A stretch of 64,000 nt of DNA, from positions 64,001-128,000 of IMG/VR virus record IMGVR_UViG_3300027976_000006; one strand, given 5' to 3'. The notes below the pieces were generated by a model. The model had not been told where the DNA came from and did not search any database. It was given only the letters and a program-made list of their open reading frames with translations. The translations under genes and the position numbers were made by a program. Positions 1 through 64,000 of this stretch are shown here, one piece after another (position 1 is the stretch's first letter; every line of letters begins with the position of its first letter). The stretch comes from a virus.

Positions 1-20
1 ACAGAGCAGCTATCCCGGGG

Positions 21-560
21 TTGGAGGCCAGGCTAAAGCCTAAGCTTACTGTGCCTTCTGACGGCGATTTAGAATACAATTTATGCGTGGATAAGGTGCC
101 TTCTGACATACGGGCACAGATGCGAGATATCAAACAAGAAAGCGGGGAACACAAATGGGGGGAAAGTATTCAACATCATTGGTGTTTATGTGACATGCAA
201 GAAGGTGATTTTCCTAGGGTGTATATGTATCCAAATTTGCAAGGGTTGACGGAAGCAATTGCGAAGAGGGAGGGGAAGGAGACAGCTGTTTGGGCTATGT
301 ACGGTGTACCGTTGCAGCTGACCAAGCCGATCATTAAATCCAACGGGAATAAACAGCGTTATTTGTTGTTACCTAACCAGATGGCTGTTACTGTAGGCAG
401 CGAGGAGGACTGTGTTTTATTGGAACAAGCGGCATTACCGGCTATAACTTTAGAGGAAACTGGTTGGTTGGGTAATCCTTTATATCTAGAATCACAGCAA
501 TTCTATACCCCTGGGTTTGTGGATGATGATCAGTTTGCGGAAGAACAAGACGAAGAGTAG
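21..560 (+). CDS. hypothetical protein (frame open to window edge, possibly 5'-truncated)
   Basis: 179 aa ORF, acidic C-terminus, co-oriented with downstream operon. Confidence 0.65.
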   Translation: MEARLKPKLTVPSDGDLEYNLCVDKVPSDIRAQMRDIKQESGEHKWGESIQHHWCLCDMQEGDFPRVYMYPNLQGLTEAIAKREGKETAVWAMYGVPLQLTKPIIKSNGNKQRYLLLPNQMAVTVGSEEDCVLLEQAALPAITLEETGWLGNPLYLESQQFYTPGFVDDDQFAEEQDEE

Positions 561-603
561 ACACTTATAAACTAATTCTTTTTTTAGCTATTGGAGGGCA
601 GTT

Positions 604-1569
604 ATGGCAGATAGTTCAGTTAGAGCCGATACACCAGACCCAACGCGTTACCACGTCAACCGCTCTGATATGCCTGGAACTATGATACCTCGGGCGGGAG
701 CGGACGGGCAATCGTTAGGATTTGACCCGAATCGCCCGCAGGCTGTAATAGTAGACCCTGGGGTGGAAGGTGGTGGTTTTGTTTTAGATTTAAAAGCATT
801 AATTGAGTTGAATCCTAATTTTAATGCGGAAGCCAAGCGTAGCGGTGTGGTTGACGATGTTCATTCCTTCTACAAAGGGCTAAGCCGGCAGACTGTAGTG
901 GGAAGAAATATAAATGGCACAGAAAAGGAGCAGTTTATGTCTGAACCGAGCGAACCAACCGAACCAACCGAACCAACCGAACCAACCGAACCAGTAAACT
1001 CTAAAATGGGTAAAATGGAGGAGGCGATTAGAGGTTTACTTGATGAGCAATTTCCCAAGTTAGAAAATACAAAAAAGCAGGTTAAAAAGCATAAGTTGGC
1101 AACCGAGGCTGCAGTTGCAGCCATGTCTGCTGCGGATTCACAAAATCGTGCGCAGCAAGACCAACTTTTAAATGCTTTAGTTAATAGAGTAAATCGGCTT
1201 AGCGGTGGCTCGTCGGAACAAAAAGAAATACCAGATTCAGTTCAAAATGCCTTTTCTAAATTACAAATTCCGTTTCTTTCTGGCATTAAACCAGAACGCC
1301 CGCAATATGAAGTCTATTTTGAAATGGCAAAGTTGGGTACAATGTCTGCACGGTATCACGCAGTAATTGCTAGCGATGCCTGCGTCGCATTGATTTACGA
1401 CACTAGATTTGAAGACGGGTTTCAATATTTACCGCCTAATTTGAGGGAGGAGCAGATCGTGGTTTCTGTGCCTAAAACCAAAGAAACTTATACTTGTTCG
1501 TCACTTGGGTTGCATTGGTCGCTTGGTTGTTTGGATGTTGTTATTCTTATTCGTTACAAAGAGGATTAA
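604..1569 (+). CDS. hypothetical protein with EPT repeat and possible internal start at 937
   Basis: 321 aa ORF, GGAGG upstream; AAGGAG precedes in-frame ATG at 937. Confidence 0.75.
   Translation: MADSSVRADTPDPTRYHVNRSDMPGTMIPRAGADGQSLGFDPNRPQAVIVDPGVEGGGFVLDLKALIELNPNFNAEAKRSGVVDDVHSFYKGLSRQTVVGRNINGTEKEQFMSEPSEPTEPTEPTEPTEPVNSKMGKMEEAIRGLLDEQFPKLENTKKQVKKHKLATEAAVAAMSAADSQNRAQQDQLLNALVNRVNRLSGGSSEQKEIPDSVQNAFSKLQIPFLSGIKPERPQYEVYFEMAKLGTMSARYHAVIASDACVALIYDTRFEDGFQYLPPNLREEQIVVSVPKTKETYTCSSLGLHWSLGCLDVVILIRYKED
943..993 (+). repeat. 9-bp coding tandem repeat (GAACCAACC)n, Glu-Pro-Thr
   Basis: Directly visible, about 5.5 units. Confidence 0.9.
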
Positions 1570-1573
1570 TACG

Positions 1574-1801
1574 ATGGAAAAGAATGGGGCTATCACGGCA
1601 AATACACCTAGTTGCGGTAACGGCTGTAATGGCTGTTGTCGTGGGAATTGCAGCTGCAAAGTTAAAAGGGCAAATGCACAAAGTAGTGCGAAGCAGCCTT
1701 TGCTATTTCCAGAAACAAAGGAAGCTGCCGACACCATGGAACAGGATCTAATTAAACGGGCAGTTGAAGTAGTTCAAGAAAGAAGTAAACCTACCCACTA
1801 G
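1574..1801 (+). CDS. small Cys-rich protein upstream of portal
   Basis: GAGGA RBS then MEKNG..CGNGCNGCCRGNCSC; contains KRA/KEA motifs. Confidence 0.6.
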   Translation: MEKNGAITANTPSCGNGCNGCCRGNCSCKVKRANAQSSAKQPLLFPETKEAADTMEQDLIKRAVEVVQERSKPTH

Positions 1802-1833
1802 GTGTAGTAGTTTATACTGAGGGAGAACCAGTA

Positions 1834-3756
1834 ATGTCAATGATGTCTGCGGGTAATACTTACTTTAATCAAGGCACCAGCAATACTGGTTTTTCTGACC
1901 CTTTTAACGATATTGCCACCTCGCATATGCCGACTACGATGAAAACGGCGTTGTGGTGGTCTGAATACATCTGGACGATGCAGGGTACTTACCGCATGGC
2001 GATGGAGCGCATTGTCAGTTATTTTATTACAGAAATTGAAATAGGGGGCGAAGCTAACGACGAAGAAAAAGTTAAGTATTCTGATTTTTTAAAAAACCAA
2101 TTGCATGTTTTAGATTTTCTTAACCAAGTTATGCGAGATCGTCTTTGTTATGGCAATTCTTTTGCAAGCGTGGTCGTCCCGTTTCGCCGATTTTTACGAA
2201 ATCCAAAAACTGGTGATATTTATCCGCTTAAATTTGTGTATGAAAATTTTGATTTTAAATTTACAGAAAAGTTTGAATTTGAAGCAACTTGTCCAAAAAC
2301 AAAATGGCGAGGTCCTTGGGTTGTAGAAGACAAAGCGAGAGAAGAGTCTAAACATTTAATTTTAAAACGCTGGAGCCCTCACGAAATCGAAATTTTGCAT
2401 GATCCATATACCGATGAAGTTTCATACTTATGGCGCATACCTGAGTACTATAAAAAAATGGTTAAAGATGGGAATCTTTTTCATTTAGAACGGGCAAGTA
2501 AGCAAGTTCTTGAAACCATAAGAACGGATAAGTTATTTAGGTTTAATCCTGCTGCTATCTTTCACATGAAAGAACAAACTTTAGCTGGAATACGAAACCT
2601 TGGGTGGGGGTTACCCCGAAGTTTAATAAACTATCGTCAAATATGGTATGTGCAAGTTTTGCGCAGATACAACGAAGCTATCGCGTTGGATTATGTGATC
2701 CCCTTCCGTTTGATTACACCCGCAGCACGCAGTGGTGGGTCTAATGCGGGTAACATCGCAACGCAAGACCCTATGTCTATTTATTCAGCTGGTGATTTTA
2801 GATCACAAGTTAGACAAATGATTAACAGAAGAAGGCGGGATCCAGCTGCGTGGCAGCTTCTGCCTTTCCCTGTTAATTACCAGATTCTTGGCGGAGATGC
2901 CAAACAACTGGCACCTACGGAATTGATTCAGCAGGGCACCGAAGAATTGCTGAACGAATGCGGTACCCCTGTTGAATTTTATCAAGGTTCGTTGTCGTTA
3001 CAAGCCGCGCCTGTTGCTCTTCGTCTTTTTGAAAGCACGCATCGTCAATTAGTAACAGATGCAAACTCTTTCTTGCAGTGGATGTGTAATTCTATTAGCC
3101 AAATTATGTCCTGGGAACTTGTGGATTGTAGTTTACAGCGAGTTACTACTGCCGATGATATGCAGAAACAAATGGCTGCATTACAATTAATGATGGGTCA
3201 GCAGTTATCCGGTACAACTGGGCTTCGTGCGATGGGATACAGCTGGGATACGGAACAAAAATTGCTTGCTGCTGAGGCAAGTAAGCAGCAAAAAATGCAA
3301 GCGAGACAAGCGGAAGAAGCCGAACAGTCTGGATTCGCTGCCCAAATTTCTAAAGGTGTTAATCCAAGTGCGGGTGGTGCCCCTCCTGCAGGTGGGCCTG
3401 CAGGTGGTCCTCCTGCCGGTGGCGGTGCCCCACCTGCAGGTGGCGGTGGTGCTCCTCCGTCTGGCGGGGGTGCTACCGCAGGTGGTATCCCAACTCCTGT
3501 TACTAACTATTTGCAGTCAATGGGGCCAAACTCTGCTATTACTCCAAATGATCTACAAGCGGCTGCGGAGCAGTTATCTCAAGAATTACTCGGTATACCT
3601 GAAGCTATTAAAGATTCTGAACTGCGTAAACTTAAAGCAAATAACCCGACACTGCATTCAGTTGTTCGCACCAAGTTAGACGAAGCACGCAGTAAGCTGC
3701 GGCTGCAAGGTGGTGCGATGTTGCAACAACAGATGCAGCAGGGTGGAGGGGGTTAG
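1834..3756 (+). CDS. portal protein with Gly/Pro-rich linker and helical C-terminal extension
   Basis: Portal-like motifs DRLCYGNSF, IFHMK, GWGLPR, NEAIALDYVIPFRLI, CGTPVEF; size 640 aa. Confidence 0.75.
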   Translation: MSMMSAGNTYFNQGTSNTGFSDPFNDIATSHMPTTMKTALWWSEYIWTMQGTYRMAMERIVSYFITEIEIGGEANDEEKVKYSDFLKNQLHVLDFLNQVMRDRLCYGNSFASVVVPFRRFLRNPKTGDIYPLKFVYENFDFKFTEKFEFEATCPKTKWRGPWVVEDKAREESKHLILKRWSPHEIEILHDPYTDEVSYLWRIPEYYKKMVKDGNLFHLERASKQVLETIRTDKLFRFNPAAIFHMKEQTLAGIRNLGWGLPRSLINYRQIWYVQVLRRYNEAIALDYVIPFRLITPAARSGGSNAGNIATQDPMSIYSAGDFRSQVRQMINRRRRDPAAWQLLPFPVNYQILGGDAKQLAPTELIQQGTEELLNECGTPVEFYQGSLSLQAAPVALRLFESTHRQLVTDANSFLQWMCNSISQIMSWELVDCSLQRVTTADDMQKQMAALQLMMGQQLSGTTGLRAMGYSWDTEQKLLAAEASKQQKMQARQAEEAEQSGFAAQISKGVNPSAGGAPPAGGPAGGPPAGGGAPPAGGGGAPPSGGGATAGGIPTPVTNYLQSMGPNSAITPNDLQAAAEQLSQELLGIPEAIKDSELRKLKANNPTLHSVVRTKLDEARSKLRLQGGAMLQQQMQQGGGG

Positions 3757-3761
3757 TTACA

Positions 3762-4559
3762 ATGCTTAAAATTGGTTTTATCTGCCCTATCTATACTGCA
3801 GAAGTTTTTGCAAATTATACGCAAAAAGCTTTAGAATCTTTTTTTGCCACTACCCCCGGTGGTACAGCCATCATTGTAAATGACGGGTCGACTGGCTGGA
3901 GTAGCGATTACGAACAATCTTTACTCGGTTTAAAAAACAATTACTCTGATGTTTCATTGCATTTGTTAAACTTTCCCCAACTTGGCGGATTAACACGGAG
4001 TTGGAATGCGGGGCTGGCTAAAGCGGAGGAACTTGGTTTGGACTACGCCATTGCGGGTAACAACGACATAATATTTTCGAATAACTGGTATGAAGGTATG
4101 TTACTGGCGTTAGCTAATGGCTACGAGCTGGTGGGTCCAATCTCTAATGCTCCCGGTATAACTGCCGGAGGTAAACAAAATGTTGAGCTATATTCGCCCG
4201 ACTATACCCTTACCGATAATTTAGATGAGGTGAATAAAGTTGCGGAACACGTACATAAAACTTATTTTGGTAAAACAATAGAAAGCAAAGTTAATGGATT
4301 TTTTTTAATGGCGACTTTAAAGTCGTGGATAAAAGGAAAATTTGACGAACATAATTTTTTCAGACCTAAAAATTCGCATTACTCCACGGGATGGCTTAAC
4401 CCGACACCGTTAATGACAGCAAATGAAGACGAGCTACAAGGGCGATGGGCTGAAAAAGATATGAAATCAGGTATCGTTTTAAGCACATTTATATTTCATT
4501 ATCGATCTGTCTCCCGAGGTAATGGCTATAAGCTAGGAAAATGGTATCGGCAAGCATGA
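3762..4559 (+). CDS. glycosyltransferase, GT2/GT-A fold
   Basis: ICPIY, IIVNDGS, GLTRSWNAG, GNNDI, FIFHY motifs. Confidence 0.8.
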   Translation: MLKIGFICPIYTAEVFANYTQKALESFFATTPGGTAIIVNDGSTGWSSDYEQSLLGLKNNYSDVSLHLLNFPQLGGLTRSWNAGLAKAEELGLDYAIAGNNDIIFSNNWYEGMLLALANGYELVGPISNAPGITAGGKQNVELYSPDYTLTDNLDEVNKVAEHVHKTYFGKTIESKVNGFFLMATLKSWIKGKFDEHNFFRPKNSHYSTGWLNPTPLMTANEDELQGRWAEKDMKSGIVLSTFIFHYRSVSRGNGYKLGKWYRQA

Positions 4560-5281
4560 GCAAAATATTAGTTTACAGCTGTGTCGCTGGAAATTACGAT
4601 GATGTTACGAAGGGATTGTTATCTTCGCTCGCACCGGCAGAGCACGATGTTTCGTATGTCTTATACACAGACCAGCCAATTAAAGATTCAATAAAAATAA
4701 GTCAAGACTGTTTTCATTACCAAGCACCTGGAGGTAATATTACTTGGCAAATACGCCCTTTGGTGTGGGAACATCCTCTGTGTAAGCGGCGTACAGCTCG
4801 TTTCTGCAAAATTAACCCTCACATTTTTTGCGATAATTCGACAACCCACGACATATGGATAGACGGCAATCAAATCATTAAACAAGATGTTAGGCTGGTT
4901 GAAAGTTTGCTCCCTTACTTAAAAAACAATTTTATTGCCACTTTCAAGCATCCTGACCGTATCTGTATTTATCAGGAGTTGCCGCAATGCATACAATGGG
5001 AAAAAGACAATTCTACATTAATGCGGCGACAAGTCGATAATTACCGCAAAGAGGGTTATCCTGCCTATGTTGGATTGGTAGAGACATCTTGTCTTGTGCG
5101 AAAGCAGGGAAAAGAATCAGCTGATTTTAACAAACAGTGGTGGGATGAGATTAGTCGCAATAGCTATCGAGATCAGTTAAGTTTTAACTACGTGGTATGG
5201 AAACAAAAGCAAAAATATGGTTTACTCGTAGGGCACAGAACAAAATCTTCTTTTTTTCATTACGCTCCGCATTATGCCTAA
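4556..5281 (+). CDS. DUF616/TOD1-MUCI70-like glycosyltransferase
   Basis: YSCVAGNYD, LYTD, ARFCKINPH, IWIDGN, HPDRICIYQE, RDQLSF; ATGA overlap with previous stop. Confidence 0.8.
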   Translation: MSKILVYSCVAGNYDDVTKGLLSSLAPAEHDVSYVLYTDQPIKDSIKISQDCFHYQAPGGNITWQIRPLVWEHPLCKRRTARFCKINPHIFCDNSTTHDIWIDGNQIIKQDVRLVESLLPYLKNNFIATFKHPDRICIYQELPQCIQWEKDNSTLMRRQVDNYRKEGYPAYVGLVETSCLVRKQGKESADFNKQWWDEISRNSYRDQLSFNYVVWKQKQKYGLLVGHRTKSSFFHYAPHYA

Positions 5282-5304
5282 ACGACACTAGCCCTGGAGT
5301 CTTG

Positions 5305-6369
5305 GTGTTAAAAGTTGGAATTTTTGCTCCGTATGTTCGAAACGAAACTACGCTAGCTGCCGTACAAATAGCAGATTGGCTGGTTCGTTGCGGGATTAAA
5401 GTAGAATTTCTTTCAGATGGTAAGGTTTCAAAAGGCATTCATCCCATTTGGGATCACAAAGTTAAGCGTGCAAACGAAGATTCAATTCATCCTTGGGCGT
5501 TTCAAGCTACGCATTTGTGCTGGTTCAGTGCAAATGATTGGGCGTTAGCCGAAGCTAAATTAGTAAATTCGTTCAGCCCTAAATACCGAACTATGCATTA
5601 TTATTTTCCGCACTGGGGGGAATGGAATTCGACTAATTCAAATTTCTTAAATGCGGCAGATCGTATCATTTGTTTAAGCCACGATTTAGCTACTTGGCTG
5701 GATAAACAACAAAGAAGAGTTTTACCTACCCGCACTTGGGCTAATTTAGTAGTGGCGGACAAGCTGTTAATCCCGAAGATTGGCTGGGTGCGCCCTGGCA
5801 TTAAACAATTTTTAGTCATACTGGCAAAGTCAATTGAATTAGATCTAGGCCCAGAATTGTTTGAAATATTTTATCCACTTTTAAACAATTATGATGTTAT
5901 TCGATTTACTTTTTTGTTAGAACATTCTATGCCCAGAGCGTATCGCGTTGGCCTAAAGAAGCTGCAGCAGTGTTATCCTGATAGAGTTTCGATTGTTACT
6001 AGCCCCGCTTATTGCGATTATGCTAACTTAGCCAGGCAGCACGATTGGGTGTATCTGGCTGGTACTCGTTTTACTTATGGTGCAGTTATGGCATGCATTG
6101 TTAGCAGTTCTTCAATCCTGGTTTGCCACGACATTCCTCCGGTGGGTGCCCATGTGGTAGATGATTTAAATGGTAAATTAATCGTATGCGGACTAAGTGA
6201 TAAACCAGCACCTGCGGCTTTAGTGGGCTTAGCGGACGTAGAAACGGTATTATCTGGATTAGCGGAAGCATCTACGAAAACACTGGAAGCCATGCAACGG
6301 GTCTCGGCTGACTATTTGCGTAAAAAACAGAAAGCTTTTGAATGGTTCATCCACAACGAATTTGCGTAA
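5305..6369 (+). CDS. divergent GT-B (GT4-like) glycosyltransferase
   Basis: KVGIFAP, ADRIICLSH, LVCHDIPPVGAHVVDDLNGKLI; canonical EX7E not evident; GTG start after GGAG. Confidence 0.55.
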   Translation: MLKVGIFAPYVRNETTLAAVQIADWLVRCGIKVEFLSDGKVSKGIHPIWDHKVKRANEDSIHPWAFQATHLCWFSANDWALAEAKLVNSFSPKYRTMHYYFPHWGEWNSTNSNFLNAADRIICLSHDLATWLDKQQRRVLPTRTWANLVVADKLLIPKIGWVRPGIKQFLVILAKSIELDLGPELFEIFYPLLNNYDVIRFTFLLEHSMPRAYRVGLKKLQQCYPDRVSIVTSPAYCDYANLARQHDWVYLAGTRFTYGAVMACIVSSSSILVCHDIPPVGAHVVDDLNGKLIVCGLSDKPAPAALVGLADVETVLSGLAEASTKTLEAMQRVSADYLRKKQKAFEWFIHNEFA

Positions 6370-6941
6370 ATGATCATGTGCTAGTCGCAGGTACTCCTGG
6401 CGCTTTTATTCACCATGTGGCGGCACGCTTGCACAGTTTCGGGTGGGCAGTTCTTTGGCCGAATCAAGACATAGAAACGACTAATGTTCGTTTTTATTTT
6501 GAACACAACTATCAAAACTTTGAAACACAACGCATACACCGATCAATTTACGCACAAAATAGCGACAGCAAACTAGTTAGTAAGCCCCCTGTGTATTATG
6601 ATCCACCTTTTCCAGGACCAGCTGAGTTTATTGCTCAGTTTGACACGCCTGCGGTTATTTCCTGCGTTATGCTTGCTCCTTTCTTAGACTTGTGGGCCAG
6701 TGTAGCCGATGTTGTAATAGACATACAAGCCACAGAAGAAGAAGACGAGGCGACGCTTGCACGCTGGGCAAAGAATTTGTACCCGTTGGATTATGTAAAA
6801 GATGTCTGCAATTGCCAGCGAATGCGGTATAATAAGCACTTGAAATTGTTCGGTAGAATTTGCACAATAACAAACGCCGAGGTCAAAGATAAGAATTTTG
6901 ACAAGCTAGATAAGTTTCTTGCTTCTATCTGTAATTTTTAA
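6342..6941 (+). CDS. sulfotransferase/P-loop-fold-like protein, degenerate
   Basis: VLVAGTPGAFIHHVAARLHSFG resembles the sulfotransferase N-terminal strand-loop-helix. Confidence 0.4.
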   Translation: MVHPQRICVNDHVLVAGTPGAFIHHVAARLHSFGWAVLWPNQDIETTNVRFYFEHNYQNFETQRIHRSIYAQNSDSKLVSKPPVYYDPPFPGPAEFIAQFDTPAVISCVMLAPFLDLWASVADVVIDIQATEEEDEATLARWAKNLYPLDYVKDVCNCQRMRYNKHLKLFGRICTITNAEVKDKNFDKLDKFLASICNF

Positions 6942-6955
6942 ACAAGGAAATTCCA

Positions 6956-8218
6956 ATGAGCGATTCTGACAATCCTGTTGAGAGCAAAATGAAAGTTTCG
7001 TTGAATAAGGTTGCGGGTATATCCCCAATCGCTACTCCTTCGATATCCCCGCCTGCCTCAGTTACCGGAGTTGTAAACATAGGCAATATAGCTGCTGCGT
7101 TGCACCCTTCGTCGCACAAGCAGGCAGCAACTCAAGTCATAGTAAATGATGCCTTCAATTACGATGTTGCATTTAATATGGCATTTTTGGGGTCCGGGCA
7201 GGGTGGGGCACGGTTAGCTTCTAGTTTTTGGTCTTTAGGTTACAGGCGTGTATCGTTGTTCAACACTGCCGAGAGTGACTTCCAAGGTTTACCGGATGAG
7301 ATTCAAAGGCACACCTTGCAGTTAGGCGGAGCTGCAAAAGATGCAAGGTTTGCGGAGCAAGCAATAACGGGGCACGAGGAAGAGATTTGGGATTTGTTAC
7401 AGCGTTCGTGGGGTAACGATGTGGATTATGGTTTGATTTGTGTAGGGTTGGGTGGTGGGACTGGGTCTGGTACTAGTGGCAAGCTGGTGCAGATTGCTAG
7501 GGATTATCTGGATTCCAAGGGTAAACCACCTAGGGTTGGTGTAATAGCTTCAATTCCGGCTTTTACCGAAGGCCAGCAAGTATGTCGTAATGCAGTTACA
7601 TCGTTTCAACGGTTACTGGAGTTAAAGGTTAGCCCATTGATTTTAATTGACAACGCACGCATTAATCAGTTATATAGGCCGGGTATGGCTCAGTTGTACA
7701 GTGTGGCCAATAGCACGGTAAGTCAGTTGTTCCATTTGTTTAATCAGTTGGCAGCAGTACACAGCCCGTTAATAACCTTTGACCGCAGCGAGCTGGCCCA
7801 GTTGTTGGATCATGGTATTTGTGTAATGGGAGCTGCTAGCTTGCAAAACATTACAAGTCCTGCGGATATCTCTGCTGCTATTAGGGATCAGCTTACTAAC
7901 AATGTGCTGGCAGAAGTTGATTTAAAGCAGGGCACGAAGGGGGCTTGTTTGTTTGTAGGAGATCAGCATCATTTGGATAATCTTGGTCTAGAGTACTTCG
8001 ATGCGGGTTTTACACAGATGAATCGCACTTTGAAAGGGGGAAATAGCGTTGTGCATAGGGGTGTATACATTGGCTCTTCTCCTGGTTTACAGGCCTATGC
8101 AATGATCAGCGATCTTAAGCCGCCTTTTGCTACATTGGCAAAGCTAGCAAAAGAGGCAAACATTTCTAAAAGTCAGTTGACGAGTGGGTTGGCTCAGTTT
8201 CTAGGTGTGAACGATTAA
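6956..8218 (+). CDS. tubulin/FtsZ-superfamily GTPase (PhuZ/TubZ-like)
   Basis: GSGQGG, GLGGGTGSG tubulin signature, ILIDN, FDRSEL T7-like loop. Confidence 0.9.
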   Translation: MSDSDNPVESKMKVSLNKVAGISPIATPSISPPASVTGVVNIGNIAAALHPSSHKQAATQVIVNDAFNYDVAFNMAFLGSGQGGARLASSFWSLGYRRVSLFNTAESDFQGLPDEIQRHTLQLGGAAKDARFAEQAITGHEEEIWDLLQRSWGNDVDYGLICVGLGGGTGSGTSGKLVQIARDYLDSKGKPPRVGVIASIPAFTEGQQVCRNAVTSFQRLLELKVSPLILIDNARINQLYRPGMAQLYSVANSTVSQLFHLFNQLAAVHSPLITFDRSELAQLLDHGICVMGAASLQNITSPADISAAIRDQLTNNVLAEVDLKQGTKGACLFVGDQHHLDNLGLEYFDAGFTQMNRTLKGGNSVVHRGVYIGSSPGLQAYAMISDLKPPFATLAKLAKEANISKSQLTSGLAQFLGVND

Positions 8219-8237
8219 ACCAAAGAAAGGGATTAAA

Positions 8238-8537
8238 ATGTCACCAAATCTTATTGCAGGCGAACTTCCAGACCTTTTGGAGTTTTTAAAAACAGCGTAC
8301 AGGGAAAAAATCAAAATTCCCAACGGTGTCTCAGACCCTTCGGATATTTTTATCAGTTGGGCACAAGATTACCTTGCGCAGCATAGACCTAGCGAGGTAT
8401 TTGCTGTGGATAGTAACTATGGCGTGCAGTTGACCAACGGGCAGCGAGTGCAACTTAGTCCTAGTCAAACTGGAGCTAAAGAAGTTGCGGGTCAAATGGC
8501 TAGTCCAGACTCCTCTGTGGCTATCTTTAATAGGTAG
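8238..8537 (+). CDS. hypothetical protein
   Basis: 99 aa ORF with AAGGGA RBS directly after the tubulin gene. Confidence 0.6.
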   Translation: MSPNLIAGELPDLLEFLKTAYREKIKIPNGVSDPSDIFISWAQDYLAQHRPSEVFAVDSNYGVQLTNGQRVQLSPSQTGAKEVAGQMASPDSSVAIFNR

Positions 8538-8638
8538 GTTTGCCTTGTTAATAGTAAAGGTGAAGCTATTCATCCCTTGGTTTTATTAGGGATATCGTTG
8601 CGTAAGCGGTATGAACTACTAACCGGTTTAAGGAGAGC

Positions 8639-9268
8639 TTGGTTATGAGATTTTGGAAGCCTCGAACGAACATACCTAGTGCAGCCAAGATTGGCATATC
8701 TTTAGTGACATACAATCAAACGGATTGCTTGGCTGCCTTGGTCTACGCACTTAAGGCTCAAACCTTTAGAAACTTCAAGGTATACATAATACACGATGGG
8801 CCTTGGTTGCCAGAGGCACATAGGGTTTGTTTAGTCGCCATAGATGGGGATGATAGATTTTCTATGTCGTGCACAGAGGAGAGGGCTAATGCGTACGGGC
8901 ACAACCTAAGGCAGATAGGATTTGACAAGGCTTATGCAGCTGGGTGTGATTGGATAGGAACGATGAACGGGGACGGCTTGTACGCCCCTGTTTATTTTGA
9001 GTGGATGTTAAGTGAGGCAGAAACTGCGAAGGCCAACTTCGTATGCTGCAATATGATACACAGTCACAAACAGTGGCATGCTCTTGTAACTGGCTTAGTC
9101 AGAGCACGGATAGATGCAGGGAGTTGGCTGGCTCGGTCGAGTATTGCTTCGTTAAGCAAGTGGACCAGCTTAGCGTTCGAGGGGGATTGGGTATACATTC
9201 ACGGGCTTACGCAGGCTCCTGGCTTTGTACCTGCTAAGGTTAATGGTTTTTTGTTTGTGCATAACTAG
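8639..9268 (+). CDS. glycosyltransferase family 2
   Basis: LVTYNQ, AQTFRNF, IIHDGP, YGHNLR, NGDGLY, GDW. Confidence 0.8.
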   Translation: MVMRFWKPRTNIPSAAKIGISLVTYNQTDCLAALVYALKAQTFRNFKVYIIHDGPWLPEAHRVCLVAIDGDDRFSMSCTEERANAYGHNLRQIGFDKAYAAGCDWIGTMNGDGLYAPVYFEWMLSEAETAKANFVCCNMIHSHKQWHALVTGLVRARIDAGSWLARSSIASLSKWTSLAFEGDWVYIHGLTQAPGFVPAKVNGFLFVHN

Positions 9269-9280
9269 CTTGGAGGTTAT

Positions 9281-9853
9281 ATGAGTGACAAATCGGCTAT
9301 AGTTTCGATGCGGGCGGAAGGAAGAATGGCTGGTGGCCTGCAAGATATGATAGCGCATATCAACAGCATATCCCCAACGAAGGATATGCGTTTAATCGAG
9401 ATAGGTGCATATGCGGGGGAATCAACTGCTATTTTTTGTCAAAACTTTAAAGCTGTAGTTACGATAGACCCGTTTTTAAACGGCTATGACTCCGGGGATT
9501 CGGCTAGCCATGCTGCTCCGTTCTCGCAGGTTTACGCTGTTTTTTGCAAAAGAATGCAGAAGTATGCCAATTACACATTAATACAGAAAACCTCGGATGA
9601 CGCAGTTAAAGAGCTAATGGACCAACCAGTAGTGCATTGTTTTGATGTTGTGTACATAGATGGCATGCATCGGTATGAACAAGTAAAAAAAGACATTTTA
9701 AATTACAGCAAAATTGTAAAAATAGACGGGTTTATTACTGGGCATGATTATGTCAGTGGCTGGGGAGAAGTGGTTAGGGCAGTAAACGAGTTCTGTGTAA
9801 AACCAGATATGGTTTTTCGTGACGGTAGCTGGTTAGTGCGAAAAGTTAGCTGA
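9281..9853 (+). CDS. class I SAM-dependent methyltransferase (Methyltransf_24-like)
   Basis: IEIGAYAGEST, TIDPF, YIDGMHRYE, ITGHDY. Confidence 0.9.
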   Translation: MSDKSAIVSMRAEGRMAGGLQDMIAHINSISPTKDMRLIEIGAYAGESTAIFCQNFKAVVTIDPFLNGYDSGDSASHAAPFSQVYAVFCKRMQKYANYTLIQKTSDDAVKELMDQPVVHCFDVVYIDGMHRYEQVKKDILNYSKIVKIDGFITGHDYVSGWGEVVRAVNEFCVKPDMVFRDGSWLVRKVS

Positions 9854-9955
9854 AATGAATTGTTTTTTGCGTTAAGTAGAAAATAGGCTTAAAACATTGA
9901 TTCTACGCGATAAACAGCAGAATGGGTTTAAATCTCCAACAGAAAAGGTACAACA

Positions 9956-10207
9956 ATGGCTAATTTATACGGCGATTTAGCGGATATAATTGCAGAACAT
10001 TTAGGTGTAGCTTCTGACCGCATTCACAGCAGCGATTCGTTCCACACACTGGGGCTAGACAGCCTTAGCACTATGGAATTGTGGTTTGAAATTGAAACTC
10101 GATGGGGGGTCGACAAGGAGTTGCTAGACAACGGTACGCATCAACCTTTTGGGGAGCTGGCAAAGCAGATAGAGCAGCGAGTAAAAAAACCAGCATTTAT
10201 CGAGTAA
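9956..10207 (+). CDS. acpP: acyl carrier protein
   Basis: IIAEHLGV..F..LGLDSLSTMEL..EIE with the phosphopantetheine Ser (DSL). Confidence 0.8.
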   Translation: MANLYGDLADIIAEHLGVASDRIHSSDSFHTLGLDSLSTMELWFEIETRWGVDKELLDNGTHQPFGELAKQIEQRVKKPAFIE

Positions 10208-10217
10208 GTTACACATT

Positions 10218-10235
10218 TTAAAATCCGGATTTTAA
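10218..10235. promoter_or_regulatory. 18-bp perfect palindrome TTAAAATCCGGATTTTAA (dispersed motif)
   Basis: Self-complementary, intergenic, related copies elsewhere. Confidence 0.75.
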
Positions 10236-10252
10236 CCGGCAAGGATGCGTGT

Positions 10253-10603
10253 ATGTGGTTTGCACTGTCGGACGGAGGGGAGCTGAACAAAAACGAATTC
10301 TTGCAAGAACTAAGAATCAATCGTGTTTGTCCCCTGCTCGTGTATCATAAAGACGATCAACCAATCGTTCCTATTTTTTCAAGCCACGATCTTGCTGTTC
10401 GGTTTGCTCAGCGCAATACTTTAAAAGCCTGGTCGATTGGCTGTATGGAGGCGGTAGAGGAAGACATCCAAAAGTTGTGCAAAGAAGGATTTATTGTGGA
10501 GCAGCTGCATTGGCCCAGTAAGCGAGATGTTTCGGTACATATGCTTTGGCTAGAAAGAGAGGTAGACCCGATAACAAAAGGTTTTCGTAATAACATTGGA
10601 TAG
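10253..10603 (+). CDS. hypothetical protein (SseB-N-like VPIFSS motif)
   Basis: PIVPIFSSHDLAVRF; RBS GCAAGGATGC. Confidence 0.55.
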   Translation: MWFALSDGGELNKNEFLQELRINRVCPLLVYHKDDQPIVPIFSSHDLAVRFAQRNTLKAWSIGCMEAVEEDIQKLCKEGFIVEQLHWPSKRDVSVHMLWLEREVDPITKGFRNNIG

Positions 10604-10635
10604 TGTTACTTTAAAAGTTTACGAAAGGATTTCAC

Positions 10636-11328
10636 ATGTTTTGTTACTTATTTTTAATTGTGTTACCGTTGCAAGGGGCTGATCCAGTTTCCTTTCCTTA
10701 CGCTGGGCAGTATCAGTATCTGCCGTTAGCAAAGCAACAAGAGATATATAAAATCTGGCCTACGCCACTTGTGCTACCAGACAAATTGCATTTCTATGCC
10801 CGCTCAGGTTACAGCCAAAGGTTAACTATCACCAATGGGCTGGATCACCATATTTGGATGCCAACCTCGCAGGATGATTCTCTTGGGGCTCAAAACCCAA
10901 ATCGCAAGTCTCCATGGGTTGTATCCGGTGGCGCGGATGGTTTAACAGACTTTGTATCGTATGTGGGGGTTGCGTTCCCCAAGGATGCAACAGTAAACAT
11001 CTACAGTGAGAGCGTAGACGCGGGGGCTAGACGGCTATTACCTATGCACAAGTGGAGTTGGCCTAAGGGTTCCATCTTCATAGACATGCTGACGCATAAA
11101 AACCACACCTTTGAGGTGCGACAGCGAGAGAAGGTAGGGGAAGTTGACTGGGTTTCTAGTGTTATCTTCCACGATGCTCAGAAAGCTCCCAAAGAGTTTA
11201 AAGGTGCAGGGCAATCCTGTATATCGTGCCACGGTAAGGTAGGAAGTCAAGATGGCTATGGCATTCGTATACGGGGCGGAGATACAGTGTTTTCTCTGAC
11301 CCCTATTAGTTTACTACCCGGTAGATAA
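10636..11328 (+). CDS. exported c-type cytochrome-like protein
   Basis: Hydrophobic signal-like N-terminus; single CISCH heme-binding motif. Confidence 0.65.
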   Translation: MFCYLFLIVLPLQGADPVSFPYAGQYQYLPLAKQQEIYKIWPTPLVLPDKLHFYARSGYSQRLTITNGLDHHIWMPTSQDDSLGAQNPNRKSPWVVSGGADGLTDFVSYVGVAFPKDATVNIYSESVDAGARRLLPMHKWSWPKGSIFIDMLTHKNHTFEVRQREKVGEVDWVSSVIFHDAQKAPKEFKGAGQSCISCHGKVGSQDGYGIRIRGGDTVFSLTPISLLPGR

Positions 11329-11355
11329 TAGCGGGTTTTGGGGTGGCATGTAGCG

Positions 11356-11389
11356 AGGGGTGGGGGATTTTCTCCGCCCCTTTTTTTTT
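11356..11389 (+). terminator. Rho-independent terminator
   Basis: AGGGGTGGGGGA/TCTCCGCCCCT stem followed by T9. Confidence 0.85.
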
Positions 11390-11467
11390 GTCGGCACAGT
11401 TAAAAAATTAGTTATATTTGCTTAGATGCTGTGTACTTGCAGGGGGTACCATGCTTAAACTTATCTT

Positions 11468-11953
11468 ATGCACATAGATAAGTCGCACAACTACGATCAG
11501 AGGCAACAAAAACCTTTTCGGCACCAGCAAAAAGGTGGCGGGAAAGCGAGTTACGTTATGCCAGCTAAGACTATTCCTAAGATTTCCGTAGATTCGGCGT
11601 TTGCAGGGGCATGGCCCGTGTCCTTGCAAGTAAGCCGGCGTAGGCAGCAGATCATTCTGAGCGATATGAGTTCACACCCGTTGGCTGACCTTTGCTGCGG
11701 GCAATGGGAATGTGTTTTAAATCCGGAATTTAACTCTTTGTTTTTAAGCCCAGCAAAAGGTCAGAACAGGTTCTTACGCTACTGGGCAAAGAAGTTTGGT
11801 ATGCTGGGTCATACTCATTGCTTGGCGGTGCAACTGCCCAAGTCCCAAGTGATACTGTATCGCCCCGTGTGTGTGCAGGCAGATGGTGACCGTATTTGTT
11901 TTCAGTACTTAAACCGAGTTCCTAGTTTAACCAAGGTTGCCAATGCTGGATAA
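11468..11953 (+). CDS. hypothetical protein
   Basis: 161 aa ORF. Confidence 0.5.
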   Translation: MHIDKSHNYDQRQQKPFRHQQKGGGKASYVMPAKTIPKISVDSAFAGAWPVSLQVSRRRQQIILSDMSSHPLADLCCGQWECVLNPEFNSLFLSPAKGQNRFLRYWAKKFGMLGHTHCLAVQLPKSQVILYRPVCVQADGDRICFQYLNRVPSLTKVANAG

Positions 11954-13517
11954 TATTGCAAAACTGCGTTTGATGCTGTTAGGGCGAAAAACAGCTTCAG
12001 CAGCCACTGGTTTTGAGCAGATAGATTCCTTGGCCAAATTAGCCGTAGATGCCATAACTCGACAAAAAATTAATAAAATAAACAGCTACGCTTGCCAAAC
12101 TCCACAAACAAAACTTGCTGGGGCTACTTGGCGTACTCCTGAGAATCTTGCGAAGATTCTCAGACAGGCGTGGGGGTCGTCATCACCCGTTGTGGGCGAT
12201 ATGACCCAAGGTTTCAACAGAAACCAAGTTTTACAGGCAATTTCTGACCGTTTTGGGATGGGTAAGACCATAGCAAAAGGCTATCAAGATTTTACGGATA
12301 AGTTGAATTGGAGACCGCTACCTGAAAAGATCCAAAACAGCGTTTTGAAGACAATATTTGATCAGGCTACACCTAAATACATATTCAGAGGTACTACCCC
12401 AGGTAAAAACATAAATAACCCCTTTGCGGTCGACAACGCTGGGCTTGCAGCTAATTTCGTGCACGGTTCGCCTAGCCCTTTTATTTCAGATTACTATGCC
12501 AAACAATTTGGGGGTGGTAGGGCATTTCAAATGTTCAAGCCTACCAGAGCTCAAGGGTATATGCCCGACTTTCGCGCTCAGTACTATATTGATAAGAATA
12601 CTGGAACTTTAAAGGAAGATATAAAAAACCGTACATGGGCCAAGATATCTCCGGATTTTAAAACCAATATGAGCACGGAAGACTTCTTGCACCCAGGTAT
12701 GCTTAACAAGGAGGAATTAGCACATAAGGCTATTGGGCAAACTGTTTACGAAACACCAGTTATGCCGGCTAATAAGGTTTTTGGCACATTCTTGGCTAGA
12801 AGAAAATCGCAACAATATCATCCCGGAGTACAAAACTTTGACTACATGCCGTCTTTTCCGCGAGCTAGGGCATCCGATATACTTAAGTATACTGAGATAG
12901 CTAGCGTTCCAAACCATCTTAATAATAAGTTTGTTCAAATGAGTTTAGAAAAGCAAAGAAAGCTACCTACAGATTCATCAGGGAGGCTGCTCGCATCACC
13001 TATTCCTAAGCCACCTATTGCTGCGCCACCTATTGCCGCACCACCTATTGCCGCACCACCTATTCCTAAGCCACCTAATGCTGCGCCACCTATTGCTGCG
13101 CCACCTATTGCTGCTCATGCCCCAAATACGCTAGGGACTGCAGGGGACTACCCAGTACCACCTACCGGATTTTTAGCTAGTATGCAACAGTATCTACTTA
13201 GCTTCATGGGTGGTGGTGTTAAGCAAGGAAGTACAGCTTGGGTTAGAGCATTCCGAGCTGGAAAACTAAGTCCTGAATCTTTAGGGCGCATAGCGGCAAG
13301 GTTACCCGAAGGTACTAACCGTTTTGTTAGACCTCTTGGCAAAGGTATAAATATGCAGGCTGACCTAATGGTTGGCAACCTTGGCGGACAAGTTGGACAA
13401 GTTGTTCGTAAGCTGCCCATCCACGCAATTCCTCCAAAGGCGCTTGCTGCGGAAGCAGGCAACCTTCAACTGGCTCAGACTATTATTTCAAAGTTGTTGA
13501 AAGGGAGTAACAAATGA
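11937..13517 (+). CDS. putative virion polyprotein: ADP-ribosyltransferase-like domain, PPIAA repeats, kinase N-lobe-like stub
   Basis: YIFRG...HGSPSPFISDYYA...VYETP (R-S-E-like); LGKGINMQADL..VVRK; KTA/KLA/KQG motifs. Confidence 0.5.
   Translation: MPMLDNIAKLRLMLLGRKTASAATGFEQIDSLAKLAVDAITRQKINKINSYACQTPQTKLAGATWRTPENLAKILRQAWGSSSPVVGDMTQGFNRNQVLQAISDRFGMGKTIAKGYQDFTDKLNWRPLPEKIQNSVLKTIFDQATPKYIFRGTTPGKNINNPFAVDNAGLAANFVHGSPSPFISDYYAKQFGGGRAFQMFKPTRAQGYMPDFRAQYYIDKNTGTLKEDIKNRTWAKISPDFKTNMSTEDFLHPGMLNKEELAHKAIGQTVYETPVMPANKVFGTFLARRKSQQYHPGVQNFDYMPSFPRARASDILKYTEIASVPNHLNNKFVQMSLEKQRKLPTDSSGRLLASPIPKPPIAAPPIAAPPIAAPPIPKPPNAAPPIAAPPIAAHAPNTLGTAGDYPVPPTGFLASMQQYLLSFMGGGVKQGSTAWVRAFRAGKLSPESLGRIAARLPEGTNRFVRPLGKGINMQADLMVGNLGGQVGQVVRKLPIHAIPPKALAAEAGNLQLAQTIISKLLKGSNK
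13001..13116 (+). repeat. 15-bp coding repeat (PPIAA/PPIPK)
   Basis: CCACCTATTGCYGCR units visible. Confidence 0.85.
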
Positions 13518-13769
13518 TAAGACGTGCGACATCTAACAGTATGTCCAACACTTGGGGCACGGGTCTAAGGTATTCCTGTCGCACGCAGTTAAGAATGTGG
13601 TCAAAAGTATTTAGTGACAGCCACTCGGCGTCAAGAGCATCACATTACAGGTACAACTCGCTAAGTTGGAAATCCGATGTAGTTTTGTCAAAGTAACGAG
13701 CTACTGTTGTATTAACTGTTCGTAGTATTTAAACTAAGTTTGTTCGAACTTAACCTTAAGGAGTTTATC

Positions 13770-14558
13770 GTGCACAAACAATCAGGCATTCGTTCCGCTT
13801 TAGTTGGTACTGGTATTGGTGGCGTTCTGGGAGGGCTGCTTGGTCGATTTACTGGCTATAATGCTGGCAATAAAGAAGGGTACAGAAGTGGTAGTGAGTC
13901 CGGCTATAATGCTGGCAATAAAGAAGGGTACAGAAGTGGTAGTGAGTCCGGGGGTAGAGATACCTTGTTAAATCTACTTCGGGGTATGACTGATGTTGTA
14001 GATCAAGGGCGTAGAAGCGATGTAGATTTAAAACAATTGCTTATGCCACTAGAAGGGGGCGCTTCTCCGGCTATGTCCTCAGTAGCGGTTAAAACCGCAA
14101 AACTACGAAGAATGTTTGCCCGCATAGAAAAGAAAGCTGAAGAAAAACAATCAGGCATTCGTTCCGCTTTAGTTGGTACTGGTATTGGTGGCGTTCTGGG
14201 AGGGCTGCTTGGTCGATTTACTGGCTATAATGCTGGCAATAAAGAAGGGTACAGAAGTGGTAGTGAGTCCGGCTATAATGCTGGCAATAAAGAAGGGTAC
14301 AGAAGTGGTAGTGAGTCCGGGGGTAGAGATACCTTGTTAAATCTACTTCGGGGTATGACTGATGTTGTAGATCAAGGGCGTAGAAGCGATGTAGATTTAA
14401 AACAATTGCTTATGCCACTAGAAGGGGGCGCTTCTCCGGCTATGTCCTCAGTAGCGGTTAAAACCGCAAAACTACGAAGAATGTTTGCCCGCATAGAAAA
14501 ACAAGCTATTGCTAGTTTAAGCAGAAAGTTATTTGGGCCTGACAGATACGGCGCATAA
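13770..14558 (+). CDS. tandemly duplicated glycine-zipper head/ejection protein
   Basis: AAGGAG then GTG at 13770; two identical 123-aa units bounded by KQS/KTA/KKA/KQA. Confidence 0.7.
   Translation: MHKQSGIRSALVGTGIGGVLGGLLGRFTGYNAGNKEGYRSGSESGYNAGNKEGYRSGSESGGRDTLLNLLRGMTDVVDQGRRSDVDLKQLLMPLEGGASPAMSSVAVKTAKLRRMFARIEKKAEEKQSGIRSALVGTGIGGVLGGLLGRFTGYNAGNKEGYRSGSESGYNAGNKEGYRSGSESGGRDTLLNLLRGMTDVVDQGRRSDVDLKQLLMPLEGGASPAMSSVAVKTAKLRRMFARIEKQAIASLSRKLFGPDRYGA
13776..14500 (+). repeat. 369-bp-period direct duplication with nested 48-bp tandem repeat
   Basis: 13776-14131 matches 14145-14500; inner repeat 13854-13901/13902-13949. Confidence 0.95.
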
Positions 14559-14757
14559 TTTCATCTTGGCTTACAGAGATGGGGCGACCAAGTGGCAGTT
14601 TAGAACAATATTCAAATAAGTGGAATGAAATTGCACCAAGCACATATCAGCCTTTCCCAGCTTCGCCTAGCTGGCGAAGCCCATAACCAGCTGCGATTGC
14701 CAAACAGAGTAAATAAAGTTAGAGTATCAGTTACCTTTATAATTTCTGGGGAGCACT

Positions 14758-17700
14758 ATGTACGAGTACACGGAAAAAGCGGGCGATGCTGCAGCTAAGA
14801 CTGAGAAGACAGCGGCATTAGAAGATACGAAACTCGGCATACCGATTAGTGCTGCAATCGCGGGTGGACTGGGTGGAGGGCTTTACGGAGGGCTTAAAGG
14901 TTTAATATCTCCCGGCGAATATGAAACGACAGACGAGGAAGGGCAGAAGGTTAAAAAAAAGCGTAATAGGCTAATAGCAGCTTTACAAGGTTCTTTGTAC
15001 TCTGGTGCTTTGGGGGCCGGAGCTGGGGCGTTAGGTGGGACGGCGTTTAATGCGGCCACTTCCGCCGACCCACAAAGAACTCCTTACACCGATGCTTACC
15101 GCAGTCTGCTTGTAGGTCAGGGCTTGGCTAACAATTATAAGTCGGCAGAGGCGGGACAAGACAGCAAACCTTCAGCAATGTCTTACATTCCCGGGATTGG
15201 CGGATTCCTTAGCGGAATAGCTAATCCTATGGTTCGCAAAAGTGATATAGGTATAGATTCCCTTGCAGGTATTCTGAAACCCATAGCGGCACCCATAGCG
15301 GCAGTGAATGAAGGCGTGGCTGGATTAATTGGGGGTATGGCAGGCGGCTTAGGTGGTGGCATGATTGGCCGTTTAGGGGGCAAGGCCCTTAAGACGCTTT
15401 TAAGTAAGCTTACAAAAAATTCGCTAAAGCCGACTGTGCTTACGAAGCTTAATCCAGGCGAATTCCGAAGTATACCGAGAGTGCCAACTGGTGCGGCGGA
15501 AGGGGTTCACAAATTAGTTGATAAATTTGACGATAATTCCGGTATCCTTGGGTTCCTTGGTGGAGCTTCTTTGGGTACACATGGCGGTGCCAGTGCTTAC
15601 CGCAGTCTGAAGGACTGGGCTATCAATTACGCGGATAAACTAAAACCTAAACTTGAGGATACGATTACAATGCCTGAGAAAATTGCAGAATGGGCTTCAG
15701 CTCCTAGCTTTTCGGCTAATGTGCCATTACCGCAGAAACTTAATCCGCTGGTTGCCGGTAGAAAATCATCAACAACCAAAGCGGACGCTAATGGAGTTCG
15801 AGAAGCACTTGCCAAGCTTGGTGCGTATGACAGCGCTTCACTTGCTGTTTCGGCAGCCGGGGATAGCAAAGGGTCTAAATATAAACAACAAGATGAAGAT
15901 CACGCAACTGGTGCAGCTGCGTTTGATTCGCTTGATAAGTATCGAAGGATGACTAAGAAAGCAGGCATGACTCAGTTCCAGACTAAATTCTTTGAACGCT
16001 TTATTTTAGAAGGTAAAAGTGCACAACAGCTACAAGCTGTGGTTAAGCAAGCAGGAGAACAGTTTGGATCTAAGATAGGTAAAGAATTAGCACGTGGGTT
16101 TAAAAAGCTTGCTTCTGCGGGGTTAGCCGGTGCCCGCTGGTTTGCTCGGGCTACCGGCAGCCCGACCGGTGCGGCTGCGCAGCGCCCAAGCCAGCAAGGA
16201 CTCCCTTCAGCTGGCGGGTTTGGCTTTTCTCAACTTCCGGCAGCGATGACTAATTTTGGTAAGCGGGTTGGAGAAGCATTCCCCGGATCAAAAGACTACA
16301 TGGGCATGGGGGGTGCTGCGTTTGATGGTGTTAAAGGAGCGTTACCTGGAATGGGCCAACAGCTTCAACAAGCAGCAACCAAAGGAGTAGAAGGCTGGGT
16401 TAAGCAACCCGGTGTCTTTACTAACCCTGCGGAAGTATGGAGGCGTAGAAACCAAGCTCAAGGTGTTCAGAAGACTTTAGGGGATATAACGACTGGCATG
16501 GGTAAGCTTATGGGCAAGCAGTCTAGTGAAAAGCGAGGGGCTAACTGGGCTGCGCTTGGGAAAGGGGCATTAAAATATATGGGAATGGGTGCGGGAAAAC
16601 CCGGGGCAGAAGTAGCAAATACTTTTAGGCATGCTATGGGCACGGCGGGAACGACTGCAGGAGGTGCAGCTTTAAAAGTATTGAAAAATCCTGTTCTGCA
16701 AGGGCGAGCAGGTACTGGGGCTGTGACTGGTGCAATAAACCCTATGACTGGTTTACTTTCCCAAGATGAAAATAGAAGCTGGGGTGACTATCTTACTAGT
16801 GCGGGTCTTAGCGGCTTAGCTGGTGCTGGTGCAGGTGTTTTAGGGGGCAAAGGCACGCAAAAGATGATGGGGCGTATGCAAGCAGGCGGAAACTTAGGTT
16901 TTATGGGTGATATGGCAGCAGATTTAGCTGGGTATGACACAGGTGGTCGGTTAGGGCAAATTGGATTTTTAGGCGGAGCTGCATTGCCCGCAAAGGTGCC
17001 TCAATGGTTAGGGCAAAAGGCGACACAGATGGGAGGTGGCCGTGTCGGCACGAATATTCCCGGAAGGGCAGGAGACACTGCAAAACTTATGAATAGTGTG
17101 GATTATTTAAGCAAGGGGCAGAACTGGGTACTCGGTAAAGGTAGGCAAGGTGCAGGCTTAGGCTATCAAGCAGCTAAAGCTAATCCGTTGATGGCAGCTG
17201 GTCTAGGTACTGCGGGACTTGGCGGTACCTACGGGTTACACCAACTTGGTAGAGCGGCAGACGCAGCTGAGGGCATGCGTGGTGATGCGAATGCACAGAT
17301 GAGTGCTCTTAGGCAGCAAGTTGCTGGCATGGGTGGCATGGGTGGCATGGGTCAGTTCTTTAATGAAAATAAGCATTGGTTAATGCCTGCGTTGTTAGCT
17401 GGTGGGGGTGCTTTGGCCGGGGGTGCAATGGGTGGTGGTGGTGGTGCTGCACTGGGTGGCCTCGGCTTGCCAGCCCTTTATGCGATGCATCAAAGTGGTA
17501 TGTTTGGCGGCGGAGGCGGCGGAGGCGGCGGAGGCGGCGGAGGCGGAGGCGTTGATCTTTATCGACCTGAGTCAAACGGGGGCCGTGACTTAATACAACT
17601 TCAGTTCCAAAATGCACAAGAAGATACAAATAGACAAATTGTCGCTCGGACAAGAGATCCGAGAATAGCTGTACCTAAAACAGCCAGTGCTAATGCAGTA

Positions 17701-17829
17701 CGGCTTATGCATCGAATAGAAAAGAAAGCCGAAGAAAAGCAAGCTATAGCCGCTCTTGTTAAAGCTTTGTCCGTGAGCGGGGCAAAAGCTTTAATGTCAC
17801 GATTAGAAAGTTACGCAGGGCAACGATGA
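14758..17829 (+). CDS. large Cys-free glycine-zipper-rich internal virion protein
   Basis: 1023 aa, many GxxxG hydrophobic segments, repeated KxA, poly-Gly; C-terminal RIEKKAEEKQAIA shared with ORF 13770. Confidence 0.7.
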   Translation: MYEYTEKAGDAAAKTEKTAALEDTKLGIPISAAIAGGLGGGLYGGLKGLISPGEYETTDEEGQKVKKKRNRLIAALQGSLYSGALGAGAGALGGTAFNAATSADPQRTPYTDAYRSLLVGQGLANNYKSAEAGQDSKPSAMSYIPGIGGFLSGIANPMVRKSDIGIDSLAGILKPIAAPIAAVNEGVAGLIGGMAGGLGGGMIGRLGGKALKTLLSKLTKNSLKPTVLTKLNPGEFRSIPRVPTGAAEGVHKLVDKFDDNSGILGFLGGASLGTHGGASAYRSLKDWAINYADKLKPKLEDTITMPEKIAEWASAPSFSANVPLPQKLNPLVAGRKSSTTKADANGVREALAKLGAYDSASLAVSAAGDSKGSKYKQQDEDHATGAAAFDSLDKYRRMTKKAGMTQFQTKFFERFILEGKSAQQLQAVVKQAGEQFGSKIGKELARGFKKLASAGLAGARWFARATGSPTGAAAQRPSQQGLPSAGGFGFSQLPAAMTNFGKRVGEAFPGSKDYMGMGGAAFDGVKGALPGMGQQLQQAATKGVEGWVKQPGVFTNPAEVWRRRNQAQGVQKTLGDITTGMGKLMGKQSSEKRGANWAALGKGALKYMGMGAGKPGAEVANTFRHAMGTAGTTAGGAALKVLKNPVLQGRAGTGAVTGAINPMTGLLSQDENRSWGDYLTSAGLSGLAGAGAGVLGGKGTQKMMGRMQAGGNLGFMGDMAADLAGYDTGGRLGQIGFLGGAALPAKVPQWLGQKATQMGGGRVGTNIPGRAGDTAKLMNSVDYLSKGQNWVLGKGRQGAGLGYQAAKANPLMAAGLGTAGLGGTYGLHQLGRAADAAEGMRGDANAQMSALRQQVAGMGGMGGMGQFFNENKHWLMPALLAGGGALAGGAMGGGGGAALGGLGLPALYAMHQSGMFGGGGGGGGGGGGGGGVDLYRPESNGGRDLIQLQFQNAQEDTNRQIVARTRDPRIAVPKTASANAVRLMHRIEKKAEEKQAIAALVKALSVSGAKALMSRLESYAGQR

Positions 17830-17868
17830 CCTCTACAGAGCACGATCTGGGGGAATACCAAGCTGTGT

Positions 17869-18159
17869 GTTGAGTAAGTAGCTGTGTAGGTCGCAAGGCG
17901 GATTGGAAAGATCCGACTCATGCCTAACAGCTAGGTGCATTTATGCTAAAGAATAAATGTACAGAACGCTGCTGGGACAAACCCTTGCGGACAGTGTTTC
18001 GGGCAGTTGGAATGGTGGCAGTTTTTCGAGGGTCCTCGGCTCCCAGGCTTCCTTTCACCCTCCCACCGTACAACTTGAGACCGCTGGCACCGCGCAGAGT
18101 GTCACGTTTCTACGAGGAAAGGCGGAAACGCTAGACCGGGTGCGACTGCCTAGCTCGAC
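17869..18159 (+). ncRNA. candidate large structured ncRNA of unknown class
   Basis: At least 7 helices with G-U pairs favouring the + strand, terminal stem, predicted pseudoknot. Confidence 0.6.
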
Positions 18160-18177
18160 TTAAATTCTGGATTTTAA
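18160..18177. promoter_or_regulatory. dispersed 18-bp palindrome copy
   Basis: TTAAATTCTGGATTTTAA fits TTAAAWTCYRGAWTTTAA. Confidence 0.7.
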
Positions 18178-18190
18178 AAGGTGGTTAAGA

Positions 18191-18730
18191 ATGAGACACG
18201 CAAGTTTACCTTACCACCTTTATCTGAATGTGGACAATAGCTATCTTGGTCCTGATATGCCAAAAGGCATGACACTTTGTATATGGCACGCTTCTTACGG
18301 CAGGCTTGGGCAAATGTTGATGTGCCATGTTTTATTAGAATCTGGGGCACACTGGAGTGGGTTACCGCTGCATGCACTATCCAACACTACTAATTTTTCT
18401 CTTTTACCTGAACAAGTAATGCCTTGGGCAGCTATGGGGGAATCCCTAGAGATTGAACTCTTCCCGCTGTTGGAAGGTTTGCAAACAAAGATTATGCAGC
18501 CGTTTAGCGGAGAGGGAAGACATACTGGTATGATCTTCGACTGGAAAGACGGTTACAGCCGTTATCCCCAAGAGCATAAGCCCCTCAACCTAATACAGAC
18601 CGACGATGGGCAACTAGCTTTGTTGCCAAACAATTTTATACTCTTAAGTGATAAGCATTTTGTGTCAGAAGACGCAAAGCTAAACCTTAAAAATTATAAA
18701 CGCGGGGCTATAACGCATTGGGGGACTTGA
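18191..18730 (+). CDS. phage hypothetical protein
   Basis: 179 aa, CHVLLESGAHWSGLPLHAL, AGGTGG RBS. Confidence 0.7.
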   Translation: MRHASLPYHLYLNVDNSYLGPDMPKGMTLCIWHASYGRLGQMLMCHVLLESGAHWSGLPLHALSNTTNFSLLPEQVMPWAAMGESLEIELFPLLEGLQTKIMQPFSGEGRHTGMIFDWKDGYSRYPQEHKPLNLIQTDDGQLALLPNNFILLSDKHFVSEDAKLNLKNYKRGAITHWGT

Positions 18731-18811
18731 TAAAATAACGCCTTGCTACTATGGTGCGGTTGGCTATAGAAGGTATAATGCCTTTTGCTGCTAAGTTGGT
18801 GCAGCTATTCT

Positions 18812-18897
18812 CTCTTCACGGATGAAGGAGGTCGGCATGAATACTTTTGTGAAAGGTAGGTGATCCGTATCTCGGTCGGGCTTGTCCCGGAGATACG
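18812..18897 (+). promoter_or_regulatory. regulatory RNA element: ANGGAN hairpin, micro-ORF MNTFVKGR (18837-18863), anti-16S tract, hairpin
   Basis: CTTC-ACGGAT-GAAG, AAGGAGG, GAAAGGTAGGTGATCC, CGTATCTC/GAGATACG. Confidence 0.45.
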
Positions 18898-19009
18898 AAT
18901 TTCTGGGATGGGCTCGATTTGTTTAACAGCACGGGTCTGTTGACATAAAGTAATAAGGTTAGTTATTATTAATGTTTGATCATACAAGACAATAACAAGG
19001 AGTAGTGGT

Positions 19010-20140
19010 ATGTCATTAGCAAAAGTAGCCAGTTATTACAGAATTAAAGTGGCTCGTCATTTGATTAATATCGTTTCGTTGCGGCAAGAGCTGGGTACTT
19101 ACAATGTAAACGGGCTGTTAAAAGCTGCGTCTGCGGGGCAGAGCAAAGAAGCTTGTTTGCGCTATGCGGGATTACACACGGCTATACTTTTTGAGCAGCG
19201 AGAGCTGGAGAAGCTCGGAGCAGTGGGCGGGTATAACTCGCAAATGCGAAAAGTGGCCGTTGGCAACTATGGCAGCATACCACCTGGAGGATTCAAAGAT
19301 TACCCGAAGCCAGCAACTCCAGCCCCTGATGCGATAAGAGCACAGGCAAGTAAGCCCGTCTCTAGTTATACACCGGATGCGATAAGAGCACAGGCAAGTA
19401 AGCCCGCACCTAGTTACACGCCTGGGCAAATTGACGATGGTGGTAGGGGTTTTGAGATGGACCGCCTAAATAAGACGGATACAGGCAATCGGCAACAAGC
19501 AGTACTTGACGCAAATCGGGCTGGTCGCCAAAACTTGCCCTCTGGTATGCTAGATCTTAATGCTAATATGCTGGGGAATCACAGCAAACTTCCAGACGCC
19601 CCAACCAGAGGTCAGCTTGCTGATGATGTCGCAGGGACAAGCACAGCAGCTCGGAGGGCAGCAATGGCACAAGCCGGTACAAATGTCGGGGGTGGCTTCC
19701 CTGTAGGCACAAATGGTAGAGTGGCGGGCACAAATGTCGGGGGCGGGCCGGCGGAAGGATTTGCAGCGGCGCAAGCGGCACAAGCGGTGGCAGCTGCCCC
19801 AGCTACATCCGTTCCTGCATCTGTGATTCCTAAGCCGGAGCAGGGCACTGCAAATGCAACGAGTGGATTAGGCTATGATCCGACAGGGTCCGGCAGCGCA
19901 GGAAGGTATTCCGAAACAGCAGACCCCGTAGAGGAGGCTTACACTAGGAGTCTAGGGGCATCGGGTTATGCGGGGCATGTCAGCGACACTGAAACACAAC
20001 CCGAAGCACAACCCGAAGCACAACCCGTGTCACAAGTGCAACAGGGGCGTGGTAGGCGCGGTGGGCGTGGTGGTCCAATACGCAATATGATAGGTAATGT
20101 GCAGCAAGGCCAAGGGCTATTTGGTAGGCGAGGCCGGTAA
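19010..20140 (+). CDS. low-complexity internal virion protein with KxA propeptide
   Basis: KVA/KAA/KLG/KVA in N-terminal ~85 aa; PDAIRAQASKP duplicated; Arg/Gly-rich C-terminus. Confidence 0.65.
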   Translation: MSLAKVASYYRIKVARHLINIVSLRQELGTYNVNGLLKAASAGQSKEACLRYAGLHTAILFEQRELEKLGAVGGYNSQMRKVAVGNYGSIPPGGFKDYPKPATPAPDAIRAQASKPVSSYTPDAIRAQASKPAPSYTPGQIDDGGRGFEMDRLNKTDTGNRQQAVLDANRAGRQNLPSGMLDLNANMLGNHSKLPDAPTRGQLADDVAGTSTAARRAAMAQAGTNVGGGFPVGTNGRVAGTNVGGGPAEGFAAAQAAQAVAAAPATSVPASVIPKPEQGTANATSGLGYDPTGSGSAGRYSETADPVEEAYTRSLGASGYAGHVSDTETQPEAQPEAQPVSQVQQGRGRRGGRGGPIRNMIGNVQQGQGLFGRRGR

Positions 20141-20182
20141 TTAAAATTGAACTTAGCTGATATTTTTATGTTGAGGTGAATT

Positions 20183-20845
20183 ATGTCGAAGTATGCAATG
20201 GAAAAACAAGCTTTTCACGCTAACCGCTTGTCTAGCTTAAACGCAGAAATAGCCCGTTACAACCCAGCCAGTTTGTTGAAGCAAGCGTCAACTTACCCAA
20301 CTACACATAACAAGCAGTTGTGTACTTATTACCTTGCATTAACTAAGCAGGCAGCCTTTGAGAAGAAAGCATTTCTAAAGGCAATTTTAAAAGCTTTGAT
20401 GAAACCAAAGATTAGTCTACTTCCTGCCGCTGGTCTACTGGGGGCATATAGCTACGGGCCAAGTGCAATCAAGGCGACTGGTAGTGCAATTGGTGGTGCT
20501 GCAGATGCTGCTGTGGAAGGAACACAAAATCTTCTACACAGAGCTGGAAGAGGATGGCAAGGGCTGTGGTCAGATCCGACGAGTGATATGTCAAGCAAAG
20601 GTATAAATAAAAAAGTAGAAGAAAGTCTTAAGCCTGTGACTAAACCTACCGGGATACAGCTAGCGCCAAAAACCCGTTGGGTGCAGGTAGACGATGACTC
20701 ATTAAGTCCGGAGCAGAGACGCAGATATTATACTGAGGGTGCCAACACTGGATTTGAAGATTATCAAATTAGCCCAGCAACACGTGGGCAAGTGCCTTAT
20801 AGAAGGCCTCCTACTTATCCTGGGTATTATAGTGGTAATCATTAG
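20183..20845 (+). CDS. internal virion protein with KxA propeptide and hydrophobic segment
   Basis: KYA, KQA x3, KKA; N-terminus resembles ORF 19010. Confidence 0.65.
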   Translation: MSKYAMEKQAFHANRLSSLNAEIARYNPASLLKQASTYPTTHNKQLCTYYLALTKQAAFEKKAFLKAILKALMKPKISLLPAAGLLGAYSYGPSAIKATGSAIGGAADAAVEGTQNLLHRAGRGWQGLWSDPTSDMSSKGINKKVEESLKPVTKPTGIQLAPKTRWVQVDDDSLSPEQRRRYYTEGANTGFEDYQISPATRGQVPYRRPPTYPGYYSGNH

Positions 20846-21079
20846 TTTTTTGTTAAAAATGTTGACAATTATTTAGCTTAACCAAATCACATCTTGCTTC
20901 ATTTGTGCGATTGTTATAGGCTCGTTTAAAGTCAAATAAGCTCTGTTTGCTAACTTTCACCAGCGTCGCACCGTCATGGAGGATTTGCGTATGTCGGTTA
21001 AGCTTAAGCAGAATATCCACATCCAAGTCATACCCCCTTGTTCCGTGCTTGGGTGACACCTAGCGTTTTGAGGTGTCTA

Positions 21080-21496
21080 ATGAAACTTTTTTGGGCTGGT
21101 TTATTCTTGTTCGCTGGCCTAGTCGTGTGGGGAATTTTTCCCGACCCATCCTCAAATGTATTTATACCCCCTGAGCCACCTTCGCAAATTGCGGAAATGG
21201 TATCACATCACCACGCAATATTTGAAGGGCCTCGCTCGGGCAAGTGGCCAACGGTTAGGCAGCGGTTTATTGCAGTGCACTCTCGTTGTGCGGCGTGTGG
21301 TAGCCCCCTTAACTTAAATGTCCATCATTTGATTAGTTTTCACGAACAACCAGAGTTGGAGTTAGATCCAGATAACTTAATTACTTTATGCCGCTTGCAC
21401 CATTTTTTGCTGGGGCATTCCAGTAACTGGTCAGACACTAACGAAAACTGCAAGGAAGCAGTTAAAGTTTATCGTCGTTTGCATCCGTGGAAATAG
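21080..21496 (+). CDS. HNH endonuclease with N-terminal hydrophobic segment
   Basis: CAACG..NVHHL..DPDNLITLCRLHH; GAGG RBS before ATG 21080. Confidence 0.8.
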   Translation: MKLFWAGLFLFAGLVVWGIFPDPSSNVFIPPEPPSQIAEMVSHHHAIFEGPRSGKWPTVRQRFIAVHSRCAACGSPLNLNVHHLISFHEQPELELDPDNLITLCRLHHFLLGHSSNWSDTNENCKEAVKVYRRLHPWK

Positions 21497-21521
21497 GCTG
21501 TTAATTACCAAGGAGGGTGAT

Positions 21522-21872
21522 ATGGCTAATAGAATAGATAAACGAAATACAAAGTTTCATGATGTTTTGCGAATGCTACGCAAAGAGTGTAAAGTAGCTA
21601 GACCTATAAAGGTAGTAAGTAAGGATTTAAACAAGGAAAAGTTATGTGGCTGCTGCATAGCCTATTTAGACAAGTATGGCGGGGTAAGTCGTTTCGTCAT
21701 TGAAGTTGATAACAATCTTGCTCCGGTTACCGCGATCGACACGCTTTTACACGAATGGGCGCATGCGTTAAACCAAGTGGCTAATGGAGTCACAGGTGAA
21801 CCACACAGTGGCAGCTGGGGTAAATGTTACGCACGTGTGTGGCGTTCTTATGTCACAAAAATAATTGATTAA
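21522..21872 (+). CDS. zincin metalloprotease-like protein (SprT/ImmA-like)
   Basis: LLHEWAHAL followed by PHSGSWG. Confidence 0.7.
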   Translation: MANRIDKRNTKFHDVLRMLRKECKVARPIKVVSKDLNKEKLCGCCIAYLDKYGGVSRFVIEVDNNLAPVTAIDTLLHEWAHALNQVANGVTGEPHSGSWGKCYARVWRSYVTKIID

Positions 21873-21877
21873 TTTAT

Positions 21878-21906
21878 TTGACTATGCCCTTTTAAATAGG
21901 TACAAA
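21878..21906 (+). promoter_or_regulatory. possible sigma70-type promoter
   Basis: TTGACT-17 bp-TACAAA upstream of ORF 21951. Confidence 0.35.
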
Positions 21907-21950
21907 TTATCTGCTTTAGGCTGCCTATGTACTAAATCCAAGGAGGGTAT

Positions 21951-22724
21951 ATGGCTTGGTACAATCGAGAAGACAAAGAAATTATTAATTTTATGGTTCT
22001 TGGAAATCAACACTCTGGGTATGGTTTATTACAATCTTCCTTAGCCGCGCATCCTGATATAGTATGCCACGGTGATTTACTTCACGACGACGAAAAGATT
22101 AGAAAAATTGAGCATTCCATGTACTTTGGAACGGCGGATAAGGTCACTGATCACTTTGATCCATCACATCTTAGTGTAGAACAATACTTTAATAACAAAA
22201 TTTTTGATAACATTTTTCACGGCGAAAAAGCCGTAGGTGTAAAGGTAAGCTACGATCATTTACGCCGCTACGATTTGTGGGAGTACATTGATCAGCGATG
22301 CCGCCAAGGTGATTTCTGTCTGGTGCATGTTGTCCGTAACCCGATTTCTTGCTATGTGGCCTGGAAACAGCAACACGTACTTAGCCGAGTTGAAAGCGGC
22401 AGCCGAGAACGATTGCCGGCTATTTGGGTGGACGCAGCAGAATTGACACAATTTGTACGGGAGCATGCGGCCACCGCAGCAAAAATAAATCGACTTTGTC
22501 CTGATCGCGCAATTATTCCTTACCACGAATTGATTTTAGATTTTCGCGGCGTGTTGGAAAAGTTGCTAGAATTCTTAGAATTGAAGTTTAGCTCAGTGTG
22601 TTTGCCTAACCAAAAGCGGGCACAGTGTAAGGATATACGCAGCCGGGTGACGAATTGGACAGATTTAAAAAATACAGTTCCTCGTGATGTTCTTGAATAT
22701 GCGGATAGCCCGACTTTATTTTAA
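21951..22724 (+). CDS. Stf0-like sulfotransferase-family protein, degenerate PAPS motifs
   Basis: FMVLGNQHSGYGLL..HPDIVCHGDLL, AVGVK, VHVVRNP, YHEL. Confidence 0.7.
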   Translation: MAWYNREDKEIINFMVLGNQHSGYGLLQSSLAAHPDIVCHGDLLHDDEKIRKIEHSMYFGTADKVTDHFDPSHLSVEQYFNNKIFDNIFHGEKAVGVKVSYDHLRRYDLWEYIDQRCRQGDFCLVHVVRNPISCYVAWKQQHVLSRVESGSRERLPAIWVDAAELTQFVREHAATAAKINRLCPDRAIIPYHELILDFRGVLEKLLEFLELKFSSVCLPNQKRAQCKDIRSRVTNWTDLKNTVPRDVLEYADSPTLF

Positions 22725-22735
22725 AAGGAGTAAGT

Positions 22736-23497
22736 GTGGCCGAGAACAATAAAGCAGAAAAACAAAGGGTGTGCATTGTTTGTATTGCCAAGGACGAGGA
22801 CAGAACCATACAAGAATGGGTGGATTACCACCTCAAATTAGGCTTTGATAAAATTTTTATTTACCAAAACGACTGGACTTGCCCCATTGAATGTGCCCAG
22901 CTTGTGAAACTGCGCGCGGATGGAAATGAGCGGCAGATGCCGGCGTACAATCATTGGCTTTCATCCGGATACCGAAACGATTTTGATTGGGTAGCAATTA
23001 TCGACTGTGACGAGTTTATTGTGTTGCACAAACACAAAACCATATCGGAATTTATTTCTGAATTTGATGTAACCAGTACGGCTGGCGTGTCCGCAAATTG
23101 GGTTATGTTCGGTAGCGGGGGCCAACAATTACCAACCCCAAACCCAGAAAGTCTTATTAAAAGATTTACATTCAGACAAAAAGACCCATATGCGGTTGTA
23201 AAGCCGATACTTAATTTAAAAATGAAATTCAGCATACCTAATCCACATTATCCAAGCCTACCCACCATTGATACTAATCACAGAAAATTTGTAGGGGCAT
23301 ACAACCCAGATGGTCCAATTGATATCATTCAGATAAATCATTACCAACATAAATCCAGACAAGAATGGATTGAAAGGATTCAGCGTGGGTCGGCTGACGG
23401 GCGTCCCAAGCAAATGGATAATTGGGACAAAGAAAGCCATAGTTATCACGATGTCGAAGATTTAAAAGCATTAAATTTCCTTTATGGGGGGCATTAA
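22736..23497 (+). CDS. glycosyltransferase (GT2_4/GT92-like)
   Basis: IAKDEDRTIQEWVDYH..GFD, IIDCDEF, NWVMFGS, INHY. Confidence 0.85.
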   Translation: MAENNKAEKQRVCIVCIAKDEDRTIQEWVDYHLKLGFDKIFIYQNDWTCPIECAQLVKLRADGNERQMPAYNHWLSSGYRNDFDWVAIIDCDEFIVLHKHKTISEFISEFDVTSTAGVSANWVMFGSGGQQLPTPNPESLIKRFTFRQKDPYAVVKPILNLKMKFSIPNPHYPSLPTIDTNHRKFVGAYNPDGPIDIIQINHYQHKSRQEWIERIQRGSADGRPKQMDNWDKESHSYHDVEDLKALNFLYGGH

Positions 23498-23499
23498 GC

Positions 23500-24153
23500 A
23501 TGATCAAGTTAGACCGAGCAACTATCTTGTACGGCGAAAAACAATGGAAGCAATATCAAAAGGATATGCTCCTTGTGTTAATGGAAGCTAATGCGGGTCA
23601 GAATATTACACTGCAGGTTCCCGTTCCAGAGTCATATCCATGCCTAGTTTATTTGCCGCATACGCCAACAGCTATTTCAGACACATTAACCATTAATTGC
23701 TGTTACATTTACACCGAGGAGCCAGAAAAACTGCTAGAGAAGTTAAAAACGGAGGGCACACTCGATCTTACCTCGCTTGCCCGTAAACTTAGATGTTACG
23801 GTTACGTAGCGCCTCAAGCTAGTTTAGATGCGTCCGACGAAGCCGACGAAGTTGTTTTTGATGATGACAATTATCAGCCAACTGAAGATTCTTTTGAAAG
23901 TGACGCTGCCGAGCTTCAAGATGAATTCAGGGATAAGCCGGCTGTCGCAAAATCTTATGTCCCCACATCGGCGGCTGTGCTACTGTTGTCCTTAGTTGTC
24001 GAGTTACGCAGCATAGGTGCTTTACGCCTAGACCACATGCTAGACACAGTAAAAGAAATAGAACAATGGATGACAGCCAATCAAGAAGAAAACTCGCAGC
24101 TTAATGCACTGGAATTATTAAAAAGGCTATGGGACGAACAGACTGATCGATAA
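23500..24153 (+). CDS. hypothetical acidic protein
   Basis: 217 aa ORF, coupled to previous gene. Confidence 0.65.
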   Translation: MIKLDRATILYGEKQWKQYQKDMLLVLMEANAGQNITLQVPVPESYPCLVYLPHTPTAISDTLTINCCYIYTEEPEKLLEKLKTEGTLDLTSLARKLRCYGYVAPQASLDASDEADEVVFDDDNYQPTEDSFESDAAELQDEFRDKPAVAKSYVPTSAAVLLLSLVVELRSIGALRLDHMLDTVKEIEQWMTANQEENSQLNALELLKRLWDEQTDR

Positions 24154-24193
24154 GATTATTGCTCAGCGCGGTATTCTACTGTATTTCCTACTC

Positions 24194-24223
24194 TTGTCGT
24201 TGCGACACCTATCCCGGTATAAT
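24194..24223 (+). promoter_or_regulatory. sigma70-type promoter for the downstream ncRNA
   Basis: TTGTCG-18 bp-TATAAT ending 6 nt before the RNA terminal stem. Confidence 0.5.
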
Positions 24224-24229
24224 CAGCTT

Positions 24230-24416
24230 AAGTGGCTTTATCGCAGGTGCCGATAGGTTAGGAGATGCAACACAGCTAGGATAGACGTGATTTGCATCGG
24301 GATAGCTGGGCGAGTGAAAAACAGCCAGCTGGTGGAGTTTCAGTCGCACCTTATGACTGTTACAGGCGGAACGCTTCCGCACCGGGCTTGAGGGAGGGGA
24401 TCTCAAGGGGTCACTT
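24230..24416 (+). ncRNA. candidate structured ncRNA (~190 nt) with kissing loops
   Basis: Terminal stem AAGTGGCTTT/GGGGTCACTT enclosing six hairpins; loops AGGTGC and GCACCT are complementary. Confidence 0.6.
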
Positions 24417-24434
24417 CACTATTTTTATGTAAGG

Positions 24435-24788
24435 ATGCCGCTAAGCATGACAAGTACGCAATATCAAGTTTTAACTAATGTACAAGAACGGCTAATGCAG
24501 CAGACAGCCTCAATTGATACTACCCTGGGGCATATGAGCCAAGATATTAATATTTTGTGTAAGTTGGTGCGCGACGGGAACGGACAGCCTTCCATTTTGC
24601 AGCGATTAACTCAAGCCGAAATAGTCCTTGCGGGGCAGATTAAATCACTGGAAGAAATTGGCCGGCATGCTAATTCTATAACGGCATCTCGCATGCTGAC
24701 ACACACCCAGTTAATAGTAGGATTATCAGGTATGATTCTTACTGTGCTGCTCTCCTCATTTTCGGTTTATGCCGCATTTATAAAATAA
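24435..24788 (+). CDS. coiled-coil protein with C-terminal TM helix (holin/XhlA-like)
   Basis: LVRDGNGQPSILQRL; hydrophobic C-terminus. Confidence 0.5.
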   Translation: MPLSMTSTQYQVLTNVQERLMQQTASIDTTLGHMSQDINILCKLVRDGNGQPSILQRLTQAEIVLAGQIKSLEEIGRHANSITASRMLTHTQLIVGLSGMILTVLLSSFSVYAAFIK

Positions 24789-24801
24789 GTTAGGAGTTTT
24801 T

Positions 24802-25371
24802 ATGAGTTTGCTTTTTACAGTGGACATTCCAGATTATAGACATTTGCTGTTGTACGATGTCGTAAGTTGTCCCGAGAAGCGAGCTGAAGTAAAAATGACT
24901 GGGTTGTTACAGGTTACTAGTTCTGGTTATCTAATTATTGGTGTGCCTACTGCCTTAGTTCGTGGAATTTTTGATGCTATGCACGAGCCTGGTATTTCTT
25001 TGCCCAATGCGGTAGACGAAGGAGCTTTGCGTGCCGGGATCGTGGTGATGACCCCTGCCGAGCTTGAGCAGGCAGGCGGTTCTGATTACATTAGCGAAAG
25101 AGGCAAGAACTTTACTTACTATCTTGGCGGGCTTAAAGAGACACAAGCCATAGGTTGGCCCGGTGTCTCCACTTGTTGGCACATGAAAATAAAGTCGCCA
25201 GATTTAGGTAAATTACGCCGAAGCTACGGGCTGCCCACTAAAGTCGAAGGAGACTCCGACTTTTCTATTGTGGTGGCGGTACGAAAAACCGGTGTACTGG
25301 CTGGCAATGCTGCGAGTAAAGTTATGAAGCAGAAGGATTCGCAGAAGCTTCCAAGTTGGACGCTGCCTTAA
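24802..25371 (+). CDS. 2H-phosphoesterase-fold protein lacking both catalytic His
   Basis: GYL..VP, AGIVVM (HxS position), SPDLGKLRRSYGLP, FSIVVA (HxT position). Confidence 0.5.
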   Translation: MSLLFTVDIPDYRHLLLYDVVSCPEKRAEVKMTGLLQVTSSGYLIIGVPTALVRGIFDAMHEPGISLPNAVDEGALRAGIVVMTPAELEQAGGSDYISERGKNFTYYLGGLKETQAIGWPGVSTCWHMKIKSPDLGKLRRSYGLPTKVEGDSDFSIVVAVRKTGVLAGNAASKVMKQKDSQKLPSWTLP

Positions 25372-25534
25372 GCTTATCTTGGATTAACTTGGCTATCTCG
25401 TGGCGGTGTACTACAATTTCTCGTGGAGCTTTTATCCCAATTTGAATTTTGTCCCCACGGATGCCGACAATGGTAATGGAGATGTTATCACTAATTTGAA
25501 TACTTTCGCCTTTTTTTCTACTTAACACTAGCAT
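25322..25534 (-). CDS. csrA: carbon storage regulator CsrA/RsmA
   Basis: MLVLSRKKGESIQI..IGIKAPREIVVHRHEI. Confidence 0.95.
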   Translation of the reverse strand: MLVLSRKKGESIQISDNISITIVGIRGDKIQIGIKAPREIVVHRHEIAKLIQDKLKAASNLEASANPSAS

Positions 25535-25619
25535 TTGAGGTATCCTTCCTTAGAACGGGAATGCCGAGAATTTTACTACATTACTTATTTAGCAAGAAGA
25601 AGTCAAGTAAGGAGTTGCC

Positions 25620-26057
25620 ATGGAAGCTTTTCTTCAGAGGTTGCGTACTGATGCAAACTTAGCTTACAAAGCGGCGGCTAGCCACAATGGTTGGTATATC
25701 GGCGACTCGCATATAAAAGGTAAAGGTATTTTTGCCTCCAAGGATTTTAATGAAGGTGCTCAGATTGGGCAAGGCGGTGCGGCGGGCGGTGAAGATGAAT
25801 TTGGGTCTAAAATCTGGAATTTAACGGAGTTGGCCCGTTATTGTAACCATCAGTGGAAATCGAACGTTGACATAAAGAAAAATAATGATCAGCTTGATTT
25901 AATCGCTAATAAAAAAATTAATAAAGATGAGGAAATTGTGGCGGATTATTCACAAATTTCTCGGGCGCTCGGAGCTAGATCCCGCATGCTGTGGCAGGGT
26001 AAAGATGTTCCTACTACAGATTTTTCGGACTATACTGAGAAAGACGCGCGTAATTAA
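25620..26057 (+). CDS. SET-domain protein methyltransferase
   Basis: SHIKGKGIFA, ARYCNH, INKDEEIVADY. Confidence 0.85.
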   Translation: MEAFLQRLRTDANLAYKAAASHNGWYIGDSHIKGKGIFASKDFNEGAQIGQGGAAGGEDEFGSKIWNLTELARYCNHQWKSNVDIKKNNDQLDLIANKKINKDEEIVADYSQISRALGARSRMLWQGKDVPTTDFSDYTEKDARN

Positions 26058-26104
26058 TAAGTAAACCTGTCTCGACAATAACAACATTTAACTAGGAGAT
26101 ATCC

Positions 26105-28384
26105 GTGCAAATCGCTTCATTTAAAAAGGATTCTACTTCACAAAAGCGTAATGGTCTAACAGTCAAAAAGCGAAACGGCAAAGTGGTAAATTTTGATCAA
26201 GCTCGCATTTATACCGCATTACATCGATGTTTAGTAAGTGAGTTAAAGTATGATGAGGCTGAGGCGGTGCGCATTAGCAAAATGGTTGGTGAGCAGGTAT
26301 ACAATATCGTGGGTAGCGACAATAAGATAGTTGGTGTCGAAGAGATACAAAATTTAGTTGAAACTCAATTGATGGCTAATGGGCTGTACCTTGTGGCCAA
26401 ACAATATATTCTCTTTAGAGAAGTAAAGAGACAGCAACGAGAAAACGCACCATTACCCGAGGCAGTTGTTGCCGCATTTCAAGAGAATGACACTTATTTT
26501 AGTAATGAATTACAGAAGTTTCAAGCTTTGGACAAGTTTGCACGCTTTGTGCCAGAGCTAGGGCGGAGGGAGACTTGGCCTGAAACAGTAGACCGAGTTA
26601 ATCAATTTTTTCAAGCACATTGTAAGCGTGAAAATTATACTGTAACTGACGAAGAGTGGGAAAACCTTAAACAAGGTCTTTTGCGTCTAGAGTCTGCACC
26701 TTCCATGCGCTGCGTGCAGATGGCTGGACCTGCGCTAGAGAGATGCCATGTCGGTGTGTATAATTGCTCGTTCCAAATATTACAAGATACAACGGACATG
26801 GCTGAAGAACTGTATGTCTTAATGCAGGGCACAGGTGTTGGTTTTTCAGTGGAAGAAGAATTTAGCGTAGAAAAGTTTCCGCGCGTTAAGCGACAAAAGA
26901 AGCACAGTGAGCTTCTTACCTATGTGATCGAGGACAGCACTGAAGGTTGGTGTGATGCCTACAAGGCAGGGCTAGATGCGTGGTGGGCCGGTGAAGATAT
27001 TCATTTTGATTACAGCCGGATACGGGCGAAAGGCACGCCACTTAAGATTAAGGGGGGGAGGGCGTCGGGTCCTGGGCCATTAAAGGATTTACTGGAGTTT
27101 GCCAAGGCAAGAATTACGGCAAGGCAGGGGCGTTATCTCTCTAGTCTAGACCTACATGACATTAATTGTTTTGCCCATAGGATTGTGCGGATGGGAGGGG
27201 TGCGCAGAGCGAGTGGCATCTCGTTGTCAGATTTACAAGACCGAGAAATGCGTGATTGCAAGCAGCAAGGTTTTTGGACCACCAACGAGCAGCGCAATCA
27301 GGCTAACAATTCAGCCGTATATAACGAAAAACCGGATCAGCTGGTGTGGATGGAGGAGTGGTTATCTATAGCTAACTCGGGGACAGGAGAACGGGGTATT
27401 TTCAATAGGGGCGGGTTAAAGAATCAATTCCCTAAACGGCGTAAGCATCAGGGCCATTTTTTCGGGACCAACCCCTGCGGAGAGATTATTTTAAGGCACA
27501 AACAATTTTGTAACTTGTCTATTGCCGTTATTCGCACTACGGATTCGTACGAAGACATCGCACGAAAAGTAGAATTAGCTACAATTTGGGGGACATTGCA
27601 AGCCACTATGACTCGCTTTAATTACATAGGTGAAGAATGGAAAAAGAATAGCGAGGAAGAACGATTACTAGGAGTAGATTTGCTTGGTTTTCTTGATCAT
27701 CCGCTATTTCAGGATAACGCAAAAGCTGGTGTAATCCTGGCTAAATTGTTATGTTTAGTCAATGAAGTTAACGCCAAATGGTCGGCTCGTTTGGGTATTA
27801 ACATCTCTGCTGCTACTACATGTATTAAGCCGTCAGGGGATAGTAGCGTGTTCTTTAACACAGCAGCCGGGTTTAAAGGGCATCACGGAAAGTGGTACGT
27901 TAGACGCGTTAGAGCAAACACCACTAACCCTGTGGCACAGATGCTAAAAGATGAAGGCGTACCTTGCCTCGACGATTACGATGGCAGCGGTTTGGTATTG
28001 GAGTTTCCTATGCAGGCACCCGAAGGTGGTGTGTTGTTAGAAACGCAAACAGTTTTGAGCCAGCTAGAGAAATGGAAAACGTTTAAGCTGCATTGGACCG
28101 AGCACAATCCTAGTGTCACGATATATATTCGTCCTTCCGAGTGGCTGGACGCGGGCAAATGGGTTTACGATAACTGGGATATTGTTGGAGGTTTAAGCTT
28201 CCTGCCTTACGACGGGGGTATATACCATTTAGCCCCGTATGAAGCAATTTCGGAGGAGGAGTACGATCGCAGGGTTGCGGCTATGCCTACGATCAACTGG
28301 GCTAAGCTGATTCGTTACGAGAAATCAGATATGACTGATTTGCACCAGCAGACGGCCTGCACGGGTGGGGCTTGCGCTGTTTAA
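26105..28384 (+). CDS. nrdJ: class II (AdoCbl) ribonucleotide reductase with N-terminal ATP cone
   Basis: VKKRNG ATP cone, RRETWPETVDR, GTGVGFS, GGVRR, TNPCGEI, IKPSG, C-terminal CTGGAC. Confidence 0.92.
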   Translation: MQIASFKKDSTSQKRNGLTVKKRNGKVVNFDQARIYTALHRCLVSELKYDEAEAVRISKMVGEQVYNIVGSDNKIVGVEEIQNLVETQLMANGLYLVAKQYILFREVKRQQRENAPLPEAVVAAFQENDTYFSNELQKFQALDKFARFVPELGRRETWPETVDRVNQFFQAHCKRENYTVTDEEWENLKQGLLRLESAPSMRCVQMAGPALERCHVGVYNCSFQILQDTTDMAEELYVLMQGTGVGFSVEEEFSVEKFPRVKRQKKHSELLTYVIEDSTEGWCDAYKAGLDAWWAGEDIHFDYSRIRAKGTPLKIKGGRASGPGPLKDLLEFAKARITARQGRYLSSLDLHDINCFAHRIVRMGGVRRASGISLSDLQDREMRDCKQQGFWTTNEQRNQANNSAVYNEKPDQLVWMEEWLSIANSGTGERGIFNRGGLKNQFPKRRKHQGHFFGTNPCGEIILRHKQFCNLSIAVIRTTDSYEDIARKVELATIWGTLQATMTRFNYIGEEWKKNSEEERLLGVDLLGFLDHPLFQDNAKAGVILAKLLCLVNEVNAKWSARLGINISAATTCIKPSGDSSVFFNTAAGFKGHHGKWYVRRVRANTTNPVAQMLKDEGVPCLDDYDGSGLVLEFPMQAPEGGVLLETQTVLSQLEKWKTFKLHWTEHNPSVTIYIRPSEWLDAGKWVYDNWDIVGGLSFLPYDGGIYHLAPYEAISEEEYDRRVAAMPTINWAKLIRYEKSDMTDLHQQTACTGGACAV

Positions 28385-28474
28385 GCTCAGCTTAGTCTAG
28401 CTATGCGTGGCATAAATCAAGTAAGATAGTCAGGTGTATGCCGTTTTGGAATATGACTTTGCACCCGTAACTTA

Positions 28475-29590
28475 ATGGATGAGACTGTGGTACACGCTAG
28501 CGAGCTACCTAACTTAAATGTCGAACAAACTCTAGACTTAGGGCTGTACGCTGATTTTCCGGGCACTATTGACTATCTGGCAGAAAAATGTGCATCGCCC
28601 GCTAGGTACATTCGACGGATAATCTCGCCGCTGTATACAAAAACGGATATAGGTATTTATTGGAATCCCGCAGTTGAAAAAGCCGGAATGTATGTTCGAC
28701 CGGTATTTAATCAAGAAGAGTTTGGCTGGTGTTTGCAACTTTTGACGGAAAAGCTTGGGGCGGAGCATGTGCAAACGGAGCCACTTACCCCTTATGCCTT
28801 GCAAGATTGGTGGGTAAAGGTGGCTTATTCTCCGACGCTTAGACGTTTGGGTGAATTAGCTCAATTTTTTCCCAGTAAAGATATTCCTGGTTTTGGTGGT
28901 CGTCCTATTGCAACTATGGTTGCTAGCGGTCTTTTGGGAGCAGGGCTTGGATATGGAGCTGGTTATTTAGGTGAGAAGATATTACCAAATAGTTTGCAAA
29001 CAAAAGGTACATTGCGTAAACGGCTGGCTTTGATGGGCGGGGCAGGTGGTGCTTTAATGGGGACAATACCGGGTTTAGTCAATTGGCACGATGGCCGAGA
29101 TTTTAATGACCCTGCGCTTTGGCAAGGTGGGCCAGAAGATGGGTTTGAATCTGATATCCCTACTTCTGCCAAATATAAAGAAGCCGTTGCACATTTTATT
29201 GAAAAACAAGCTGAAGCGGAGTTCGGCACTATAGGTGGTCCGTCTTTTACTGAAATGCCACTAATACGAACAAATGAGTTGGGCCAAGTGCTGTGGGGAA
29301 CAAATGCTAGTCCTCAAACTACCGCCATGACTATGGGAGCGGTTTACGGGGCGGGGCAAATGTCTGATCCTAATGCGAGCCCAGGTATAGTAACACCACA
29401 CCAAGTTGGATTGTTTGGGATGGCGATGGGGGCGGCAGGTGGCGGGATTAAAGGCTATATTACAGGGCGTACAATCGGGTATGGTCTAGGTCTATTGACT
29501 GGAATGCCCGCAGGAACACAGAATACATTAGGGCAAACCGGGGCAACCCTAGGTGTGATTAACAGTTTAGTGCCTCGACTTTTTAACTAA
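28475..29590 (+). CDS. glycine-zipper membrane-like virion protein
   Basis: GLLGAGLGYGAG, GGAGGALMG; KVA and KQA sites; Cys only upstream of KVA. Confidence 0.65.
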   Translation: MDETVVHASELPNLNVEQTLDLGLYADFPGTIDYLAEKCASPARYIRRIISPLYTKTDIGIYWNPAVEKAGMYVRPVFNQEEFGWCLQLLTEKLGAEHVQTEPLTPYALQDWWVKVAYSPTLRRLGELAQFFPSKDIPGFGGRPIATMVASGLLGAGLGYGAGYLGEKILPNSLQTKGTLRKRLALMGGAGGALMGTIPGLVNWHDGRDFNDPALWQGGPEDGFESDIPTSAKYKEAVAHFIEKQAEAEFGTIGGPSFTEMPLIRTNELGQVLWGTNASPQTTAMTMGAVYGAGQMSDPNASPGIVTPHQVGLFGMAMGAAGGGIKGYITGRTIGYGLGLLTGMPAGTQNTLGQTGATLGVINSLVPRLFN

Positions 29591-29602
29591 GGAGATAGTA
29601 TT

Positions 29603-30031
29603 ATGTCCGTACAAGATCAACTAGACCAAGCTGTGCTTGCACTAACGACGCATTACAAGGAATACACAGCAGATGGAAAATTAACTTACAAAGAAGTGCT
29701 TTCGTTGCTATGCAACGGGGCTGCTACCCTTATTCGAGTAGTGGAGATATTTGGGGGAGGTAGCCGTGAAGACAACAAAAAGTTAGTGTTAGGCGGGCTT
29801 AGCACATTTTACGATAATGTAATTGCCCCAATAGACATTGTTGGCATCCCGAATATCATTGAGCCTGCGGTAGACGCGTCCATAAAATCGCTATTACTTG
29901 TTACGGTGGAGGGGGCTGCTGATTCATTATTCAATGTATTTGAAAAGATGGGTTGGTTGCACGCAGCTACACCACAAGCTCTGCGGTTAATGGGCGCAAC
30001 CGCTAAAGCGCAACCTGTTATGCTTTTTTAA
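29603..30031 (+). CDS. hypothetical protein
   Basis: 142 aa, AAGGAG RBS. Confidence 0.7.
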   Translation: MSVQDQLDQAVLALTTHYKEYTADGKLTYKEVLSLLCNGAATLIRVVEIFGGGSREDNKKLVLGGLSTFYDNVIAPIDIVGIPNIIEPAVDASIKSLLLVTVEGAADSLFNVFEKMGWLHAATPQALRLMGATAKAQPVMLF

Positions 30032-30045
30032 ATTCTAGATTTTAA
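30028..30045. promoter_or_regulatory. dispersed 18-bp palindrome copy
   Basis: TTAAATTCTAGATTTTAA overlapping a stop codon. Confidence 0.7.
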
Positions 30046-30053
30046 GGTTTGCT

Positions 30054-30452
30054 ATGACTATATTACTTGGGATGGATCATGGAGTTGTTTTTTTTGGCCC
30101 ACGGGCTAACCCAAAAGCGGTACGCTGGTGGGCAGAACGTGGACAACTGCATTGGGAGGATTCCCGCGACAATGCTTATGGCACGGTTGCGTTGCGGGAA
30201 TTCCTTCTGCGTTTACAAGGTATCAATGATATGGTATCTAATGGGCGTACTAAAGAAAATGAAGGGTTTATGCACGCAGACGAATTGGAACGTCATATGA
30301 GATTTATTGAACAAGCATTAGGATTAGTGCACAAGGCAAAAGAACAAGGTGCACCGGATGACCCTGTGGCACAGAGGCATAAGGCGATGAGTCTGCCAGT
30401 TACAGTGGCTATGCCATCGTGTTTGACTAACGATAAAAAGGCTGAACTCTAG
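30054..30452 (+). CDS. hypothetical protein
   Basis: 132 aa ORF in operon. Confidence 0.65.
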   Translation: MTILLGMDHGVVFFGPRANPKAVRWWAERGQLHWEDSRDNAYGTVALREFLLRLQGINDMVSNGRTKENEGFMHADELERHMRFIEQALGLVHKAKEQGAPDDPVAQRHKAMSLPVTVAMPSCLTNDKKAEL

Positions 30453-30463
30453 GAGGTTATACA

Positions 30464-30874
30464 ATGCAGGTACAGGAAGCATTTAAAATTGGTTTCTTGT
30501 CTAGATGTGTCGAAGAAGGTTTAAGCTCAGAGAACACACACAAGCTGGCTAAGATGGCTGCGACCTTATTTGAAAAGGAAGCGCTTATTAACGTTAGTCC
30601 GACGGGAGAGGCGCGTAACGCTGTTGGGATACTGAGAGATGTCGCCCCTTACCTGCTGGCTGGTTTGGCTGTCCCTCCTGCGCTCGGCGGGGCTGCGGCC
30701 TATCTGTCTAACACGGCGATGGAAACCGGTGGTGGGGCTGCCCACGGTGTTGAAAATGTTAAACGGGAAGAGTTGCAGACAACTTACGACAGGCTTACAG
30801 CTCAGCTGCAAAGACAGAAAGAATTACGAGATTACAAGTCAAAGCGTAAAAGCACTGGACGAGTTTTTCTATAG
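30464..30874 (+). CDS. small virion protein with KxA propeptide and hydrophobic helix
   Basis: AGGAGG RBS; FKIGFLSRCVEEG, KMA, KEA, then LLAGLAVPPALGGAAAY. Confidence 0.65.
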   Translation: MQVQEAFKIGFLSRCVEEGLSSENTHKLAKMAATLFEKEALINVSPTGEARNAVGILRDVAPYLLAGLAVPPALGGAAAYLSNTAMETGGGAAHGVENVKREELQTTYDRLTAQLQRQKELRDYKSKRKSTGRVFL

Positions 30875-30889
30875 GGTGAAGGAATAAAA

Positions 30890-31264
30890 ATGGCTACTAG
30901 TTTAATAAAGTTCGCAAGTCAAAAAGAAGGAAACGAGCGTGGTCGCTTGTTTTGGGACCGGGCAGACGTCGATGGTTTGCCTTTTCGAGGGCACCAAGCC
31001 CCGGCATACCGTAACGAGGAATATGAAGATAGACTTGTACGCATAGCCGATCCAAAAAATGCGACTTTCTACACAGGGGATCCTGTACAAAATCAAGCGT
31101 ATTTAAAAGTTATGGATGGCGTGTCAAACTCGTGGTACCAGCTCTCCTTTATCGAGCGTTGGCGTGAAGTTAAAGATATACATCATTACATCTACGTAGA
31201 ATGGCTCGAATACTTTTTAGAAGACGGTAATCCTTGTTTAATTCCTTCTCCATCTGCTCTATAG
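30890..31264 (+). CDS. hypothetical protein
   Basis: 124 aa, AAGGA RBS, N-terminal KFA. Confidence 0.7.
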   Translation: MATSLIKFASQKEGNERGRLFWDRADVDGLPFRGHQAPAYRNEEYEDRLVRIADPKNATFYTGDPVQNQAYLKVMDGVSNSWYQLSFIERWREVKDIHHYIYVEWLEYFLEDGNPCLIPSPSAL

Positions 31265-31274
31265 GGATACTCAC

Positions 31275-32075
31275 ATGAATAAGACAAATGCACAAAAATT
31301 ATTAAAACGAATTCGAGCCGAAAAATCTGCTGAGTTAGGTGATTCACTTGGTGACACACTTAGGCAGCAGGTCAATCAGCAAATGCAAAATGATGCAATT
31401 AAAACCATTCTTAAAACAGTAGCATTGTCTGCCGGAGCGGGTGCTGCATTCCGCGGAGCTATGGGATTTTCCGACTTCTCACAAGTTAGTAAAAAAGGGC
31501 CACGAGTAGTTGAAATGCCGGTAATATACCCTAAAGAAAAAGACAAAACCTTGCCGAAACCAGAGAAAACCGCAATAGATTCTAACGCTAGAGCAACTGC
31601 TCCGCATGGTTTGGACTATTATTTGCCTAGTTTACTTGTGGGGGCGCCGCTAGCCGCTTACGGTGGGTGGAAAGGCGTAGACTTTATTTTAAGTAACGCA
31701 CGAGAGCAAGAAAGTAAAGCAAAGCTTGAAGCTTCTAAAAAGAAATACGAAGAAGCACTGCTTGGTTCGTACAAAACAGCAACTGACGGTTATTTAGATC
31801 GTGCGTTTGTTGGATATGCTCAAAAAGTTGCGTTTGACCCAATTGGGGCTACATCTGCTGCATTCAATTCTACTTTTCCAAACGCTTCTGGGCTTGGTAA
31901 AGGTTTGGCTTTAACTTATCTGCTAGCGAGTGTTCCTGCTGGGTATTTTCTAGTAAATAAGGCTATGAAGAAAAATAGCAGGAATAAAATACTGGAAGAG
32001 GCTGTTGCGGAAAGAGCGCGACGACAAGCGATAGCACAACCTCCTGAACTTTACGCTGTGCCGCACAGCATATAA
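31275..32075 (+). CDS. Cys-free three-module virion polyprotein
   Basis: KSA, KTA, KTA, KVA sites separate three hydrophobic-helix modules. Confidence 0.65.
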   Translation: MNKTNAQKLLKRIRAEKSAELGDSLGDTLRQQVNQQMQNDAIKTILKTVALSAGAGAAFRGAMGFSDFSQVSKKGPRVVEMPVIYPKEKDKTLPKPEKTAIDSNARATAPHGLDYYLPSLLVGAPLAAYGGWKGVDFILSNAREQESKAKLEASKKKYEEALLGSYKTATDGYLDRAFVGYAQKVAFDPIGATSAAFNSTFPNASGLGKGLALTYLLASVPAGYFLVNKAMKKNSRNKILEEAVAERARRQAIAQPPELYAVPHSI

Positions 32076-32077
32076 TT

Positions 32078-35000
32078 TTGGCTGGAGTTTTACAAATGCT
32101 TCCGTTTTCTTCTAATTTGTTTAATCCCGACGCTATGTCCTTGTTGAGTAACGTGCCACAACCGTTGCCAGAAGCTCCCGTGGTTCCATCGTTTCCAGCG
32201 GTTCCGTCGTTTCACGAATTTCATGATACTAATAAAGTTAGATCGCTCATTTACGACAAAGTGCTGAATGCGGCGCAGCAGGTGCAGCCTATCTCCAACG
32301 ATCGGCACACGCTGAGGTTATCTGATATAAATTATCGAGATGGTGACAAGTTTAGTAAGCAAGATCAAAAATCTTCCATTCTCAATGGGAGGACTCAAGG
32401 GCGTAGGCTAGAAGGAACTTGGGAGCTCTTGGATAATGCGACACAGCAAGTAATAGACTCCAAGAAGTCAGTGCTGGCGACTGTTCCGCACTTGACTGAT
32501 CGTGGCACGTTTATAAATAACGGTACCGAGTATATTTTACGAAATCAACAGCGGTTATTGCCAGGAGTTTATACCCGGGCAAGGAACAATGGCGAGATTG
32601 AATCGCATGTTAATGTTATGGCAGGAAAAGGCGTTTCACACCGTTATTTTTTAGACCCAGAAAAAGGTAGATTTAAACTCAAGGTAGGCCAAGCATCGGT
32701 AGGATTAACTCCTTTGTTGAAAGCTATGGGGGTTACCTCCGAGCAAGCCAAAGAAGCGTGGGGCACGGATCTATTTGCTGCCAACTATAACTCAGATGAC
32801 GCTTCCGACTATACACGGCTTAAAGGTATGTTTCTTTCGTCCAAAGAATTACAAGGGCCGGAAGATCAACAGAGACAAGCTTTGCTTGCTAAATTTTCTA
32901 AAATGGAAATGGACCCCGAAGTAACACGGCGCACGCTGGGAAAGCCTTATGCAAATATGTCATTGGACGCTGTGCTAGACATCACGAAGAAATTAATAAG
33001 TGTTAACAAAAATGAATCAGACCCTGATGACAGGGACGCGCTTCATTTTCAGCAGTTTGTCGGGCCAGAGGATTTGTTTTCAGAGCGAATCGCACGAGAT
33101 AAAGGGCAGGTACGCCGTAATTTACTATGGAAAATGTCAGGAAAAGGTAATTTAAGCTCAATGCCTTCGTCCGCATTAGACAAGCAGTTGAAAAGTGCAT
33201 TGCTTAGTAGTGGGTTAGGGCAGGCAATTGAAGAAATCAACCCGACAGACCTTTACGAAAAAACAATGTCGGTTACCCGCGTGGGCGAGGGCGGTATTTC
33301 TTCCATGGATTCTATCCCCAAAGAATCTCGAAATGTGCAATCAAGTATGCTGGGCTATATAGACCCTGTCCGTACTCCGGAATCTGGGCGTGTGGGTGTA
33401 GACACTTATTTGGCAAGAGGTTCTCGAAAAGGAAGCGATGGAAAGCTATACGCGCAGTTTCGAGATTTACGAACTGGTGAAATGGTGTATAAAACTCCAC
33501 AAGATGTGGCAAACTTAACTGTTGGATTTCCAGGAAGTCTAGAAGGGCCAGATAAGCGGGTGCCGGCAATGCGAGACGGCAAAATGCTTCATGTTCCTAA
33601 GGATAGTATTGATCTAGAATTACCTAATATGGAAGAGGCATTCAACCCTCTTTCTAATGTTATTCCGATGAAAAGCCAGGTAAAAGGGCAAAGATTAGTA
33701 ATGGCTTCTCGTATGACTACGCAAGCTTTACCTTTAGTATCGCCCGAAGCTCCTTTAGTACAGTCGGCAGTTCCCGGTACAAACGGGAAGCAAAGCTATG
33801 AAGAGTTGTATTCGCCAGGGATGGGAGCTTTGCGGGCGACACAAGCCGGTAAAGTTATGGCGGTTACTGACGAAGGGATTAAAGTGCGTAATGCGGACGG
33901 TACCGAGGAAACGCATGAGCTTTATAATAACTTCCCTTTTAATCGAAAAACTTTCTTTCAGCAGACTTCGGTAGTTAAGCCAGGCGACACTATCCAGCCA
34001 AATCAATTGTTGGCCAGTTCTAATTACACAGACAAGGTAGGAACGATGGCTTTAGGGGTAAACGCACGTACTGCTTATATCCCGTGGCAGGGCAAGAATT
34101 TTGAAGACGCGATTGTTATTTCAGATAGTTTTGCAAAGAGAACGGCTTCGTCGCATATGTACCAGCACGAGCTGGAGATTGACGACAAAACACAATTAGG
34201 TAAAAGGCAATTTATCCAAGCATTCCCGGCGACATTTAAAAAAGAAACATTAGCGACTATAGATGATCAAGGAATGGTTAAGCCAGGTACGGTAGTTAAT
34301 TTTGGTGATCCTTTGGTTCTTGGTATTACGCAAAAAGAAAATGCATATAACAAGGTGCACAAACAAGGGCAAAAGGGATTTAATAACGCAGCCGTACTTT
34401 GGGAACATCACGATAGTGGCGTTGTCACTGATGTGGTTATGGGTAAAAAAGGTCCGGTTGTTGTTGTTAAAGCTGAATCTCCAACGCAAGTCGGCGATAA
34501 ACTGTCCGGTCGCTACGGGGACAAAGGCGTCATTGCTGATATCATTCACGATAATGAAATGCCACAAGGGGCGGACGGTCAACCTTTTGAAGTGTTGCTT
34601 AATCCTCTTGGGATAATTAGTCGAACTAATCCTGCGCAAATGTCTGAATTGTTTTTAGGAAAAATAGCGGCTAAGCGGGGAACGCCGATTAAAGTAGATG
34701 ATTTTGATACTAAAAAAGACATGAGCCAATGGGTGTTGCAGGAATTAGCCAAAGAAGGTTTGTCTGACTTAGAAGATATTGTAGACCCATCTAAAGATCA
34801 AAAAATTAACAATGTGGCAACGGGTAGTCGTTTTTTTATGAAATTGCACCACACTGCTGAATCTAAAGGGCAGGGTAGAAGTGGCGGAGCTTACACTACG
34901 GAAGATGCCCCAGCTAAAGGCGGTACGGAAGGTTCTAAGCGCATAGGTTTGATGGATGCCAACGCATTGCTTTCTCACGGGGCTACGGACACGTTACAAG

Positions 35001-36562
35001 ACATTTTCACAATACGCAGGCAAAAAAATGACCAGTATTGGATGCAATTTATGGCTGGTTACGATCCAAAAATCACTACAGTTCCTTTTGCATATCAAAA
35101 ATTTGTGAATCAGCTGCGCTCGGCTGGCGTTAATGTGGTCAAGCAGGGAACGCAGACTCAGATTATGGCGATGACGGATAAGGACATTGACAGTTTAGCT
35201 GGAGACCGTGAGTTGACTAACGCAGATGGCGTAGAGTGGGGTAACCAACTAAAAGAGATCAACGGCGGACTATTCGACAAGGCTAAGACTGGAGGGCATG
35301 GCGGGACACGCTGGTCATTCATCAAACTTCATGAACCTTTGCCCAATCCTGTGATGGAAGAACCTATTAGGTCCATGCTTGGACTGACAAAGAAAAAGTT
35401 TGAAGGTGTAATAGCGGGTACAGAATCTTTAGACAAATACGGCAGCGGTACGGCAGCGCTGCAAAAAGCATTAGAAAATTTTAATGTAGATGCGGAAATT
35501 TCTAAAGCACGCGCAGTTATTTCCGCAGGTAGAGGCTCGCAGCGAGATGAAGCAATCCGTAAACTTAGTTATGCTAAAGCGGTGCAGAAGCTTGGGTTAC
35601 AGCCTAAGGACTATATGCTGACCAAGGTACCGGTTCTTCCTCCAATGTTTCGTCCTGTTAGTCTGATGAGTAATGGTATGCCTTTGGTTAACGATGCCAA
35701 CCACCTGTACAAAGAGTTGTTTGAGGCTAACCAGAATTTCAAGAGAATGCAGCAAGAAGTCGGAGAAGATGCTTCTGGGACAGAACGCCTCTCTACCTAC
35801 CAAGCGTTTAAAGCGGTGACTGGGCTGGGGGATCCTATTAGTGCAAAAAGCCAAGAAAAGAATGTTCGTGGTGCATTAAAAAATGTATTTGGAGAAAGCC
35901 CTAAGTTCGGGGTGGTGCAGCGTAAGTTGATTTCTTCCACCGTTGACAATGTAGGGCGTGCTGTTATTACCCCAAACCCATCTTTGGATATGGACTCTGT
36001 TGGTTTACCGGAGGATAAAGCATTTAAGGTTTACGAAAAGTTCGTCACCAGAAGATTGGTGCGACAAGGTATGTCGATGCTGCAGGCTCGTACCCAACTA
36101 GAAGACAAGACGCCAGTAGCCCGTAAGTTACTGGTTGAAGAAATGGAGCATAGGCCAGTGTATATTAGTCGTGCCCCTGTGTTGCATAAATTTGGGATTA
36201 TGGCAATGAAGCCAAGATTGACTAAAGGAAATACATTGCAGGTAAGCCCATTAATTGTAAAAGGGTTTGGAGCTGACTTTGACGGGGACACTATGAATTA
36301 TCATGTGCCCAGCACAGAAAAAGCTAGAAAAGAGGCTTTAGATCGTTTACTTCCCAGCCGTAACCTTTTTAGTATAGCTGACATGAAGTCGGTAATGCAC
36401 GCTCCTGCTAACGAATACATTGGCGGGTTGTTTATGGGGACAGACCCATCACGTAAATCCACGCGGCCTGTCCGGATTTTTCAAAACATACAGGATGCGA
36501 AGCGAGCACACGAAAGTGGAACTATTTCGGTCAATGACCCTGTCCGAATTTTAAATGGTTAG
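32078..36562 (+). CDS. DNA-directed RNA polymerase: beta fused to N-terminal half of beta'
   Basis: beta: GTFINNGTE, TPESGRVG, GDKLSGRYGDKG, LNPLG, MKLHH; beta': GGLFD, VPVLPPMFRP, RAPVLH, GADFDGD (36269-36289). Confidence 0.95.
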   Translation: MAGVLQMLPFSSNLFNPDAMSLLSNVPQPLPEAPVVPSFPAVPSFHEFHDTNKVRSLIYDKVLNAAQQVQPISNDRHTLRLSDINYRDGDKFSKQDQKSSILNGRTQGRRLEGTWELLDNATQQVIDSKKSVLATVPHLTDRGTFINNGTEYILRNQQRLLPGVYTRARNNGEIESHVNVMAGKGVSHRYFLDPEKGRFKLKVGQASVGLTPLLKAMGVTSEQAKEAWGTDLFAANYNSDDASDYTRLKGMFLSSKELQGPEDQQRQALLAKFSKMEMDPEVTRRTLGKPYANMSLDAVLDITKKLISVNKNESDPDDRDALHFQQFVGPEDLFSERIARDKGQVRRNLLWKMSGKGNLSSMPSSALDKQLKSALLSSGLGQAIEEINPTDLYEKTMSVTRVGEGGISSMDSIPKESRNVQSSMLGYIDPVRTPESGRVGVDTYLARGSRKGSDGKLYAQFRDLRTGEMVYKTPQDVANLTVGFPGSLEGPDKRVPAMRDGKMLHVPKDSIDLELPNMEEAFNPLSNVIPMKSQVKGQRLVMASRMTTQALPLVSPEAPLVQSAVPGTNGKQSYEELYSPGMGALRATQAGKVMAVTDEGIKVRNADGTEETHELYNNFPFNRKTFFQQTSVVKPGDTIQPNQLLASSNYTDKVGTMALGVNARTAYIPWQGKNFEDAIVISDSFAKRTASSHMYQHELEIDDKTQLGKRQFIQAFPATFKKETLATIDDQGMVKPGTVVNFGDPLVLGITQKENAYNKVHKQGQKGFNNAAVLWEHHDSGVVTDVVMGKKGPVVVVKAESPTQVGDKLSGRYGDKGVIADIIHDNEMPQGADGQPFEVLLNPLGIISRTNPAQMSELFLGKIAAKRGTPIKVDDFDTKKDMSQWVLQELAKEGLSDLEDIVDPSKDQKINNVATGSRFFMKLHHTAESKGQGRSGGAYTTEDAPAKGGTEGSKRIGLMDANALLSHGATDTLQDIFTIRRQKNDQYWMQFMAGYDPKITTVPFAYQKFVNQLRSAGVNVVKQGTQTQIMAMTDKDIDSLAGDRELTNADGVEWGNQLKEINGGLFDKAKTGGHGGTRWSFIKLHEPLPNPVMEEPIRSMLGLTKKKFEGVIAGTESLDKYGSGTAALQKALENFNVDAEISKARAVISAGRGSQRDEAIRKLSYAKAVQKLGLQPKDYMLTKVPVLPPMFRPVSLMSNGMPLVNDANHLYKELFEANQNFKRMQQEVGEDASGTERLSTYQAFKAVTGLGDPISAKSQEKNVRGALKNVFGESPKFGVVQRKLISSTVDNVGRAVITPNPSLDMDSVGLPEDKAFKVYEKFVTRRLVRQGMSMLQARTQLEDKTPVARKLLVEEMEHRPVYISRAPVLHKFGIMAMKPRLTKGNTLQVSPLIVKGFGADFDGDTMNYHVPSTEKARKEALDRLLPSRNLFSIADMKSVMHAPANEYIGGLFMGTDPSRKSTRPVRIFQNIQDAKRAHESGTISVNDPVRILNG

Positions 36563-36636
36563 GAAACTAAGTAATATATCTCTATCGTAGATTTTAATTA
36601 GGGTTTAGAATCACAAGGTGAGATGACACAAGGAGT

Positions 36637-37389
36637 ATGATTATGGCAGTTAATTTTGAATTGTTACGAATGGCACGACAAAGCATAGGAAAAAAACACT
36701 TATCTAAATATGCATTCGTTGCAGCGGGTGACCCGGCTATGGGTGCTCCCCCGATGGACCCTTCTATGGGCGGTGGCGGTGCTCCCCCGATGGACCCTTA
36801 TATGGGCGGTGGTGGTGCTCCCCCGATGGACCCTTCTATGGGCGGTGGCGGTGCTCCCCCGATGGACCCTTATATGGGCGGTGGCGGTGCTCCCCCGATG
36901 GACCCTTATATGGGTGGTGGCGGTGCTCCGCCCCCAGCCGACCCGATGGCTGCAATAATGCCGATGATTCAGCAAGCGGTACAGCAGGCAATGTCCGCCA
37001 ACGGCGGAGGACAAGCACAAGCAACGCCGTCTGGGCTCAGACCTAAAATCGATATCAATGTCGAAATTGTACAAATTAAGAAAATGCTTGCCAAAATTAT
37101 TGACTCACTTGGTATTCACGTGCCTGTGTCTGATATGGTGGTAACACCTGAAGATTTAAATCAAATTGCGCAAGGTGGCCCTGGCTATGCGGCGGCAACG
37201 CCCGACCAGCCGGCGGGCGGGGGTGGGCTTGGGCAGATTCAGCCTGTTTCTCCCATGAAAGCGGCAGAGGCCTGGGAAAGTGGTGCAGCTTTCAGTTTAC
37301 CTTCTGATTATTACCCAGCGCAAACAGCGCATAAAAGTAAAAGTGTAGCGGAGTTGGCTACTGCTCTTTTAATGCGAAAATCTATGTAA
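36637..37389 (+). CDS. Pro/Gly/Met-rich virion protein
   Basis: KYA then (APPMDP[S/Y]MGGGG)x5; Cys-free. Confidence 0.7.
   Translation: MIMAVNFELLRMARQSIGKKHLSKYAFVAAGDPAMGAPPMDPSMGGGGAPPMDPYMGGGGAPPMDPSMGGGGAPPMDPYMGGGGAPPMDPYMGGGGAPPPADPMAAIMPMIQQAVQQAMSANGGGQAQATPSGLRPKIDINVEIVQIKKMLAKIIDSLGIHVPVSDMVVTPEDLNQIAQGGPGYAAATPDQPAGGGGLGQIQPVSPMKAAEAWESGAAFSLPSDYYPAQTAHKSKSVAELATALLMRKSM
36742..36929 (+). repeat. 36-bp coding tandem repeat x5
   Basis: GGTGCTCCCCCGATGGACCCTT(C/A)TATGGGCGGTGGC units, no spacers. Confidence 0.95.
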
Positions 37390-37401
37390 GGAGTTTATGT
37401 T

Positions 37402-37626
37402 ATGTTCATTGTGGAGGTTCTTACTACCGTAGGGAAACCTCCACTTAGGCTTCCTGCTTCTCAAGTTGTAGTGCGTATGCCGGATGGCACTCCAATTAGC
37501 GTGGCGGCTTTGTTCGGCGGGGTTACTAGCGTTTTGGTATCGCATTGTGAAGACTCTAGCTTCAATGACAATTTACGTAAGTTAGGCATTAACGAAACCG
37601 TTATTTCTACAAAGGTACAAGTGTAA
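37402..37626 (+). CDS. hypothetical protein
   Basis: 74 aa, AAGGAG RBS. Confidence 0.65.
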   Translation: MFIVEVLTTVGKPPLRLPASQVVVRMPDGTPISVAALFGGVTSVLVSHCEDSSFNDNLRKLGINETVISTKVQV

Positions 37627-37627
37627 T

Positions 37628-38203
37628 ATGGACAATTCTTTGCGCTCTTCCGACATATATTACAGAGATAGGCAACCAATAGTTGTGCCTAAGCCTGTGC
37701 CGATGCCGACTTATCGGCAATCTTCTAACGAAAGTTTTTCCAATAATAAATATTATGCGGAGATGTCAACACCGGCTGGCACAGACGACATAGTTAAAAT
37801 GCAACTGCGACCAAAAAAAGAATCGGAATTGGAGTTAGCGGATAACTGGGACGGTATAGCAACTTTTCAGAATGAATTTAAAGAAGGTGCCACTTCTATC
37901 GTGGTAAAATCAACTGAAGCTGTAATCCTGCAGTTACAAGTTGCTGTGGATATGGCAGTCGGGCGTAACGAGTTGACGAGAGAGCAGGTAGACTCTATAA
38001 CTTTTGTAGCAACAGCTCGTGCCCCGATTTTTGCGGTACCAAAAGTGCCTCCGATTAAAGAAACAACTGTTTCTCCCAAGAGCACACCCGAGGCAGCCGA
38101 TATCCTAAACGCCCCGACTAAACCGGGCAATAAAAAGGCAAAGCGGGGCATTACCCTGAAAGACATTGCAGCTGTGTTTGATGTCGACGATAGCGACGCT
38201 TAA
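37628..38203 (+). CDS. hypothetical protein
   Basis: 191 aa, coupled to previous gene. Confidence 0.6.
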   Translation: MDNSLRSSDIYYRDRQPIVVPKPVPMPTYRQSSNESFSNNKYYAEMSTPAGTDDIVKMQLRPKKESELELADNWDGIATFQNEFKEGATSIVVKSTEAVILQLQVAVDMAVGRNELTREQVDSITFVATARAPIFAVPKVPPIKETTVSPKSTPEAADILNAPTKPGNKKAKRGITLKDIAAVFDVDDSDA

Positions 38204-38217
38204 AATCCAGATTTTAA
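38200..38217. promoter_or_regulatory. dispersed 18-bp palindrome copy upstream of beta'(C)
   Basis: TTAAAATCCAGATTTTAA. Confidence 0.72.
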
Positions 38218-38244
38218 ATAATTTGTTCAGGGCAAAACTATTTT

Positions 38245-41200
38245 ATGTTGAACACAACCGTTGGGCAATTGTTGATTAATGATGTACTCCCCGAAGAGAT
38301 GAGAGACTCGCACCGTGTGTTAGATAAGAAGGGGTTGCAATCTTTATTACAACAAGTGGCGCAACAATACCCAGAACGCTATCGAGATATTTCTTTTCAG
38401 CTAAGCCAGCTAGGTCAAAGCATGGCGCAGCAGCAGGGTGGTATGTCGTTTGGTCTGCGACATCTGCAAGTAAGTAAAGCGGCTATGGCATCTCGGCAGA
38501 AAGTTAAAGTTTCACTTGCTAATATACTAGCGGACGACACATTGACGGACCGCCAACGAAATGACCAGATTATTCTTGCTGTTGGCAAGGAAAGTCCCGA
38601 GCAACAAAAGCAAGTTCTGGCAGAAGCATTAAAAGACAAAAACCCGCTTGGGCTGCAGGTGATGTCGGGAACCCGCGGTAAGTCGATGAACCTAACTAGT
38701 CTGCTGGGTTCGGATATGTTGTATTCTGACCAGCGTGACGAAGTGATTCCGATTCCTGTATTGCACAGTTATAGCGAGGGGTTGTCACCTGCGGAATATT
38801 GGGCTGGAACTTACGGGGCGCGCAAAGGGATTATGGCAACTAAGTTTGCCACACAAGAAGCTGGTTTTTTTAACAAGCAGCTAAACCAAACTAGTCATCG
38901 TCTTGTGGTTACGGGAGAGGATGCCGAGGAGGACAAAGACGCACCTATTCGTGGCTTGGTGGTAGACACCGAAGATGCGGATAACGAAGGTGCTTTATTG
39001 GCCCGTGACGCAGGTCCTTACGCACGCAATACCCCACTTACCCCGAAAATACTAAACCATTTACAACGGCTAGGGCACCCTAGAATTTTGGTACGCTCCC
39101 CGCTAGTTGGTGGTTCTCCCGAGGGTGGTGTTTATTCTAGAGATGTAGGTATTAGGGAAACAGGAAGGTTGCCGGGTATTGGGGAGCAAGTTGGGTTGCA
39201 GGCTGCACACGCTCTAAGTGAACCGATCAGCCAAGGGCAACTATCTGCAAAGCATTCTGGTGGGGTTGCGGGGCAAGAAAAAGCTGTAAGCGGGTTTCAA
39301 TATTTAAACCAATTAGTGCAGGTTCCTAAGAAAATGCAAGGCGGGGCAGCCCATTCCCTTACAGATGGCACGGTGCAGCGGATTGAGGCAGCTCCAGCGG
39401 GTGGTAGCTATGTGACCATCGGGGATAAAAGACATTATGTAGGAGTAGGGTATGAGCTTAAAGTTAAAAAAGGAGACGAAGTAGAAGCTGGTGATGTAAT
39501 TAGTACGGGGATTCCTAACCCCGCAACTATTACAGAGCATAAAGGAATTGGGGAAGGTCGGCGATATTTCGTTAACGAATTTCGTAAGGCTATGGGTGAC
39601 AGCGGAATGTTCGGACATCGGCGTAATGTTGAAGTGTTGGCAAGGGGGCTTATCAACCACGTAAGGTTGACGGAAGAAACTGACGATAACGTTCCTGATG
39701 ATATTGTACCTTATTCAACGCTTGAGCACACTTATAAGCCGCGGGCAGACTATCAGCGATTAACGCCCAAGCGTGCGTTAGGTCAATATCTTGAACGACC
39801 TGTGCTGCATTACACCATAGGCACCAAGATTCAACCCTCGATGCTTAAGAATTTTGAAGAATTTAAAGTTAATGAAATTCCAGTGCACAAGAACCCTCCT
39901 CCATTTGTGCCACAGATGGTACGTGGGTTGTATCAAATGCAGCACGACCCCGATTGGATGACACAAATGTATGGGTCTGGGCTGAAGAAAAGTTTTTTAG
40001 ACTCGGTTACGCATGGTGCAGTTAGCGAAGAGCGAGGTACAAGCTTTGTGCCGAGTTTGGCCTTGGGGCTTAATTTTGGTGAAGGCAGTGATCGTGCCGT
40101 AATAAAGCCGAAGTCTGGGGCAACTCCTCCTTTTTTTGGTGGCAGTTTTACTCCGGGTCAAACTAAATTTGCAGCAGATACTCCGAATGTCTCTGCCCCG
40201 CCTTCTGCTTCTAAACCGCCTGCTGTTTCTACCCCACCTAGAACTTTAGCTCCGGGCACAAACATTATGCCGACAGCACCGACACCTGTAAAAGCACCTA
40301 CACCTGCTCCGACATACTCGAACTCTAACGCAAATCAATTTAGTAATTTAATGCATAGTAATTCTCCCTTTGCTCAACAAACCGGGCAGGCGTTGAATCA
40401 AATGAATCCATTACACGCAATGATGATGTTGGGGGGGATGGCTAATAATAATAATAATAATAATATGTCTAGTAATATAATGAATGGGTTTGGCGGGCAA
40501 AATAATGGTGGAATGTTTAATATGTTTAATGGGGGGCAAAATAATAACGGGCAAAATAGCGGAGGAATGTTCAATAATATGTTTAATATGCCCAGCTCGT
40601 ACGATTCGGAATCTAACATGCCTGCTGAGCCTGTAACTGAAAGCCCATATGTCTCGGCTCAAGGTCCAGTAAGTAATACTGCCTCTGGTGCTGCGTATGA
40701 CACCGCAGCAAAGGGGGTAGGTGCGGGATATTCAGCAGTAGCAAATAAATTTTCAAGTCCTCCTATCTCATCTAATATTATGCCTCCGCCGTTGCCTAGA
40801 ACACCTCCTCCGATACCCGCTAAGCTTCCTCCGATACCCGGAATGACTCCTCCTCCGATACCAGGAATGACTCCTCTTCCGCTGCCTGGGGTTAAACCTC
40901 TGGCTGGTATGCTCAGTAAAGCCACTTCAATAGGTGGTACAGGTTTAAAGTTAGTAAGTAAAGCGGCACTGCCACTATCTGTGGCTCTGGACACAATAAA
41001 CGTCGGGCAAGACATATACAACAAAGGTTGGGATAATACAACTAACGACGCAGCACAAAAATGGCGAGATATACTTTCGGCCAAGGATGGGCTACATACC
41101 TTGTATCAAGCTCCATTACAAGTTCTAAACCCTGTGGCTAATGCACAATTAATTGCTGGCGGGGCAACACAGACTGCCCAGATGGTAGGAGAAAAAGCAC

Positions 41201-41865
41201 AAGAAGGGCTAACCCATGCGTATGACAAAGTAACGGGTACGGATACTCGTTCTCGTAATTTTGCAGAGGACAAGACACAAGTTAAAAACATGGAGTTAGA
41301 AAATCAAAGAGATTTAGAAGGACAAAGAGCACTAAATAAGCCGAATCCAAATCTACCCCCAGATAGGTTAGCTTTAAATACGCAAGAAAATGCCCGTCTT
41401 GATGCTAAAATACAAGATTCTAAAACGAGGCAAGGAAATACGGCGGATGAAACTGCAAACTGGAGGCTAGGCCAGCAAAATTGGTTTGGCAGTGGTGGCC
41501 ACAAATTTAGGGATGCTATGCAAAATTCGATTACTAATTCAGCTGCCGAATTGCAGGGTTTAAATAACGGAGGCACACTAGATGCAGGGCAGCAGGCTAG
41601 GAAAGAACAGTTAGAAAACGGACAAGCACAGCGTAAACAAATGATCGGTACTTACGATCGGGAGGGCGGGGCATCTGGTAAAGGTTTGTTTAGTACAGAT
41701 ATGCGCAACCGGGTTAGCAGTCTTAAGGAAAATATTGTGCAGGTCGGTTCACAACTTAGAGACCCCAACCTTCCTCCGGACCAAAAAGCAAAATTAGAGG
41801 CACAATTAAAAAATAATAATGAAATGTTAGAAGAATATCGAGGATGGGCAGAAAGTTCTAAATAA
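38245..41865 (+). CDS. RNA polymerase beta' C-terminal half (aa 1-~625) plus ~560 aa non-RNAP tail
   Basis: TTVGQ, SGTRG, EGLSPAEY..GARKG bridge helix, GEQVG..ALSEPISQ..KHSGG trigger loop, NVEVLAR. Confidence 0.92.
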   Translation: MLNTTVGQLLINDVLPEEMRDSHRVLDKKGLQSLLQQVAQQYPERYRDISFQLSQLGQSMAQQQGGMSFGLRHLQVSKAAMASRQKVKVSLANILADDTLTDRQRNDQIILAVGKESPEQQKQVLAEALKDKNPLGLQVMSGTRGKSMNLTSLLGSDMLYSDQRDEVIPIPVLHSYSEGLSPAEYWAGTYGARKGIMATKFATQEAGFFNKQLNQTSHRLVVTGEDAEEDKDAPIRGLVVDTEDADNEGALLARDAGPYARNTPLTPKILNHLQRLGHPRILVRSPLVGGSPEGGVYSRDVGIRETGRLPGIGEQVGLQAAHALSEPISQGQLSAKHSGGVAGQEKAVSGFQYLNQLVQVPKKMQGGAAHSLTDGTVQRIEAAPAGGSYVTIGDKRHYVGVGYELKVKKGDEVEAGDVISTGIPNPATITEHKGIGEGRRYFVNEFRKAMGDSGMFGHRRNVEVLARGLINHVRLTEETDDNVPDDIVPYSTLEHTYKPRADYQRLTPKRALGQYLERPVLHYTIGTKIQPSMLKNFEEFKVNEIPVHKNPPPFVPQMVRGLYQMQHDPDWMTQMYGSGLKKSFLDSVTHGAVSEERGTSFVPSLALGLNFGEGSDRAVIKPKSGATPPFFGGSFTPGQTKFAADTPNVSAPPSASKPPAVSTPPRTLAPGTNIMPTAPTPVKAPTPAPTYSNSNANQFSNLMHSNSPFAQQTGQALNQMNPLHAMMMLGGMANNNNNNNMSSNIMNGFGGQNNGGMFNMFNGGQNNNGQNSGGMFNNMFNMPSSYDSESNMPAEPVTESPYVSAQGPVSNTASGAAYDTAAKGVGAGYSAVANKFSSPPISSNIMPPPLPRTPPPIPAKLPPIPGMTPPPIPGMTPLPLPGVKPLAGMLSKATSIGGTGLKLVSKAALPLSVALDTINVGQDIYNKGWDNTTNDAAQKWRDILSAKDGLHTLYQAPLQVLNPVANAQLIAGGATQTAQMVGEKAQEGLTHAYDKVTGTDTRSRNFAEDKTQVKNMELENQRDLEGQRALNKPNPNLPPDRLALNTQENARLDAKIQDSKTRQGNTADETANWRLGQQNWFGSGGHKFRDAMQNSITNSAAELQGLNNGGTLDAGQQARKEQLENGQAQRKQMIGTYDREGGASGKGLFSTDMRNRVSSLKENIVQVGSQLRDPNLPPDQKAKLEAQLKNNNEMLEEYRGWAESSK

Positions 41866-41955
41866 TATTAATAAGGTGTTTGTATTGCGGTATAAGCCAC
41901 TATATGGCTAAACTACTTTAATAACTTTAAGCTTCAGATAACTTAGGAGGACTCT

Positions 41956-42225
41956 ATGGGGAATAAACCGCTGCTTGGCGGGCTTGACATAAAGTATGCT
42001 GCCGCATATCTGCTGCCCCCATCTACCTCGGAGTTCGGTGAAGATAAAAAGAAAAAGAAAAAGAAAATACAAGCAGAGGACGAGGGTGCTGCTGTGGAGA
42101 AAATGGCAGCCACCTACGGGGATGCCATTGTTGGCGCACGCTTATCCTTGGTTAGACAGCAGATGCGTTCTGGCGATCTAGGCGGCGGGTGGCATCCAGA
42201 TAATCAAATTAATCCGATTAAGTAG
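41956..42225 (+). CDS. small KxA-containing protein with poly-Lys
   Basis: AGGAGG RBS; KYA, K7, KMA. Confidence 0.6.
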   Translation: MGNKPLLGGLDIKYAAAYLLPPSTSEFGEDKKKKKKKIQAEDEGAAVEKMAATYGDAIVGARLSLVRQQMRSGDLGGGWHPDNQINPIK

Positions 42226-42245
42226 CACAATCAAGGAATGTCCTT

Positions 42246-44720
42246 ATGGAAATGCCTAAGCAGAGTAATTCAATAAAGAACGCCAGCATAGGCGGTAAAG
42301 GCGGGGAGACGGAATTTGCCCAGGCTTTTTCCAGCTTAGCCTATGCATACCTAAAAGACAAGGCACCACGACTTCTTGACTATATGTTGGGTTTTCAGCT
42401 AATTGATCGCAATGAAGATAATACTAAAGCAGTTGGTGTTTTTGGTTTCCAGCTCGACAAACAGTGGCTTTATGCCCCTGTATTTTTTTTAAACGGCGAT
42501 TTAAAAGGGCATGAGTTGCTATACGTAAAAAACAATGATTCATTTGTTCCGATGAAAGAAAACTGGATTAACTATCTGATGAGTCGAAAGCCTCATATTT
42601 TAGGCGAACCTTCAGTAAACAAATTGCAAGAGCTTGGTGGGATTGCTCCTGACATTAATTCGTTGTCCTTGTCACCTACCGGCAACAAGAACGCAAGTGA
42701 CATATATTGGCTTCGTCCAGTGCTACCCATGCTGGCAGCTTTTAAAGTAAAACTTGCTAACTCCTTGTATCGAGGAGCGGGCAATCGGCAGCTTGATCAA
42801 AAGGCGATTGTTCGATCGCCATTTACGGCTGCATTAGCCAAGACTGCTTCAAATCTGGATTTTAACCAAGTTCTGCCTAAAAGTCTCTTACTGCTTGAAG
42901 CTGCCTATGACTTAGCCGAGCGGTACCCTGCCATCAAAAAAGCTACTTGTGATTTTTACGGAGCTAACTGTTTTTCACGCTGGGGGAAAGAATTTAGAAG
43001 CAATACGATCAAGCAAGCTAGCAGCATTCTTTATTCACCTACCACGGTCACACTTACATCTACTAATTTGTTAAGCGGGGCAGCACAATCGAGGCCTACC
43101 ATCGATCACATTAAAGAAGGCAAGCTACAAGTCGTTACTTCCGTAACTTCGGATCAAGGCGGGCTGGATACTAAAGACCAAGAGAACTTATTGCAGGGCA
43201 AGATAGTTATTAAGGATAGGCGAGAAGATGCAGAAGTAAGTAAAGTCTATGCAACAGAAAACGAGATTAGACTTTTCAATCCTTCTGAAACCGAACTGTA
43301 CTCTGTACTGGAGAAGTCTGGAGAATTTAGCAAAATGCTGGTGGTGTTAAACGGGATTAGCAGCCGCGGCGCTGAATATATGACCACAGTAATACGCATA
43401 GACGATAAGGATAGTCAGAACAAAAGTTGGTTAAACGCAGACAATACGGCAGTTTTTGCTACGCAAGTTTCCATGGACAAAAATGATTGGAAAGATTGGT
43501 TCGATGGTTTATCCTCCGAGACTGACTTAGCCGAGGAGGCTGAATATATTGCGATAAACGCCACCCATTCCGCCACTGCTCCTTTTCATGTACTCACCGA
43601 TATGGGAGATGGGCAATATAAAGTAGATTTTCGCATAAGTAAAGATTATCTATCTTCTCGTGACTCGCTGCTGCCACAGGTACAATCGCGCTACGCTAGC
43701 GGGGGCGACAACCGCACTCGCGGTGTGACTCTAATTGTGGGTAAACAGGATAAACCAGGGCTTAGACTTCGACCCCTGTCCAGCGAACTGTGCGTGCCTG
43801 CATCTTTTAAATTTATTAAACTGTCTGATGGTTCTTCCTCTGGCTTTTTTGGTAGTTGCGGTTGTTCTCCTTTGGACGAAGATTCAAACCCAATTAAGTT
43901 AGGTAGCTTAAGCGACATTCAACGATTGCTGGTTGAAAAAACAGCCAGGCTTAAAGTGTTCAATAACGGAACTGACGTCTACCTGGATTCGGTTATTGGC
44001 TCTGTGCAGTTAAGTAAAAAGGCAGCATTATGCCAGCTGGTCGCCACACATGGCCTACGCGAAAAAGCAGCCATGGACATGCTGAAAAAAGCGGAGCAGA
44101 AAGGACATGCTGTTTATCGTGTTCGATATGCCCCAGGTTATGGGGCCGAAAAGCAAGCTGCTCCAAATACCAGTGTGCTAGCTGGTGGCCCTACTTTCCC
44201 GCTTGATACTGAATCAAATAACGATGGTAGTGAGACTTATGGCCCTAGCACTTCTGTCCGAACCCAGACTAGTACGGAAAAAACTTCGCCCATACCTTCA
44301 TTAAGCGGGCGTAACACAAATAGGTCCAAGTGGGACAACTGGCAAAACTTCGAGGCTAAGGATTTTAAGCAAAATCTGCAGGCGGCACAAGTCGCGGGCA
44401 AGGAAGGGCAGAAAGAAGTGTTTGATGTTTCGATGATGGCTGGTATGTTAAAAACAGTGCGACAAGATTCAATTGTAGACCGCCACTTAGGTGATTTAAT
44501 GTCGGCGTTAGATTCGCTAGGTCGTTTGATAATGAATTTCTACTGGCACCAGGAAGAATTTGAAGATCGGTATGGCAAAAGTGATCTTCCGGAGTTGGAA
44601 GATAGTTTGCGTAACGCTTTTGAATCTCTTGGGGATATCACACTTTTCTTAAAAGAAAAAACCATAGAATCGTCGGCGGATAAAGGTGATATTAACTTAG
44701 ATGAAGTTTCAAGGAACTAA
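42246..44720 (+). CDS. large putative inner-head/core protein
   Basis: 824 aa, many KxA sites, start of head module. Confidence 0.55.
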   Translation: MEMPKQSNSIKNASIGGKGGETEFAQAFSSLAYAYLKDKAPRLLDYMLGFQLIDRNEDNTKAVGVFGFQLDKQWLYAPVFFLNGDLKGHELLYVKNNDSFVPMKENWINYLMSRKPHILGEPSVNKLQELGGIAPDINSLSLSPTGNKNASDIYWLRPVLPMLAAFKVKLANSLYRGAGNRQLDQKAIVRSPFTAALAKTASNLDFNQVLPKSLLLLEAAYDLAERYPAIKKATCDFYGANCFSRWGKEFRSNTIKQASSILYSPTTVTLTSTNLLSGAAQSRPTIDHIKEGKLQVVTSVTSDQGGLDTKDQENLLQGKIVIKDRREDAEVSKVYATENEIRLFNPSETELYSVLEKSGEFSKMLVVLNGISSRGAEYMTTVIRIDDKDSQNKSWLNADNTAVFATQVSMDKNDWKDWFDGLSSETDLAEEAEYIAINATHSATAPFHVLTDMGDGQYKVDFRISKDYLSSRDSLLPQVQSRYASGGDNRTRGVTLIVGKQDKPGLRLRPLSSELCVPASFKFIKLSDGSSSGFFGSCGCSPLDEDSNPIKLGSLSDIQRLLVEKTARLKVFNNGTDVYLDSVIGSVQLSKKAALCQLVATHGLREKAAMDMLKKAEQKGHAVYRVRYAPGYGAEKQAAPNTSVLAGGPTFPLDTESNNDGSETYGPSTSVRTQTSTEKTSPIPSLSGRNTNRSKWDNWQNFEAKDFKQNLQAAQVAGKEGQKEVFDVSMMAGMLKTVRQDSIVDRHLGDLMSALDSLGRLIMNFYWHQEEFEDRYGKSDLPELEDSLRNAFESLGDITLFLKEKTIESSADKGDINLDEVSRN

Positions 44721-44723
44721 ACT

Positions 44724-45407
44724 ATGTCTTCAGAATATTCTCGTGTTGTTGCGTTTTACGGTAGCTCCGCTGCCGTTACAAGCCTAGAACTTCCTGCTTT
44801 TACGAATGGATCGCTGGAGCGTGTTATTATTATTCAAACTAATCCTTCGGTGGCGGTTGGATCTGGTTCTTTTAAAATCTATGACCGCAAAGCTGCTTGT
44901 ATAGGCTTGACTGATCTAAATGTAAAAGCTTCGGGGACTGTTTCGAGTGTATCGACTAGCTCTACCGGTGTAATCACTTTAGTGTCTAACATTTCGCATA
45001 ATTTAGGCATAGCTGATACATTTTTTATTAAGGATTGTGCAGATCCCGCATACAACCTTGACTATCAAGTTACGGCTATAAACTCCAACACTTCAGTGAC
45101 GATTTCTCCTGTAGGGGGGACACCAGCTAATTCTTCGACAGCTAGTAGCGGAGTTTGGCAAACATACCCGTTCGATGCCCGAACTTCTCCGGCTACTAAC
45201 TTAATTTATTCTGGAACGATAACCGCTGGAGTTACTTTTCAACAGTTCAGCTTAGGGCGAGCTTATGAAAATAAAGATAACCAAGACATTAACCTACGGT
45301 GTCGGCACACGGGTCTTTGGTTGGAATTCACGCCCGCGACTCTATCGCCCGTAGCCACATTAAACTGGGAAATCGCTTACACCTGCAAAAAAAATAATGT
45401 CGATTAG
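44724..45407 (+). CDS. beta-rich virion protein with FCCH-like insert
   Basis: SHNLGIADTFFI..AYNLDYQVTAI pattern typical of phage structural proteins. Confidence 0.5.
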   Translation: MSSEYSRVVAFYGSSAAVTSLELPAFTNGSLERVIIIQTNPSVAVGSGSFKIYDRKAACIGLTDLNVKASGTVSSVSTSSTGVITLVSNISHNLGIADTFFIKDCADPAYNLDYQVTAINSNTSVTISPVGGTPANSSTASSGVWQTYPFDARTSPATNLIYSGTITAGVTFQQFSLGRAYENKDNQDINLRCRHTGLWLEFTPATLSPVATLNWEIAYTCKKNNVD

Positions 45408-45413
45408 GAGTCA

Positions 45414-46436
45414 TTGTTGAAAAGTTACAAGGATGTGCGTCTAGCTGACCCGTTTCTTCGCCCTTACTGGAGGCACGAGCGTGTACTTCGCATGCTTCGC
45501 AGCGTTCCACCGGAGCGTTGTAAACGATTTGATGATCGCTGGATTCAAGAATATAAAAAGTTTTTGTTTTTTTGGAATAAAGGCGAAGCCCAGCGGGAAC
45601 GACTTCTCTATGAAAATCCAGGCTTGTACTTCGCCTATAATTTATACGACAGGCTGGCGATTGAACCCGAGCTGACCTTGATGATTGAAGCCAGGCTGTT
45701 AGCTGGGTCTTCTGTCCAAAGCATTGCTAATGACTGCAAGACCATACCAGAAACCATTGAATGGTACGAACGACTATTTTTTAATGTGTCTGATTTCTTG
45801 ACTCACCACGATTGGATCGTAAAAAATGTATTGTTGCCCGCGTCTGACCGTTTTGTAGAACAACTACCTCCGGACAGTGCTGGGTCAACGCAGCCGGCTA
45901 TGTCTTCTGGGCTAATGCGCACACAATTAGATTTACCTTTGAAATTCTTTGCGTATTTTGGTGGTCCTTTAGTTTGCGATGTCATGATTAGCGGGTTTCG
46001 ACGCAACAATCATGTATTAACCTCAGATAATTTGTCTGAATTTTTTAACAATCAATTTGCACTTCAAGTGCAGCGGCGCAGTGCGCAAGCCGCAGGACAG
46101 TTTGAGGTCAACAAGTATAATGTATTGGAACTTCTTAACACGCATATCAGGTTGATGGAATTGCATAAATCCGGCAAGAGTCAAGAAGTGCGACATAACG
46201 AATTTGAAAAAAATGTAAGTGCAATGATGCTGGAAATTCCTTGGAGTGTAGGTAAAAACGGAGAACAGCTATATCAAGGAACCGCTGTTGGTAGGTACGA
46301 TAAAGGGCCAGTTGAGTTGAATTCAGAAGAAGCTATTTTAATCGCCGCTGGAACTAACTTACCCGTACTGGAACATGACGAAGGTATCGATGTTTACAAA
46401 CGGGGGGAGACGGATACACATGCAACCATTGAATAA
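45414..46436 (+). CDS. hypothetical protein in head module
   Basis: 340 aa ORF. Confidence 0.7.
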   Translation: MLKSYKDVRLADPFLRPYWRHERVLRMLRSVPPERCKRFDDRWIQEYKKFLFFWNKGEAQRERLLYENPGLYFAYNLYDRLAIEPELTLMIEARLLAGSSVQSIANDCKTIPETIEWYERLFFNVSDFLTHHDWIVKNVLLPASDRFVEQLPPDSAGSTQPAMSSGLMRTQLDLPLKFFAYFGGPLVCDVMISGFRRNNHVLTSDNLSEFFNNQFALQVQRRSAQAAGQFEVNKYNVLELLNTHIRLMELHKSGKSQEVRHNEFEKNVSAMMLEIPWSVGKNGEQLYQGTAVGRYDKGPVELNSEEAILIAAGTNLPVLEHDEGIDVYKRGETDTHATIE

Positions 46437-47799
46437 GGCAGATGAACAGCAGCTACTAGCTGGCGTAAAAAAGGCTGTGGACTTGGTTGATAACCAAAAC
46501 ATAGATCCTACCGATGCCATGTATCAAGTAGCAAAATCTATGCAGTTTTCTCCCGGATTTTTAAAAGCAGCTTGCAACGCTTTTAACACAGGGAGACAGC
46601 TCGCCCAGTGGAACGCTAATGATTCTGCGCTGGATAAGCTGGCTAGTTTTACTTTGGCAGATTACTCGACAGTACACGACAGAATCTGGGGACAAAAAGT
46701 AGAAAAAGTTGCTTCAGTATCTAATTTTTTACCTGTCTTTGATTCTTACGAAGAACAAGCAAGACAGCAGTTTCTCCGCGCGGATTTAACTACGCTGGAA
46801 AAATCGGCAGCTGAAGTGCAACAGCACCCGTTAGCGCTGGAAGAGTACGCTGGAAACAAAGTCACAAAAAACTACTCAAACTACGACTATTGCCGGCGTA
46901 TGGCCGAAGAAGCTAGGCGAGAAAAATCAGCAAACGAAGACAGATTAAACCTTAAGCTACATCTGCTGGAAAATTATTTCCGTAAGTTTGCCCAGGATCG
47001 GGTGCCGTTGGCACAAGTAGAACATGCTGTTTCAGTTTGTCGTGGCGCGGTGGGTAAGACACTTATGGACCACGTGGCGGGGAAATTTCAAAAAGAAAAA
47101 AGAGCAGCAGATCACAAAGCTAGCTGGGTAGGTTTTCAGCAAGAAGTCGACTGGAAAAAAGAACCTTACACATTAATCGATGCCACAATAAAACAAGCTA
47201 GAGATTACTACAAGTCTGCGCTGGCACTGCAAAATCTAGAGATTAAAGCGGCAGAAGCTAAAGAAATTACTACTTCTTTTTATCGCCCTTATGTACCCAG
47301 CTATCCGGATAGCCGGCCTCCTTCTGTTAATCTTATGGAAGAAAAACGAGGGGCGGCACTTGCAAGCGGATTAGGGGGAGGACTAGGATTAGGATTAGCA
47401 AGCAGCATCGCTGGTTTGGCACGGGATTCCCACGACAAACTAGTAGACAAACAAATAAGGGAGTTAGATGCCCCTGACCATTTAAACGAGTTGCGAAAAA
47501 TCAGGGCACAGACGGTACTCACTCAACTAATGAGTGATCCTGAAAATCCTTTAAGCCAATACGATCCAGAGGAAGTACTGGGTAAATACAATGAAATGGT
47601 GCAATTATCCCCAAGACTTGCAGATCAATCTGCAAGCATTGGACCTTTGTTAAACAAACGAATGCTTGGTAATACGGAACCTTTTGAAATTTCTGAGCTG
47701 TTGAAAATGGAAGAAAGTGCCAAGAAAACTCAGACTTCACCTTCTCGTGACGATAACCAAATAGGAAACGCGCAAAATGGCAGCATTATCGCTAAGTAG
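46420..47799 (+). CDS. helical inner-head protein with many KxA sites and a Cys-free glycine-zipper C-terminal module
   Basis: KLA, KVA, KSA, KFA, KRA, KQA, KRG; GGAG RBS before ATG 46420. Confidence 0.6.
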   Translation: MQPLNKADEQQLLAGVKKAVDLVDNQNIDPTDAMYQVAKSMQFSPGFLKAACNAFNTGRQLAQWNANDSALDKLASFTLADYSTVHDRIWGQKVEKVASVSNFLPVFDSYEEQARQQFLRADLTTLEKSAAEVQQHPLALEEYAGNKVTKNYSNYDYCRRMAEEARREKSANEDRLNLKLHLLENYFRKFAQDRVPLAQVEHAVSVCRGAVGKTLMDHVAGKFQKEKRAADHKASWVGFQQEVDWKKEPYTLIDATIKQARDYYKSALALQNLEIKAAEAKEITTSFYRPYVPSYPDSRPPSVNLMEEKRGAALASGLGGGLGLGLASSIAGLARDSHDKLVDKQIRELDAPDHLNELRKIRAQTVLTQLMSDPENPLSQYDPEEVLGKYNEMVQLSPRLADQSASIGPLLNKRMLGNTEPFEISELLKMEESAKKTQTSPSRDDNQIGNAQNGSIIAK

Positions 47800-48898
47800 T
47801 ATTACTTATGAGCAAGGGTTGCAGTTACTGGCGGCTCGAAAGCAGGCTTTTGACTCGGGGCGTATCCGTCGTATGTCTAAAGAGGCAATGGCTACTTCCT
47901 TTTATTTGCGCGACATCGGTACAGATTTTTTAGGGAAGGTAGCAGAATCTGGTTTGCTCGATTCTTTAAAATCCGGATTTGGAAGTTTAGGATCTATGGA
48001 TGCTTCTACGCGTAATGTGCTGTTATCGGGGTTAGCCGGTGCTGGCGTTGGGGCAGGCACAAATGCGGCATCCTCCCTACTGAAAGGCGAAGAAGGGGTA
48101 GGCTGGAAAGCGTTAACTGGTGGGTTGGCCGGTGGGGCTGTTGGGGGCGGGATTGGTTTGGCGCTTAACCCGGATATACTAAGCAAATTTGTTGACAAAA
48201 ATCAAAACGGGCCACCCGATTCTACCCCTCCAAATAGAAATTCGCAAGTAGCTGCGGCTATAAAAAGCAGATCCCCAGCAGAACAGTTAGCGGAAATAGA
48301 CAAGTTACAAGGTGTGGCAGACAGCAGTATGCCAGAAATTAAAAGCTACGCGGCACATGGGGCAAACGTGGCGGCGGGTGGCGCTGCTGGTGCCTATGTG
48401 GCAACTAGAGCTACATATAATCCTGATGACATTGCACATAAGCTACGCACCGAGCTACACATGGCAGACCCTAGCAACACTCACACCTACGAGCGGTTTC
48501 ATCGTGGAATGACAGCCCCAGACCTCGGCGTAATTGACGACGTAGCCCGCGCCAAACTTAGAGATGACATGCTTAAAATGACTCGCGATCAGTTTAGAGA
48601 TGCATATGTGCCTAAATCTCGGTTTGGGCGTATTCCTTCTACTTTTGCGAGTAATTTACATACAGCTGCCCCTAACATGGCTGATGCGATTCTTAAAAAC
48701 AATACTGTAACTGGCGGTATGTTTACTGGTGCGGGCAAAATACGATCGGGCAAGGCAGGTATACTGGCGGCACTAGCCGGACTCGTTGCGGCAGGGGCTG
48801 GGACTATACGCCACAACTACAATCAAAATAATGCAGAACGCAGCAATGCACAAGAAACATTAAAATCGTTAGCTGGTCTTACTAAGCAACAGCAGTAA
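47777..48898 (+). CDS. Cys-free glycine-zipper virion/ejection protein
   Basis: KVA then GLAGAGVGAG, GGLAGGAVGGGIG. Confidence 0.65.
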   Translation: MAALSLSSITYEQGLQLLAARKQAFDSGRIRRMSKEAMATSFYLRDIGTDFLGKVAESGLLDSLKSGFGSLGSMDASTRNVLLSGLAGAGVGAGTNAASSLLKGEEGVGWKALTGGLAGGAVGGGIGLALNPDILSKFVDKNQNGPPDSTPPNRNSQVAAAIKSRSPAEQLAEIDKLQGVADSSMPEIKSYAAHGANVAAGGAAGAYVATRATYNPDDIAHKLRTELHMADPSNTHTYERFHRGMTAPDLGVIDDVARAKLRDDMLKMTRDQFRDAYVPKSRFGRIPSTFASNLHTAAPNMADAILKNNTVTGGMFTGAGKIRSGKAGILAALAGLVAAGAGTIRHNYNQNNAERSNAQETLKSLAGLTKQQQ

Positions 48899-48910
48899 AG
48901 GAGCAAAGCC

Positions 48911-50389
48911 ATGGCGTTAATTAAACTTGTTTCTCCTGCTGGTTGGGACTTTGATCAGCAAATTGTTTCTCCGATTAAAGTGAGTAGCCGTGGATTGATT
49001 GGTAACGATCGTCAAGAGTTTTTAAAACGGGCTAGTCATTCTTTTTTGGACCAGTTAGATAATGTTAAATTTGCCTCAGACGAAGTTCCTGTGCATTTAA
49101 TCGCATTAGGTGCAAGTGAAGCTTATGGCCCCAATAGAAACGGTGATGGGTTTAAAGAAGCCACTTGTCGCGAGCATCATGACACCTTTGTTAAATTTGC
49201 CAAATTTTTTCGCAATCATAAAAACAAGGCCGAGCGAGGCGATCCTTTCTATGGTGTGGTTAAAGCTTCTGCTTATAACGAAGATATGCGACGGGTAGAA
49301 TTGCTTTGTGCTTTAAACGCAAGCAAAGCAGCCGCGGATCGGAATGGTGGTTTTATTGCAGATACCGAGTTAGAAAAGATTGCGAAAGGCGAAGACATAG
49401 GCGTAAGCATGGCGTGCCGTGTTTCCCATGACGTTTGTTCTTTTTGCAAGCACGCAGCTAAAACACGAGACGAATACTGTACAAGAGAAAAGTGTGCAGC
49501 GGGTGGGTGCAAGGAAAATCTCACTAAGCTAGTAAAAGTCGGTAATGATGTGCATCATTTGCATGTCGACAATCCCAACCCAGTTTGGTTTGACATCAGC
49601 CGAGTTTTTCGCCCCGCGGATCGTATTGCTTATGGCACCCGTGCAGATTACCTAACCAAAGCAGCCGCAGATTCCGGCATATTCGAACTGCAGGATTACA
49701 TCAAATTAGCTTCGGCTTCTACTGCTCCTCTGGCTGTCATTTTGTACCAAGCGGGGCACCACGGTTTATGGTCGGAAAAAAATACTGCCCAAGTTAAATT
49801 AGGATATGGGCTTGCTGCTCTTGAAAAATTTGCAGAAATGCTGGATGCTAATACTTACCGAGCCGTAGTAACCTCTGCTTTTCCTATAGAAAGGCTGGCA
49901 AAATTAGGTTCGGCACACTGTGATAAGCAGTTAGCCGCGTTGGCAGATAATAAAATATTTTTAACATTGTATGATTATGCACGATTGGCAGGACAAGAAA
50001 AGTACATGAAAGCTGCAGCCGCGATACTCCCCGAAATATATACGCTAATGGCCGAGGATGAATCCTTGCCTTTAGCAATTGAGCGCGGGGTCGGCTCAAT
50101 TGGCGATAAAACAGCTAATGAAAGTGCTAGGGCGTTTGCTGCCACGTTGACGGCGAGTCATTCGTTTCACCGAGTGGCAGCGGAAGACCGAAACCTTTTG
50201 AGCTGTATACGTGGGCAGGCTGCTCCTACGATCTGGCAAAAGGCAGCTGCATATAATTTGGAAGGCGAAAGCCTAGCCAAGGAGTATGCAATGTATAAGC
50301 TAGCAGGGTTATGGCGATTGGCTGCACTAGACAACGACTTTACTTCAACAGTCAAGTTAAGTCTTAAGCAGAATAGAATATTTAACTAG
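48911..50389 (+). CDS. prohead maturation protease (HK97/assemblin fold) with KxA-rich C-terminal region
   Basis: NRNGDGF, FFRNH (His), GVSMAC (Ser), CSFC insert, FDISRV..PAD; upstream of scaffold and capsid genes. Confidence 0.7.
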   Translation: MALIKLVSPAGWDFDQQIVSPIKVSSRGLIGNDRQEFLKRASHSFLDQLDNVKFASDEVPVHLIALGASEAYGPNRNGDGFKEATCREHHDTFVKFAKFFRNHKNKAERGDPFYGVVKASAYNEDMRRVELLCALNASKAAADRNGGFIADTELEKIAKGEDIGVSMACRVSHDVCSFCKHAAKTRDEYCTREKCAAGGCKENLTKLVKVGNDVHHLHVDNPNPVWFDISRVFRPADRIAYGTRADYLTKAAADSGIFELQDYIKLASASTAPLAVILYQAGHHGLWSEKNTAQVKLGYGLAALEKFAEMLDANTYRAVVTSAFPIERLAKLGSAHCDKQLAALADNKIFLTLYDYARLAGQEKYMKAAAAILPEIYTLMAEDESLPLAIERGVGSIGDKTANESARAFAATLTASHSFHRVAAEDRNLLSCIRGQAAPTIWQKAAAYNLEGESLAKEYAMYKLAGLWRLAALDNDFTSTVKLSLKQNRIFN

Positions 50390-50429
50390 GTCATCGGAAC
50401 TCGGTGCCGTTTTCAAGGAGTACATCTAA

Positions 50430-51683
50430 ATGGCGACAACAGTTAAGACTCAAATAGACTCTATTGATCGATTTCTAAAAGCCGTAGGCTATTCTGAAAA
50501 GAATGCCGAGGCGAACACAGAGGCAGGTTCAATTGGTGGAGACACCACCCATCCTATTAAAGATGTGGATGATTCCACAGAAGACGCAACAGAAGGTTTC
50601 CGTTCTACCGAAAACACAGCAGATGTTAAGGCCGACCAAGGTCCTGCTTCTGTTGAAAATGCTAAAAAGGCTGCAGCTAGAAAACGTGCTTCGGTGCGTA
50701 AACGAGCCGATGAACACGATCCTAACGGGTCGGCCTCGGATGATCAAATACAGATTGGTACTAACAAAAAACCAACAGGGGAAGATCCTTCAGTGGAAAC
50801 TTCCTCAGTAAAATCAGAAAAAGAAGATACCGACACGGCACATCCGGCTAGCACTGACAATAGTGAATTAGACGGCAACAAGTATGCCTCTATGTCAACG
50901 GCACAGCTTTACAAGATTTCAAATGATCTTGGGAATCGTGTTCTTGTTGCGCTGACAAAATTTGCCGACAAGGCCGATTTTATGGATGATGACGACTCTG
51001 ACCGCAACGACTCTGAATCTGAATCTGACTCTGAAGTCACAGAAGAAAAAGATGCAGTAGACCTTGCTGGGCAAGCTGGTTGGGAACTTGCAGGTTTGTT
51101 AAGCGGTAAGTTTGACAAACGTGCTGCCGACTCGCTTGTATATTCAACTTTAAGCGAAATTATCAAGACTGCTAACGACGATGCAGATAAAGCTGCAGTT
51201 TACTTGCAGAGCTATCACACTGAATTGCGTAAGCAAGCTGAGGGAGAGGAAGAAGCCGCTTTAGCCGCCATGGGCGGTGGTGGCGGTGACGAGGCTGCTT
51301 TAGCACAAGCTATGATGGATGGTGGCGGTATGGGCGATGGCGGTATGGGCGATGTCGGTATGGGCGATGGTGGTGGTGCTGGCGGTATGGGTGACGGCGG
51401 CGGCGACGGTGCTGACGGTGGTGGTGATGTAGAACAATTAGCCGCTATCTTAGATCAACTTGGCATTTCTCCTGAAGAGTTAGAGGCTGCTATGTCTGAG
51501 CATGGCTCCGAAGGTGCTGGTGCTGGGCAGCCAGACGCAATGGCTTCTGCCCCGCCTTCTCCTGATGAAGAACCTAAAATGGAGGTTGAAGCGGCACATA
51601 AACAAGCAGTAGCTAAAAAGGGGGCGGCGTCTAAAAATGTGCGGGATTACATTCAGGAAGTTCTGGAGCGTTCCCGCCGTTAA
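50430..51683 (+). CDS. acidic scaffold/core protein
   Basis: Very acidic, dense KxA, MGDGG repeats, between protease and capsid genes. Confidence 0.6.
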   Translation: MATTVKTQIDSIDRFLKAVGYSEKNAEANTEAGSIGGDTTHPIKDVDDSTEDATEGFRSTENTADVKADQGPASVENAKKAAARKRASVRKRADEHDPNGSASDDQIQIGTNKKPTGEDPSVETSSVKSEKEDTDTAHPASTDNSELDGNKYASMSTAQLYKISNDLGNRVLVALTKFADKADFMDDDDSDRNDSESESDSEVTEEKDAVDLAGQAGWELAGLLSGKFDKRAADSLVYSTLSEIIKTANDDADKAAVYLQSYHTELRKQAEGEEEAALAAMGGGGGDEAALAQAMMDGGGMGDGGMGDVGMGDGGGAGGMGDGGGDGADGGGDVEQLAAILDQLGISPEELEAAMSEHGSEGAGAGQPDAMASAPPSPDEEPKMEVEAAHKQAVAKKGAASKNVRDYIQEVLERSRR

Positions 51684-51725
51684 TTTTTTTTTTTGTTTGA
51701 ATCTTATTTTTGGAGGATTTGCACA

Positions 51726-52166
51726 GTGAACACAAAAACCGCGGCCATGCTTGTCGAATACATTGCCTCTGCCTCGACATTAACCGAACGTTTGTTAAAA
51801 CAAGCACACATACAATATGAACACAACAAGCAGGCTGCCTCCAGGCGGAGTGCTGTTCTTGCTCGACTAGAGCAGACTGGGTGTATTGCCCCGCATCAAA
51901 AACAGGCAGCTGCTGCGATGCTGGATAATCATGCCCATAGTTTAGACTTATTAAGCAATGCCATTGATAAGGTGCAGCAACTTAAAACTGCTGTAGAAAA
52001 AACCGGCACTGACCTCGGACAAGCTGTTTCGGACAGAGAAGCAGGCATTAAGCCCGCTAACAAAGGCCGTAACAGTTTAAATGACCCATATGTGGGCCGA
52101 CGTACTTCTGAAAAGAAGGCATCGGATATAGCGATTTGGGCGGTTATGGACGCCCCTGGTTATTAA
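51726..52166 (+). CDS. small scaffold-like helical protein
   Basis: GGAGG RBS then GTG; KTA, KQA x3, KKA. Confidence 0.55.
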   Translation: MNTKTAAMLVEYIASASTLTERLLKQAHIQYEHNKQAASRRSAVLARLEQTGCIAPHQKQAAAAMLDNHAHSLDLLSNAIDKVQQLKTAVEKTGTDLGQAVSDREAGIKPANKGRNSLNDPYVGRRTSEKKASDIAIWAVMDAPGY

Positions 52167-52220
52167 TTTTAACACTAAAGACTCGTTTGAGTCTTAAACA
52201 CAAGTCTTAGGAGGACGATT

Positions 52221-52751
52221 ATGGCTGCTCCACGGCAAATGACTGCCAACACCCTTAACGCGTTAAAGGGTTGGCCCCAGATGAACGCAGTAGACTACGC
52301 AACATCAATTGATGCGTCTGTAACTACTGTTGTCCCAGCTGGTTCGGTGGTTTCGTTAAATTCATCTGGTAAATTCATTCTTGGTGTAGGCAATCTTAAA
52401 GTAATGCCTATGTTTCTTTTTGCCAATTCGGATGATCCAGATATTACCAATGACGGTGGAGATGCCTCCACTGTTAAAGGCGTATTTATTCCGATAGGCC
52501 CAACTGGACAAGCTTTGGCTCTGGTAGCAACTGGGGCATACGAGTTGGTAAGTACCACTTATGTCTCTGGTTCTTACGCTCCAAACGCTGCCTTAACTTC
52601 TGCGACGACTGGTGCAAATGCCGGTAAACTTGCAGCAGGCACGATGTATACCAATATGATTGTTGGTATAGTTTCCCGCGGTGTTGTAGACAATGGTTAC
52701 GGCAAGAATGCTTTAGCATTTTGGCCTTGCCCCGTGTTCCCTACTGCTTAA
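52221..52751 (+). CDS. capsid decoration/cement protein
   Basis: Small beta-rich protein directly upstream of MCP; AGGAGG RBS. Confidence 0.6.
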   Translation: MAAPRQMTANTLNALKGWPQMNAVDYATSIDASVTTVVPAGSVVSLNSSGKFILGVGNLKVMPMFLFANSDDPDITNDGGDASTVKGVFIPIGPTGQALALVATGAYELVSTTYVSGSYAPNAALTSATTGANAGKLAAGTMYTNMIVGIVSRGVVDNGYGKNALAFWPCPVFPTA

Positions 52752-52813
52752 TTTTTAAATATTAACTCAATCTAACCACAAGTTTGATTGATACCACAAG
52801 GAGGTTTTTACGC

Positions 52814-53761
52814 ATGTCTAATTCCAATACTATGACTCAAGAAGAAAGCAAACTTCTTAGTCAGACAATTTTTGAAAAGTTGGCTTCTAGGGACTCTGGT
52901 CTTGAAAAGCAAGCCGTTGACGCCGTTAACGACTTTACTAGAACTAAGATGCGCGAAGATGGATTTTATCGTAGGATTATGCCGCCGATTCCATTAAGCA
53001 ACGATGATCTTGATCGCCAAGTCGATACGGACAAACCTGTAAAGATTGTGGACAAGGAACCTGATAGTCCAGCGGCTATCTCAATTCCTTTTGCCACGCT
53101 TCCCACTAACCTGTACATTCGTGGTGACAGGTACAAAGTTACTTTTGACCGCATCGTGACCCCTAAATTCACGAAAGATGTGGACGAACTTCGTACTTGG
53201 CACATGGACATCCGCCAAATTTTGTCGGACAATGCCATTAAGGATATGCTAGCGGAAGAAGATGGAAAATTTATTTCTGCGGTCAACACCGCTCTAGTTG
53301 GTGCAGAAACAATTGTTCCTACCTCTGGCGTAATCCAGTACAAGCAGCTTGGTGGTGGCGTCACCCGTGGCAACTTGTGGGATAGCTTCAAGATTATGCC
53401 AAGCACGCCTTCTAATCTGGAAGTTCACTCTGTCCTGCTTAATAACATCACGATTAAAGAAGTTGCAAAACTTAATCGTACTGAGATGGGCGGCGACCTT
53501 AGCGAAGAGATTATGCGTAATGGTTGGACTTACAGTGAATTCATGGGAGTTCAGTGGATCATCACAATTAAGAAGGGACTTGTCCCGACTAACACGATGT
53601 ATCATTTCGCAGACCCTAAATTTATTGGCAAGAGCTATATGATAGAAGACACTACGATGTATATCCGTCGTGAAGCGTATTTTATCGAATTTTTTGCCTA
53701 TGAAACTTTGGGTGGCACCATTGGGCATACCTCCGGTCTTGCTCGGGTTGACTTTACCTAA
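52814..53761 (+). CDS. major capsid protein (HK97 fold)
   Basis: AAGGAGG RBS; short leader ending EKQA, then FTRTKMREDGFYRRIMP..EEDGKF; strong terminator follows. Confidence 0.75.
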   Translation: MSNSNTMTQEESKLLSQTIFEKLASRDSGLEKQAVDAVNDFTRTKMREDGFYRRIMPPIPLSNDDLDRQVDTDKPVKIVDKEPDSPAAISIPFATLPTNLYIRGDRYKVTFDRIVTPKFTKDVDELRTWHMDIRQILSDNAIKDMLAEEDGKFISAVNTALVGAETIVPTSGVIQYKQLGGGVTRGNLWDSFKIMPSTPSNLEVHSVLLNNITIKEVAKLNRTEMGGDLSEEIMRNGWTYSEFMGVQWIITIKKGLVPTNTMYHFADPKFIGKSYMIEDTTMYIRREAYFIEFFAYETLGGTIGHTSGLARVDFT

Positions 53762-53769
53762 TCACAAGT

Positions 53770-53807
53770 CTAAGTTAGCCCTGGACTGCTGGGGCTAACT
53801 TAGTTTT
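53770..53807 (+). terminator. terminator after MCP
   Basis: 12-bp stem CTAAGTTAGCCC/GGGCTAACTTAG then TTTT. Confidence 0.75.
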
Positions 53808-53833
53808 AAAATCCAGAATTGGAGTAATGAATT

Positions 53834-54217
53834 ATGTCTAAGCTTCCTAATCCTACTGACGCTTACAACTATTTGTTTAACAAGGTGCATGCTCAAGTAT
53901 TTTTGAACAAATTAGCCAGTTACGGTATTACCCCTAGTACCGAACAGGAAGTTTCAGATTTATTTGAACTTGCCGGACAACTGCGACATATCGAAAGCCC
54001 CGAAAAGCAAGCTGCAGAGGGTAGCCGTTTTGGCTCCGCCGTAGCTGGACTTAACGAGGCTATAAATGCGACCCCTCAAGGTCAATGGCAGCAAGCAGTA
54101 TATGAAGATTCCGCAGTAAAGCAGGCAACTTATGATTTAGCAAATGACCCTGCTATCTATGCTTCCATCCTTTCGTTGAAAGCGCACGAAGCCGCTGTTT
54201 TGGCTGGTAACAGCTAA
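53834..54217 (+). CDS. small head protein with KxA sites
   Basis: KLA, KQA x2. Confidence 0.6.
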   Translation: MSKLPNPTDAYNYLFNKVHAQVFLNKLASYGITPSTEQEVSDLFELAGQLRHIESPEKQAAEGSRFGSAVAGLNEAINATPQGQWQQAVYEDSAVKQATYDLANDPAIYASILSLKAHEAAVLAGNS

Positions 54218-54259
54218 GCCAGTTACTTCAAAAAACTTTCTATAAAAGTATGCAATTTA

Positions 54260-54294
54260 AGATCGACTGGTTACAATAAACCGGTCGATTTTTT
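54260..54294 (+). terminator. terminator
   Basis: ATCGACTGGTT/AACCGGTCGAT stem then T-run. Confidence 0.65.
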
Positions 54295-54307
54295 ATTTTA
54301 GAAAGTA

Positions 54308-55534
54308 GTGCTTATGAAATTAAGTCTGTTCACTCCTACGCATAAACCCACTTACCTAGTTAAAGCGTATGACTCGTTGAAAGCACAGACGCTTACTGAT
54401 TGGGAATGGGTTATTCTACCCAACGGCCCAGATGCTAAAATCCCCGAAATTATACAGAATGATGTAAGGGTAAAGATAATAACTACTGGCGATAATTCAC
54501 ACAACATAGGGGCGCTAAAGCGGGCTGTGTGTGATGCGGCAACAGGCGATGCGTTTATTGAGTTTGACCACGATGATTTGCTAGTGCCGGGAGAAAGTCT
54601 GCAAAAAATCCATGACAAATTCGAGGAGGGTGCCGGTTTTGTTTATTCAGATGCCGCCGTATTTAAGCACAAAGGTAATTCGGAATTTAATCCATTTACT
54701 TATTCTGCCCAATACGGCTGGCAAGATTACGAAATTAATGCGTATGGGCATAACCTGCGGGCTAGCCGTTGCTTTCCTGTGTCTCCTCGTTCTTTAGCTG
54801 AGATTTATTATTGTCCAGACCATGTGCGATGTTGGTCCCGTGCTGCTTATTACAAGGCTGGCGGGCATAACCCTGATTTGTCTGTTTGTGACGATCACGA
54901 GTTGATGATTAAAACCTACATAAGCGGGGCTAACTTTGAACACACCGGCGGATGTCATTACTTGTACCGAATGTTTGAGCATAATACAGTGTGGGCTAGG
55001 AACAACTTAATTCAAGAAACCACGTTAAAATTACGACAGCAATATGTACAGCAGTTAATTCAGTCTTGGTTAACCCGGAATAACTTGCCTTCACTGGACA
55101 TCACGCAGCTACGCACTGAAGGGTGGAAAGCAGATACGCAATTGTTACAAGGGTTTGGTCATAATATGTATGGGCACATAGTAGCTGACACCGAGTTACA
55201 GTGGTGGGCAGGCCGACAAGTAAGGGAATTCATGAACGTGGCTTATGCTGCTTTAATCCCAGGTGGCTATCTAACGATTACAGTACCAGAGGTAAAGTCT
55301 GGAATGGGTTATGGCGACGTGGAGTGGCAATCGTATTTCAGCAACACAAGTATGTGCCCATACACGCGCAGTAACTTTGCGAAAAGTAATGGGAATATCA
55401 CTTGCAGATTTCAGCAAATTAATTGTTTGGAAGTTTTTCCTTCAGATTGGCACAAAGAGAATAAGTTTAAATTTTTACGCTTCGAGCTTGTGGCTTTAAA
55501 AGGGCAAAGACACCCGGGATTACAACATATTTAA
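54308..55534 (+). CDS. GT2 glycosyltransferase fused to methyltransferase-like domain
   Basis: FTPTH, QTLTDWEWV, FDHDD, DDHEL, LYR; C-terminal ALIPGGYLTITVP. Confidence 0.8.
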   Translation: MLMKLSLFTPTHKPTYLVKAYDSLKAQTLTDWEWVILPNGPDAKIPEIIQNDVRVKIITTGDNSHNIGALKRAVCDAATGDAFIEFDHDDLLVPGESLQKIHDKFEEGAGFVYSDAAVFKHKGNSEFNPFTYSAQYGWQDYEINAYGHNLRASRCFPVSPRSLAEIYYCPDHVRCWSRAAYYKAGGHNPDLSVCDDHELMIKTYISGANFEHTGGCHYLYRMFEHNTVWARNNLIQETTLKLRQQYVQQLIQSWLTRNNLPSLDITQLRTEGWKADTQLLQGFGHNMYGHIVADTELQWWAGRQVREFMNVAYAALIPGGYLTITVPEVKSGMGYGDVEWQSYFSNTSMCPYTRSNFAKSNGNITCRFQQINCLEVFPSDWHKENKFKFLRFELVALKGQRHPGLQHI

Positions 55535-55595
55535 GCTACTACTATTTAGATTTCTTGTTTAACCGCTTACAATATTTTAAAAGGAGTATGCGAAT

Positions 55596-56546
55596 ATGCC
55601 AAATGAAAGCACTAATCAAAACAGCCTTACGCCAAAACAAACTTTGGTAGACGGTTGTCCTGTGCTGGCCAAAATCCAGTGTCACGAAATCCAAATGGGT
55701 CAATACGCTCGTTTGTTGTGGAATTTAAAAACTCCGCAGGGAACTCTTGTCGATTTAGCTGGGGTTGCTGGCTGCTCAGATAGCTTAGCAATTAGCCAAG
55801 CTGGTGTTTCTTTCGATGCCGTCGGTAACCCTCCTTGTGGAGTTACGCTGCGTATGCGGGAGTTGACCGGAATTGATCCGGTTAACGATTTGATTTATTC
55901 CATAGATACCACCATTATCAATCCCGCTACCGGATTGGTTCGAGCTGCGCCGCTACCTGATGCCATTGTTCGAAATCCTGGAGTTTATCTGGAAGAGTGG
56001 GCAGTATTTGATTTTAACGGCAACATGCTGTTTAGTAACCAAAGCTGTGCCTTCGTACGCCGTGGATTATTCGGTGTCGATGCAGATATGACAAAGCGAA
56101 TTCTCGGGCCCCCTACGATTGAAGAAATAAGATTGTCTATGCGGGACAACGGGCCAGCGGATAACTCACTGTTAGACGATGTGGAGTTTGATGCGGCTGA
56201 AATCACGCAAGCTGTTTTGCGCCCAATTATGTACTGGAATGAAACACCACCTCCTATCCAGCCTTTGCTTACCACTAAAACATTTCCTTTTCGAGAGATG
56301 TGGATGGTAGGTATTCAATCTTATCTGTTTGATATGGTGTCTAGCCATTATCGCCGTAATCAACTTGCTTATAACGCAGGCGGTCTATCTATTGACGACA
56401 AAAATAAAGAGCAGCAATATAGAGCAGCCAGCAACCAACTCACTCAGCAGTTTCGCGAAATGTTACGAGCCAAGAAAATGGAAATTAATATTGGATTGTT
56501 TTCTGGGTCATTAAATTCAAGTTATTCTGGTGTGTTTTATTCTTAG
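55596..56546 (+). CDS. neck/head-tail adaptor protein
   Basis: Position after capsid; WNETPP, RNQLAYNAGGLSIDD. Confidence 0.5.
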   Translation: MPNESTNQNSLTPKQTLVDGCPVLAKIQCHEIQMGQYARLLWNLKTPQGTLVDLAGVAGCSDSLAISQAGVSFDAVGNPPCGVTLRMRELTGIDPVNDLIYSIDTTIINPATGLVRAAPLPDAIVRNPGVYLEEWAVFDFNGNMLFSNQSCAFVRRGLFGVDADMTKRILGPPTIEEIRLSMRDNGPADNSLLDDVEFDAAEITQAVLRPIMYWNETPPPIQPLLTTKTFPFREMWMVGIQSYLFDMVSSHYRRNQLAYNAGGLSIDDKNKEQQYRAASNQLTQQFREMLRAKKMEINIGLFSGSLNSSYSGVFYS

Positions 56547-56562
56547 CATAGGGGCACCCAAT

Positions 56563-57432
56563 ATGCGTGATAACTGCGAAACAAATCAATGTCCTCCGTC
56601 AGATTGCTACAATGTTTTTGATATGGTACATGTCTCGTATTTGATACGAGGTGGTAGCCGTGTCATGTGGACATTGGTTGATACTTTTACAGATCCGACT
56701 CCTTGGGTATTTCAATTACAAGTCGGGCACGGTGGAACACAAACCGCCGACGACTGGGAAAATGTTGGTCTTCCTATTACAAATTCTGTCTACGCCGTTG
56801 ACCCAGGACAGGAAAATTACAGTACCGTATCATTACCCTTTTATTACCGTGTTAAGCTGACTACCTCTGTGGGGGTTTACTATTCTGACCCGACTATAAA
56901 AACTGGTATTCTTTCCGTTAAAGATTGGCGAATAGCAAAGGAAATTGTGCGGAAAGAAAAGTTACGCTTTAAGCATACTTCACAAGATGGTTATCTGTTG
57001 AAACGACGAGCAATGGGAGCAGATTGCCCTATATGCCTAGATTTTCAAACACTGGAAACTACCAACCCCTATTGCCCGCAATGCTGGGGCACCGGCAAAG
57101 AGTGTGGTTATTTTTATCCAGTTGGCTGCATCTGGGCGGATCTTTCTCCGCAATCGCAGAATATGAACATAGATAACCAAGGCATGCGGGGTACGGTGCA
57201 AGATATTAAAATAACAGCACGGATGTTAATGCTGCCTTTAATCGGAGAGCAAGATGTTTGGGTCAGTCGCAAGACAGACGATCGCTATTATATTCACGCC
57301 ATACAGCATACTACCGAAATCAGAGGCGTGCCTTTGGTGGCTACTGTAGAGTTACGCCCTGCCCCGTTTTCAGATGTGGTTTACAGAATTGCGATACCGC
57401 AGCAAGACGAATGGCTGCAATCTTTAGTCTAG
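56563..57432 (+). CDS. neck/head-closure protein with Cys cluster
   Basis: CPIC..CPQCWGTG..GY, DRYYI; neck position. Confidence 0.5.
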   Translation: MRDNCETNQCPPSDCYNVFDMVHVSYLIRGGSRVMWTLVDTFTDPTPWVFQLQVGHGGTQTADDWENVGLPITNSVYAVDPGQENYSTVSLPFYYRVKLTTSVGVYYSDPTIKTGILSVKDWRIAKEIVRKEKLRFKHTSQDGYLLKRRAMGADCPICLDFQTLETTNPYCPQCWGTGKECGYFYPVGCIWADLSPQSQNMNIDNQGMRGTVQDIKITARMLMLPLIGEQDVWVSRKTDDRYYIHAIQHTTEIRGVPLVATVELRPAPFSDVVYRIAIPQQDEWLQSLV

Positions 57433-57439
57433 GACACTT

Positions 57440-57703
57440 ATGCCATATATTCCAAGATCGCCAGCTGCCGCCCTTCCTAACTTAGAAAGCGTGCCTCGTG
57501 CCCCTTCTCGTGCAACTTCAGGAAAGCCTTCAGTCCCTTATGCTGAAACTTCTAACACGAATAAAGCTAATCCTTTAGTAGGTCGGTTAAGTATGTTAAA
57601 ATTCGATGTGCCGGCTCTTAGCATTTTAAATCACATAACAGGTAAGGAGTTTAAAGTCGATGGATACAACAGACTGGTGCCCCCCGAGCGTACCTCCTCC
57701 TGA
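57440..57703 (+). CDS. hypothetical protein
   Basis: 87 aa ORF with AGGA RBS. Confidence 0.45.
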   Translation: MPYIPRSPAAALPNLESVPRAPSRATSGKPSVPYAETSNTNKANPLVGRLSMLKFDVPALSILNHITGKEFKVDGYNRLVPPERTSS

Positions 57704-58391
57704 ACGAGATGCACCAAAAGTACAAAGTACGATTGATATCAGTTACTTGTGCGACAACGGGTGGCAACCTCTTCTTATTACTGGATTTATTCGGGATTTG
57801 CTTATCAGACAGTGGGCTAACCCACATAATATTATTAGTCCGGAAATGAAACAATATGGCTGGCAGGAACAAGTAAGCTCTGGTATACTTATCGAAAGTG
57901 TGTATCGTTATAGATCTGATCTTGTTGAAAAACGACCAGCTATAATGATAAAAAGAAATGCTTTTAAAGATATGCCACTTGGCTTAGGCGGTGGTTTTAT
58001 CTTTGGAGGCGGTCTTGACGCATACGAAACCGAAAAGGGTGCAATTAGTCGGCACGCAACTGTATTTGTCGGTTCGCACACTCTTTTCTGCATCCATAAA
58101 ACGGGTGCTTCAACGGAGATTCTTGCTGCGGAGGTCCTAGGGCATCTGGTTGCCTGCATGTGGCCGATTCGCCAGAATCTTGGATTGAGAAATTTCTCAG
58201 TCACCGATGTAGGGGCTATTCAAGAACTTGAAGAGTCCACCGAGAATTATGTGATTCCTATAACTGTTGGGTGGGCTTACGAGCACACTTGGGAGCTTAA
58301 ACAAGAATCACTGCCCGTGCAAGGTTTTTCGTTTACTGGTGTACTGGATGGAGACGACATTAGTTTGAACTCTCCATATCAAGGCCCATAA
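57660..58391 (+). CDS. tail terminator/completion protein
   Basis: RPAIMIKR motif, directly upstream of sheath. Confidence 0.55.
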   Translation: MDTTDWCPPSVPPPERDAPKVQSTIDISYLCDNGWQPLLITGFIRDLLIRQWANPHNIISPEMKQYGWQEQVSSGILIESVYRYRSDLVEKRPAIMIKRNAFKDMPLGLGGGFIFGGGLDAYETEKGAISRHATVFVGSHTLFCIHKTGASTEILAAEVLGHLVACMWPIRQNLGLRNFSVTDVGAIQELEESTENYVIPITVGWAYEHTWELKQESLPVQGFSFTGVLDGDDISLNSPYQGP

Positions 58392-58422
58392 CTCTTATAC
58401 ATTCTTAGGCAGGAGGCCACCA

Positions 58423-61230
58423 ATGGCAACTTATGTTCTTCCGCAAGTTCTTGTTTTCCAGGATTTTACCATACAGCCATCCGTGGCTGCTAACCCTTTG
58501 TCCGCACACATATCGGGCGGGCATGCCAAGCTTGTTCGTTGGAGCGAGGAATCCGAACGAGAATTTGGTAATTTAGGTTTTTATGACAATGGTACTTCGT
58601 TAGTTTCGGCTTGGCCACATCGACCAGCTGGTGCGGTAATGGATACCAGCTACACTAAACTGTTTATAAAAGACGCATTGTTGAAGTATTTTACCGAGGC
58701 AACCAGCGGTGGTTCTAATATTAGTGTGGTTTCTAGCTACCGCAATAGAATTACATCTGATTCGGTAAACTTCACTTCTAGTGGTGCGTATGTGCGTGCC
58801 TCCGCTTTAGGTAACCGAGATGCAAAAATTGGTGATGTTATCCGCATACGCGGTGTTGCTGAAGGAACTAATGCCACGGCTGATGTCCTCACTTTATGGA
58901 CTTACATTCGTGGATTTATCGCGGAGACAGTTGCTTCTTCCGTCGCTGCCCCGCTATCAGCTTCTAGCAATAAAGTAACTCAAGCCGCAGCTTCAGTTGC
59001 AACTCGGACTAGCGGGGTGGCTAACTCCATCACCATCACACCTGCGGGCACCTACAATGGGTTGCCTTCCGGCATAATTACTGAAGTTTACACTCTTACC
59101 GTGGTGGACGGGTCAATCAATGGTGATTTGACTACCGCTCGTTTGCGTGTTACTTCAGCAAGCGGAACGGATAATGTGGCTGCCTTGTTTCCTGCTGCAG
59201 GCGTCGCCGTAGGTGCACGCGGGTTGCTCGTGACTTTTGGTAGCACTCCTACCTCAGATACTGCGGCTACTTCTACGGATGCTGGTGTTAGCGATGTAGA
59301 TTTGTTAGTTGGGCAAGTGTTTACTATGACCGTTTCCCAGACATTTGACGCACCTGTCAAAGCAACAAGCGGAACATACACAAACACTGCTGACACTAAC
59401 TATATTGTTACAGTCACTAAAGGCGGGGCATGGTCAGCTCACCCTGAGATTTCTGTTTCTACGGCAGACGGGATTGATCAAAGCGGCCCCACCATTATAA
59501 ATACGACTGTCGCTACTTCTATTGGTAACTATGGCGTTTTAATCGAGCTAACCAGTACAGCTGGCTTGTGCAAAGGCGATCGCTTTTACATTCAGGCTAC
59601 TGGCATCGGTGAAGGTGCAGTCCGAACCCTCGTGCTTGGACATAACTTAGACCAAACTTTTGGGGGTGGCGAGAATATCGGAATTGACCTTTACATCCGC
59701 AAGCCACTTCTTGAAGTGACTCAGAATCGTACAGGTATGGCTCCGTTGACTAACTGGGATCAGTCTTCCCTTGAGTTTACGGTAAATTCTGGCATTGTTG
59801 CTTACGACGCTGAGGTAGGTATCGCAACTGCGTTGGATGTTTATTCTTCTGCCGCCCTTGGCTACGGTGAGTTATATGCTGAGTATCGTGCGTGGTTACC
59901 TGATTTGGCGGGCAAAGTTAACAGCATTATCGATGTTGGCAACATTGACGATATCTCGGGTTCATTAACTCCTGACAATCCGCTTAAATGGGGCGTATTT
60001 AAAGCGTTATCCAACAACAACGGCACTCCCGTGCTGTACACTGCGGTTAACGATCCCAATGATATCAATTACTGGGATGAAGTGATAGAAGTGTTGTTAG
60101 GGAGAGATGACGCTTATAATTTGGTACCCTTGACCTACGACGCGACAGTGATTGGGCTGTTTCAAGCTCACATCAATAGTGCGTCATCCGCATCTGAAGG
60201 AGCTTGGTGTGTGCTTTGGGCGAACTTGCAAGGCGTGCCTGAAATTCCTCTTGTTGCGGCTGCGTCTACTATTGCCAATCACATGGAAGCCACCAGCACA
60301 AATGGAGAAATTGTTTTGGCGAATTTTGAAGAAAATTCTGCCACAGATGCAACAGATTACACAATTTGTTATGTTCCCTCCGGCAACGCTGGGTTTGAGC
60401 ACAACGGTGTAAGGCCCGGGGACATTGTTCGGGCACTGTACACTGGAGATGGTTTTGGCAACTTTACCTACAGCGAATTTGTTGTAGACGAAGTGCTGTC
60501 CGAAGACCAGCTCCGTGTCAAGACGGGACCTTCCATAGCACAGCTAGTTCCTTCCAAAATAGAAGTTTGGAGGACATTATCCGCCAGTGAAGAAGCTGTT
60601 GAAATTGGTAAAAATGCAGCTGCTTATGGGAATCGGCGCGTTAGAGCCACTTGGCCCGACCGCATTGAATCCTCCGGTACAATTCAACTAGGTTACTTTT
60701 TGAACTGTGCTCTCGCTGGTTTAGCCTCGGCAGTACTTCCTCAGCAAGGTTTGACCAATGTAGAGGTTGTCGGATTTTCTAGTACACAACGCACAAACGA
60801 TAAGTTTAATAAGCCACAACTAAATATTATGGCTACTGCTGGTGTGTGGGTTGTACAGCAGTCTGCTACTGGAAACATACATACCAGACATTCGGTAACA
60901 ACTGGCGATTATATTGATATTAACCAGCGAGAAGAAATGCTGACGCGTAATGTAGACAGCATCAGCTACCGGTTTAAGGATTACTTTGCTCCGTTTATTG
61001 GCGTTACTAACGTAACTCCAACAATGAACGACATCATTCTTGGGGGTATTGAAAAGCTAATTCGCACTTTGCGAGTAGAGCGGGCTACCCCTCAACTTGG
61101 CGGACAGCTGATTGGTGCAACTGTTGAACGTTTCGATGTGTCAGAAGTGTTTAAAGATCGCTATGTTGCTTTCATTAGTTTGCAAGTACCATATGCACTT
61201 AACAACATTGAATTACACCTTGTAGTTTAA
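58423..61230 (+). CDS. contractile tail sheath protein
   Basis: MATYVLPQVLVFQ start, LAGL..QQGLTN, RNVDSIS, VPYALNNIELHLVV end. Confidence 0.85.
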   Translation: MATYVLPQVLVFQDFTIQPSVAANPLSAHISGGHAKLVRWSEESEREFGNLGFYDNGTSLVSAWPHRPAGAVMDTSYTKLFIKDALLKYFTEATSGGSNISVVSSYRNRITSDSVNFTSSGAYVRASALGNRDAKIGDVIRIRGVAEGTNATADVLTLWTYIRGFIAETVASSVAAPLSASSNKVTQAAASVATRTSGVANSITITPAGTYNGLPSGIITEVYTLTVVDGSINGDLTTARLRVTSASGTDNVAALFPAAGVAVGARGLLVTFGSTPTSDTAATSTDAGVSDVDLLVGQVFTMTVSQTFDAPVKATSGTYTNTADTNYIVTVTKGGAWSAHPEISVSTADGIDQSGPTIINTTVATSIGNYGVLIELTSTAGLCKGDRFYIQATGIGEGAVRTLVLGHNLDQTFGGGENIGIDLYIRKPLLEVTQNRTGMAPLTNWDQSSLEFTVNSGIVAYDAEVGIATALDVYSSAALGYGELYAEYRAWLPDLAGKVNSIIDVGNIDDISGSLTPDNPLKWGVFKALSNNNGTPVLYTAVNDPNDINYWDEVIEVLLGRDDAYNLVPLTYDATVIGLFQAHINSASSASEGAWCVLWANLQGVPEIPLVAAASTIANHMEATSTNGEIVLANFEENSATDATDYTICYVPSGNAGFEHNGVRPGDIVRALYTGDGFGNFTYSEFVVDEVLSEDQLRVKTGPSIAQLVPSKIEVWRTLSASEEAVEIGKNAAAYGNRRVRATWPDRIESSGTIQLGYFLNCALAGLASAVLPQQGLTNVEVVGFSSTQRTNDKFNKPQLNIMATAGVWVVQQSATGNIHTRHSVTTGDYIDINQREEMLTRNVDSISYRFKDYFAPFIGVTNVTPTMNDIILGGIEKLIRTLRVERATPQLGGQLIGATVERFDVSEVFKDRYVAFISLQVPYALNNIELHLVV

Positions 61231-61239
61231 TGTAGCCTT

Positions 61240-61270
61240 TCTAGGGGGCTAGCCAGCCCCTTGGATTTTT
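61240..61270 (+). terminator. terminator-like hairpin between sheath and tube
   Basis: TCTAGGGGGCT/AGCCCCTTGGA then T5. Confidence 0.55.
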
Positions 61271-61328
61271 CTTAGTGACTAACCGCCGTAGTGGCAGCAC
61301 GGCTTTATAACTTCAAGGAGTAATTAAC

Positions 61329-61889
61329 ATGGCAGACATCTATTCACGACAAAAAACGCAATTTGCCGGAGCTTTTGCTTCGGATGTTGCGGCTTTAACG
61401 CTTGCGGGGGCTACTACTGGTCTTGGTATAGTACAGAATGTTCAAGTGACATATGCGCAGCAAGTTGCTCGCATTTATGATGTTTCAAATGGCGGTCTTG
61501 GCGGAGGTGCCGCAGCCGGTATCGTTCCTGTATTCTACGTGGGCGGGCGTACTCAAGGGCAAGGAACGATTGCACGAGTTCTTGGACCAAAATCTGGAGC
61601 TCTTTGCGACTTCTATAACAGCATGGGTAATGTTTGTTCCCCTCAAGATCTAACATTTACATTTGGCGGAGGTTGCGGGGTATCGGGTGCCTCAGGCAAA
61701 AATCCATCTAAAGTCGCAGCAATAACAAATAATGCGGGTAGCAACACTTTTAATAAAGTGGCGTACACACTAACAGGTGCACTAATGACCAACATTGGTG
61801 TTACCGTGGGCTCGCAAGATATGCTTGTAAATGAGAGTATTACACTCATGTTTGCAAACATGGAGTGCAGCGACGCTTCTGGTAAATAA
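61329..61889 (+). CDS. tail tube protein
   Basis: Follows sheath; VQNVQVTYAQQVARIYDV..YVGGRTQG..ESITLMF. Confidence 0.75.
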   Translation: MADIYSRQKTQFAGAFASDVAALTLAGATTGLGIVQNVQVTYAQQVARIYDVSNGGLGGGAAAGIVPVFYVGGRTQGQGTIARVLGPKSGALCDFYNSMGNVCSPQDLTFTFGGGCGVSGASGKNPSKVAAITNNAGSNTFNKVAYTLTGALMTNIGVTVGSQDMLVNESITLMFANMECSDASGK

Positions 61890-61890
61890 G

Positions 61891-61908
61891 TTAAATTCCG
61901 TATTTTAA
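61891..61908. promoter_or_regulatory. dispersed 18-bp palindrome copy (1 mismatch)
   Basis: TTAAATTCCGTATTTTAA. Confidence 0.6.
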
Positions 61909-61912
61909 ACTC

Positions 61913-61943
61913 GCTGGCTCGACTTAGGTTGAGCCAGCATTTT
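61913..61943 (+). terminator. terminator after tail tube
   Basis: GCTGGCTCGAC/GTTGAGCCAGC stem then ATTTT. Confidence 0.65.
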
Positions 61944-61982
61944 GAGTTTTAAACTCCAAACGCACCATGAGGTGAGACACAT

Positions 61983-64000
61983 ATGACATACAGTTCGGGA
62001 TCGTCTGTTGACAGTAAACCTGCAGTATACAACAAGGATTCTACTGGAGTAACTGATGGTATTCCTCTGCGCCTGGTTAACGGTATACAAGGAAAATTAG
62101 ATTCAGCTTCTCCTTGGAATCAATTCAATACCGGCGGTCAAGTTGGTGACTCAAGAAACAATGCAGCCATTCATTCAGCTCCGCTAGCTAGCGACACGCC
62201 GTTGCGTGTAGGCCGTGTGCTTTTAGCTCTTCCTTATGTCCATTGCTACAAAGTTCAATTAACAGGGCGACAAGGTACCTGTATAGCTACTGCTGCCTCC
62301 AATCATTCGCATACCCCGCTGGGCGTACGCTCTGGCGAGGTAATCCCGCCTAATTCTAATGTGTTAATCTGGAAACCAGCAACCGCGGAACTCGCTTATA
62401 TTTTAGCGGTACTTCCGTCGCCTGTGTTGCACGATAATTTTAACGCTTCAGACCACATCCAGCAGGGTGGTAATTCTGGGCCTAAAAAAGTAGAAGCTTA
62501 TCGCAACATCCCCAAGACGGTAGCAAAAGGGCATGGCTGGGTTTCCCAGTCTTGTGGACGACCAATGGACGGCACTATTGGCGAATACGTGAGGATGTCC
62601 GAAACAGGTATTGGACTTTTGATTGATTCTTTTCAAACTTATTTACGTGTAAATGAAACTTGCGGGCTGTGGTTAAACTATTTTGACAGCTACACTAAGC
62701 TAGCAGGTCTGTCTTTAACTATTATGTCGTACTGTACGCACAACATGCAGTATTACGATGAGGGCGAAAACTTTTCTATGCTGGGGCATATAACTTACCC
62801 CTGGGAAGCCGCTGGGATGTATGCCCCCAATACAAAGTTTTCTGAAACTAACGACATAGAAAAAGTTCAGTTGGATAAGCAATTTCCATTCGGTTTAGAG
62901 GATTTACAGGATCAGAGCCAAACTCCAATTTATAGAGTAACCGATTATACGGGTTATCTCGGGCAAGGGTTTAATCGGACACTAATGAAGCCGGCCAAAG
63001 ACAGCGGCAAACGATTAATGGTAGAGACAGACAAAGATGTCGGCTTGTTTCAAGAATTAACCGCATTGGACGGGGGATACTCACTACGGTCGGCTAAGCA
63101 TATTATGCTGGCCAAGTATCCGTTAATACCCAATCCCAGACGCATCCGCGCGCCAGAGGATGCTAAAGGCGACGATTTACTAGAAAGGCCGGGTAAAGGA
63201 GAATATAAATTCAGCGGTAAATTTGGAGAAGGGCCAGAGCATAAAGTTCGAGATTGGAAAGACGACAAAGTTTCTTCAATTCCGAATATGCTGCGTCCTG
63301 CGGGTATTATGGATTTGTTAACCCACCATTATAATTGGAAATCCACTCACCCATTCTTCTACCATAAAAAAGATTATGATTACCCTGAAGAAGGAGACAG
63401 CACTAGTCCGCTTAAAGCAATTAAATTTTATCGTGGAAAAATGGCTGAATCTTATGTCGAGATCAGACCTAAACGTTTAAAAATTGACGATCGGTACCAA
63501 GATGTAAATTACTACAACACGGCATCGTTTATTACACTGGCAGAAGACGGAAGTATTATTATTGCGGATGGTTACGGCTCTCAGCTATTATTGGGGGGAG
63601 GTCAAATTAGGCTGGAGGCGGGCGGTGACATAATGTTAATGTCAGGTTCGCGCGTGGTAACCTTGGCAAAAGAAGCAATAATCAGGGCTAAAGAGAATGT
63701 AGATATATCCGCAACGGTACACGATGTTAGGATTAAAGCAGAACGAAATATGCAGTTGCTTGCTGGAAATGCAGGGTCCGGTGGGATGCTTTTAGAATCC
63801 AAAGGAAAAGGATCAACCCAAGCATACGAAGGTAGGATTGGAACTGAAGTTGCGGGGTCGGGTATAACGCTGCTAAGCCGAGGTGGCTCTGTAAACACTA
63901 TGTCAAAAACTGCGTACATTCGCACAGGAGTAGACGAAGGTAATCCAGAAAGCAGCGGAGATTTGATCATTGATTGTGCTAATGGTCGTTCCAGCTTAGT
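61983..64000 (+). CDS. baseplate hub/spike protein (gp5/VgrG-like), runs off window; absent from the ORF track
   Basis: GAGGTG RBS, ATG 61983; OB-fold-like VGRVLLALPYVHCYKV; beta-helix-like AEDGSIIIADGYGSQLLLGGGQIRLEAGGDI in the same frame. Confidence 0.7.
   Translation, partial: MTYSSGSSVDSKPAVYNKDSTGVTDGIPLRLVNGIQGKLDSASPWNQFNTGGQVGDSRNNAAIHSAPLASDTPLRVGRVLLALPYVHCYKVQLTGRQGTCIATAASNHSHTPLGVRSGEVIPPNSNVLIWKPATAELAYILAVLPSPVLHDNFNASDHIQQGGNSGPKKVEAYRNIPKTVAKGHGWVSQSCGRPMDGTIGEYVRMSETGIGLLIDSFQTYLRVNETCGLWLNYFDSYTKLAGLSLTIMSYCTHNMQYYDEGENFSMLGHITYPWEAAGMYAPNTKFSETNDIEKVQLDKQFPFGLEDLQDQSQTPIYRVTDYTGYLGQGFNRTLMKPAKDSGKRLMVETDKDVGLFQELTALDGGYSLRSAKHIMLAKYPLIPNPRRIRAPEDAKGDDLLERPGKGEYKFSGKFGEGPEHKVRDWKDDKVSSIPNMLRPAGIMDLLTHHYNWKSTHPFFYHKKDYDYPEEGDSTSPLKAIKFYRGKMAESYVEIRPKRLKIDDRYQDVNYYNTASFITLAEDGSIIIADGYGSQLLLGGGQIRLEAGGDIMLMSGSRVVTLAKEAIIRAKENVDISATVHDVRIKAERNMQLLAGNAGSGGMLLESKGKGSTQAYEGRIGTEVAGSGITLLSRGGSVNTMSKTAYIRTGVDEGNPESSGDLIIDCANGRSSL

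What the first reader, a model, noticed from the sequence alone, without database searches (positions are those of the whole stretch)
24194..24416. Promoter-driven ~190-nt RNA with kissing loops and seven GGA motifs near csrA
Seen: TTGTCG-18-TATAAT, then a terminal stem (24230/24407) enclosing hairpins TATCG/CGATA, GATGCAA/TTGCATC, AGCTGG/CCAGCT, CAGTCG/TGACTG, GCGGAA/TTCCGC and CTTGAG/CTCAAG. Loop AGGTGC (24245) is complementary to loop GCACCT (24346). GGA occurs seven times, some in loops. Inference: a novel compact tertiary RNA, or a CsrB/RsmZ-like sponge partnering the phage CsrA about 0.9 kb away (the ANGGA context is only partial).
Basis: partly seen in the sequence, partly recalled or inferred. 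Interest (0 to 1): 0.7.

Follow-up and report, generated by a model that had tools for sequence, protein, structure and literature searches.

The report
New pseudoknotted phage leader RNA
The stretch encodes a real, about 185-base RNA with seven helices and a loop-to-loop pseudoknot, from an undescribed family in large uncultured phages; it always opens the mRNA for a small membrane protein and a 2H-phosphoesterase-like protein, so it is most likely a control leader rather than a CsrB-like sponge.

Summary

Comparative data show a genuine RNA. I collected 35 homologous copies from uncultured phage contigs. In a MAFFT-only alignment 91% of cells pair, against 36-49% when partners are slid. In the 23-sequence alignment 55 of 56 pairs show double changes. 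The kissing loop is kept in 23 of 23 with eight different sequence pairs. No Rfam 15 family matches.

A sigma-70-like -10 element lies 5-12 nt before P1 in 28 of 35 copies. The RNA ends 10-50 nt before the next start codon. The gene order is RNA, then a small membrane or PAS protein (sometimes absent), then a 2H-fold protein.

The sponge reading is not supported:
- GGA is not enriched (7 against 5.5±1.6 in shuffles).
- Only one ANGGA lies inside the RNA.
- A complete 205-kb phage has the RNA but no csrA.

A CsrA-consensus site does sit at the ribosome-binding site just downstream wherever csrA is adjacent.

Best reading: a new cis-acting, riboswitch-like leader, with CsrA as a second input. 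What the folded domain senses is unknown.

This scan found the same family earlier on other genomes, with similar conclusions.

The parts
24194..24223 (+). Sigma-70-like promoter: -35 TTGTCG (24194-24199), 18-nt spacer, -10 TATAAT (24218-24223). The predicted start is about 24230, at the foot of P1.
   Evidence: 10 of 12 matches. A -10-like hexamer ends 5-12 nt before P1 in 28 of 35 homologs; in the 19 closest it is TATAAT or TATACT with an 18-nt spacer.
24231..24415 (+). The structured RNA domain (about 185 nt): a multi-helix junction closed by P1, holding P2-P7.
   Evidence: Model R1 scores 197 bits here. There is one copy per genome. Covariation.
24231..24238 (+). P1 5' strand. It pairs with 24408-24415.
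   Evidence: 8 of 8 pairs show double changes; 97.8% of cells are paired.
24239..24255 (+). P2 hairpin (24239-24243 with 24251-24255), stacked directly on P1. Loop 24244-24250 is CAGGUGC.
   Evidence: 5 of 5 pairs covary; 100% paired.
24245..24250 (+). Kissing-loop (pseudoknot) strand AGGUGC. It pairs with GCACCU at 24346-24351.
   Evidence: A 5-7 bp helix is kept in 23 of 23 homologs through 8 different sequence pairs. 5 of 5 pairs covary although the model did not include them.
24256..24263 (+). J2/3 GGUUAGGA. GGUUAG is 91-100% conserved.
24264..24298 (+). P3, a two-part hairpin: outer 24264-24269 with 24293-24298, inner 24272-24277 with 24283-24288. Its tip shows GGA (24279-24281).
   Evidence: 11 of 11 pairs covary. 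The loop GGA is 91-96% conserved.
24305..24329 (+). P4 hairpin with the conserved loop GUGAAAAAC.
   Evidence: 5 of 5 pairs covary; 100% paired.
24331..24335 (+). J4/5 GGnGG. All four G are invariant.
24337..24363 (+). P5 hairpin. Its loop (24346-24354) supplies the second kissing strand.
   Evidence: 9 of 9 pairs covary.
24366..24380 (+). P6, a hairpin of variable length (15 to about 60 nt among homologs).
   Evidence: 4 of 4 basal pairs covary. The length differences are visible.
24387..24407 (+). P7 hairpin, capped by a nearly invariant G-U pair (24393 with 24401). Loop 24394-24400 holds the conserved AGGGGA.
   Evidence: 6 of 7 pairs covary. The G-U is present in 22 of 23, which also fixes the + strand as the RNA strand.
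24408..24415 (+). P1 3' strand.
24431..24449 (+). Translation-initiation region of the first gene: UAAGGAUG (GGA at 24433-24435) and the conserved start codon at 24447-24449. This is the candidate CsrA site.
   Evidence: A-N-GGA is present here in 16 of 17 loci with an adjacent csrA and in 0 of 5 without one. CA-N-GGA-N-G is present in 12 of 17 against 0 of 5. The hairpin stem CUUCUC/GAGAAG of relatives is replaced by CUUG/CAAG in L003.
24447..24788 (+). First gene of the transcript: a 113-aa coiled-coil protein with a C-terminal membrane helix. An in-frame ATG at 24435 is probably not the start.
   Evidence: No Pfam or PHROG match. The nearest named Atlas cluster is XhlA, a lead only.
24802..25371 (+). 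Second gene: a 189-aa protein with a 2H-phosphoesterase fold that lacks both catalytic histidines. It is the constant gene partner of the RNA.
25322..25534 (-). Phage csrA, convergent with the 2H-like gene and overlapping its 3' end by 50 nt.
   Evidence: Pfam CsrA E 2e-22.

Best explanation
The stretch is the promoter-proximal, highly structured 5' leader of a phage mRNA, and it belongs to a new RNA family. Transcription starts about 7 nt after the TATAAT box, so the first bases of the transcript form P1.

P1 closes a six-way junction (P2-P7). A kissing interaction between the P2 and P5 loops locks the junction, and its unpaired core is made almost only of invariant G-rich strands: GGUUAG, GGnGG, GG and AGGGGA.

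About 30 nt after P1 comes the start codon of a small membrane-protein gene, followed by a 2H-phosphoesterase-like gene.

I infer that the folded domain acts in cis, like a riboswitch aptamer or a protein-binding operator. In this reading it senses a ligand or protein not yet identified, and so sets translation or stability of this operon.

In phages with an adjacent csrA, as here, CsrA probably adds a second input. It would bind the A-N-GGA site over the ribosome-binding site (24431-24437), possibly bridged to the GGA in the P7 loop 35 nt upstream.

Shown: the fold, the pseudoknot, the conserved promoter position, the fixed place in front of the operon, and the pattern of CsrA-type sites. Inferred: transcription itself, action in cis, CsrA binding, and any ligand.
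For: Structure:
- On a MAFFT-only alignment of 19 sequences, 91.2% of cells pair against 36-49% when partners are slid, and 37 of 56 pairs show double changes.
- On 23 sequences that include distant ones (39-91 bits), 94.8% of cells pair and 55 of 56 pairs show double changes.
- The pseudoknot was not part of the model, yet it is kept in 23 of 23 sequences with 8 different sequence pairs.
- A nearly invariant G-U pair in P7 and many U-G pairs in P1 fit only the + strand.

Promoter: a -10-like hexamer ends 5-12 nt before P1 in 28 of 35 homologs (for the window).

Position:
- The RNA model ends 14-48 nt before the apparent start codon in the loci where that start is clear. No terminator is found in between.
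- The gene order is RNA, then a small membrane or PAS protein (absent in L018, L029, L043, L046), then the 2H-like gene. This order holds from 46% to 71% GC.
- There is a single copy per genome.
- The RNA was found next to every 2H-like homolog of at least 41% identity for which DNA could be read, in one of them only by eye and weak partial hits.

CsrA layer:
- An A-N-GGA site lies at the ribosome-binding site in 16 of 17 loci with adjacent csrA and in 0 of 5 without. The full CA-N-GGA-N-G is present in 12 of 17 against 0 of 5.
- The extra clade L065-L076, whose csrA lies far away in the genome, also lacks GGA there.
- The SELEX consensus RUACARGGAUGU and dual-site bridging over 10-63 nt are described in PMC7652899.
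Against: - There is no transcript data, and all homologs come from uncultured phages, so transcription and the 3' end are inferred.
- I found no conserved alternative pairing (expression platform) that links the domain to the ribosome-binding site.
- No ligand can be named.
- Synteny is conserved across one broad phage lineage, so the fixed position may partly reflect shared descent.
- The loci are related, so the counts for the CsrA-site correlation are not independent events.
- In the window the site is UAAGGAUG, not the full CA-N-GGA-N-G, and the local hairpin is weak (-4.1 kcal/mol, z +0.38).
- The GGA in the P3 loop is kept even in the phage without csrA. CsrA from the phage or the host could therefore also bind the RNA body.
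Confidence: 0.55

Rival explanations
1. Stand-alone RNA that works with the 2H-fold protein encoded behind it, as substrate, scaffold, decoy or partner in an RNA-protein particle. The downstream genes would only be co-transcribed by read-through.
For: - The 2H-like gene is the one constant neighbour, while the gene between it and the RNA varies or is absent.
- 2H enzymes act on RNA ends and on nucleotide 2',3'-cyclic or 2'-5' bonds (PMC9503650; PMC7824862).
- The window clade lost both catalytic histidines yet stays 58-89% identical across phages, which suits a binding role.
- A U-rich run follows P1 in the AT-rich members.
Against: - No terminator-like site was found.
- The U-run is absent in GC-rich members.
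- The start codon always follows within tens of bases.
- The most distant 2H homologs (37-38% identity) have no RNA.
Confidence: 0.17
2. CsrB/RsmZ-like sponge: a free small RNA that soaks up phage or host CsrA through its GGA motifs.
For: - csrA lies 0.9 kb away, and most related phages carry one or two csrA genes.
- GGA in the P3 hairpin loop is 91-96% conserved and reads CAUGGAUG or CAGGGAUG in clade L065-L076.
- The P7 loop holds a conserved GGGGA.
Against: - The GGA count equals chance: 7 against 5.5 +/- 1.6 in the window, and below the shuffle mean in some members.
- ANGGA occurs 0-3 times per RNA, and once in the window.
- Most conserved G lie in junctions of a compact fold, not in repeated hairpins.
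- There is no terminator.
- A complete 204.8-kb phage has the RNA but no csrA.
- A kissing-loop core has no counterpart in sponge RNAs (my knowledge of CsrB and RsmZ).
Confidence: 0.08
3. Cis-acting RNA that modifies the transcribing polymerase (processive antitermination, as with the put RNAs of phage HK022 or EAR of Bacillus), or a self-processing ribozyme at the 5' end of the transcript.
For: - It lies directly after a promoter and in front of a long run of same-strand genes that must pass through the convergent csrA.
- The neighbouring 2H enzymes handle 2',3'-cyclic phosphate ends such as ribozymes produce.
Against: - There is no similarity to any Rfam ribozyme or antiterminator family.
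- It is much larger than put or EAR (my knowledge).
- Nothing in the sequence points to a cleavage site.
Confidence: 0.08
4. Not a functional RNA: a chance set of hairpins in an intergenic spacer, or a small protein-coding region.
For: The single-sequence folding energy is ordinary (z -0.67). Short ORFs overlap the region.
Against: - Compensatory changes occur in 55 of 56 pairs.
- P3 and P6 vary in length by numbers of bases that are not multiples of three.
- The element is conserved from 46 to 71% GC.
Confidence: 0.01

Closest known systems
E. coli moaA leader: Moco riboswitch aptamer that is also bound by CsrA (PMC7652899; Regulski 2008, PMC2408646)
   Same: Both are structured, covariation-supported 5' leader domains closed by P1 just upstream of the ribosome-binding site. 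In both, CsrA-type GGA sites lie in or next to the domain, which suggests two inputs on one leader.
   Different: There is no sequence or structural match to the Moco model or any other Rfam model. The architecture differs (seven helices plus a kissing loop). The ligand is unknown. The setting is a phage rather than a cell. Here the best CsrA site is outside the domain.
CsrA/RsmE-repressed mRNA leaders (glgC, cstA, pgaA, hcnA)
   Same: An A-N-GGA site overlaps the ribosome-binding site, often in a small hairpin loop. A second GGA lies 35 nt upstream, within the 10-63 nt bridging range.
   Different: Those leaders have no large conserved tertiary domain. Here the domain is kept even in a phage without csrA.
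CsrB / RsmZ / RsmY sponge RNAs
   Same: All are promoter-driven RNAs with several GGA, some in hairpin loops, encoded in a genome that has csrA.
   Different: GGA is not enriched and ANGGA is nearly absent. The fold is one compact pseudoknotted junction rather than repeated hairpins. There is no terminator, and a gene follows at once.
Large junction-type riboswitch aptamers with loop-loop contacts (lysine L2-L3, cobalamin L5-L13 kissing loop; from my knowledge)
   Same: Size (about 180-200 nt), a multi-helix junction closed by P1, a kissing loop that organises the fold, invariant junction bases, and a position in a 5' UTR.
   Different: No match to RF00168, RF00174 or related models. The core is G-rich in a way not seen in those classes. 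No metabolic gene context points to a ligand.
Ornate phage-linked RNAs of unknown function (ROOL RF03087, GOLLD RF01998)
   Same: All are complex, well-conserved folds in phage DNA with no known function.
   Different: Those are 500-800 nt stand-alone RNAs. This one is about 185 nt and is tied to the 5' end of an mRNA. No Rfam hit.

Membership tests
Any Rfam 15 family (4227 models) | Score at or above the family's gathering threshold | tested here: not met
   There are 0 hits in the whole window. Only three chance-level hits (E 4.6-9.5) appear in 23900-24700 with permissive filters. There are 0 relevant hits in 8 homologous loci.
CsrB/RsmZ-type CsrA sponge | Many GGA motifs, mostly as ANGGA in the loops of repeated hairpins, in excess over composition | tested here: not met
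   GGA count is 7 against 5.5 +/- 1.6 in shuffles. There is 1 ANGGA in the window RNA. Only the P3 and P7 loops carry GGA in a hairpin loop.
CsrB/RsmZ-type CsrA sponge | Independent transcription unit ending in a terminator | tested here: not met
   No terminator-like site lies between 24415 and the start codon at 24447. A gene follows within tens of bases in all homologs.
CsrB/RsmZ-type CsrA sponge | Occurs together with CsrA | tested here: inconclusive
   9 of 10 phage records searched have csrA. The complete 204.8-kb record G001 has the RNA and no csrA. Host CsrA cannot be assessed.
CsrB/RsmZ-type CsrA sponge | Binds several CsrA dimers | not testable with these tools
   Needs gel shift or ITC with purified protein.
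CsrA-repressed mRNA leader | GGA site overlapping the Shine-Dalgarno region, ideally A(N)GGA in a hairpin loop, plus a second site 10-63 nt away | tested here: met
   In the window, UAAGGAUG lies at 24430-24437, 10 nt before AUG 24447. The P7-loop GGA (24398-24400) is 35 nt upstream. Across loci the site is present in 16 of 17 with adjacent csrA and in 0 of 5 without. The rules come from PMC7652899. This is a sequence-level test only.
CsrA-repressed mRNA leader | CsrA binding changes translation | not testable with these tools
   Needs toeprinting or reporter assays.
Riboswitch (as a kind) | Conserved aptamer fold supported by covariation, with invariant unpaired core bases | tested here: met
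Riboswitch (as a kind) | Located in the 5' UTR of the regulated gene, in the same orientation, in all members | tested here: met
Riboswitch (as a kind) | Expression platform with conserved alternative pairing | tested here: inconclusive
   No terminator was found. A small hairpin at the ribosome-binding site exists in many members. I found no conserved pairing that competes with P1.
Riboswitch (as a kind) | Binds a small molecule directly | not testable with these tools
   Needs in-line probing, ITC or a structure.
2H phosphoesterase superfamily (for the neighbouring 189-aa protein) | 2H fold | tested here: met
   Distant homologs pass the Pfam PF22547 cut-off (41-44 bits against 27). The window protein itself scores 17.9 bits. 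With the AF2 model (pLDDT 76.5), the top 25 VIA-align matches are all 2H proteins (Z 3.8-7.1), best Acb1 7t26 at Z 7.1, rmsd 3.8 and 109 aligned residues; unrelated folds score Z 3.1 or less. The Z values are middling.
2H phosphoesterase superfamily (for the neighbouring 189-aa protein) | Two catalytic H-x-T/S motifs | tested here: not met
   The window clade has RAGIVVM and FSIVVA where the distant clade has NAHISVM and FHITVA. It is a likely inactive derivative.

The most novel reading that the evidence does not exclude
The domain is a new riboswitch class that senses a nucleotide-derived signal handled by the 2H-fold protein it precedes. Candidates are a cyclic di- or oligonucleotide from host anti-phage signalling, a 2',3'-cyclic nucleotide, or an ADP-ribose cyclic phosphate.

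In that case the phage would switch on an Acb1-like degrading enzyme when the host alarm is raised. In the histidine-less clade of this window the protein would instead bind and sequester the signal.

The four invariant GG doublets of the junction might then build an unusual G-rich core, possibly a G-quartet, that binds the ligand.
Probability: 0.1. Interest if true: 0.95.

Novelty: new variant of a known kind. Interest (0 to 1): 0.68.

Why it matters
This is a well-supported, complex RNA fold with no counterpart in Rfam. It has seven helices, a covarying kissing loop and a core of invariant G-rich strands. It recurs in many large uncultured aquatic phages.

Orphan RNAs of this size and conservation have often turned out to be riboswitches, ribozymes or parts of RNA-protein machines.

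Two things make it a concrete system for study:
- It is tightly linked to a 2H-phosphoesterase-like gene whose best structural match is the anti-CBASS nuclease Acb1.
- A phage CsrA site is layered over the ribosome-binding site.

Together these offer a way to ask how big phages time or condition expression of a possible RNA-repair or counter-defence module. They also offer a way to ask what phage-encoded CsrA proteins actually regulate, a question with almost no experimental answer so far.

Tried and rejected
- **Rfam:** the gathering scan of the window, a permissive scan of 23900-24700 and a scan of 8 homologous loci found nothing relevant.
- **DNA search of cultured phages:** blastn of the element and megablast of 20000-30000 gave only chance 23-30-nt matches, or none.
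- **Protein search of cultured phages:** tblastn of a 2H-SAK homolog against 50,697 cultured-phage records found no match. No cultured host system was found.
- **Upstream gene as anchor:** a search with the upstream 217-aa protein found no relatives.
- **First pattern scan:** it returned three chance hits (L009, L010, L012), which I discarded after reading them. L031 from the metagenome scan is a tRNA by chance.
- **Second covariance model:** All searches therefore used R1.
- **First AlphaFold model of the 189-aa protein:** with 11 sequences it was too poor to use (pLDDT 58).
- **Searches with the 2H-like protein:** Foldseek against PDB gave only E >= 0.1. The sequence-profile search of PDB gave nothing meaningful.
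- **Anti-Shine-Dalgarno mimicry:** I considered whether the kissing loop or the GGnGG strand mimics Shine-Dalgarno/anti-Shine-Dalgarno pairing. I rejected it because the loop sequences and the middle base vary freely among homologs.
- **P1 competitor:** I looked for a conserved pairing between the P1 5' strand and the start-codon region. One exists in the window (GCUUAAGUGGC with GCCGCUAAGC) but not in relatives, so I did not use it.
- **IMG/VR catalogue of 8,495 candidate RNAs (PMC10690425):** its supplements are not held, so I could not search it. Its motifs are 29-151 nt long, so the whole 185-nt fold is not described there as such. A fragment of it could still be listed.

Full report
**1. 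What is in the sequence**

The element fills the gap between a 217-aa ORF that ends at 24153 and an ORF that starts at 24435/24447. The consensus scan finds TTGTCG-18-TATAAT at 24194-24223, the best promoter-like site in the surrounding 2.2 kb. It finds no terminator-like site between the element and the next gene.

On its own the sequence is not remarkable:
- The minimum free energy of 24226-24430 is -63.1 kcal/mol against -60.4 +/- 4.0 for shuffles (z -0.67).
- Seven GGA is within the range of dinucleotide shuffles (5.5 +/- 1.6).
- No Rfam 15 family matches at the curated thresholds anywhere in the window. A permissive scan gives only three hits at E 4.6-9.5.

**2. Relatives**

The window belongs to a 157-kb IMG/VR virus record. 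I gathered relatives in five ways:
- Searching with the downstream 113-aa protein gave five IMG/VR contigs. All carry the same element just upstream.
- A DNA pattern from its most conserved strands found 20 true metagenome copies. It also found one contig filed as a Gemmataceae MAG, which is about 90% identical to this phage at the protein level.
- The second downstream protein (189 aa) has more than 150 clusters of relatives in public metagenomes.
- I fetched contigs for nine of the more distant relatives; DNA was available for eight. Covariance model R1 found the RNA at 39-91 bits in seven of them. The eighth, at 78% GC, gave only weak partial hits and I recognised the RNA by eye.
- A further IMG/VR scan with a broad alignment of this protein added a clade of about 200-kb phages with the RNA (26-54 bits). 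It also added a more distant clade (37-38% identity) that has tightly packed genes and no RNA.

In all I read 35 copies. Each genome searched holds one copy.

**3. The fold is real**

- RNAalifold on an unguided MAFFT alignment of 19 copies recovers P1, P2, P4, P5 and P7, with double changes in 20 of 33 pairs.
- Counting my full seven-helix structure plus the pseudoknot on that same MAFFT alignment gives 91.2% paired cells. Sliding the 3' partner by 1-3 columns gives 36-49%. Of 56 pairs, 37 show double changes. None of 500 shuffles reaches the observed covariation score.
- On the 23-sequence alignment that includes the distant members, 94.8% of cells pair and 55 of 56 pairs show double changes. 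That alignment was fitted to the model, so it leans towards the nested helices.
- The pseudoknot was not in the model, yet it is 99% paired with double changes in all five pairs.
- Read sequence by sequence, the P2 and P5 loops can form 5-7 consecutive pairs in 23 of 23 copies. They do so through eight different pairs of sequences: AGGUGC/GCACCU, AGGUGU/ACACCU, GGCGC/GCGCC, AGACGC/GCGUCU, AGAGCGU/ACGCUUU, AGGUAC/GUACCU, GAGCGC/GCGCUC and GGGCAC/GUGCCC.
- A G-U pair at the top of P7 is present in 22 of 23 copies, and P1 holds many U-G pairs. These would be mismatches on the other strand, so the RNA is read from the + strand, in line with the promoter.
- P3 and P6 vary in length by amounts that are not multiples of three, which excludes a coding explanation.

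**4. Anatomy**

- P1 (24231-24238 with 24408-24415) stacks directly on P2.
- The junction strands and two loops hold nearly all the invariant unpaired bases, and almost all of these are G:
  - GGUUAG (24256-24261)
  - GGA at the tip of P3 (24279-24281)
  - GGnGG (24331-24335)
  - GG (24384-24385)
  - AGGGGA in the P7 loop (24395-24400)
- Four invariant GG doublets thus meet at the central junction. I note this as unexplained. A G-quartet core is one untested possibility.

**5. Context**

A -10-like hexamer ends 5-12 nt before P1 in 28 of 35 copies. In the 19 closest copies it is TATAAT or TATACT with an 18-nt spacer. The transcript should therefore begin at the foot of P1.

The RNA model ends 14-48 nt before the apparent start codon of the next gene in the loci where that start is clear. 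The order is RNA, then a small membrane or PAS-domain protein, then the 189-aa protein. After that come a convergent csrA and/or a SET-domain gene. The middle gene is absent in L018, L029, L043 and L046, so the 189-aa protein is the constant partner.

**6. The 189-aa protein**

- Distant members pass the Pfam cut-off for 2H-SAK, the 2H phosphoesterase domain of RNA-repair 'Swiss army knife' proteins (41-44 bits against 27). The window protein scores only 17.9 bits.
- An AlphaFold model with 53 sequences (pLDDT 76.5) gives 25 top structural matches that are all 2H enzymes. The best is the phage anti-CBASS nuclease Acb1 (7t26, Z 7.1, rmsd 3.8, 109 residues). Unrelated folds follow at Z 3.1 or less. 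These Z values are middling, so I claim only the fold.
- The distant clade has both H-x-S/T motifs (NAHISVM, FHITVA). The window clade has RAGIVVM and FSIVVA. The window protein is therefore probably not an enzyme, yet it remains 58-89% identical among phages.

**7. CsrA**

The sponge model fails on several counts:
- GGA is not enriched.
- ANGGA occurs once in the window RNA and 0-3 times in the others.
- The conserved G's sit in a compact junction rather than in repeated hairpins.
- No terminator separates the RNA from the next gene.
- The complete, terminally repeated 204.8-kb phage that holds L006 has the RNA but no csrA.

CsrA is nevertheless common in this lineage: 9 of 10 records searched have it, some twice.

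The region between the RNA and the start codon shows a clear pattern. In 16 of 17 loci with an adjacent csrA it holds A-N-GGA, and in 12 of 17 the fuller CA-N-GGA-N-G. This is often the loop of a short hairpin (CUUCUC/GAGAAG, changed to CUUG/CAAG in L003). In the five loci without an adjacent csrA it holds neither: two show a plain GAGG, one AGGAGG, and two were not examined in detail.

The clade whose csrA lies far away also lacks GGA there. These motifs match the SELEX consensus RUACARGGAUGU and the known preference for GGA in hairpin loops (PMC7652899).

In the window the site is UAAGGAUG (24430-24437). It lies 10 nt before AUG 24447 and 35 nt after the GGA of the P7 loop, within the 10-63 nt range over which one CsrA dimer can bridge two sites. 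The loci are related, so these counts are not independent. The window's own hairpin is weak.

**8. Reading**

The most economical account is a cis-acting leader. A conserved promoter fires into a large, rigid, pseudoknotted domain whose closing helix ends a few bases before the ribosome-binding site of the first gene. Where csrA is adjacent, that site carries a CsrA operator.

The domain itself does not depend on csrA. It has the hallmarks of an aptamer or a protein-binding operator: covarying helices around an invariant unpaired core, closed by P1. The closest precedent for two inputs on one leader is the E. coli moaA leader, where a Moco aptamer is also bound by CsrA.

What the domain senses is unknown. 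I could not find a conserved alternative pairing, so the step from fold to regulation is inferred.

The rivals I cannot exclude are:
- a free RNA that partners the 2H-like protein;
- a structured CsrA-binding RNA that uses the P3 and P7 loops;
- a polymerase-modifying or self-processing RNA.

**9. Novelty**

- There is no Rfam family and no relative in cultured phages.
- The published IMG/VR catalogue of candidate RNAs holds only motifs of 29-151 nt and could not be searched.
- Earlier follow-ups of this scan reached the same family on other genomes (e1-5811147, e1-5815373) and also read it as a leader with a CsrA input.

- the distant, GC-rich and active-enzyme clades;
- the covarying pseudoknot across eight sequence pairs;
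- the loss of the catalytic histidines in the window clade;
- the structural match to Acb1;
- the csrA-free complete phage;
- the clade of 2H homologs without the RNA.

Noticed in passing
window 24802-25371 (+): The 189-aa protein has a 2H-phosphoesterase fold; its best structural match is the anti-CBASS nuclease Acb1 (Z 7.1). The window clade has lost both catalytic H-x-S/T motifs, yet the protein stays highly conserved. It may be a pseudoenzyme or a binding protein.
   Followed up: partly
window 25322-25371: The 2H-like gene and the convergent csrA overlap by 50 nt at their 3' ends, so the two mRNAs are complementary there. The same convergent, often overlapping layout recurs in distant relatives (L048, L049, L050).
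   Followed up: no
G000:C1:10776-10928 (+), outside the window: The phage carries a second, more divergent csrA gene (46 bits). Relatives G002 and G003 also have two.
   Followed up: no
L073:1780-1851 (+): In the clade of about 200-kb phages, a tRNA gene (69 bits) sits between the small membrane-protein gene and a 528-aa protein whose N-terminal 2H domain keeps both catalytic motifs.
   Followed up: no
window 24256-24261, 24331-24335, 24384-24385, 24395-24400: Nearly all invariant unpaired bases of the RNA are G. Four GG doublets meet at the central junction, and there is a GGGG loop. This might be a G-quartet-type core; it was not tested.
   Followed up: no
window 25620-26057 (+): A SET-domain protein follows csrA. 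In some metagenome relatives the 2H-like and SET proteins are fused into one protein of about 340 aa (P0083, P0096, P0098).
   Followed up: no
window 24447-24788 (+): The 113-aa coiled-coil protein with a C-terminal membrane helix has no Pfam or PHROG match. Its nearest named look-alike cluster is XhlA, a phage lysis-cassette membrane protein (score 0.92, a lead only). In other clades a PAS-domain protein or a multi-pass membrane protein takes this place.
   Followed up: partly
window 21038-23497 (+): Upstream there is a conserved run of genes: HNH endonuclease, SprT-like protease, sulfotransferase and a GT2/GT92 glycosyltransferase. The GT92-like gene matched only in the closest relative (L036).
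   Followed up: no
L036 (JBDNHI010000047.1, 79 kb): A contig filed as a Gemmataceae (Planctomycetota) MAG is about 90% identical at the protein level to this phage across the whole locus. It is either a mis-binned phage contig or a hint to the host.
   Followed up: no

Follow-up and report, generated by a model that had tools for sequence, protein, structure and literature searches.

The window analysed here, 64,000 nucleotides corresponding to positions 64,001 to 128,000 of the IMG/VR virus record IMGVR_UViG_3300027976_000006, is from an uncultured freshwater phage and includes two genes that predict the two chains of its sole RNA polymerase (RNAP). In chain 1 a complete beta subunit and the N-terminal half of beta-prime are fused, and chain 2 contains the C-terminal half of beta-prime. 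This fused-and-split layout is real, widespread and barely described so far. The two genes probably encode the catalytic core of an enzyme that is packaged with a sigma factor, delivered with the DNA and used to transcribe the first phage genes.

The chain 1 gene (32096..36562, + strand) was delimited by Pfam and NCBIfam matches and by comparison with relatives. A previous reading of the sequence alone (the sequence-only reading) had described a 1494-aa chain in which beta runs into beta'(N); this length is reached from a TTG at 32078, and the ATG at 32096 gives 1488 aa. Fused chains of relatives begin MLP(F/L)SS, and the ATG is the start in both the relatives and the database copy P0123, suggesting that the TTG is probably not used. 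The fusion itself is borne out by the order of Pfam domains in the 32078-36562 open reading frame (ORF), where Rpb2_3, Rpb2_6 and Rpb2_7 (aa 382-981) are followed by Rpb1_1 and Rpb1_2 (aa 1169-1421). The Rpb2_6 match has an E value of 7e-50, and the beta double-psi barrel and its flanking domains are present. NCBIfam models for rpoB and rpoC are both matched, with rpoC positions 146-533 covered, and a phmmer comparison with solved bacterial beta chains gave an E value of 2e-65. The beta-homologous part (aa 60-1041; 32255..35198, + strand) aligns over aa 60-246 and 371-1041, up to residue 1163 of 1183 in the bacterial chain, i.e. bacterial beta is aligned through aa ~1041 of chain 1, nearly to its own C-terminus. 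Before it lies a Pro-rich extension of ~55 aa at the N-terminus, for which bacterial beta has no counterpart.

The beta-prime portion starts at GGLFD (aa 1063, nt 35264), which places the junction, previously put near 35140, at ~35160-35264, with a joint of ~20 residues. The segment around the junction, from which the first zinc ribbon has been deleted (35159..35356, + strand; QIMAMTDKD ... GGLFDKAKTGGHGG ... EPLPNPVM), has no Cys and is conserved in the cultured phages Arash and D69. The ribbon, which is the N-terminal Cys4 site of beta-prime, is missing as had been proposed. Approximately 100 residues are absent before the equivalent of E. coli beta-prime residue 180, and the ~82 aa between the end of beta and this residue are Cys-free. 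The beta-prime clamp-helix region (aa 1194-1242; 35657..35801, + strand) is the modelled contact surface for a sigma-like protein described below. The catalytic Mg-binding loop is seen in the translation at 36269..36289 (+ strand) as GADFDGD, with all three Asp present and the Gly for Asn replacement noted earlier, and chain 1 ends ~90 aa beyond it. Of the 120 listed proteins, NADFDGD is present in 75 and GADFDGD in 36, and Arash has AADYDGD. Judged from these motifs, the Gly is a sub-clade variant.

The chain 2 gene (38245..41865, + strand), assigned using the rpoC model and a Pfam Rpb1_5 match, predicts a 1206-aa protein opening with MLNTTVGQ. The C-terminal half of beta-prime occupies aa 1 to ~620, and aa ~621-1206 form a lineage-variable extension. 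Positions 548-1056 of the rpoC model match aa 2-485 and, as chain 1 covers this model to position 533, the split omits nothing. Residues 2-492 could be aligned residue by residue to Streptomyces beta-prime 659-1168 (8k60_D), which located the bridge helix (38797..38883, + strand), and a trigger-loop segment with the conserved His (KHSGGVAG; 39181..39273, + strand) was found by alignment to the solved beta-prime chain; both had been predicted to lie in a second gene starting at TTVGQ. Chain 2 orthologues are 641-1310 aa long. The variable tail of ~590 aa includes a low-complexity linker (40105..41004, + strand), recognised by its composition (16% Pro, 11% Asn and ~10% each of Ser, Ala and Gly) and by an alignment of six members of the clade, in which it is poorly conserved. 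The same alignment defined a conserved C-terminal domain (41005..41865, + strand; GWDNTTNDAAQ ... YRGWAESSK), which is conserved in 4 of the 6 members, truncated in L013 and absent from L011 and L015, and for which Pfam, PHROG and the Atlas gave no lead.

Between the two RNAP genes are three ORFs, as the sequence-only reading had listed. All are found in 5/5 close relatives, and none has a match in Pfam or PHROG. The first (36637..37389, + strand) predicts 250 aa with no Cys and 9% Met, and includes a tandem array of four to five GGGGAPPMDP(S/Y)M repeats at ~36733-36912. Contigs break at these repeats, and a repeat-number variant that is 108 nt shorter was found in run X2. The second (37402..37626, + strand) predicts 74 aa, as do its orthologues, and the third (37628..38203, + strand) predicts 191 aa with no Cys and has orthologues of 189-236 aa.

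That the source is a metagenomic contig is the only point found in favour of the fusion or the split being an artefact of assembly or gene calling, and this is extremely improbable. Logan contigs of runs X1-X3 span the entire fused ORF with 0 differences, and an independent contig of run X4 bridges the junction (35007-35665), the contig support coming from four runs of four studies. The fusion is also carried by five IMG/VR relatives, one JGI contig, one MAG contig, >120 clusters defined at 90% identity and 150/150 of the best representatives at 50% identity (>150 clusters). The complete genomes of the cultured phages Arash, D69, D181 and D148 have the same fusion and the same split, and conservation of the three intervening ORFs in all close relatives likewise speaks against an artefact. 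An assembly error was therefore rejected, as independent contigs, hundreds of independent clusters and cultured genomes agree. This contig has a single RNAP set, as does a complete relative of 204.8 kb. Members of the family abound in metagenomes from freshwater, estuaries and elsewhere, and their RNAP genes are intein hot spots.

The reported lack of Cys was confirmed. Chains 1 and 2 together have 0 Cys in 2700 aa, where ~37 would be expected from the contig proteome mean of 1.38% (Poisson P ~7e-17). Zero Cys was also found in 85 of 92 insert-free fused chains and in 108 of 120 beta-prime-C chains and, as Cys is near-absent across >200 clusters, strong selection rather than drift is indicated. 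To our knowledge, both beta-prime zinc sites are near-universal among cellular RNA polymerases. The former second site (38914..39150, + strand; GEDAEED ... VRSPLVG ... GVYSRDVG) was defined by alignments to Arash gp216, D69, L011, L015 and solved beta-prime. The alteration read there earlier was substantiated, since the four Cys of Streptomyces beta-prime, which are kept in Arash and D69, are A, G, Y and V here, and the site is lost in the clade (consensus GVYARDVG).

Absence of both Cys and zinc sites is probably a consequence of the enzyme being carried in the virus particle. Capsid and tail proteins of the phage are likewise Cys-free, and the signature is therefore one of virion proteins generally and not of ejection specifically. 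In N4, no Cys occurs in the 4294 aa of the ejected vRNAP, gp51 and gp52, compared with 1.27% in the other N4 proteins. Arash virion proteins are Cys-poor, and TerL, ribonucleotide reductase (RNR) and a kinase have 1.4-2.5% Cys. The phiKZ virion RNAP has 16 Cys (0.61%, versus 1.13% in the non-virion paralogues) and, as this is only a ~twofold depletion, freedom from Cys is no general requirement for packaged RNAPs.

The catalytic Asn to Gly change in a sub-clade and the loss of both zinc sites could also be taken to mean that the two chains are catalytically dead relics reused as internal structural proteins. This is very unlikely: across the family, all three DFDGD aspartates, bridge helix, beta barrel motifs and trigger-loop His are conserved at 55-96% identity, most relatives have NADFDGD, and the phage, which has a dedicated sigma, encodes no other RNAP. 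Given that a large and clearly functional family has one zinc site deleted, the other replaced and no Cys, the catalytic core needs neither site.

No sigma or alpha gene was found in the window, which agrees with the earlier reading, but a sigma-like gene is present elsewhere in the contig (contig positions 138829-139569), just upstream of baseplate genes. The predicted protein matches Arash Gp10 (E 4e-15), Sigma70_r3 (2e-5), PHROG 351 (1e-9) and NCBIfam sigma models (1e-6, under the curated cut-offs), and its fold matches sigma chains of holoenzyme structures. It has 0 Cys and is conserved in 4/4 relatives. A complex model of this protein with beta-prime-N scored 0.69, a level attained by 58 of 80 solved complexes and, among 110 mismatched pairs, by 2, and the best of 3 controls scored 0.00. 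The runs share at least 31% of contacts, with a partner pLDDT of at least 68, and the interface is at the clamp helices (residues 155-203 of chain 1 segment 1040-1494). Because sigma/beta-prime complexes have already been solved, the model shows likeness and is not proof. The Cys-free sigma-70-family protein is the likely promoter-specificity subunit. For alpha, a search with one model (PF01000) gave no match up to E 1 in this contig, which is rated 76% complete, and a divergent alpha could escape such a search.

The RNAP genes are located between homologues of the portal (1834-3756) and major capsid (52784-53761) genes, on the same strand. However, a Cys-rich RNR gene (26105-28384) lies in the same co-oriented block, and position by itself is therefore no proof that the RNAP genes are expressed late or as structural genes. 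The intergenic regions showed no shared promoter motif. In the Arash virion, Gp206 was the most-detected protein with 128 unique peptides, and 40 were assigned to Gp216, 24 to sigma Gp10 and 11 to RNR alpha (PMC10585845). The unique-peptide density of Gp206, Gp216 and Gp10 is at the level of capsid and portal, ~5 times that of RNR. The particle preparation also held metabolic enzymes including RNR, and its authors allow for carry-over (PMC10585845). The earlier suggestion that the RNAP is packaged is supported indirectly: the Arash virion proteome, the location of the genes between those for portal and capsid, and the N4-like Cys-free signature all point to it, and the direct demonstration, by mass spectrometry of both chains, is confined to Arash, a ~30% identical relative.

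The enzyme is best explained as a two-barrel bacterial-type RNAP rebuilt as two chains, with the covalent beta-beta-prime linkage possibly standing in for the alpha-dimer assembly platform. In the most likely working model, the RNAP genes would be expressed together with the head genes, and enzyme and sigma would be packed in the capsid and enter the cell along with the phage DNA. The first phage genes could then be transcribed without the host polymerase, and freshly made enzyme would serve the remainder of the cycle. Removal of the zinc sites and Cys may be an adaptation of virion proteins to long exposure to oxidising surroundings; it would also suit non-native passage through the tail, in line with the unfolded ejection put forward by the sequence-only reading, and would allow refolding without metal insertion or wrong disulfides. 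Possible, though more doubtful than not in our estimation, is the fuller proposal of a self-sufficient, metal-site-free holoenzyme (two chains and sigma, lacking alpha and omega) that is kept in the capsid, passes through the contractile tail in non-native form and refolds unaided, with the Cys and zinc removal as the enabling change.

Alternatively, the enzyme may be a phage transcriptase that is not packaged, with host RNAP transcribing the early genes, including those for the polymerase, as in T7. The loss of Cys and zinc would then have another cause, e.g. resistance to oxidising or thiol-reactive conditions in the host, or drift once the zinc sites had gone. The virion data come from Arash, whose preparation contained RNR and other enzymes, the phiKZ virion RNAP retains its 16 Cys, and the RNR gene is within the same gene block, all of which fit this explanation. 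It is nevertheless unlikely in view of the capsid- and portal-like peptide density of the three Arash proteins, ~5-fold above RNR, the location of the RNAP genes between portal and capsid genes and of the sigma gene among baseplate genes, and the near-absence of Cys in >200 clusters, which implies selection and mirrors the ejected proteins of N4. Compatible with packaging is a further possibility, that the fused chain is a polyprotein which ensures 1:1 packaging and is then cut near the junction by the prohead protease, perhaps also at the N-terminal extension, leaving mature beta and beta-prime-N as separate proteins. Head proteases of large phages such as T4 and phiKZ process many internal proteins, and the ~55-aa extension without a bacterial counterpart could be one more substrate. 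But the junction is short and conserved, the beta C-terminus and beta-prime N-terminus are neighbours in bacterial RNAP (cf. Helicobacter-type fusions), and no protease gene was recognised within the window, making cleavage quite improbable.

The family offers a natural minimal form of the bacterial-type RNAP, comprising two chains and sigma with no alpha detected. With relatives in culture (Arash on Salmonella, D69 on Vibrio), it is open to ordinary experiments. If the link between Cys avoidance and tail delivery is true, it would make injected proteins easy to recognise in uncultured phages, with near-zero Cys predicting ejected proteins in many but not all phages (clearly in N4, weakly in phiKZ).

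The closest known system is that of Arash (Gp206 and Gp216, with sigma Gp10; OQ632216) and Vibrio phages D69, D181 and D148, which share the fusion, the split before TTxG, the loss of the first zinc ribbon, a fused chain nearly devoid of Cys (1-2 Cys), a location next to head genes, a sigma-70-type factor, and homologous portal, capsid and terminase. Using tblastn, 95-97% of the fused chain was covered in one place in Arash and D69, and the ends align. The Arash/D69 group differs in its ~30% identity, retention of the four second-site Cys, the AADYDGD motif, a second sigma gene, a beta-prime-C of 606-609 aa without the extension and a Cys-free helicase beside beta-prime-C. In the Arash paper the chains are labelled simply beta and beta-prime, and fusion, split, zinc and cysteine are unmentioned (PMC10585845).

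The mReC group (Weinheimer and Aylward 2020, PMC7481178) also comprises large, uncultured tailed phages known from metagenomes; their beta and beta-prime are bacterial in type but branch separately from cellular RNAPs. Its members were selected by NADxDGD and a length of at least 800 aa, and their major capsid proteins match PF07068; the supplementary table gives separate adjacent genes for beta (~1010 or 1365 aa) and beta-prime (~905 or 1005 aa), often as two sets per contig, and the words split, virion, intein and cysteine do not occur in the text (PMC7481178). With separate genes, mReC differ from the fused-and-split phage described here, the major capsid homologue of which has no PF07068 match at E 0.01.

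The description of the enzyme as distinct and bacterial-like held, with best matches to bacterial beta (E 1e-65) and beta-prime (1e-48) far above phiKZ-type PHROGs, and a layout unlike those of Helicobacter, cyanobacteria and phiKZ. Phages of the phiKZ/AR9 type also have multisubunit RNAPs without alpha, one of them packaged in the virion, with beta-prime split after the catalytic barrel. However, phiKZ has two paralogous enzymes in which beta too is split, into two or three chains, in contrast to one set with an entire beta here, and a gp68-type fifth subunit in place of a sigma-70 factor; similarity to phiKZ-type PHROGs is at E 1e-25, versus 1e-72 for the nearest family. N4 gp50 is likewise packaged, ejected and wholly Cys-free, as are its co-ejected partners, but is a 3500-aa single-subunit T7-like polymerase of unrelated fold. 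In Helicobacter and Wolbachia, beta is also joined head-to-tail to beta-prime, but the fusion takes the whole of beta-prime, and the corresponding model (NF007172) gave a match far under its cut-off. Cyanobacterial and plastid gamma and beta-double-prime arise from a cut in the same inter-domain region of beta-prime, ~20 residues further on, with chain 1 ending at position 550 of 619 in the gamma model and chain 2 residue 23 corresponding to rpoC2 position 4. All of these cellular enzymes retain the two zinc sites and depend on alpha and omega.

The source contig is an IMG/VR viral sequence of 156,975 bp, rated 76% complete, and both RNA polymerase (RNAP) ORFs that had been read from the sequence alone are present, at 32078-36562 and 38245-41865. 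The first predicts a fused chain (chain 1) in which the Pfam domains Rpb2_3, Rpb2_6 and Rpb2_7 (aa 382-981) are followed by Rpb1_1 and Rpb1_2 (aa 1169-1421). The extent of this ORF is as read, but TTG at 32078 is probably not its start, because the relatives and the database copy of the chain begin at ATG 32096 (MLPFSS...). Residues 60-1041 align to solved bacterial beta chains, up to residue 1163 of a 1183-residue chain, and the segment from 1123 to 1486-1489 aligns to solved beta-prime chains. As chain 1 covers 146-533 of the bacterial rpoC model (NCBIfam) and the beta-prime-C product of the second ORF (chain 2) covers 548-1056, the two chains make up one complete beta-prime with no gap at the cut. 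The cut differs from that in cyanobacteria, where the gamma/beta-double-prime boundary, according to cyanobacterial models, lies approximately 20 residues further downstream.

The sequence-only reading had allowed that the fusion might be an assembly error. This is ruled out, as independent contigs, relatives and protein clusters all carry the fusion, which is genuine. The complete fused ORF is covered, with zero differences, by Logan contigs from each of three metagenome sequencing runs (X1, X2 and X3). The junction is also bridged (35007-35665) by a contig from a fourth run, X4, which carries no flag as a potential source of this DNA. Freshwater and estuary metagenomes from four separate studies supplied these runs, and the only point at which contigs break is a tandem repeat in ORF 36637. 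No RNA dataset was among the sequencing runs listed as containing this sequence. The gene is likewise uninterrupted in contigs of IMG/VR (five, 70-87% identity), JGI (one, 58%) and a Gemmataceae MAG (one, 93%). In a collection of 5.8 billion proteins, PF00562 and PF00623 occur together in >120 clusters of ~1480-aa proteins, and an exhaustive search with aa 560-1494 of chain 1 found the junction spanned, at E <1e-235, by 150/150 of the best 50%-identity representatives. A megablast search of 20 kb against phage records gave no match. The 93%-identical phage region lies on a 79-kb contig (JBDNHI010000047.1) binned into the Gemmataceae (Planctomycetota) MAG, which is a weak hint to the host or a binning artefact.

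Three ORFs separate the two RNAP genes, as had been read, and their number varies, with 4 in the clade relative L015, 2 in Vibrio phage D69 and 9, mostly on the opposite strand, in Salmonella phage Arash. They were considered as substitutes for alpha or omega and dropped, having no family match and no constant number among relatives. The first of them, ORF 36637-37389, includes tandem 36-nt repeats (36733-36912) encoding GGGGAPPMDP(S/Y)M. In one estuary run (X2) the array is 108 nt (three units) shorter, and this variant and the breaks in metagenome contigs indicate natural polymorphism in the number of repeats. Across the family, beta-prime-C is 620-1310 aa long. The extra part of chain 2 consists of a linker rich in Pro, Asn, Gly and Met and a C-terminal domain that is conserved in 4 of 6 close relatives and missing from others. 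The extension has no Pfam or PHROG match and no paralogue in the contig, and its Atlas feature scores (≤0.84) are at chance level. An AlphaFold2 model of beta-prime-C aa 1-640, built from a 20-row alignment, averages pLDDT 58 and falls below 50 at the bridge helix and in the Zn2/trigger-loop segments.

The catalytic elements are in place. The active-site loop reads GADFDGD (36269-36289), as had been noted, and residue-level alignment to Streptomyces beta-prime locates the bridge helix and a trigger loop with its His in chain 2. NADFDGD is the commoner form of the motif (75 of the 120 fused-chain proteins listed), GADFDGD occurs in 36, and Arash and D69 have AADYDGD; the Asn position is thus simply variable in this family. 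Nothing points to a dead enzyme.

Residue 1123 of chain 1 corresponds to residue 180 of E. coli beta-prime and is only ~82 residues from the end of beta, so that the beta-prime N-terminus is shorter by ~100 residues, the remnant being GGLFD...GGHGG...EPLPNPVM. The first zinc ribbon of bacterial enzymes, as is established for beta-prime, falls within the missing stretch. The second zinc site is altered, as proposed. Arash Gp216, the beta-prime-C of that phage, contains exactly four Cys (DC...LTC...GVCxKC), as does its D69 orthologue. They align with the Cys of a solved beta-prime chain, and at these positions chain 2 has DA...LVG...GVYSRDV. The replacement is also found in the divergent clade members L011 and L015, and the family consensus is GVYARDVG.

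Neither chain contains Cys in 2700 residues, in agreement with the sequence-only reading; the mean of 1.38% in a greedy ORF set from the whole contig predicts ~37. Zero Cys was also found in 85 of 92 full-length insertion-free fused chains (at most 3 in any) and in 108 of 120 beta-prime-C clusters. These family-wide counts reflect strong purifying selection against Cys and not composition. The fused chains that are rich in Cys are those with inteins or LAGLIDADG endonucleases.

Both genes are often invaded by inteins and LAGLIDADG homing endonucleases (PF14528, PF14890, PF03161, PF05203), in which nearly all Cys in the family reside. Members of the protein collection bearing them include P0021, P0054, P0055, P0086 and P0105, and 50%-identity representatives reach 3350 aa. 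As the exteins are Cys-free, splicing presumably uses Ser or Thr at +1. Some members, such as P0255, P0259 and P0266 (~1820-1835 aa), have ~330 extra residues ahead of the part homologous to chain 1, with no signs of an intein, and representatives of this type show one matched stretch beginning near residue 890; the additional residues may be a different N-terminal module.

An adaptation to unfolded ejection had been proposed for this enzyme, and Cys content was compared in three other phages. The ejected vRNAP of phage N4 (3500 aa), gp51 and gp52 have zero Cys, and 11 other N4 proteins average 1.27%; the genes for vRNAP (gp50), gp51 and gp52 (NC_008720, 34523-47523) together encode 4294 aa. 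The N4 ejection literature searched does not mention this absence, and cysteine goes unmentioned in two reviews on ejection proteins. Proteins detected in Arash virions are also Cys-poor (Gp4, 0/1097; Gp229, 2/2548; Gp10, 0/234; Gp217, 0/472), against 1.4-2.5% for Arash TerL, ribonucleotide reductase (RNR) alpha and a kinase. Cys makes up 0.61% of the phiKZ virion RNAP (subunits Gp80/149/178/180) and 1.13% of its non-virion paralogues (Gp55/68/71/73/74). A trend to Cys depletion in ejected or virion proteins therefore exists but is not universal, and because capsid and tail proteins share it, Cys loss marks virion proteins generally and not ejection specifically.

The experimental evidence for packaging comes from Arash, in which the fused chain, Gp206, is the most-detected protein of purified particles, with 3516 spectra and 128 unique peptides, and Gp216, sigma Gp10 and helicase Gp217 gave 40, 24 and 38 unique peptides (PMC10585845). 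Per 100 residues, peptides from the RNAP, sigma and helicase are at the level of capsid and portal and ~5x that of RNR alpha (11 peptides, 764 aa). The Arash authors allow for carry-over of abundant enzymes in particles (PMC10585845). By analogy, the clade enzyme is likely to be packaged in the virion, a reasonable but indirect reading because Arash is only ~30% identical to the phage studied here. Helicase Gp217 is as abundant in Arash virions as the RNAP chains, and its Cys-free gene (Arash 23067-24485) is directly 3' of beta-prime-C. No homologue was found in the contig (tblastn, E 1e-4), where beta-prime-C precedes an unrelated 824-aa ORF (42246-44720, 6 Cys).

PHROGs identify almost nothing among the neighbours; with Pfam included, 20 neighbouring and the three intervening ORFs gave no matches beyond a ribonucleotide reductase and a weak structural hit. 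Anchors were taken from homology to Arash. The portal (1834-3756) and major capsid protein (52784-53761) genes flank the RNAP genes on the same strand, and Gp222-like (48911-50389), Gp236-like (58423-61230) and terminase (contig 23158-25113) genes were also located. The co-oriented genes from portal to RNAP include the ribonucleotide reductase gene (26105-28384; PHROG 367, E 8e-134; 15 Cys), so they do not form a purely structural block. No alpha subunit was found with one Pfam model (PF01000, E up to 1) in the contig (76% complete), and, in a k-mer search for a common promoter motif, 67 intergenic regions yielded only AT-rich and T-run words. Two long Cys-free ORFs have no family match, one of 1023 aa (14758-17829; 14 Cys expected) and one of 1730 aa outside the window (contig 130250-135442; 24 expected). 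The latter lies 5' of the sigma and baseplate genes, and its product may be a tape-measure protein or another internal component of the virion.

That no sigma is recognisable in the window holds, but a homologue exists elsewhere in the contig (138829-139569; 246 aa, Cys-free), found only via Arash Gp10 (E 4e-15), with baseplate genes directly downstream. It matches Sigma70_r3, PHROG 351 and several sigma NCBIfam models, the latter below curated cut-offs, and is retained, Cys-free, in 4/4 relatives searched; Sigma70_r2 gave no match in the contig or two near-complete relatives. A fold search with its AlphaFold model (pLDDT 62) returned almost solely sigma chains from holoenzyme structures; the probability is 1.00, although TM-scores are low. 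When modelled in complex with the beta-prime-N part of chain 1, it scored 0.69 (best control 0.00), a mark reached by 58/80 solved complexes and 2/110 mismatched pairs; agreement between runs is 31% of contacts or more, the partner pLDDT is 68 or higher, and the modelled contact would involve aa 1194-1242, the clamp-helix region. As sigma/beta-prime complexes have been solved, this indicates likeness to the canonical interface and is not proof of binding.

The RNAP is bacterial-like and distinct, as proposed, and belongs to a widespread family with cultured members that is essentially undescribed in the literature searched. The Arash chains were annotated as beta and beta-prime, with fusion, split, zinc and cysteine unremarked (PMC10585845), and a jumbo-phage review covers phiKZ-type enzymes only (PMC7824862). 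The mReC phages of Weinheimer and Aylward, known from metagenomes, have an RNAP of bacterial type and were selected by a filter that required NADxDGD and ≥800 aa (PMC7481178). That text contains none of the terms split, virion, intein and cysteine, and its supplements none of the IMG sample numbers of the five relatives (PMC7481178). The capsid protein in the window does not match the mReC capsid marker family. In the tables of that paper, beta (~1010 or 1365 aa) and beta-prime (~905 or 1005 aa) of mReC phages are listed as separate genes, frequently as two sets (PMC7481178). One set is carried by this contig and by a 204.8-kb relative that is complete and has terminal repeats.
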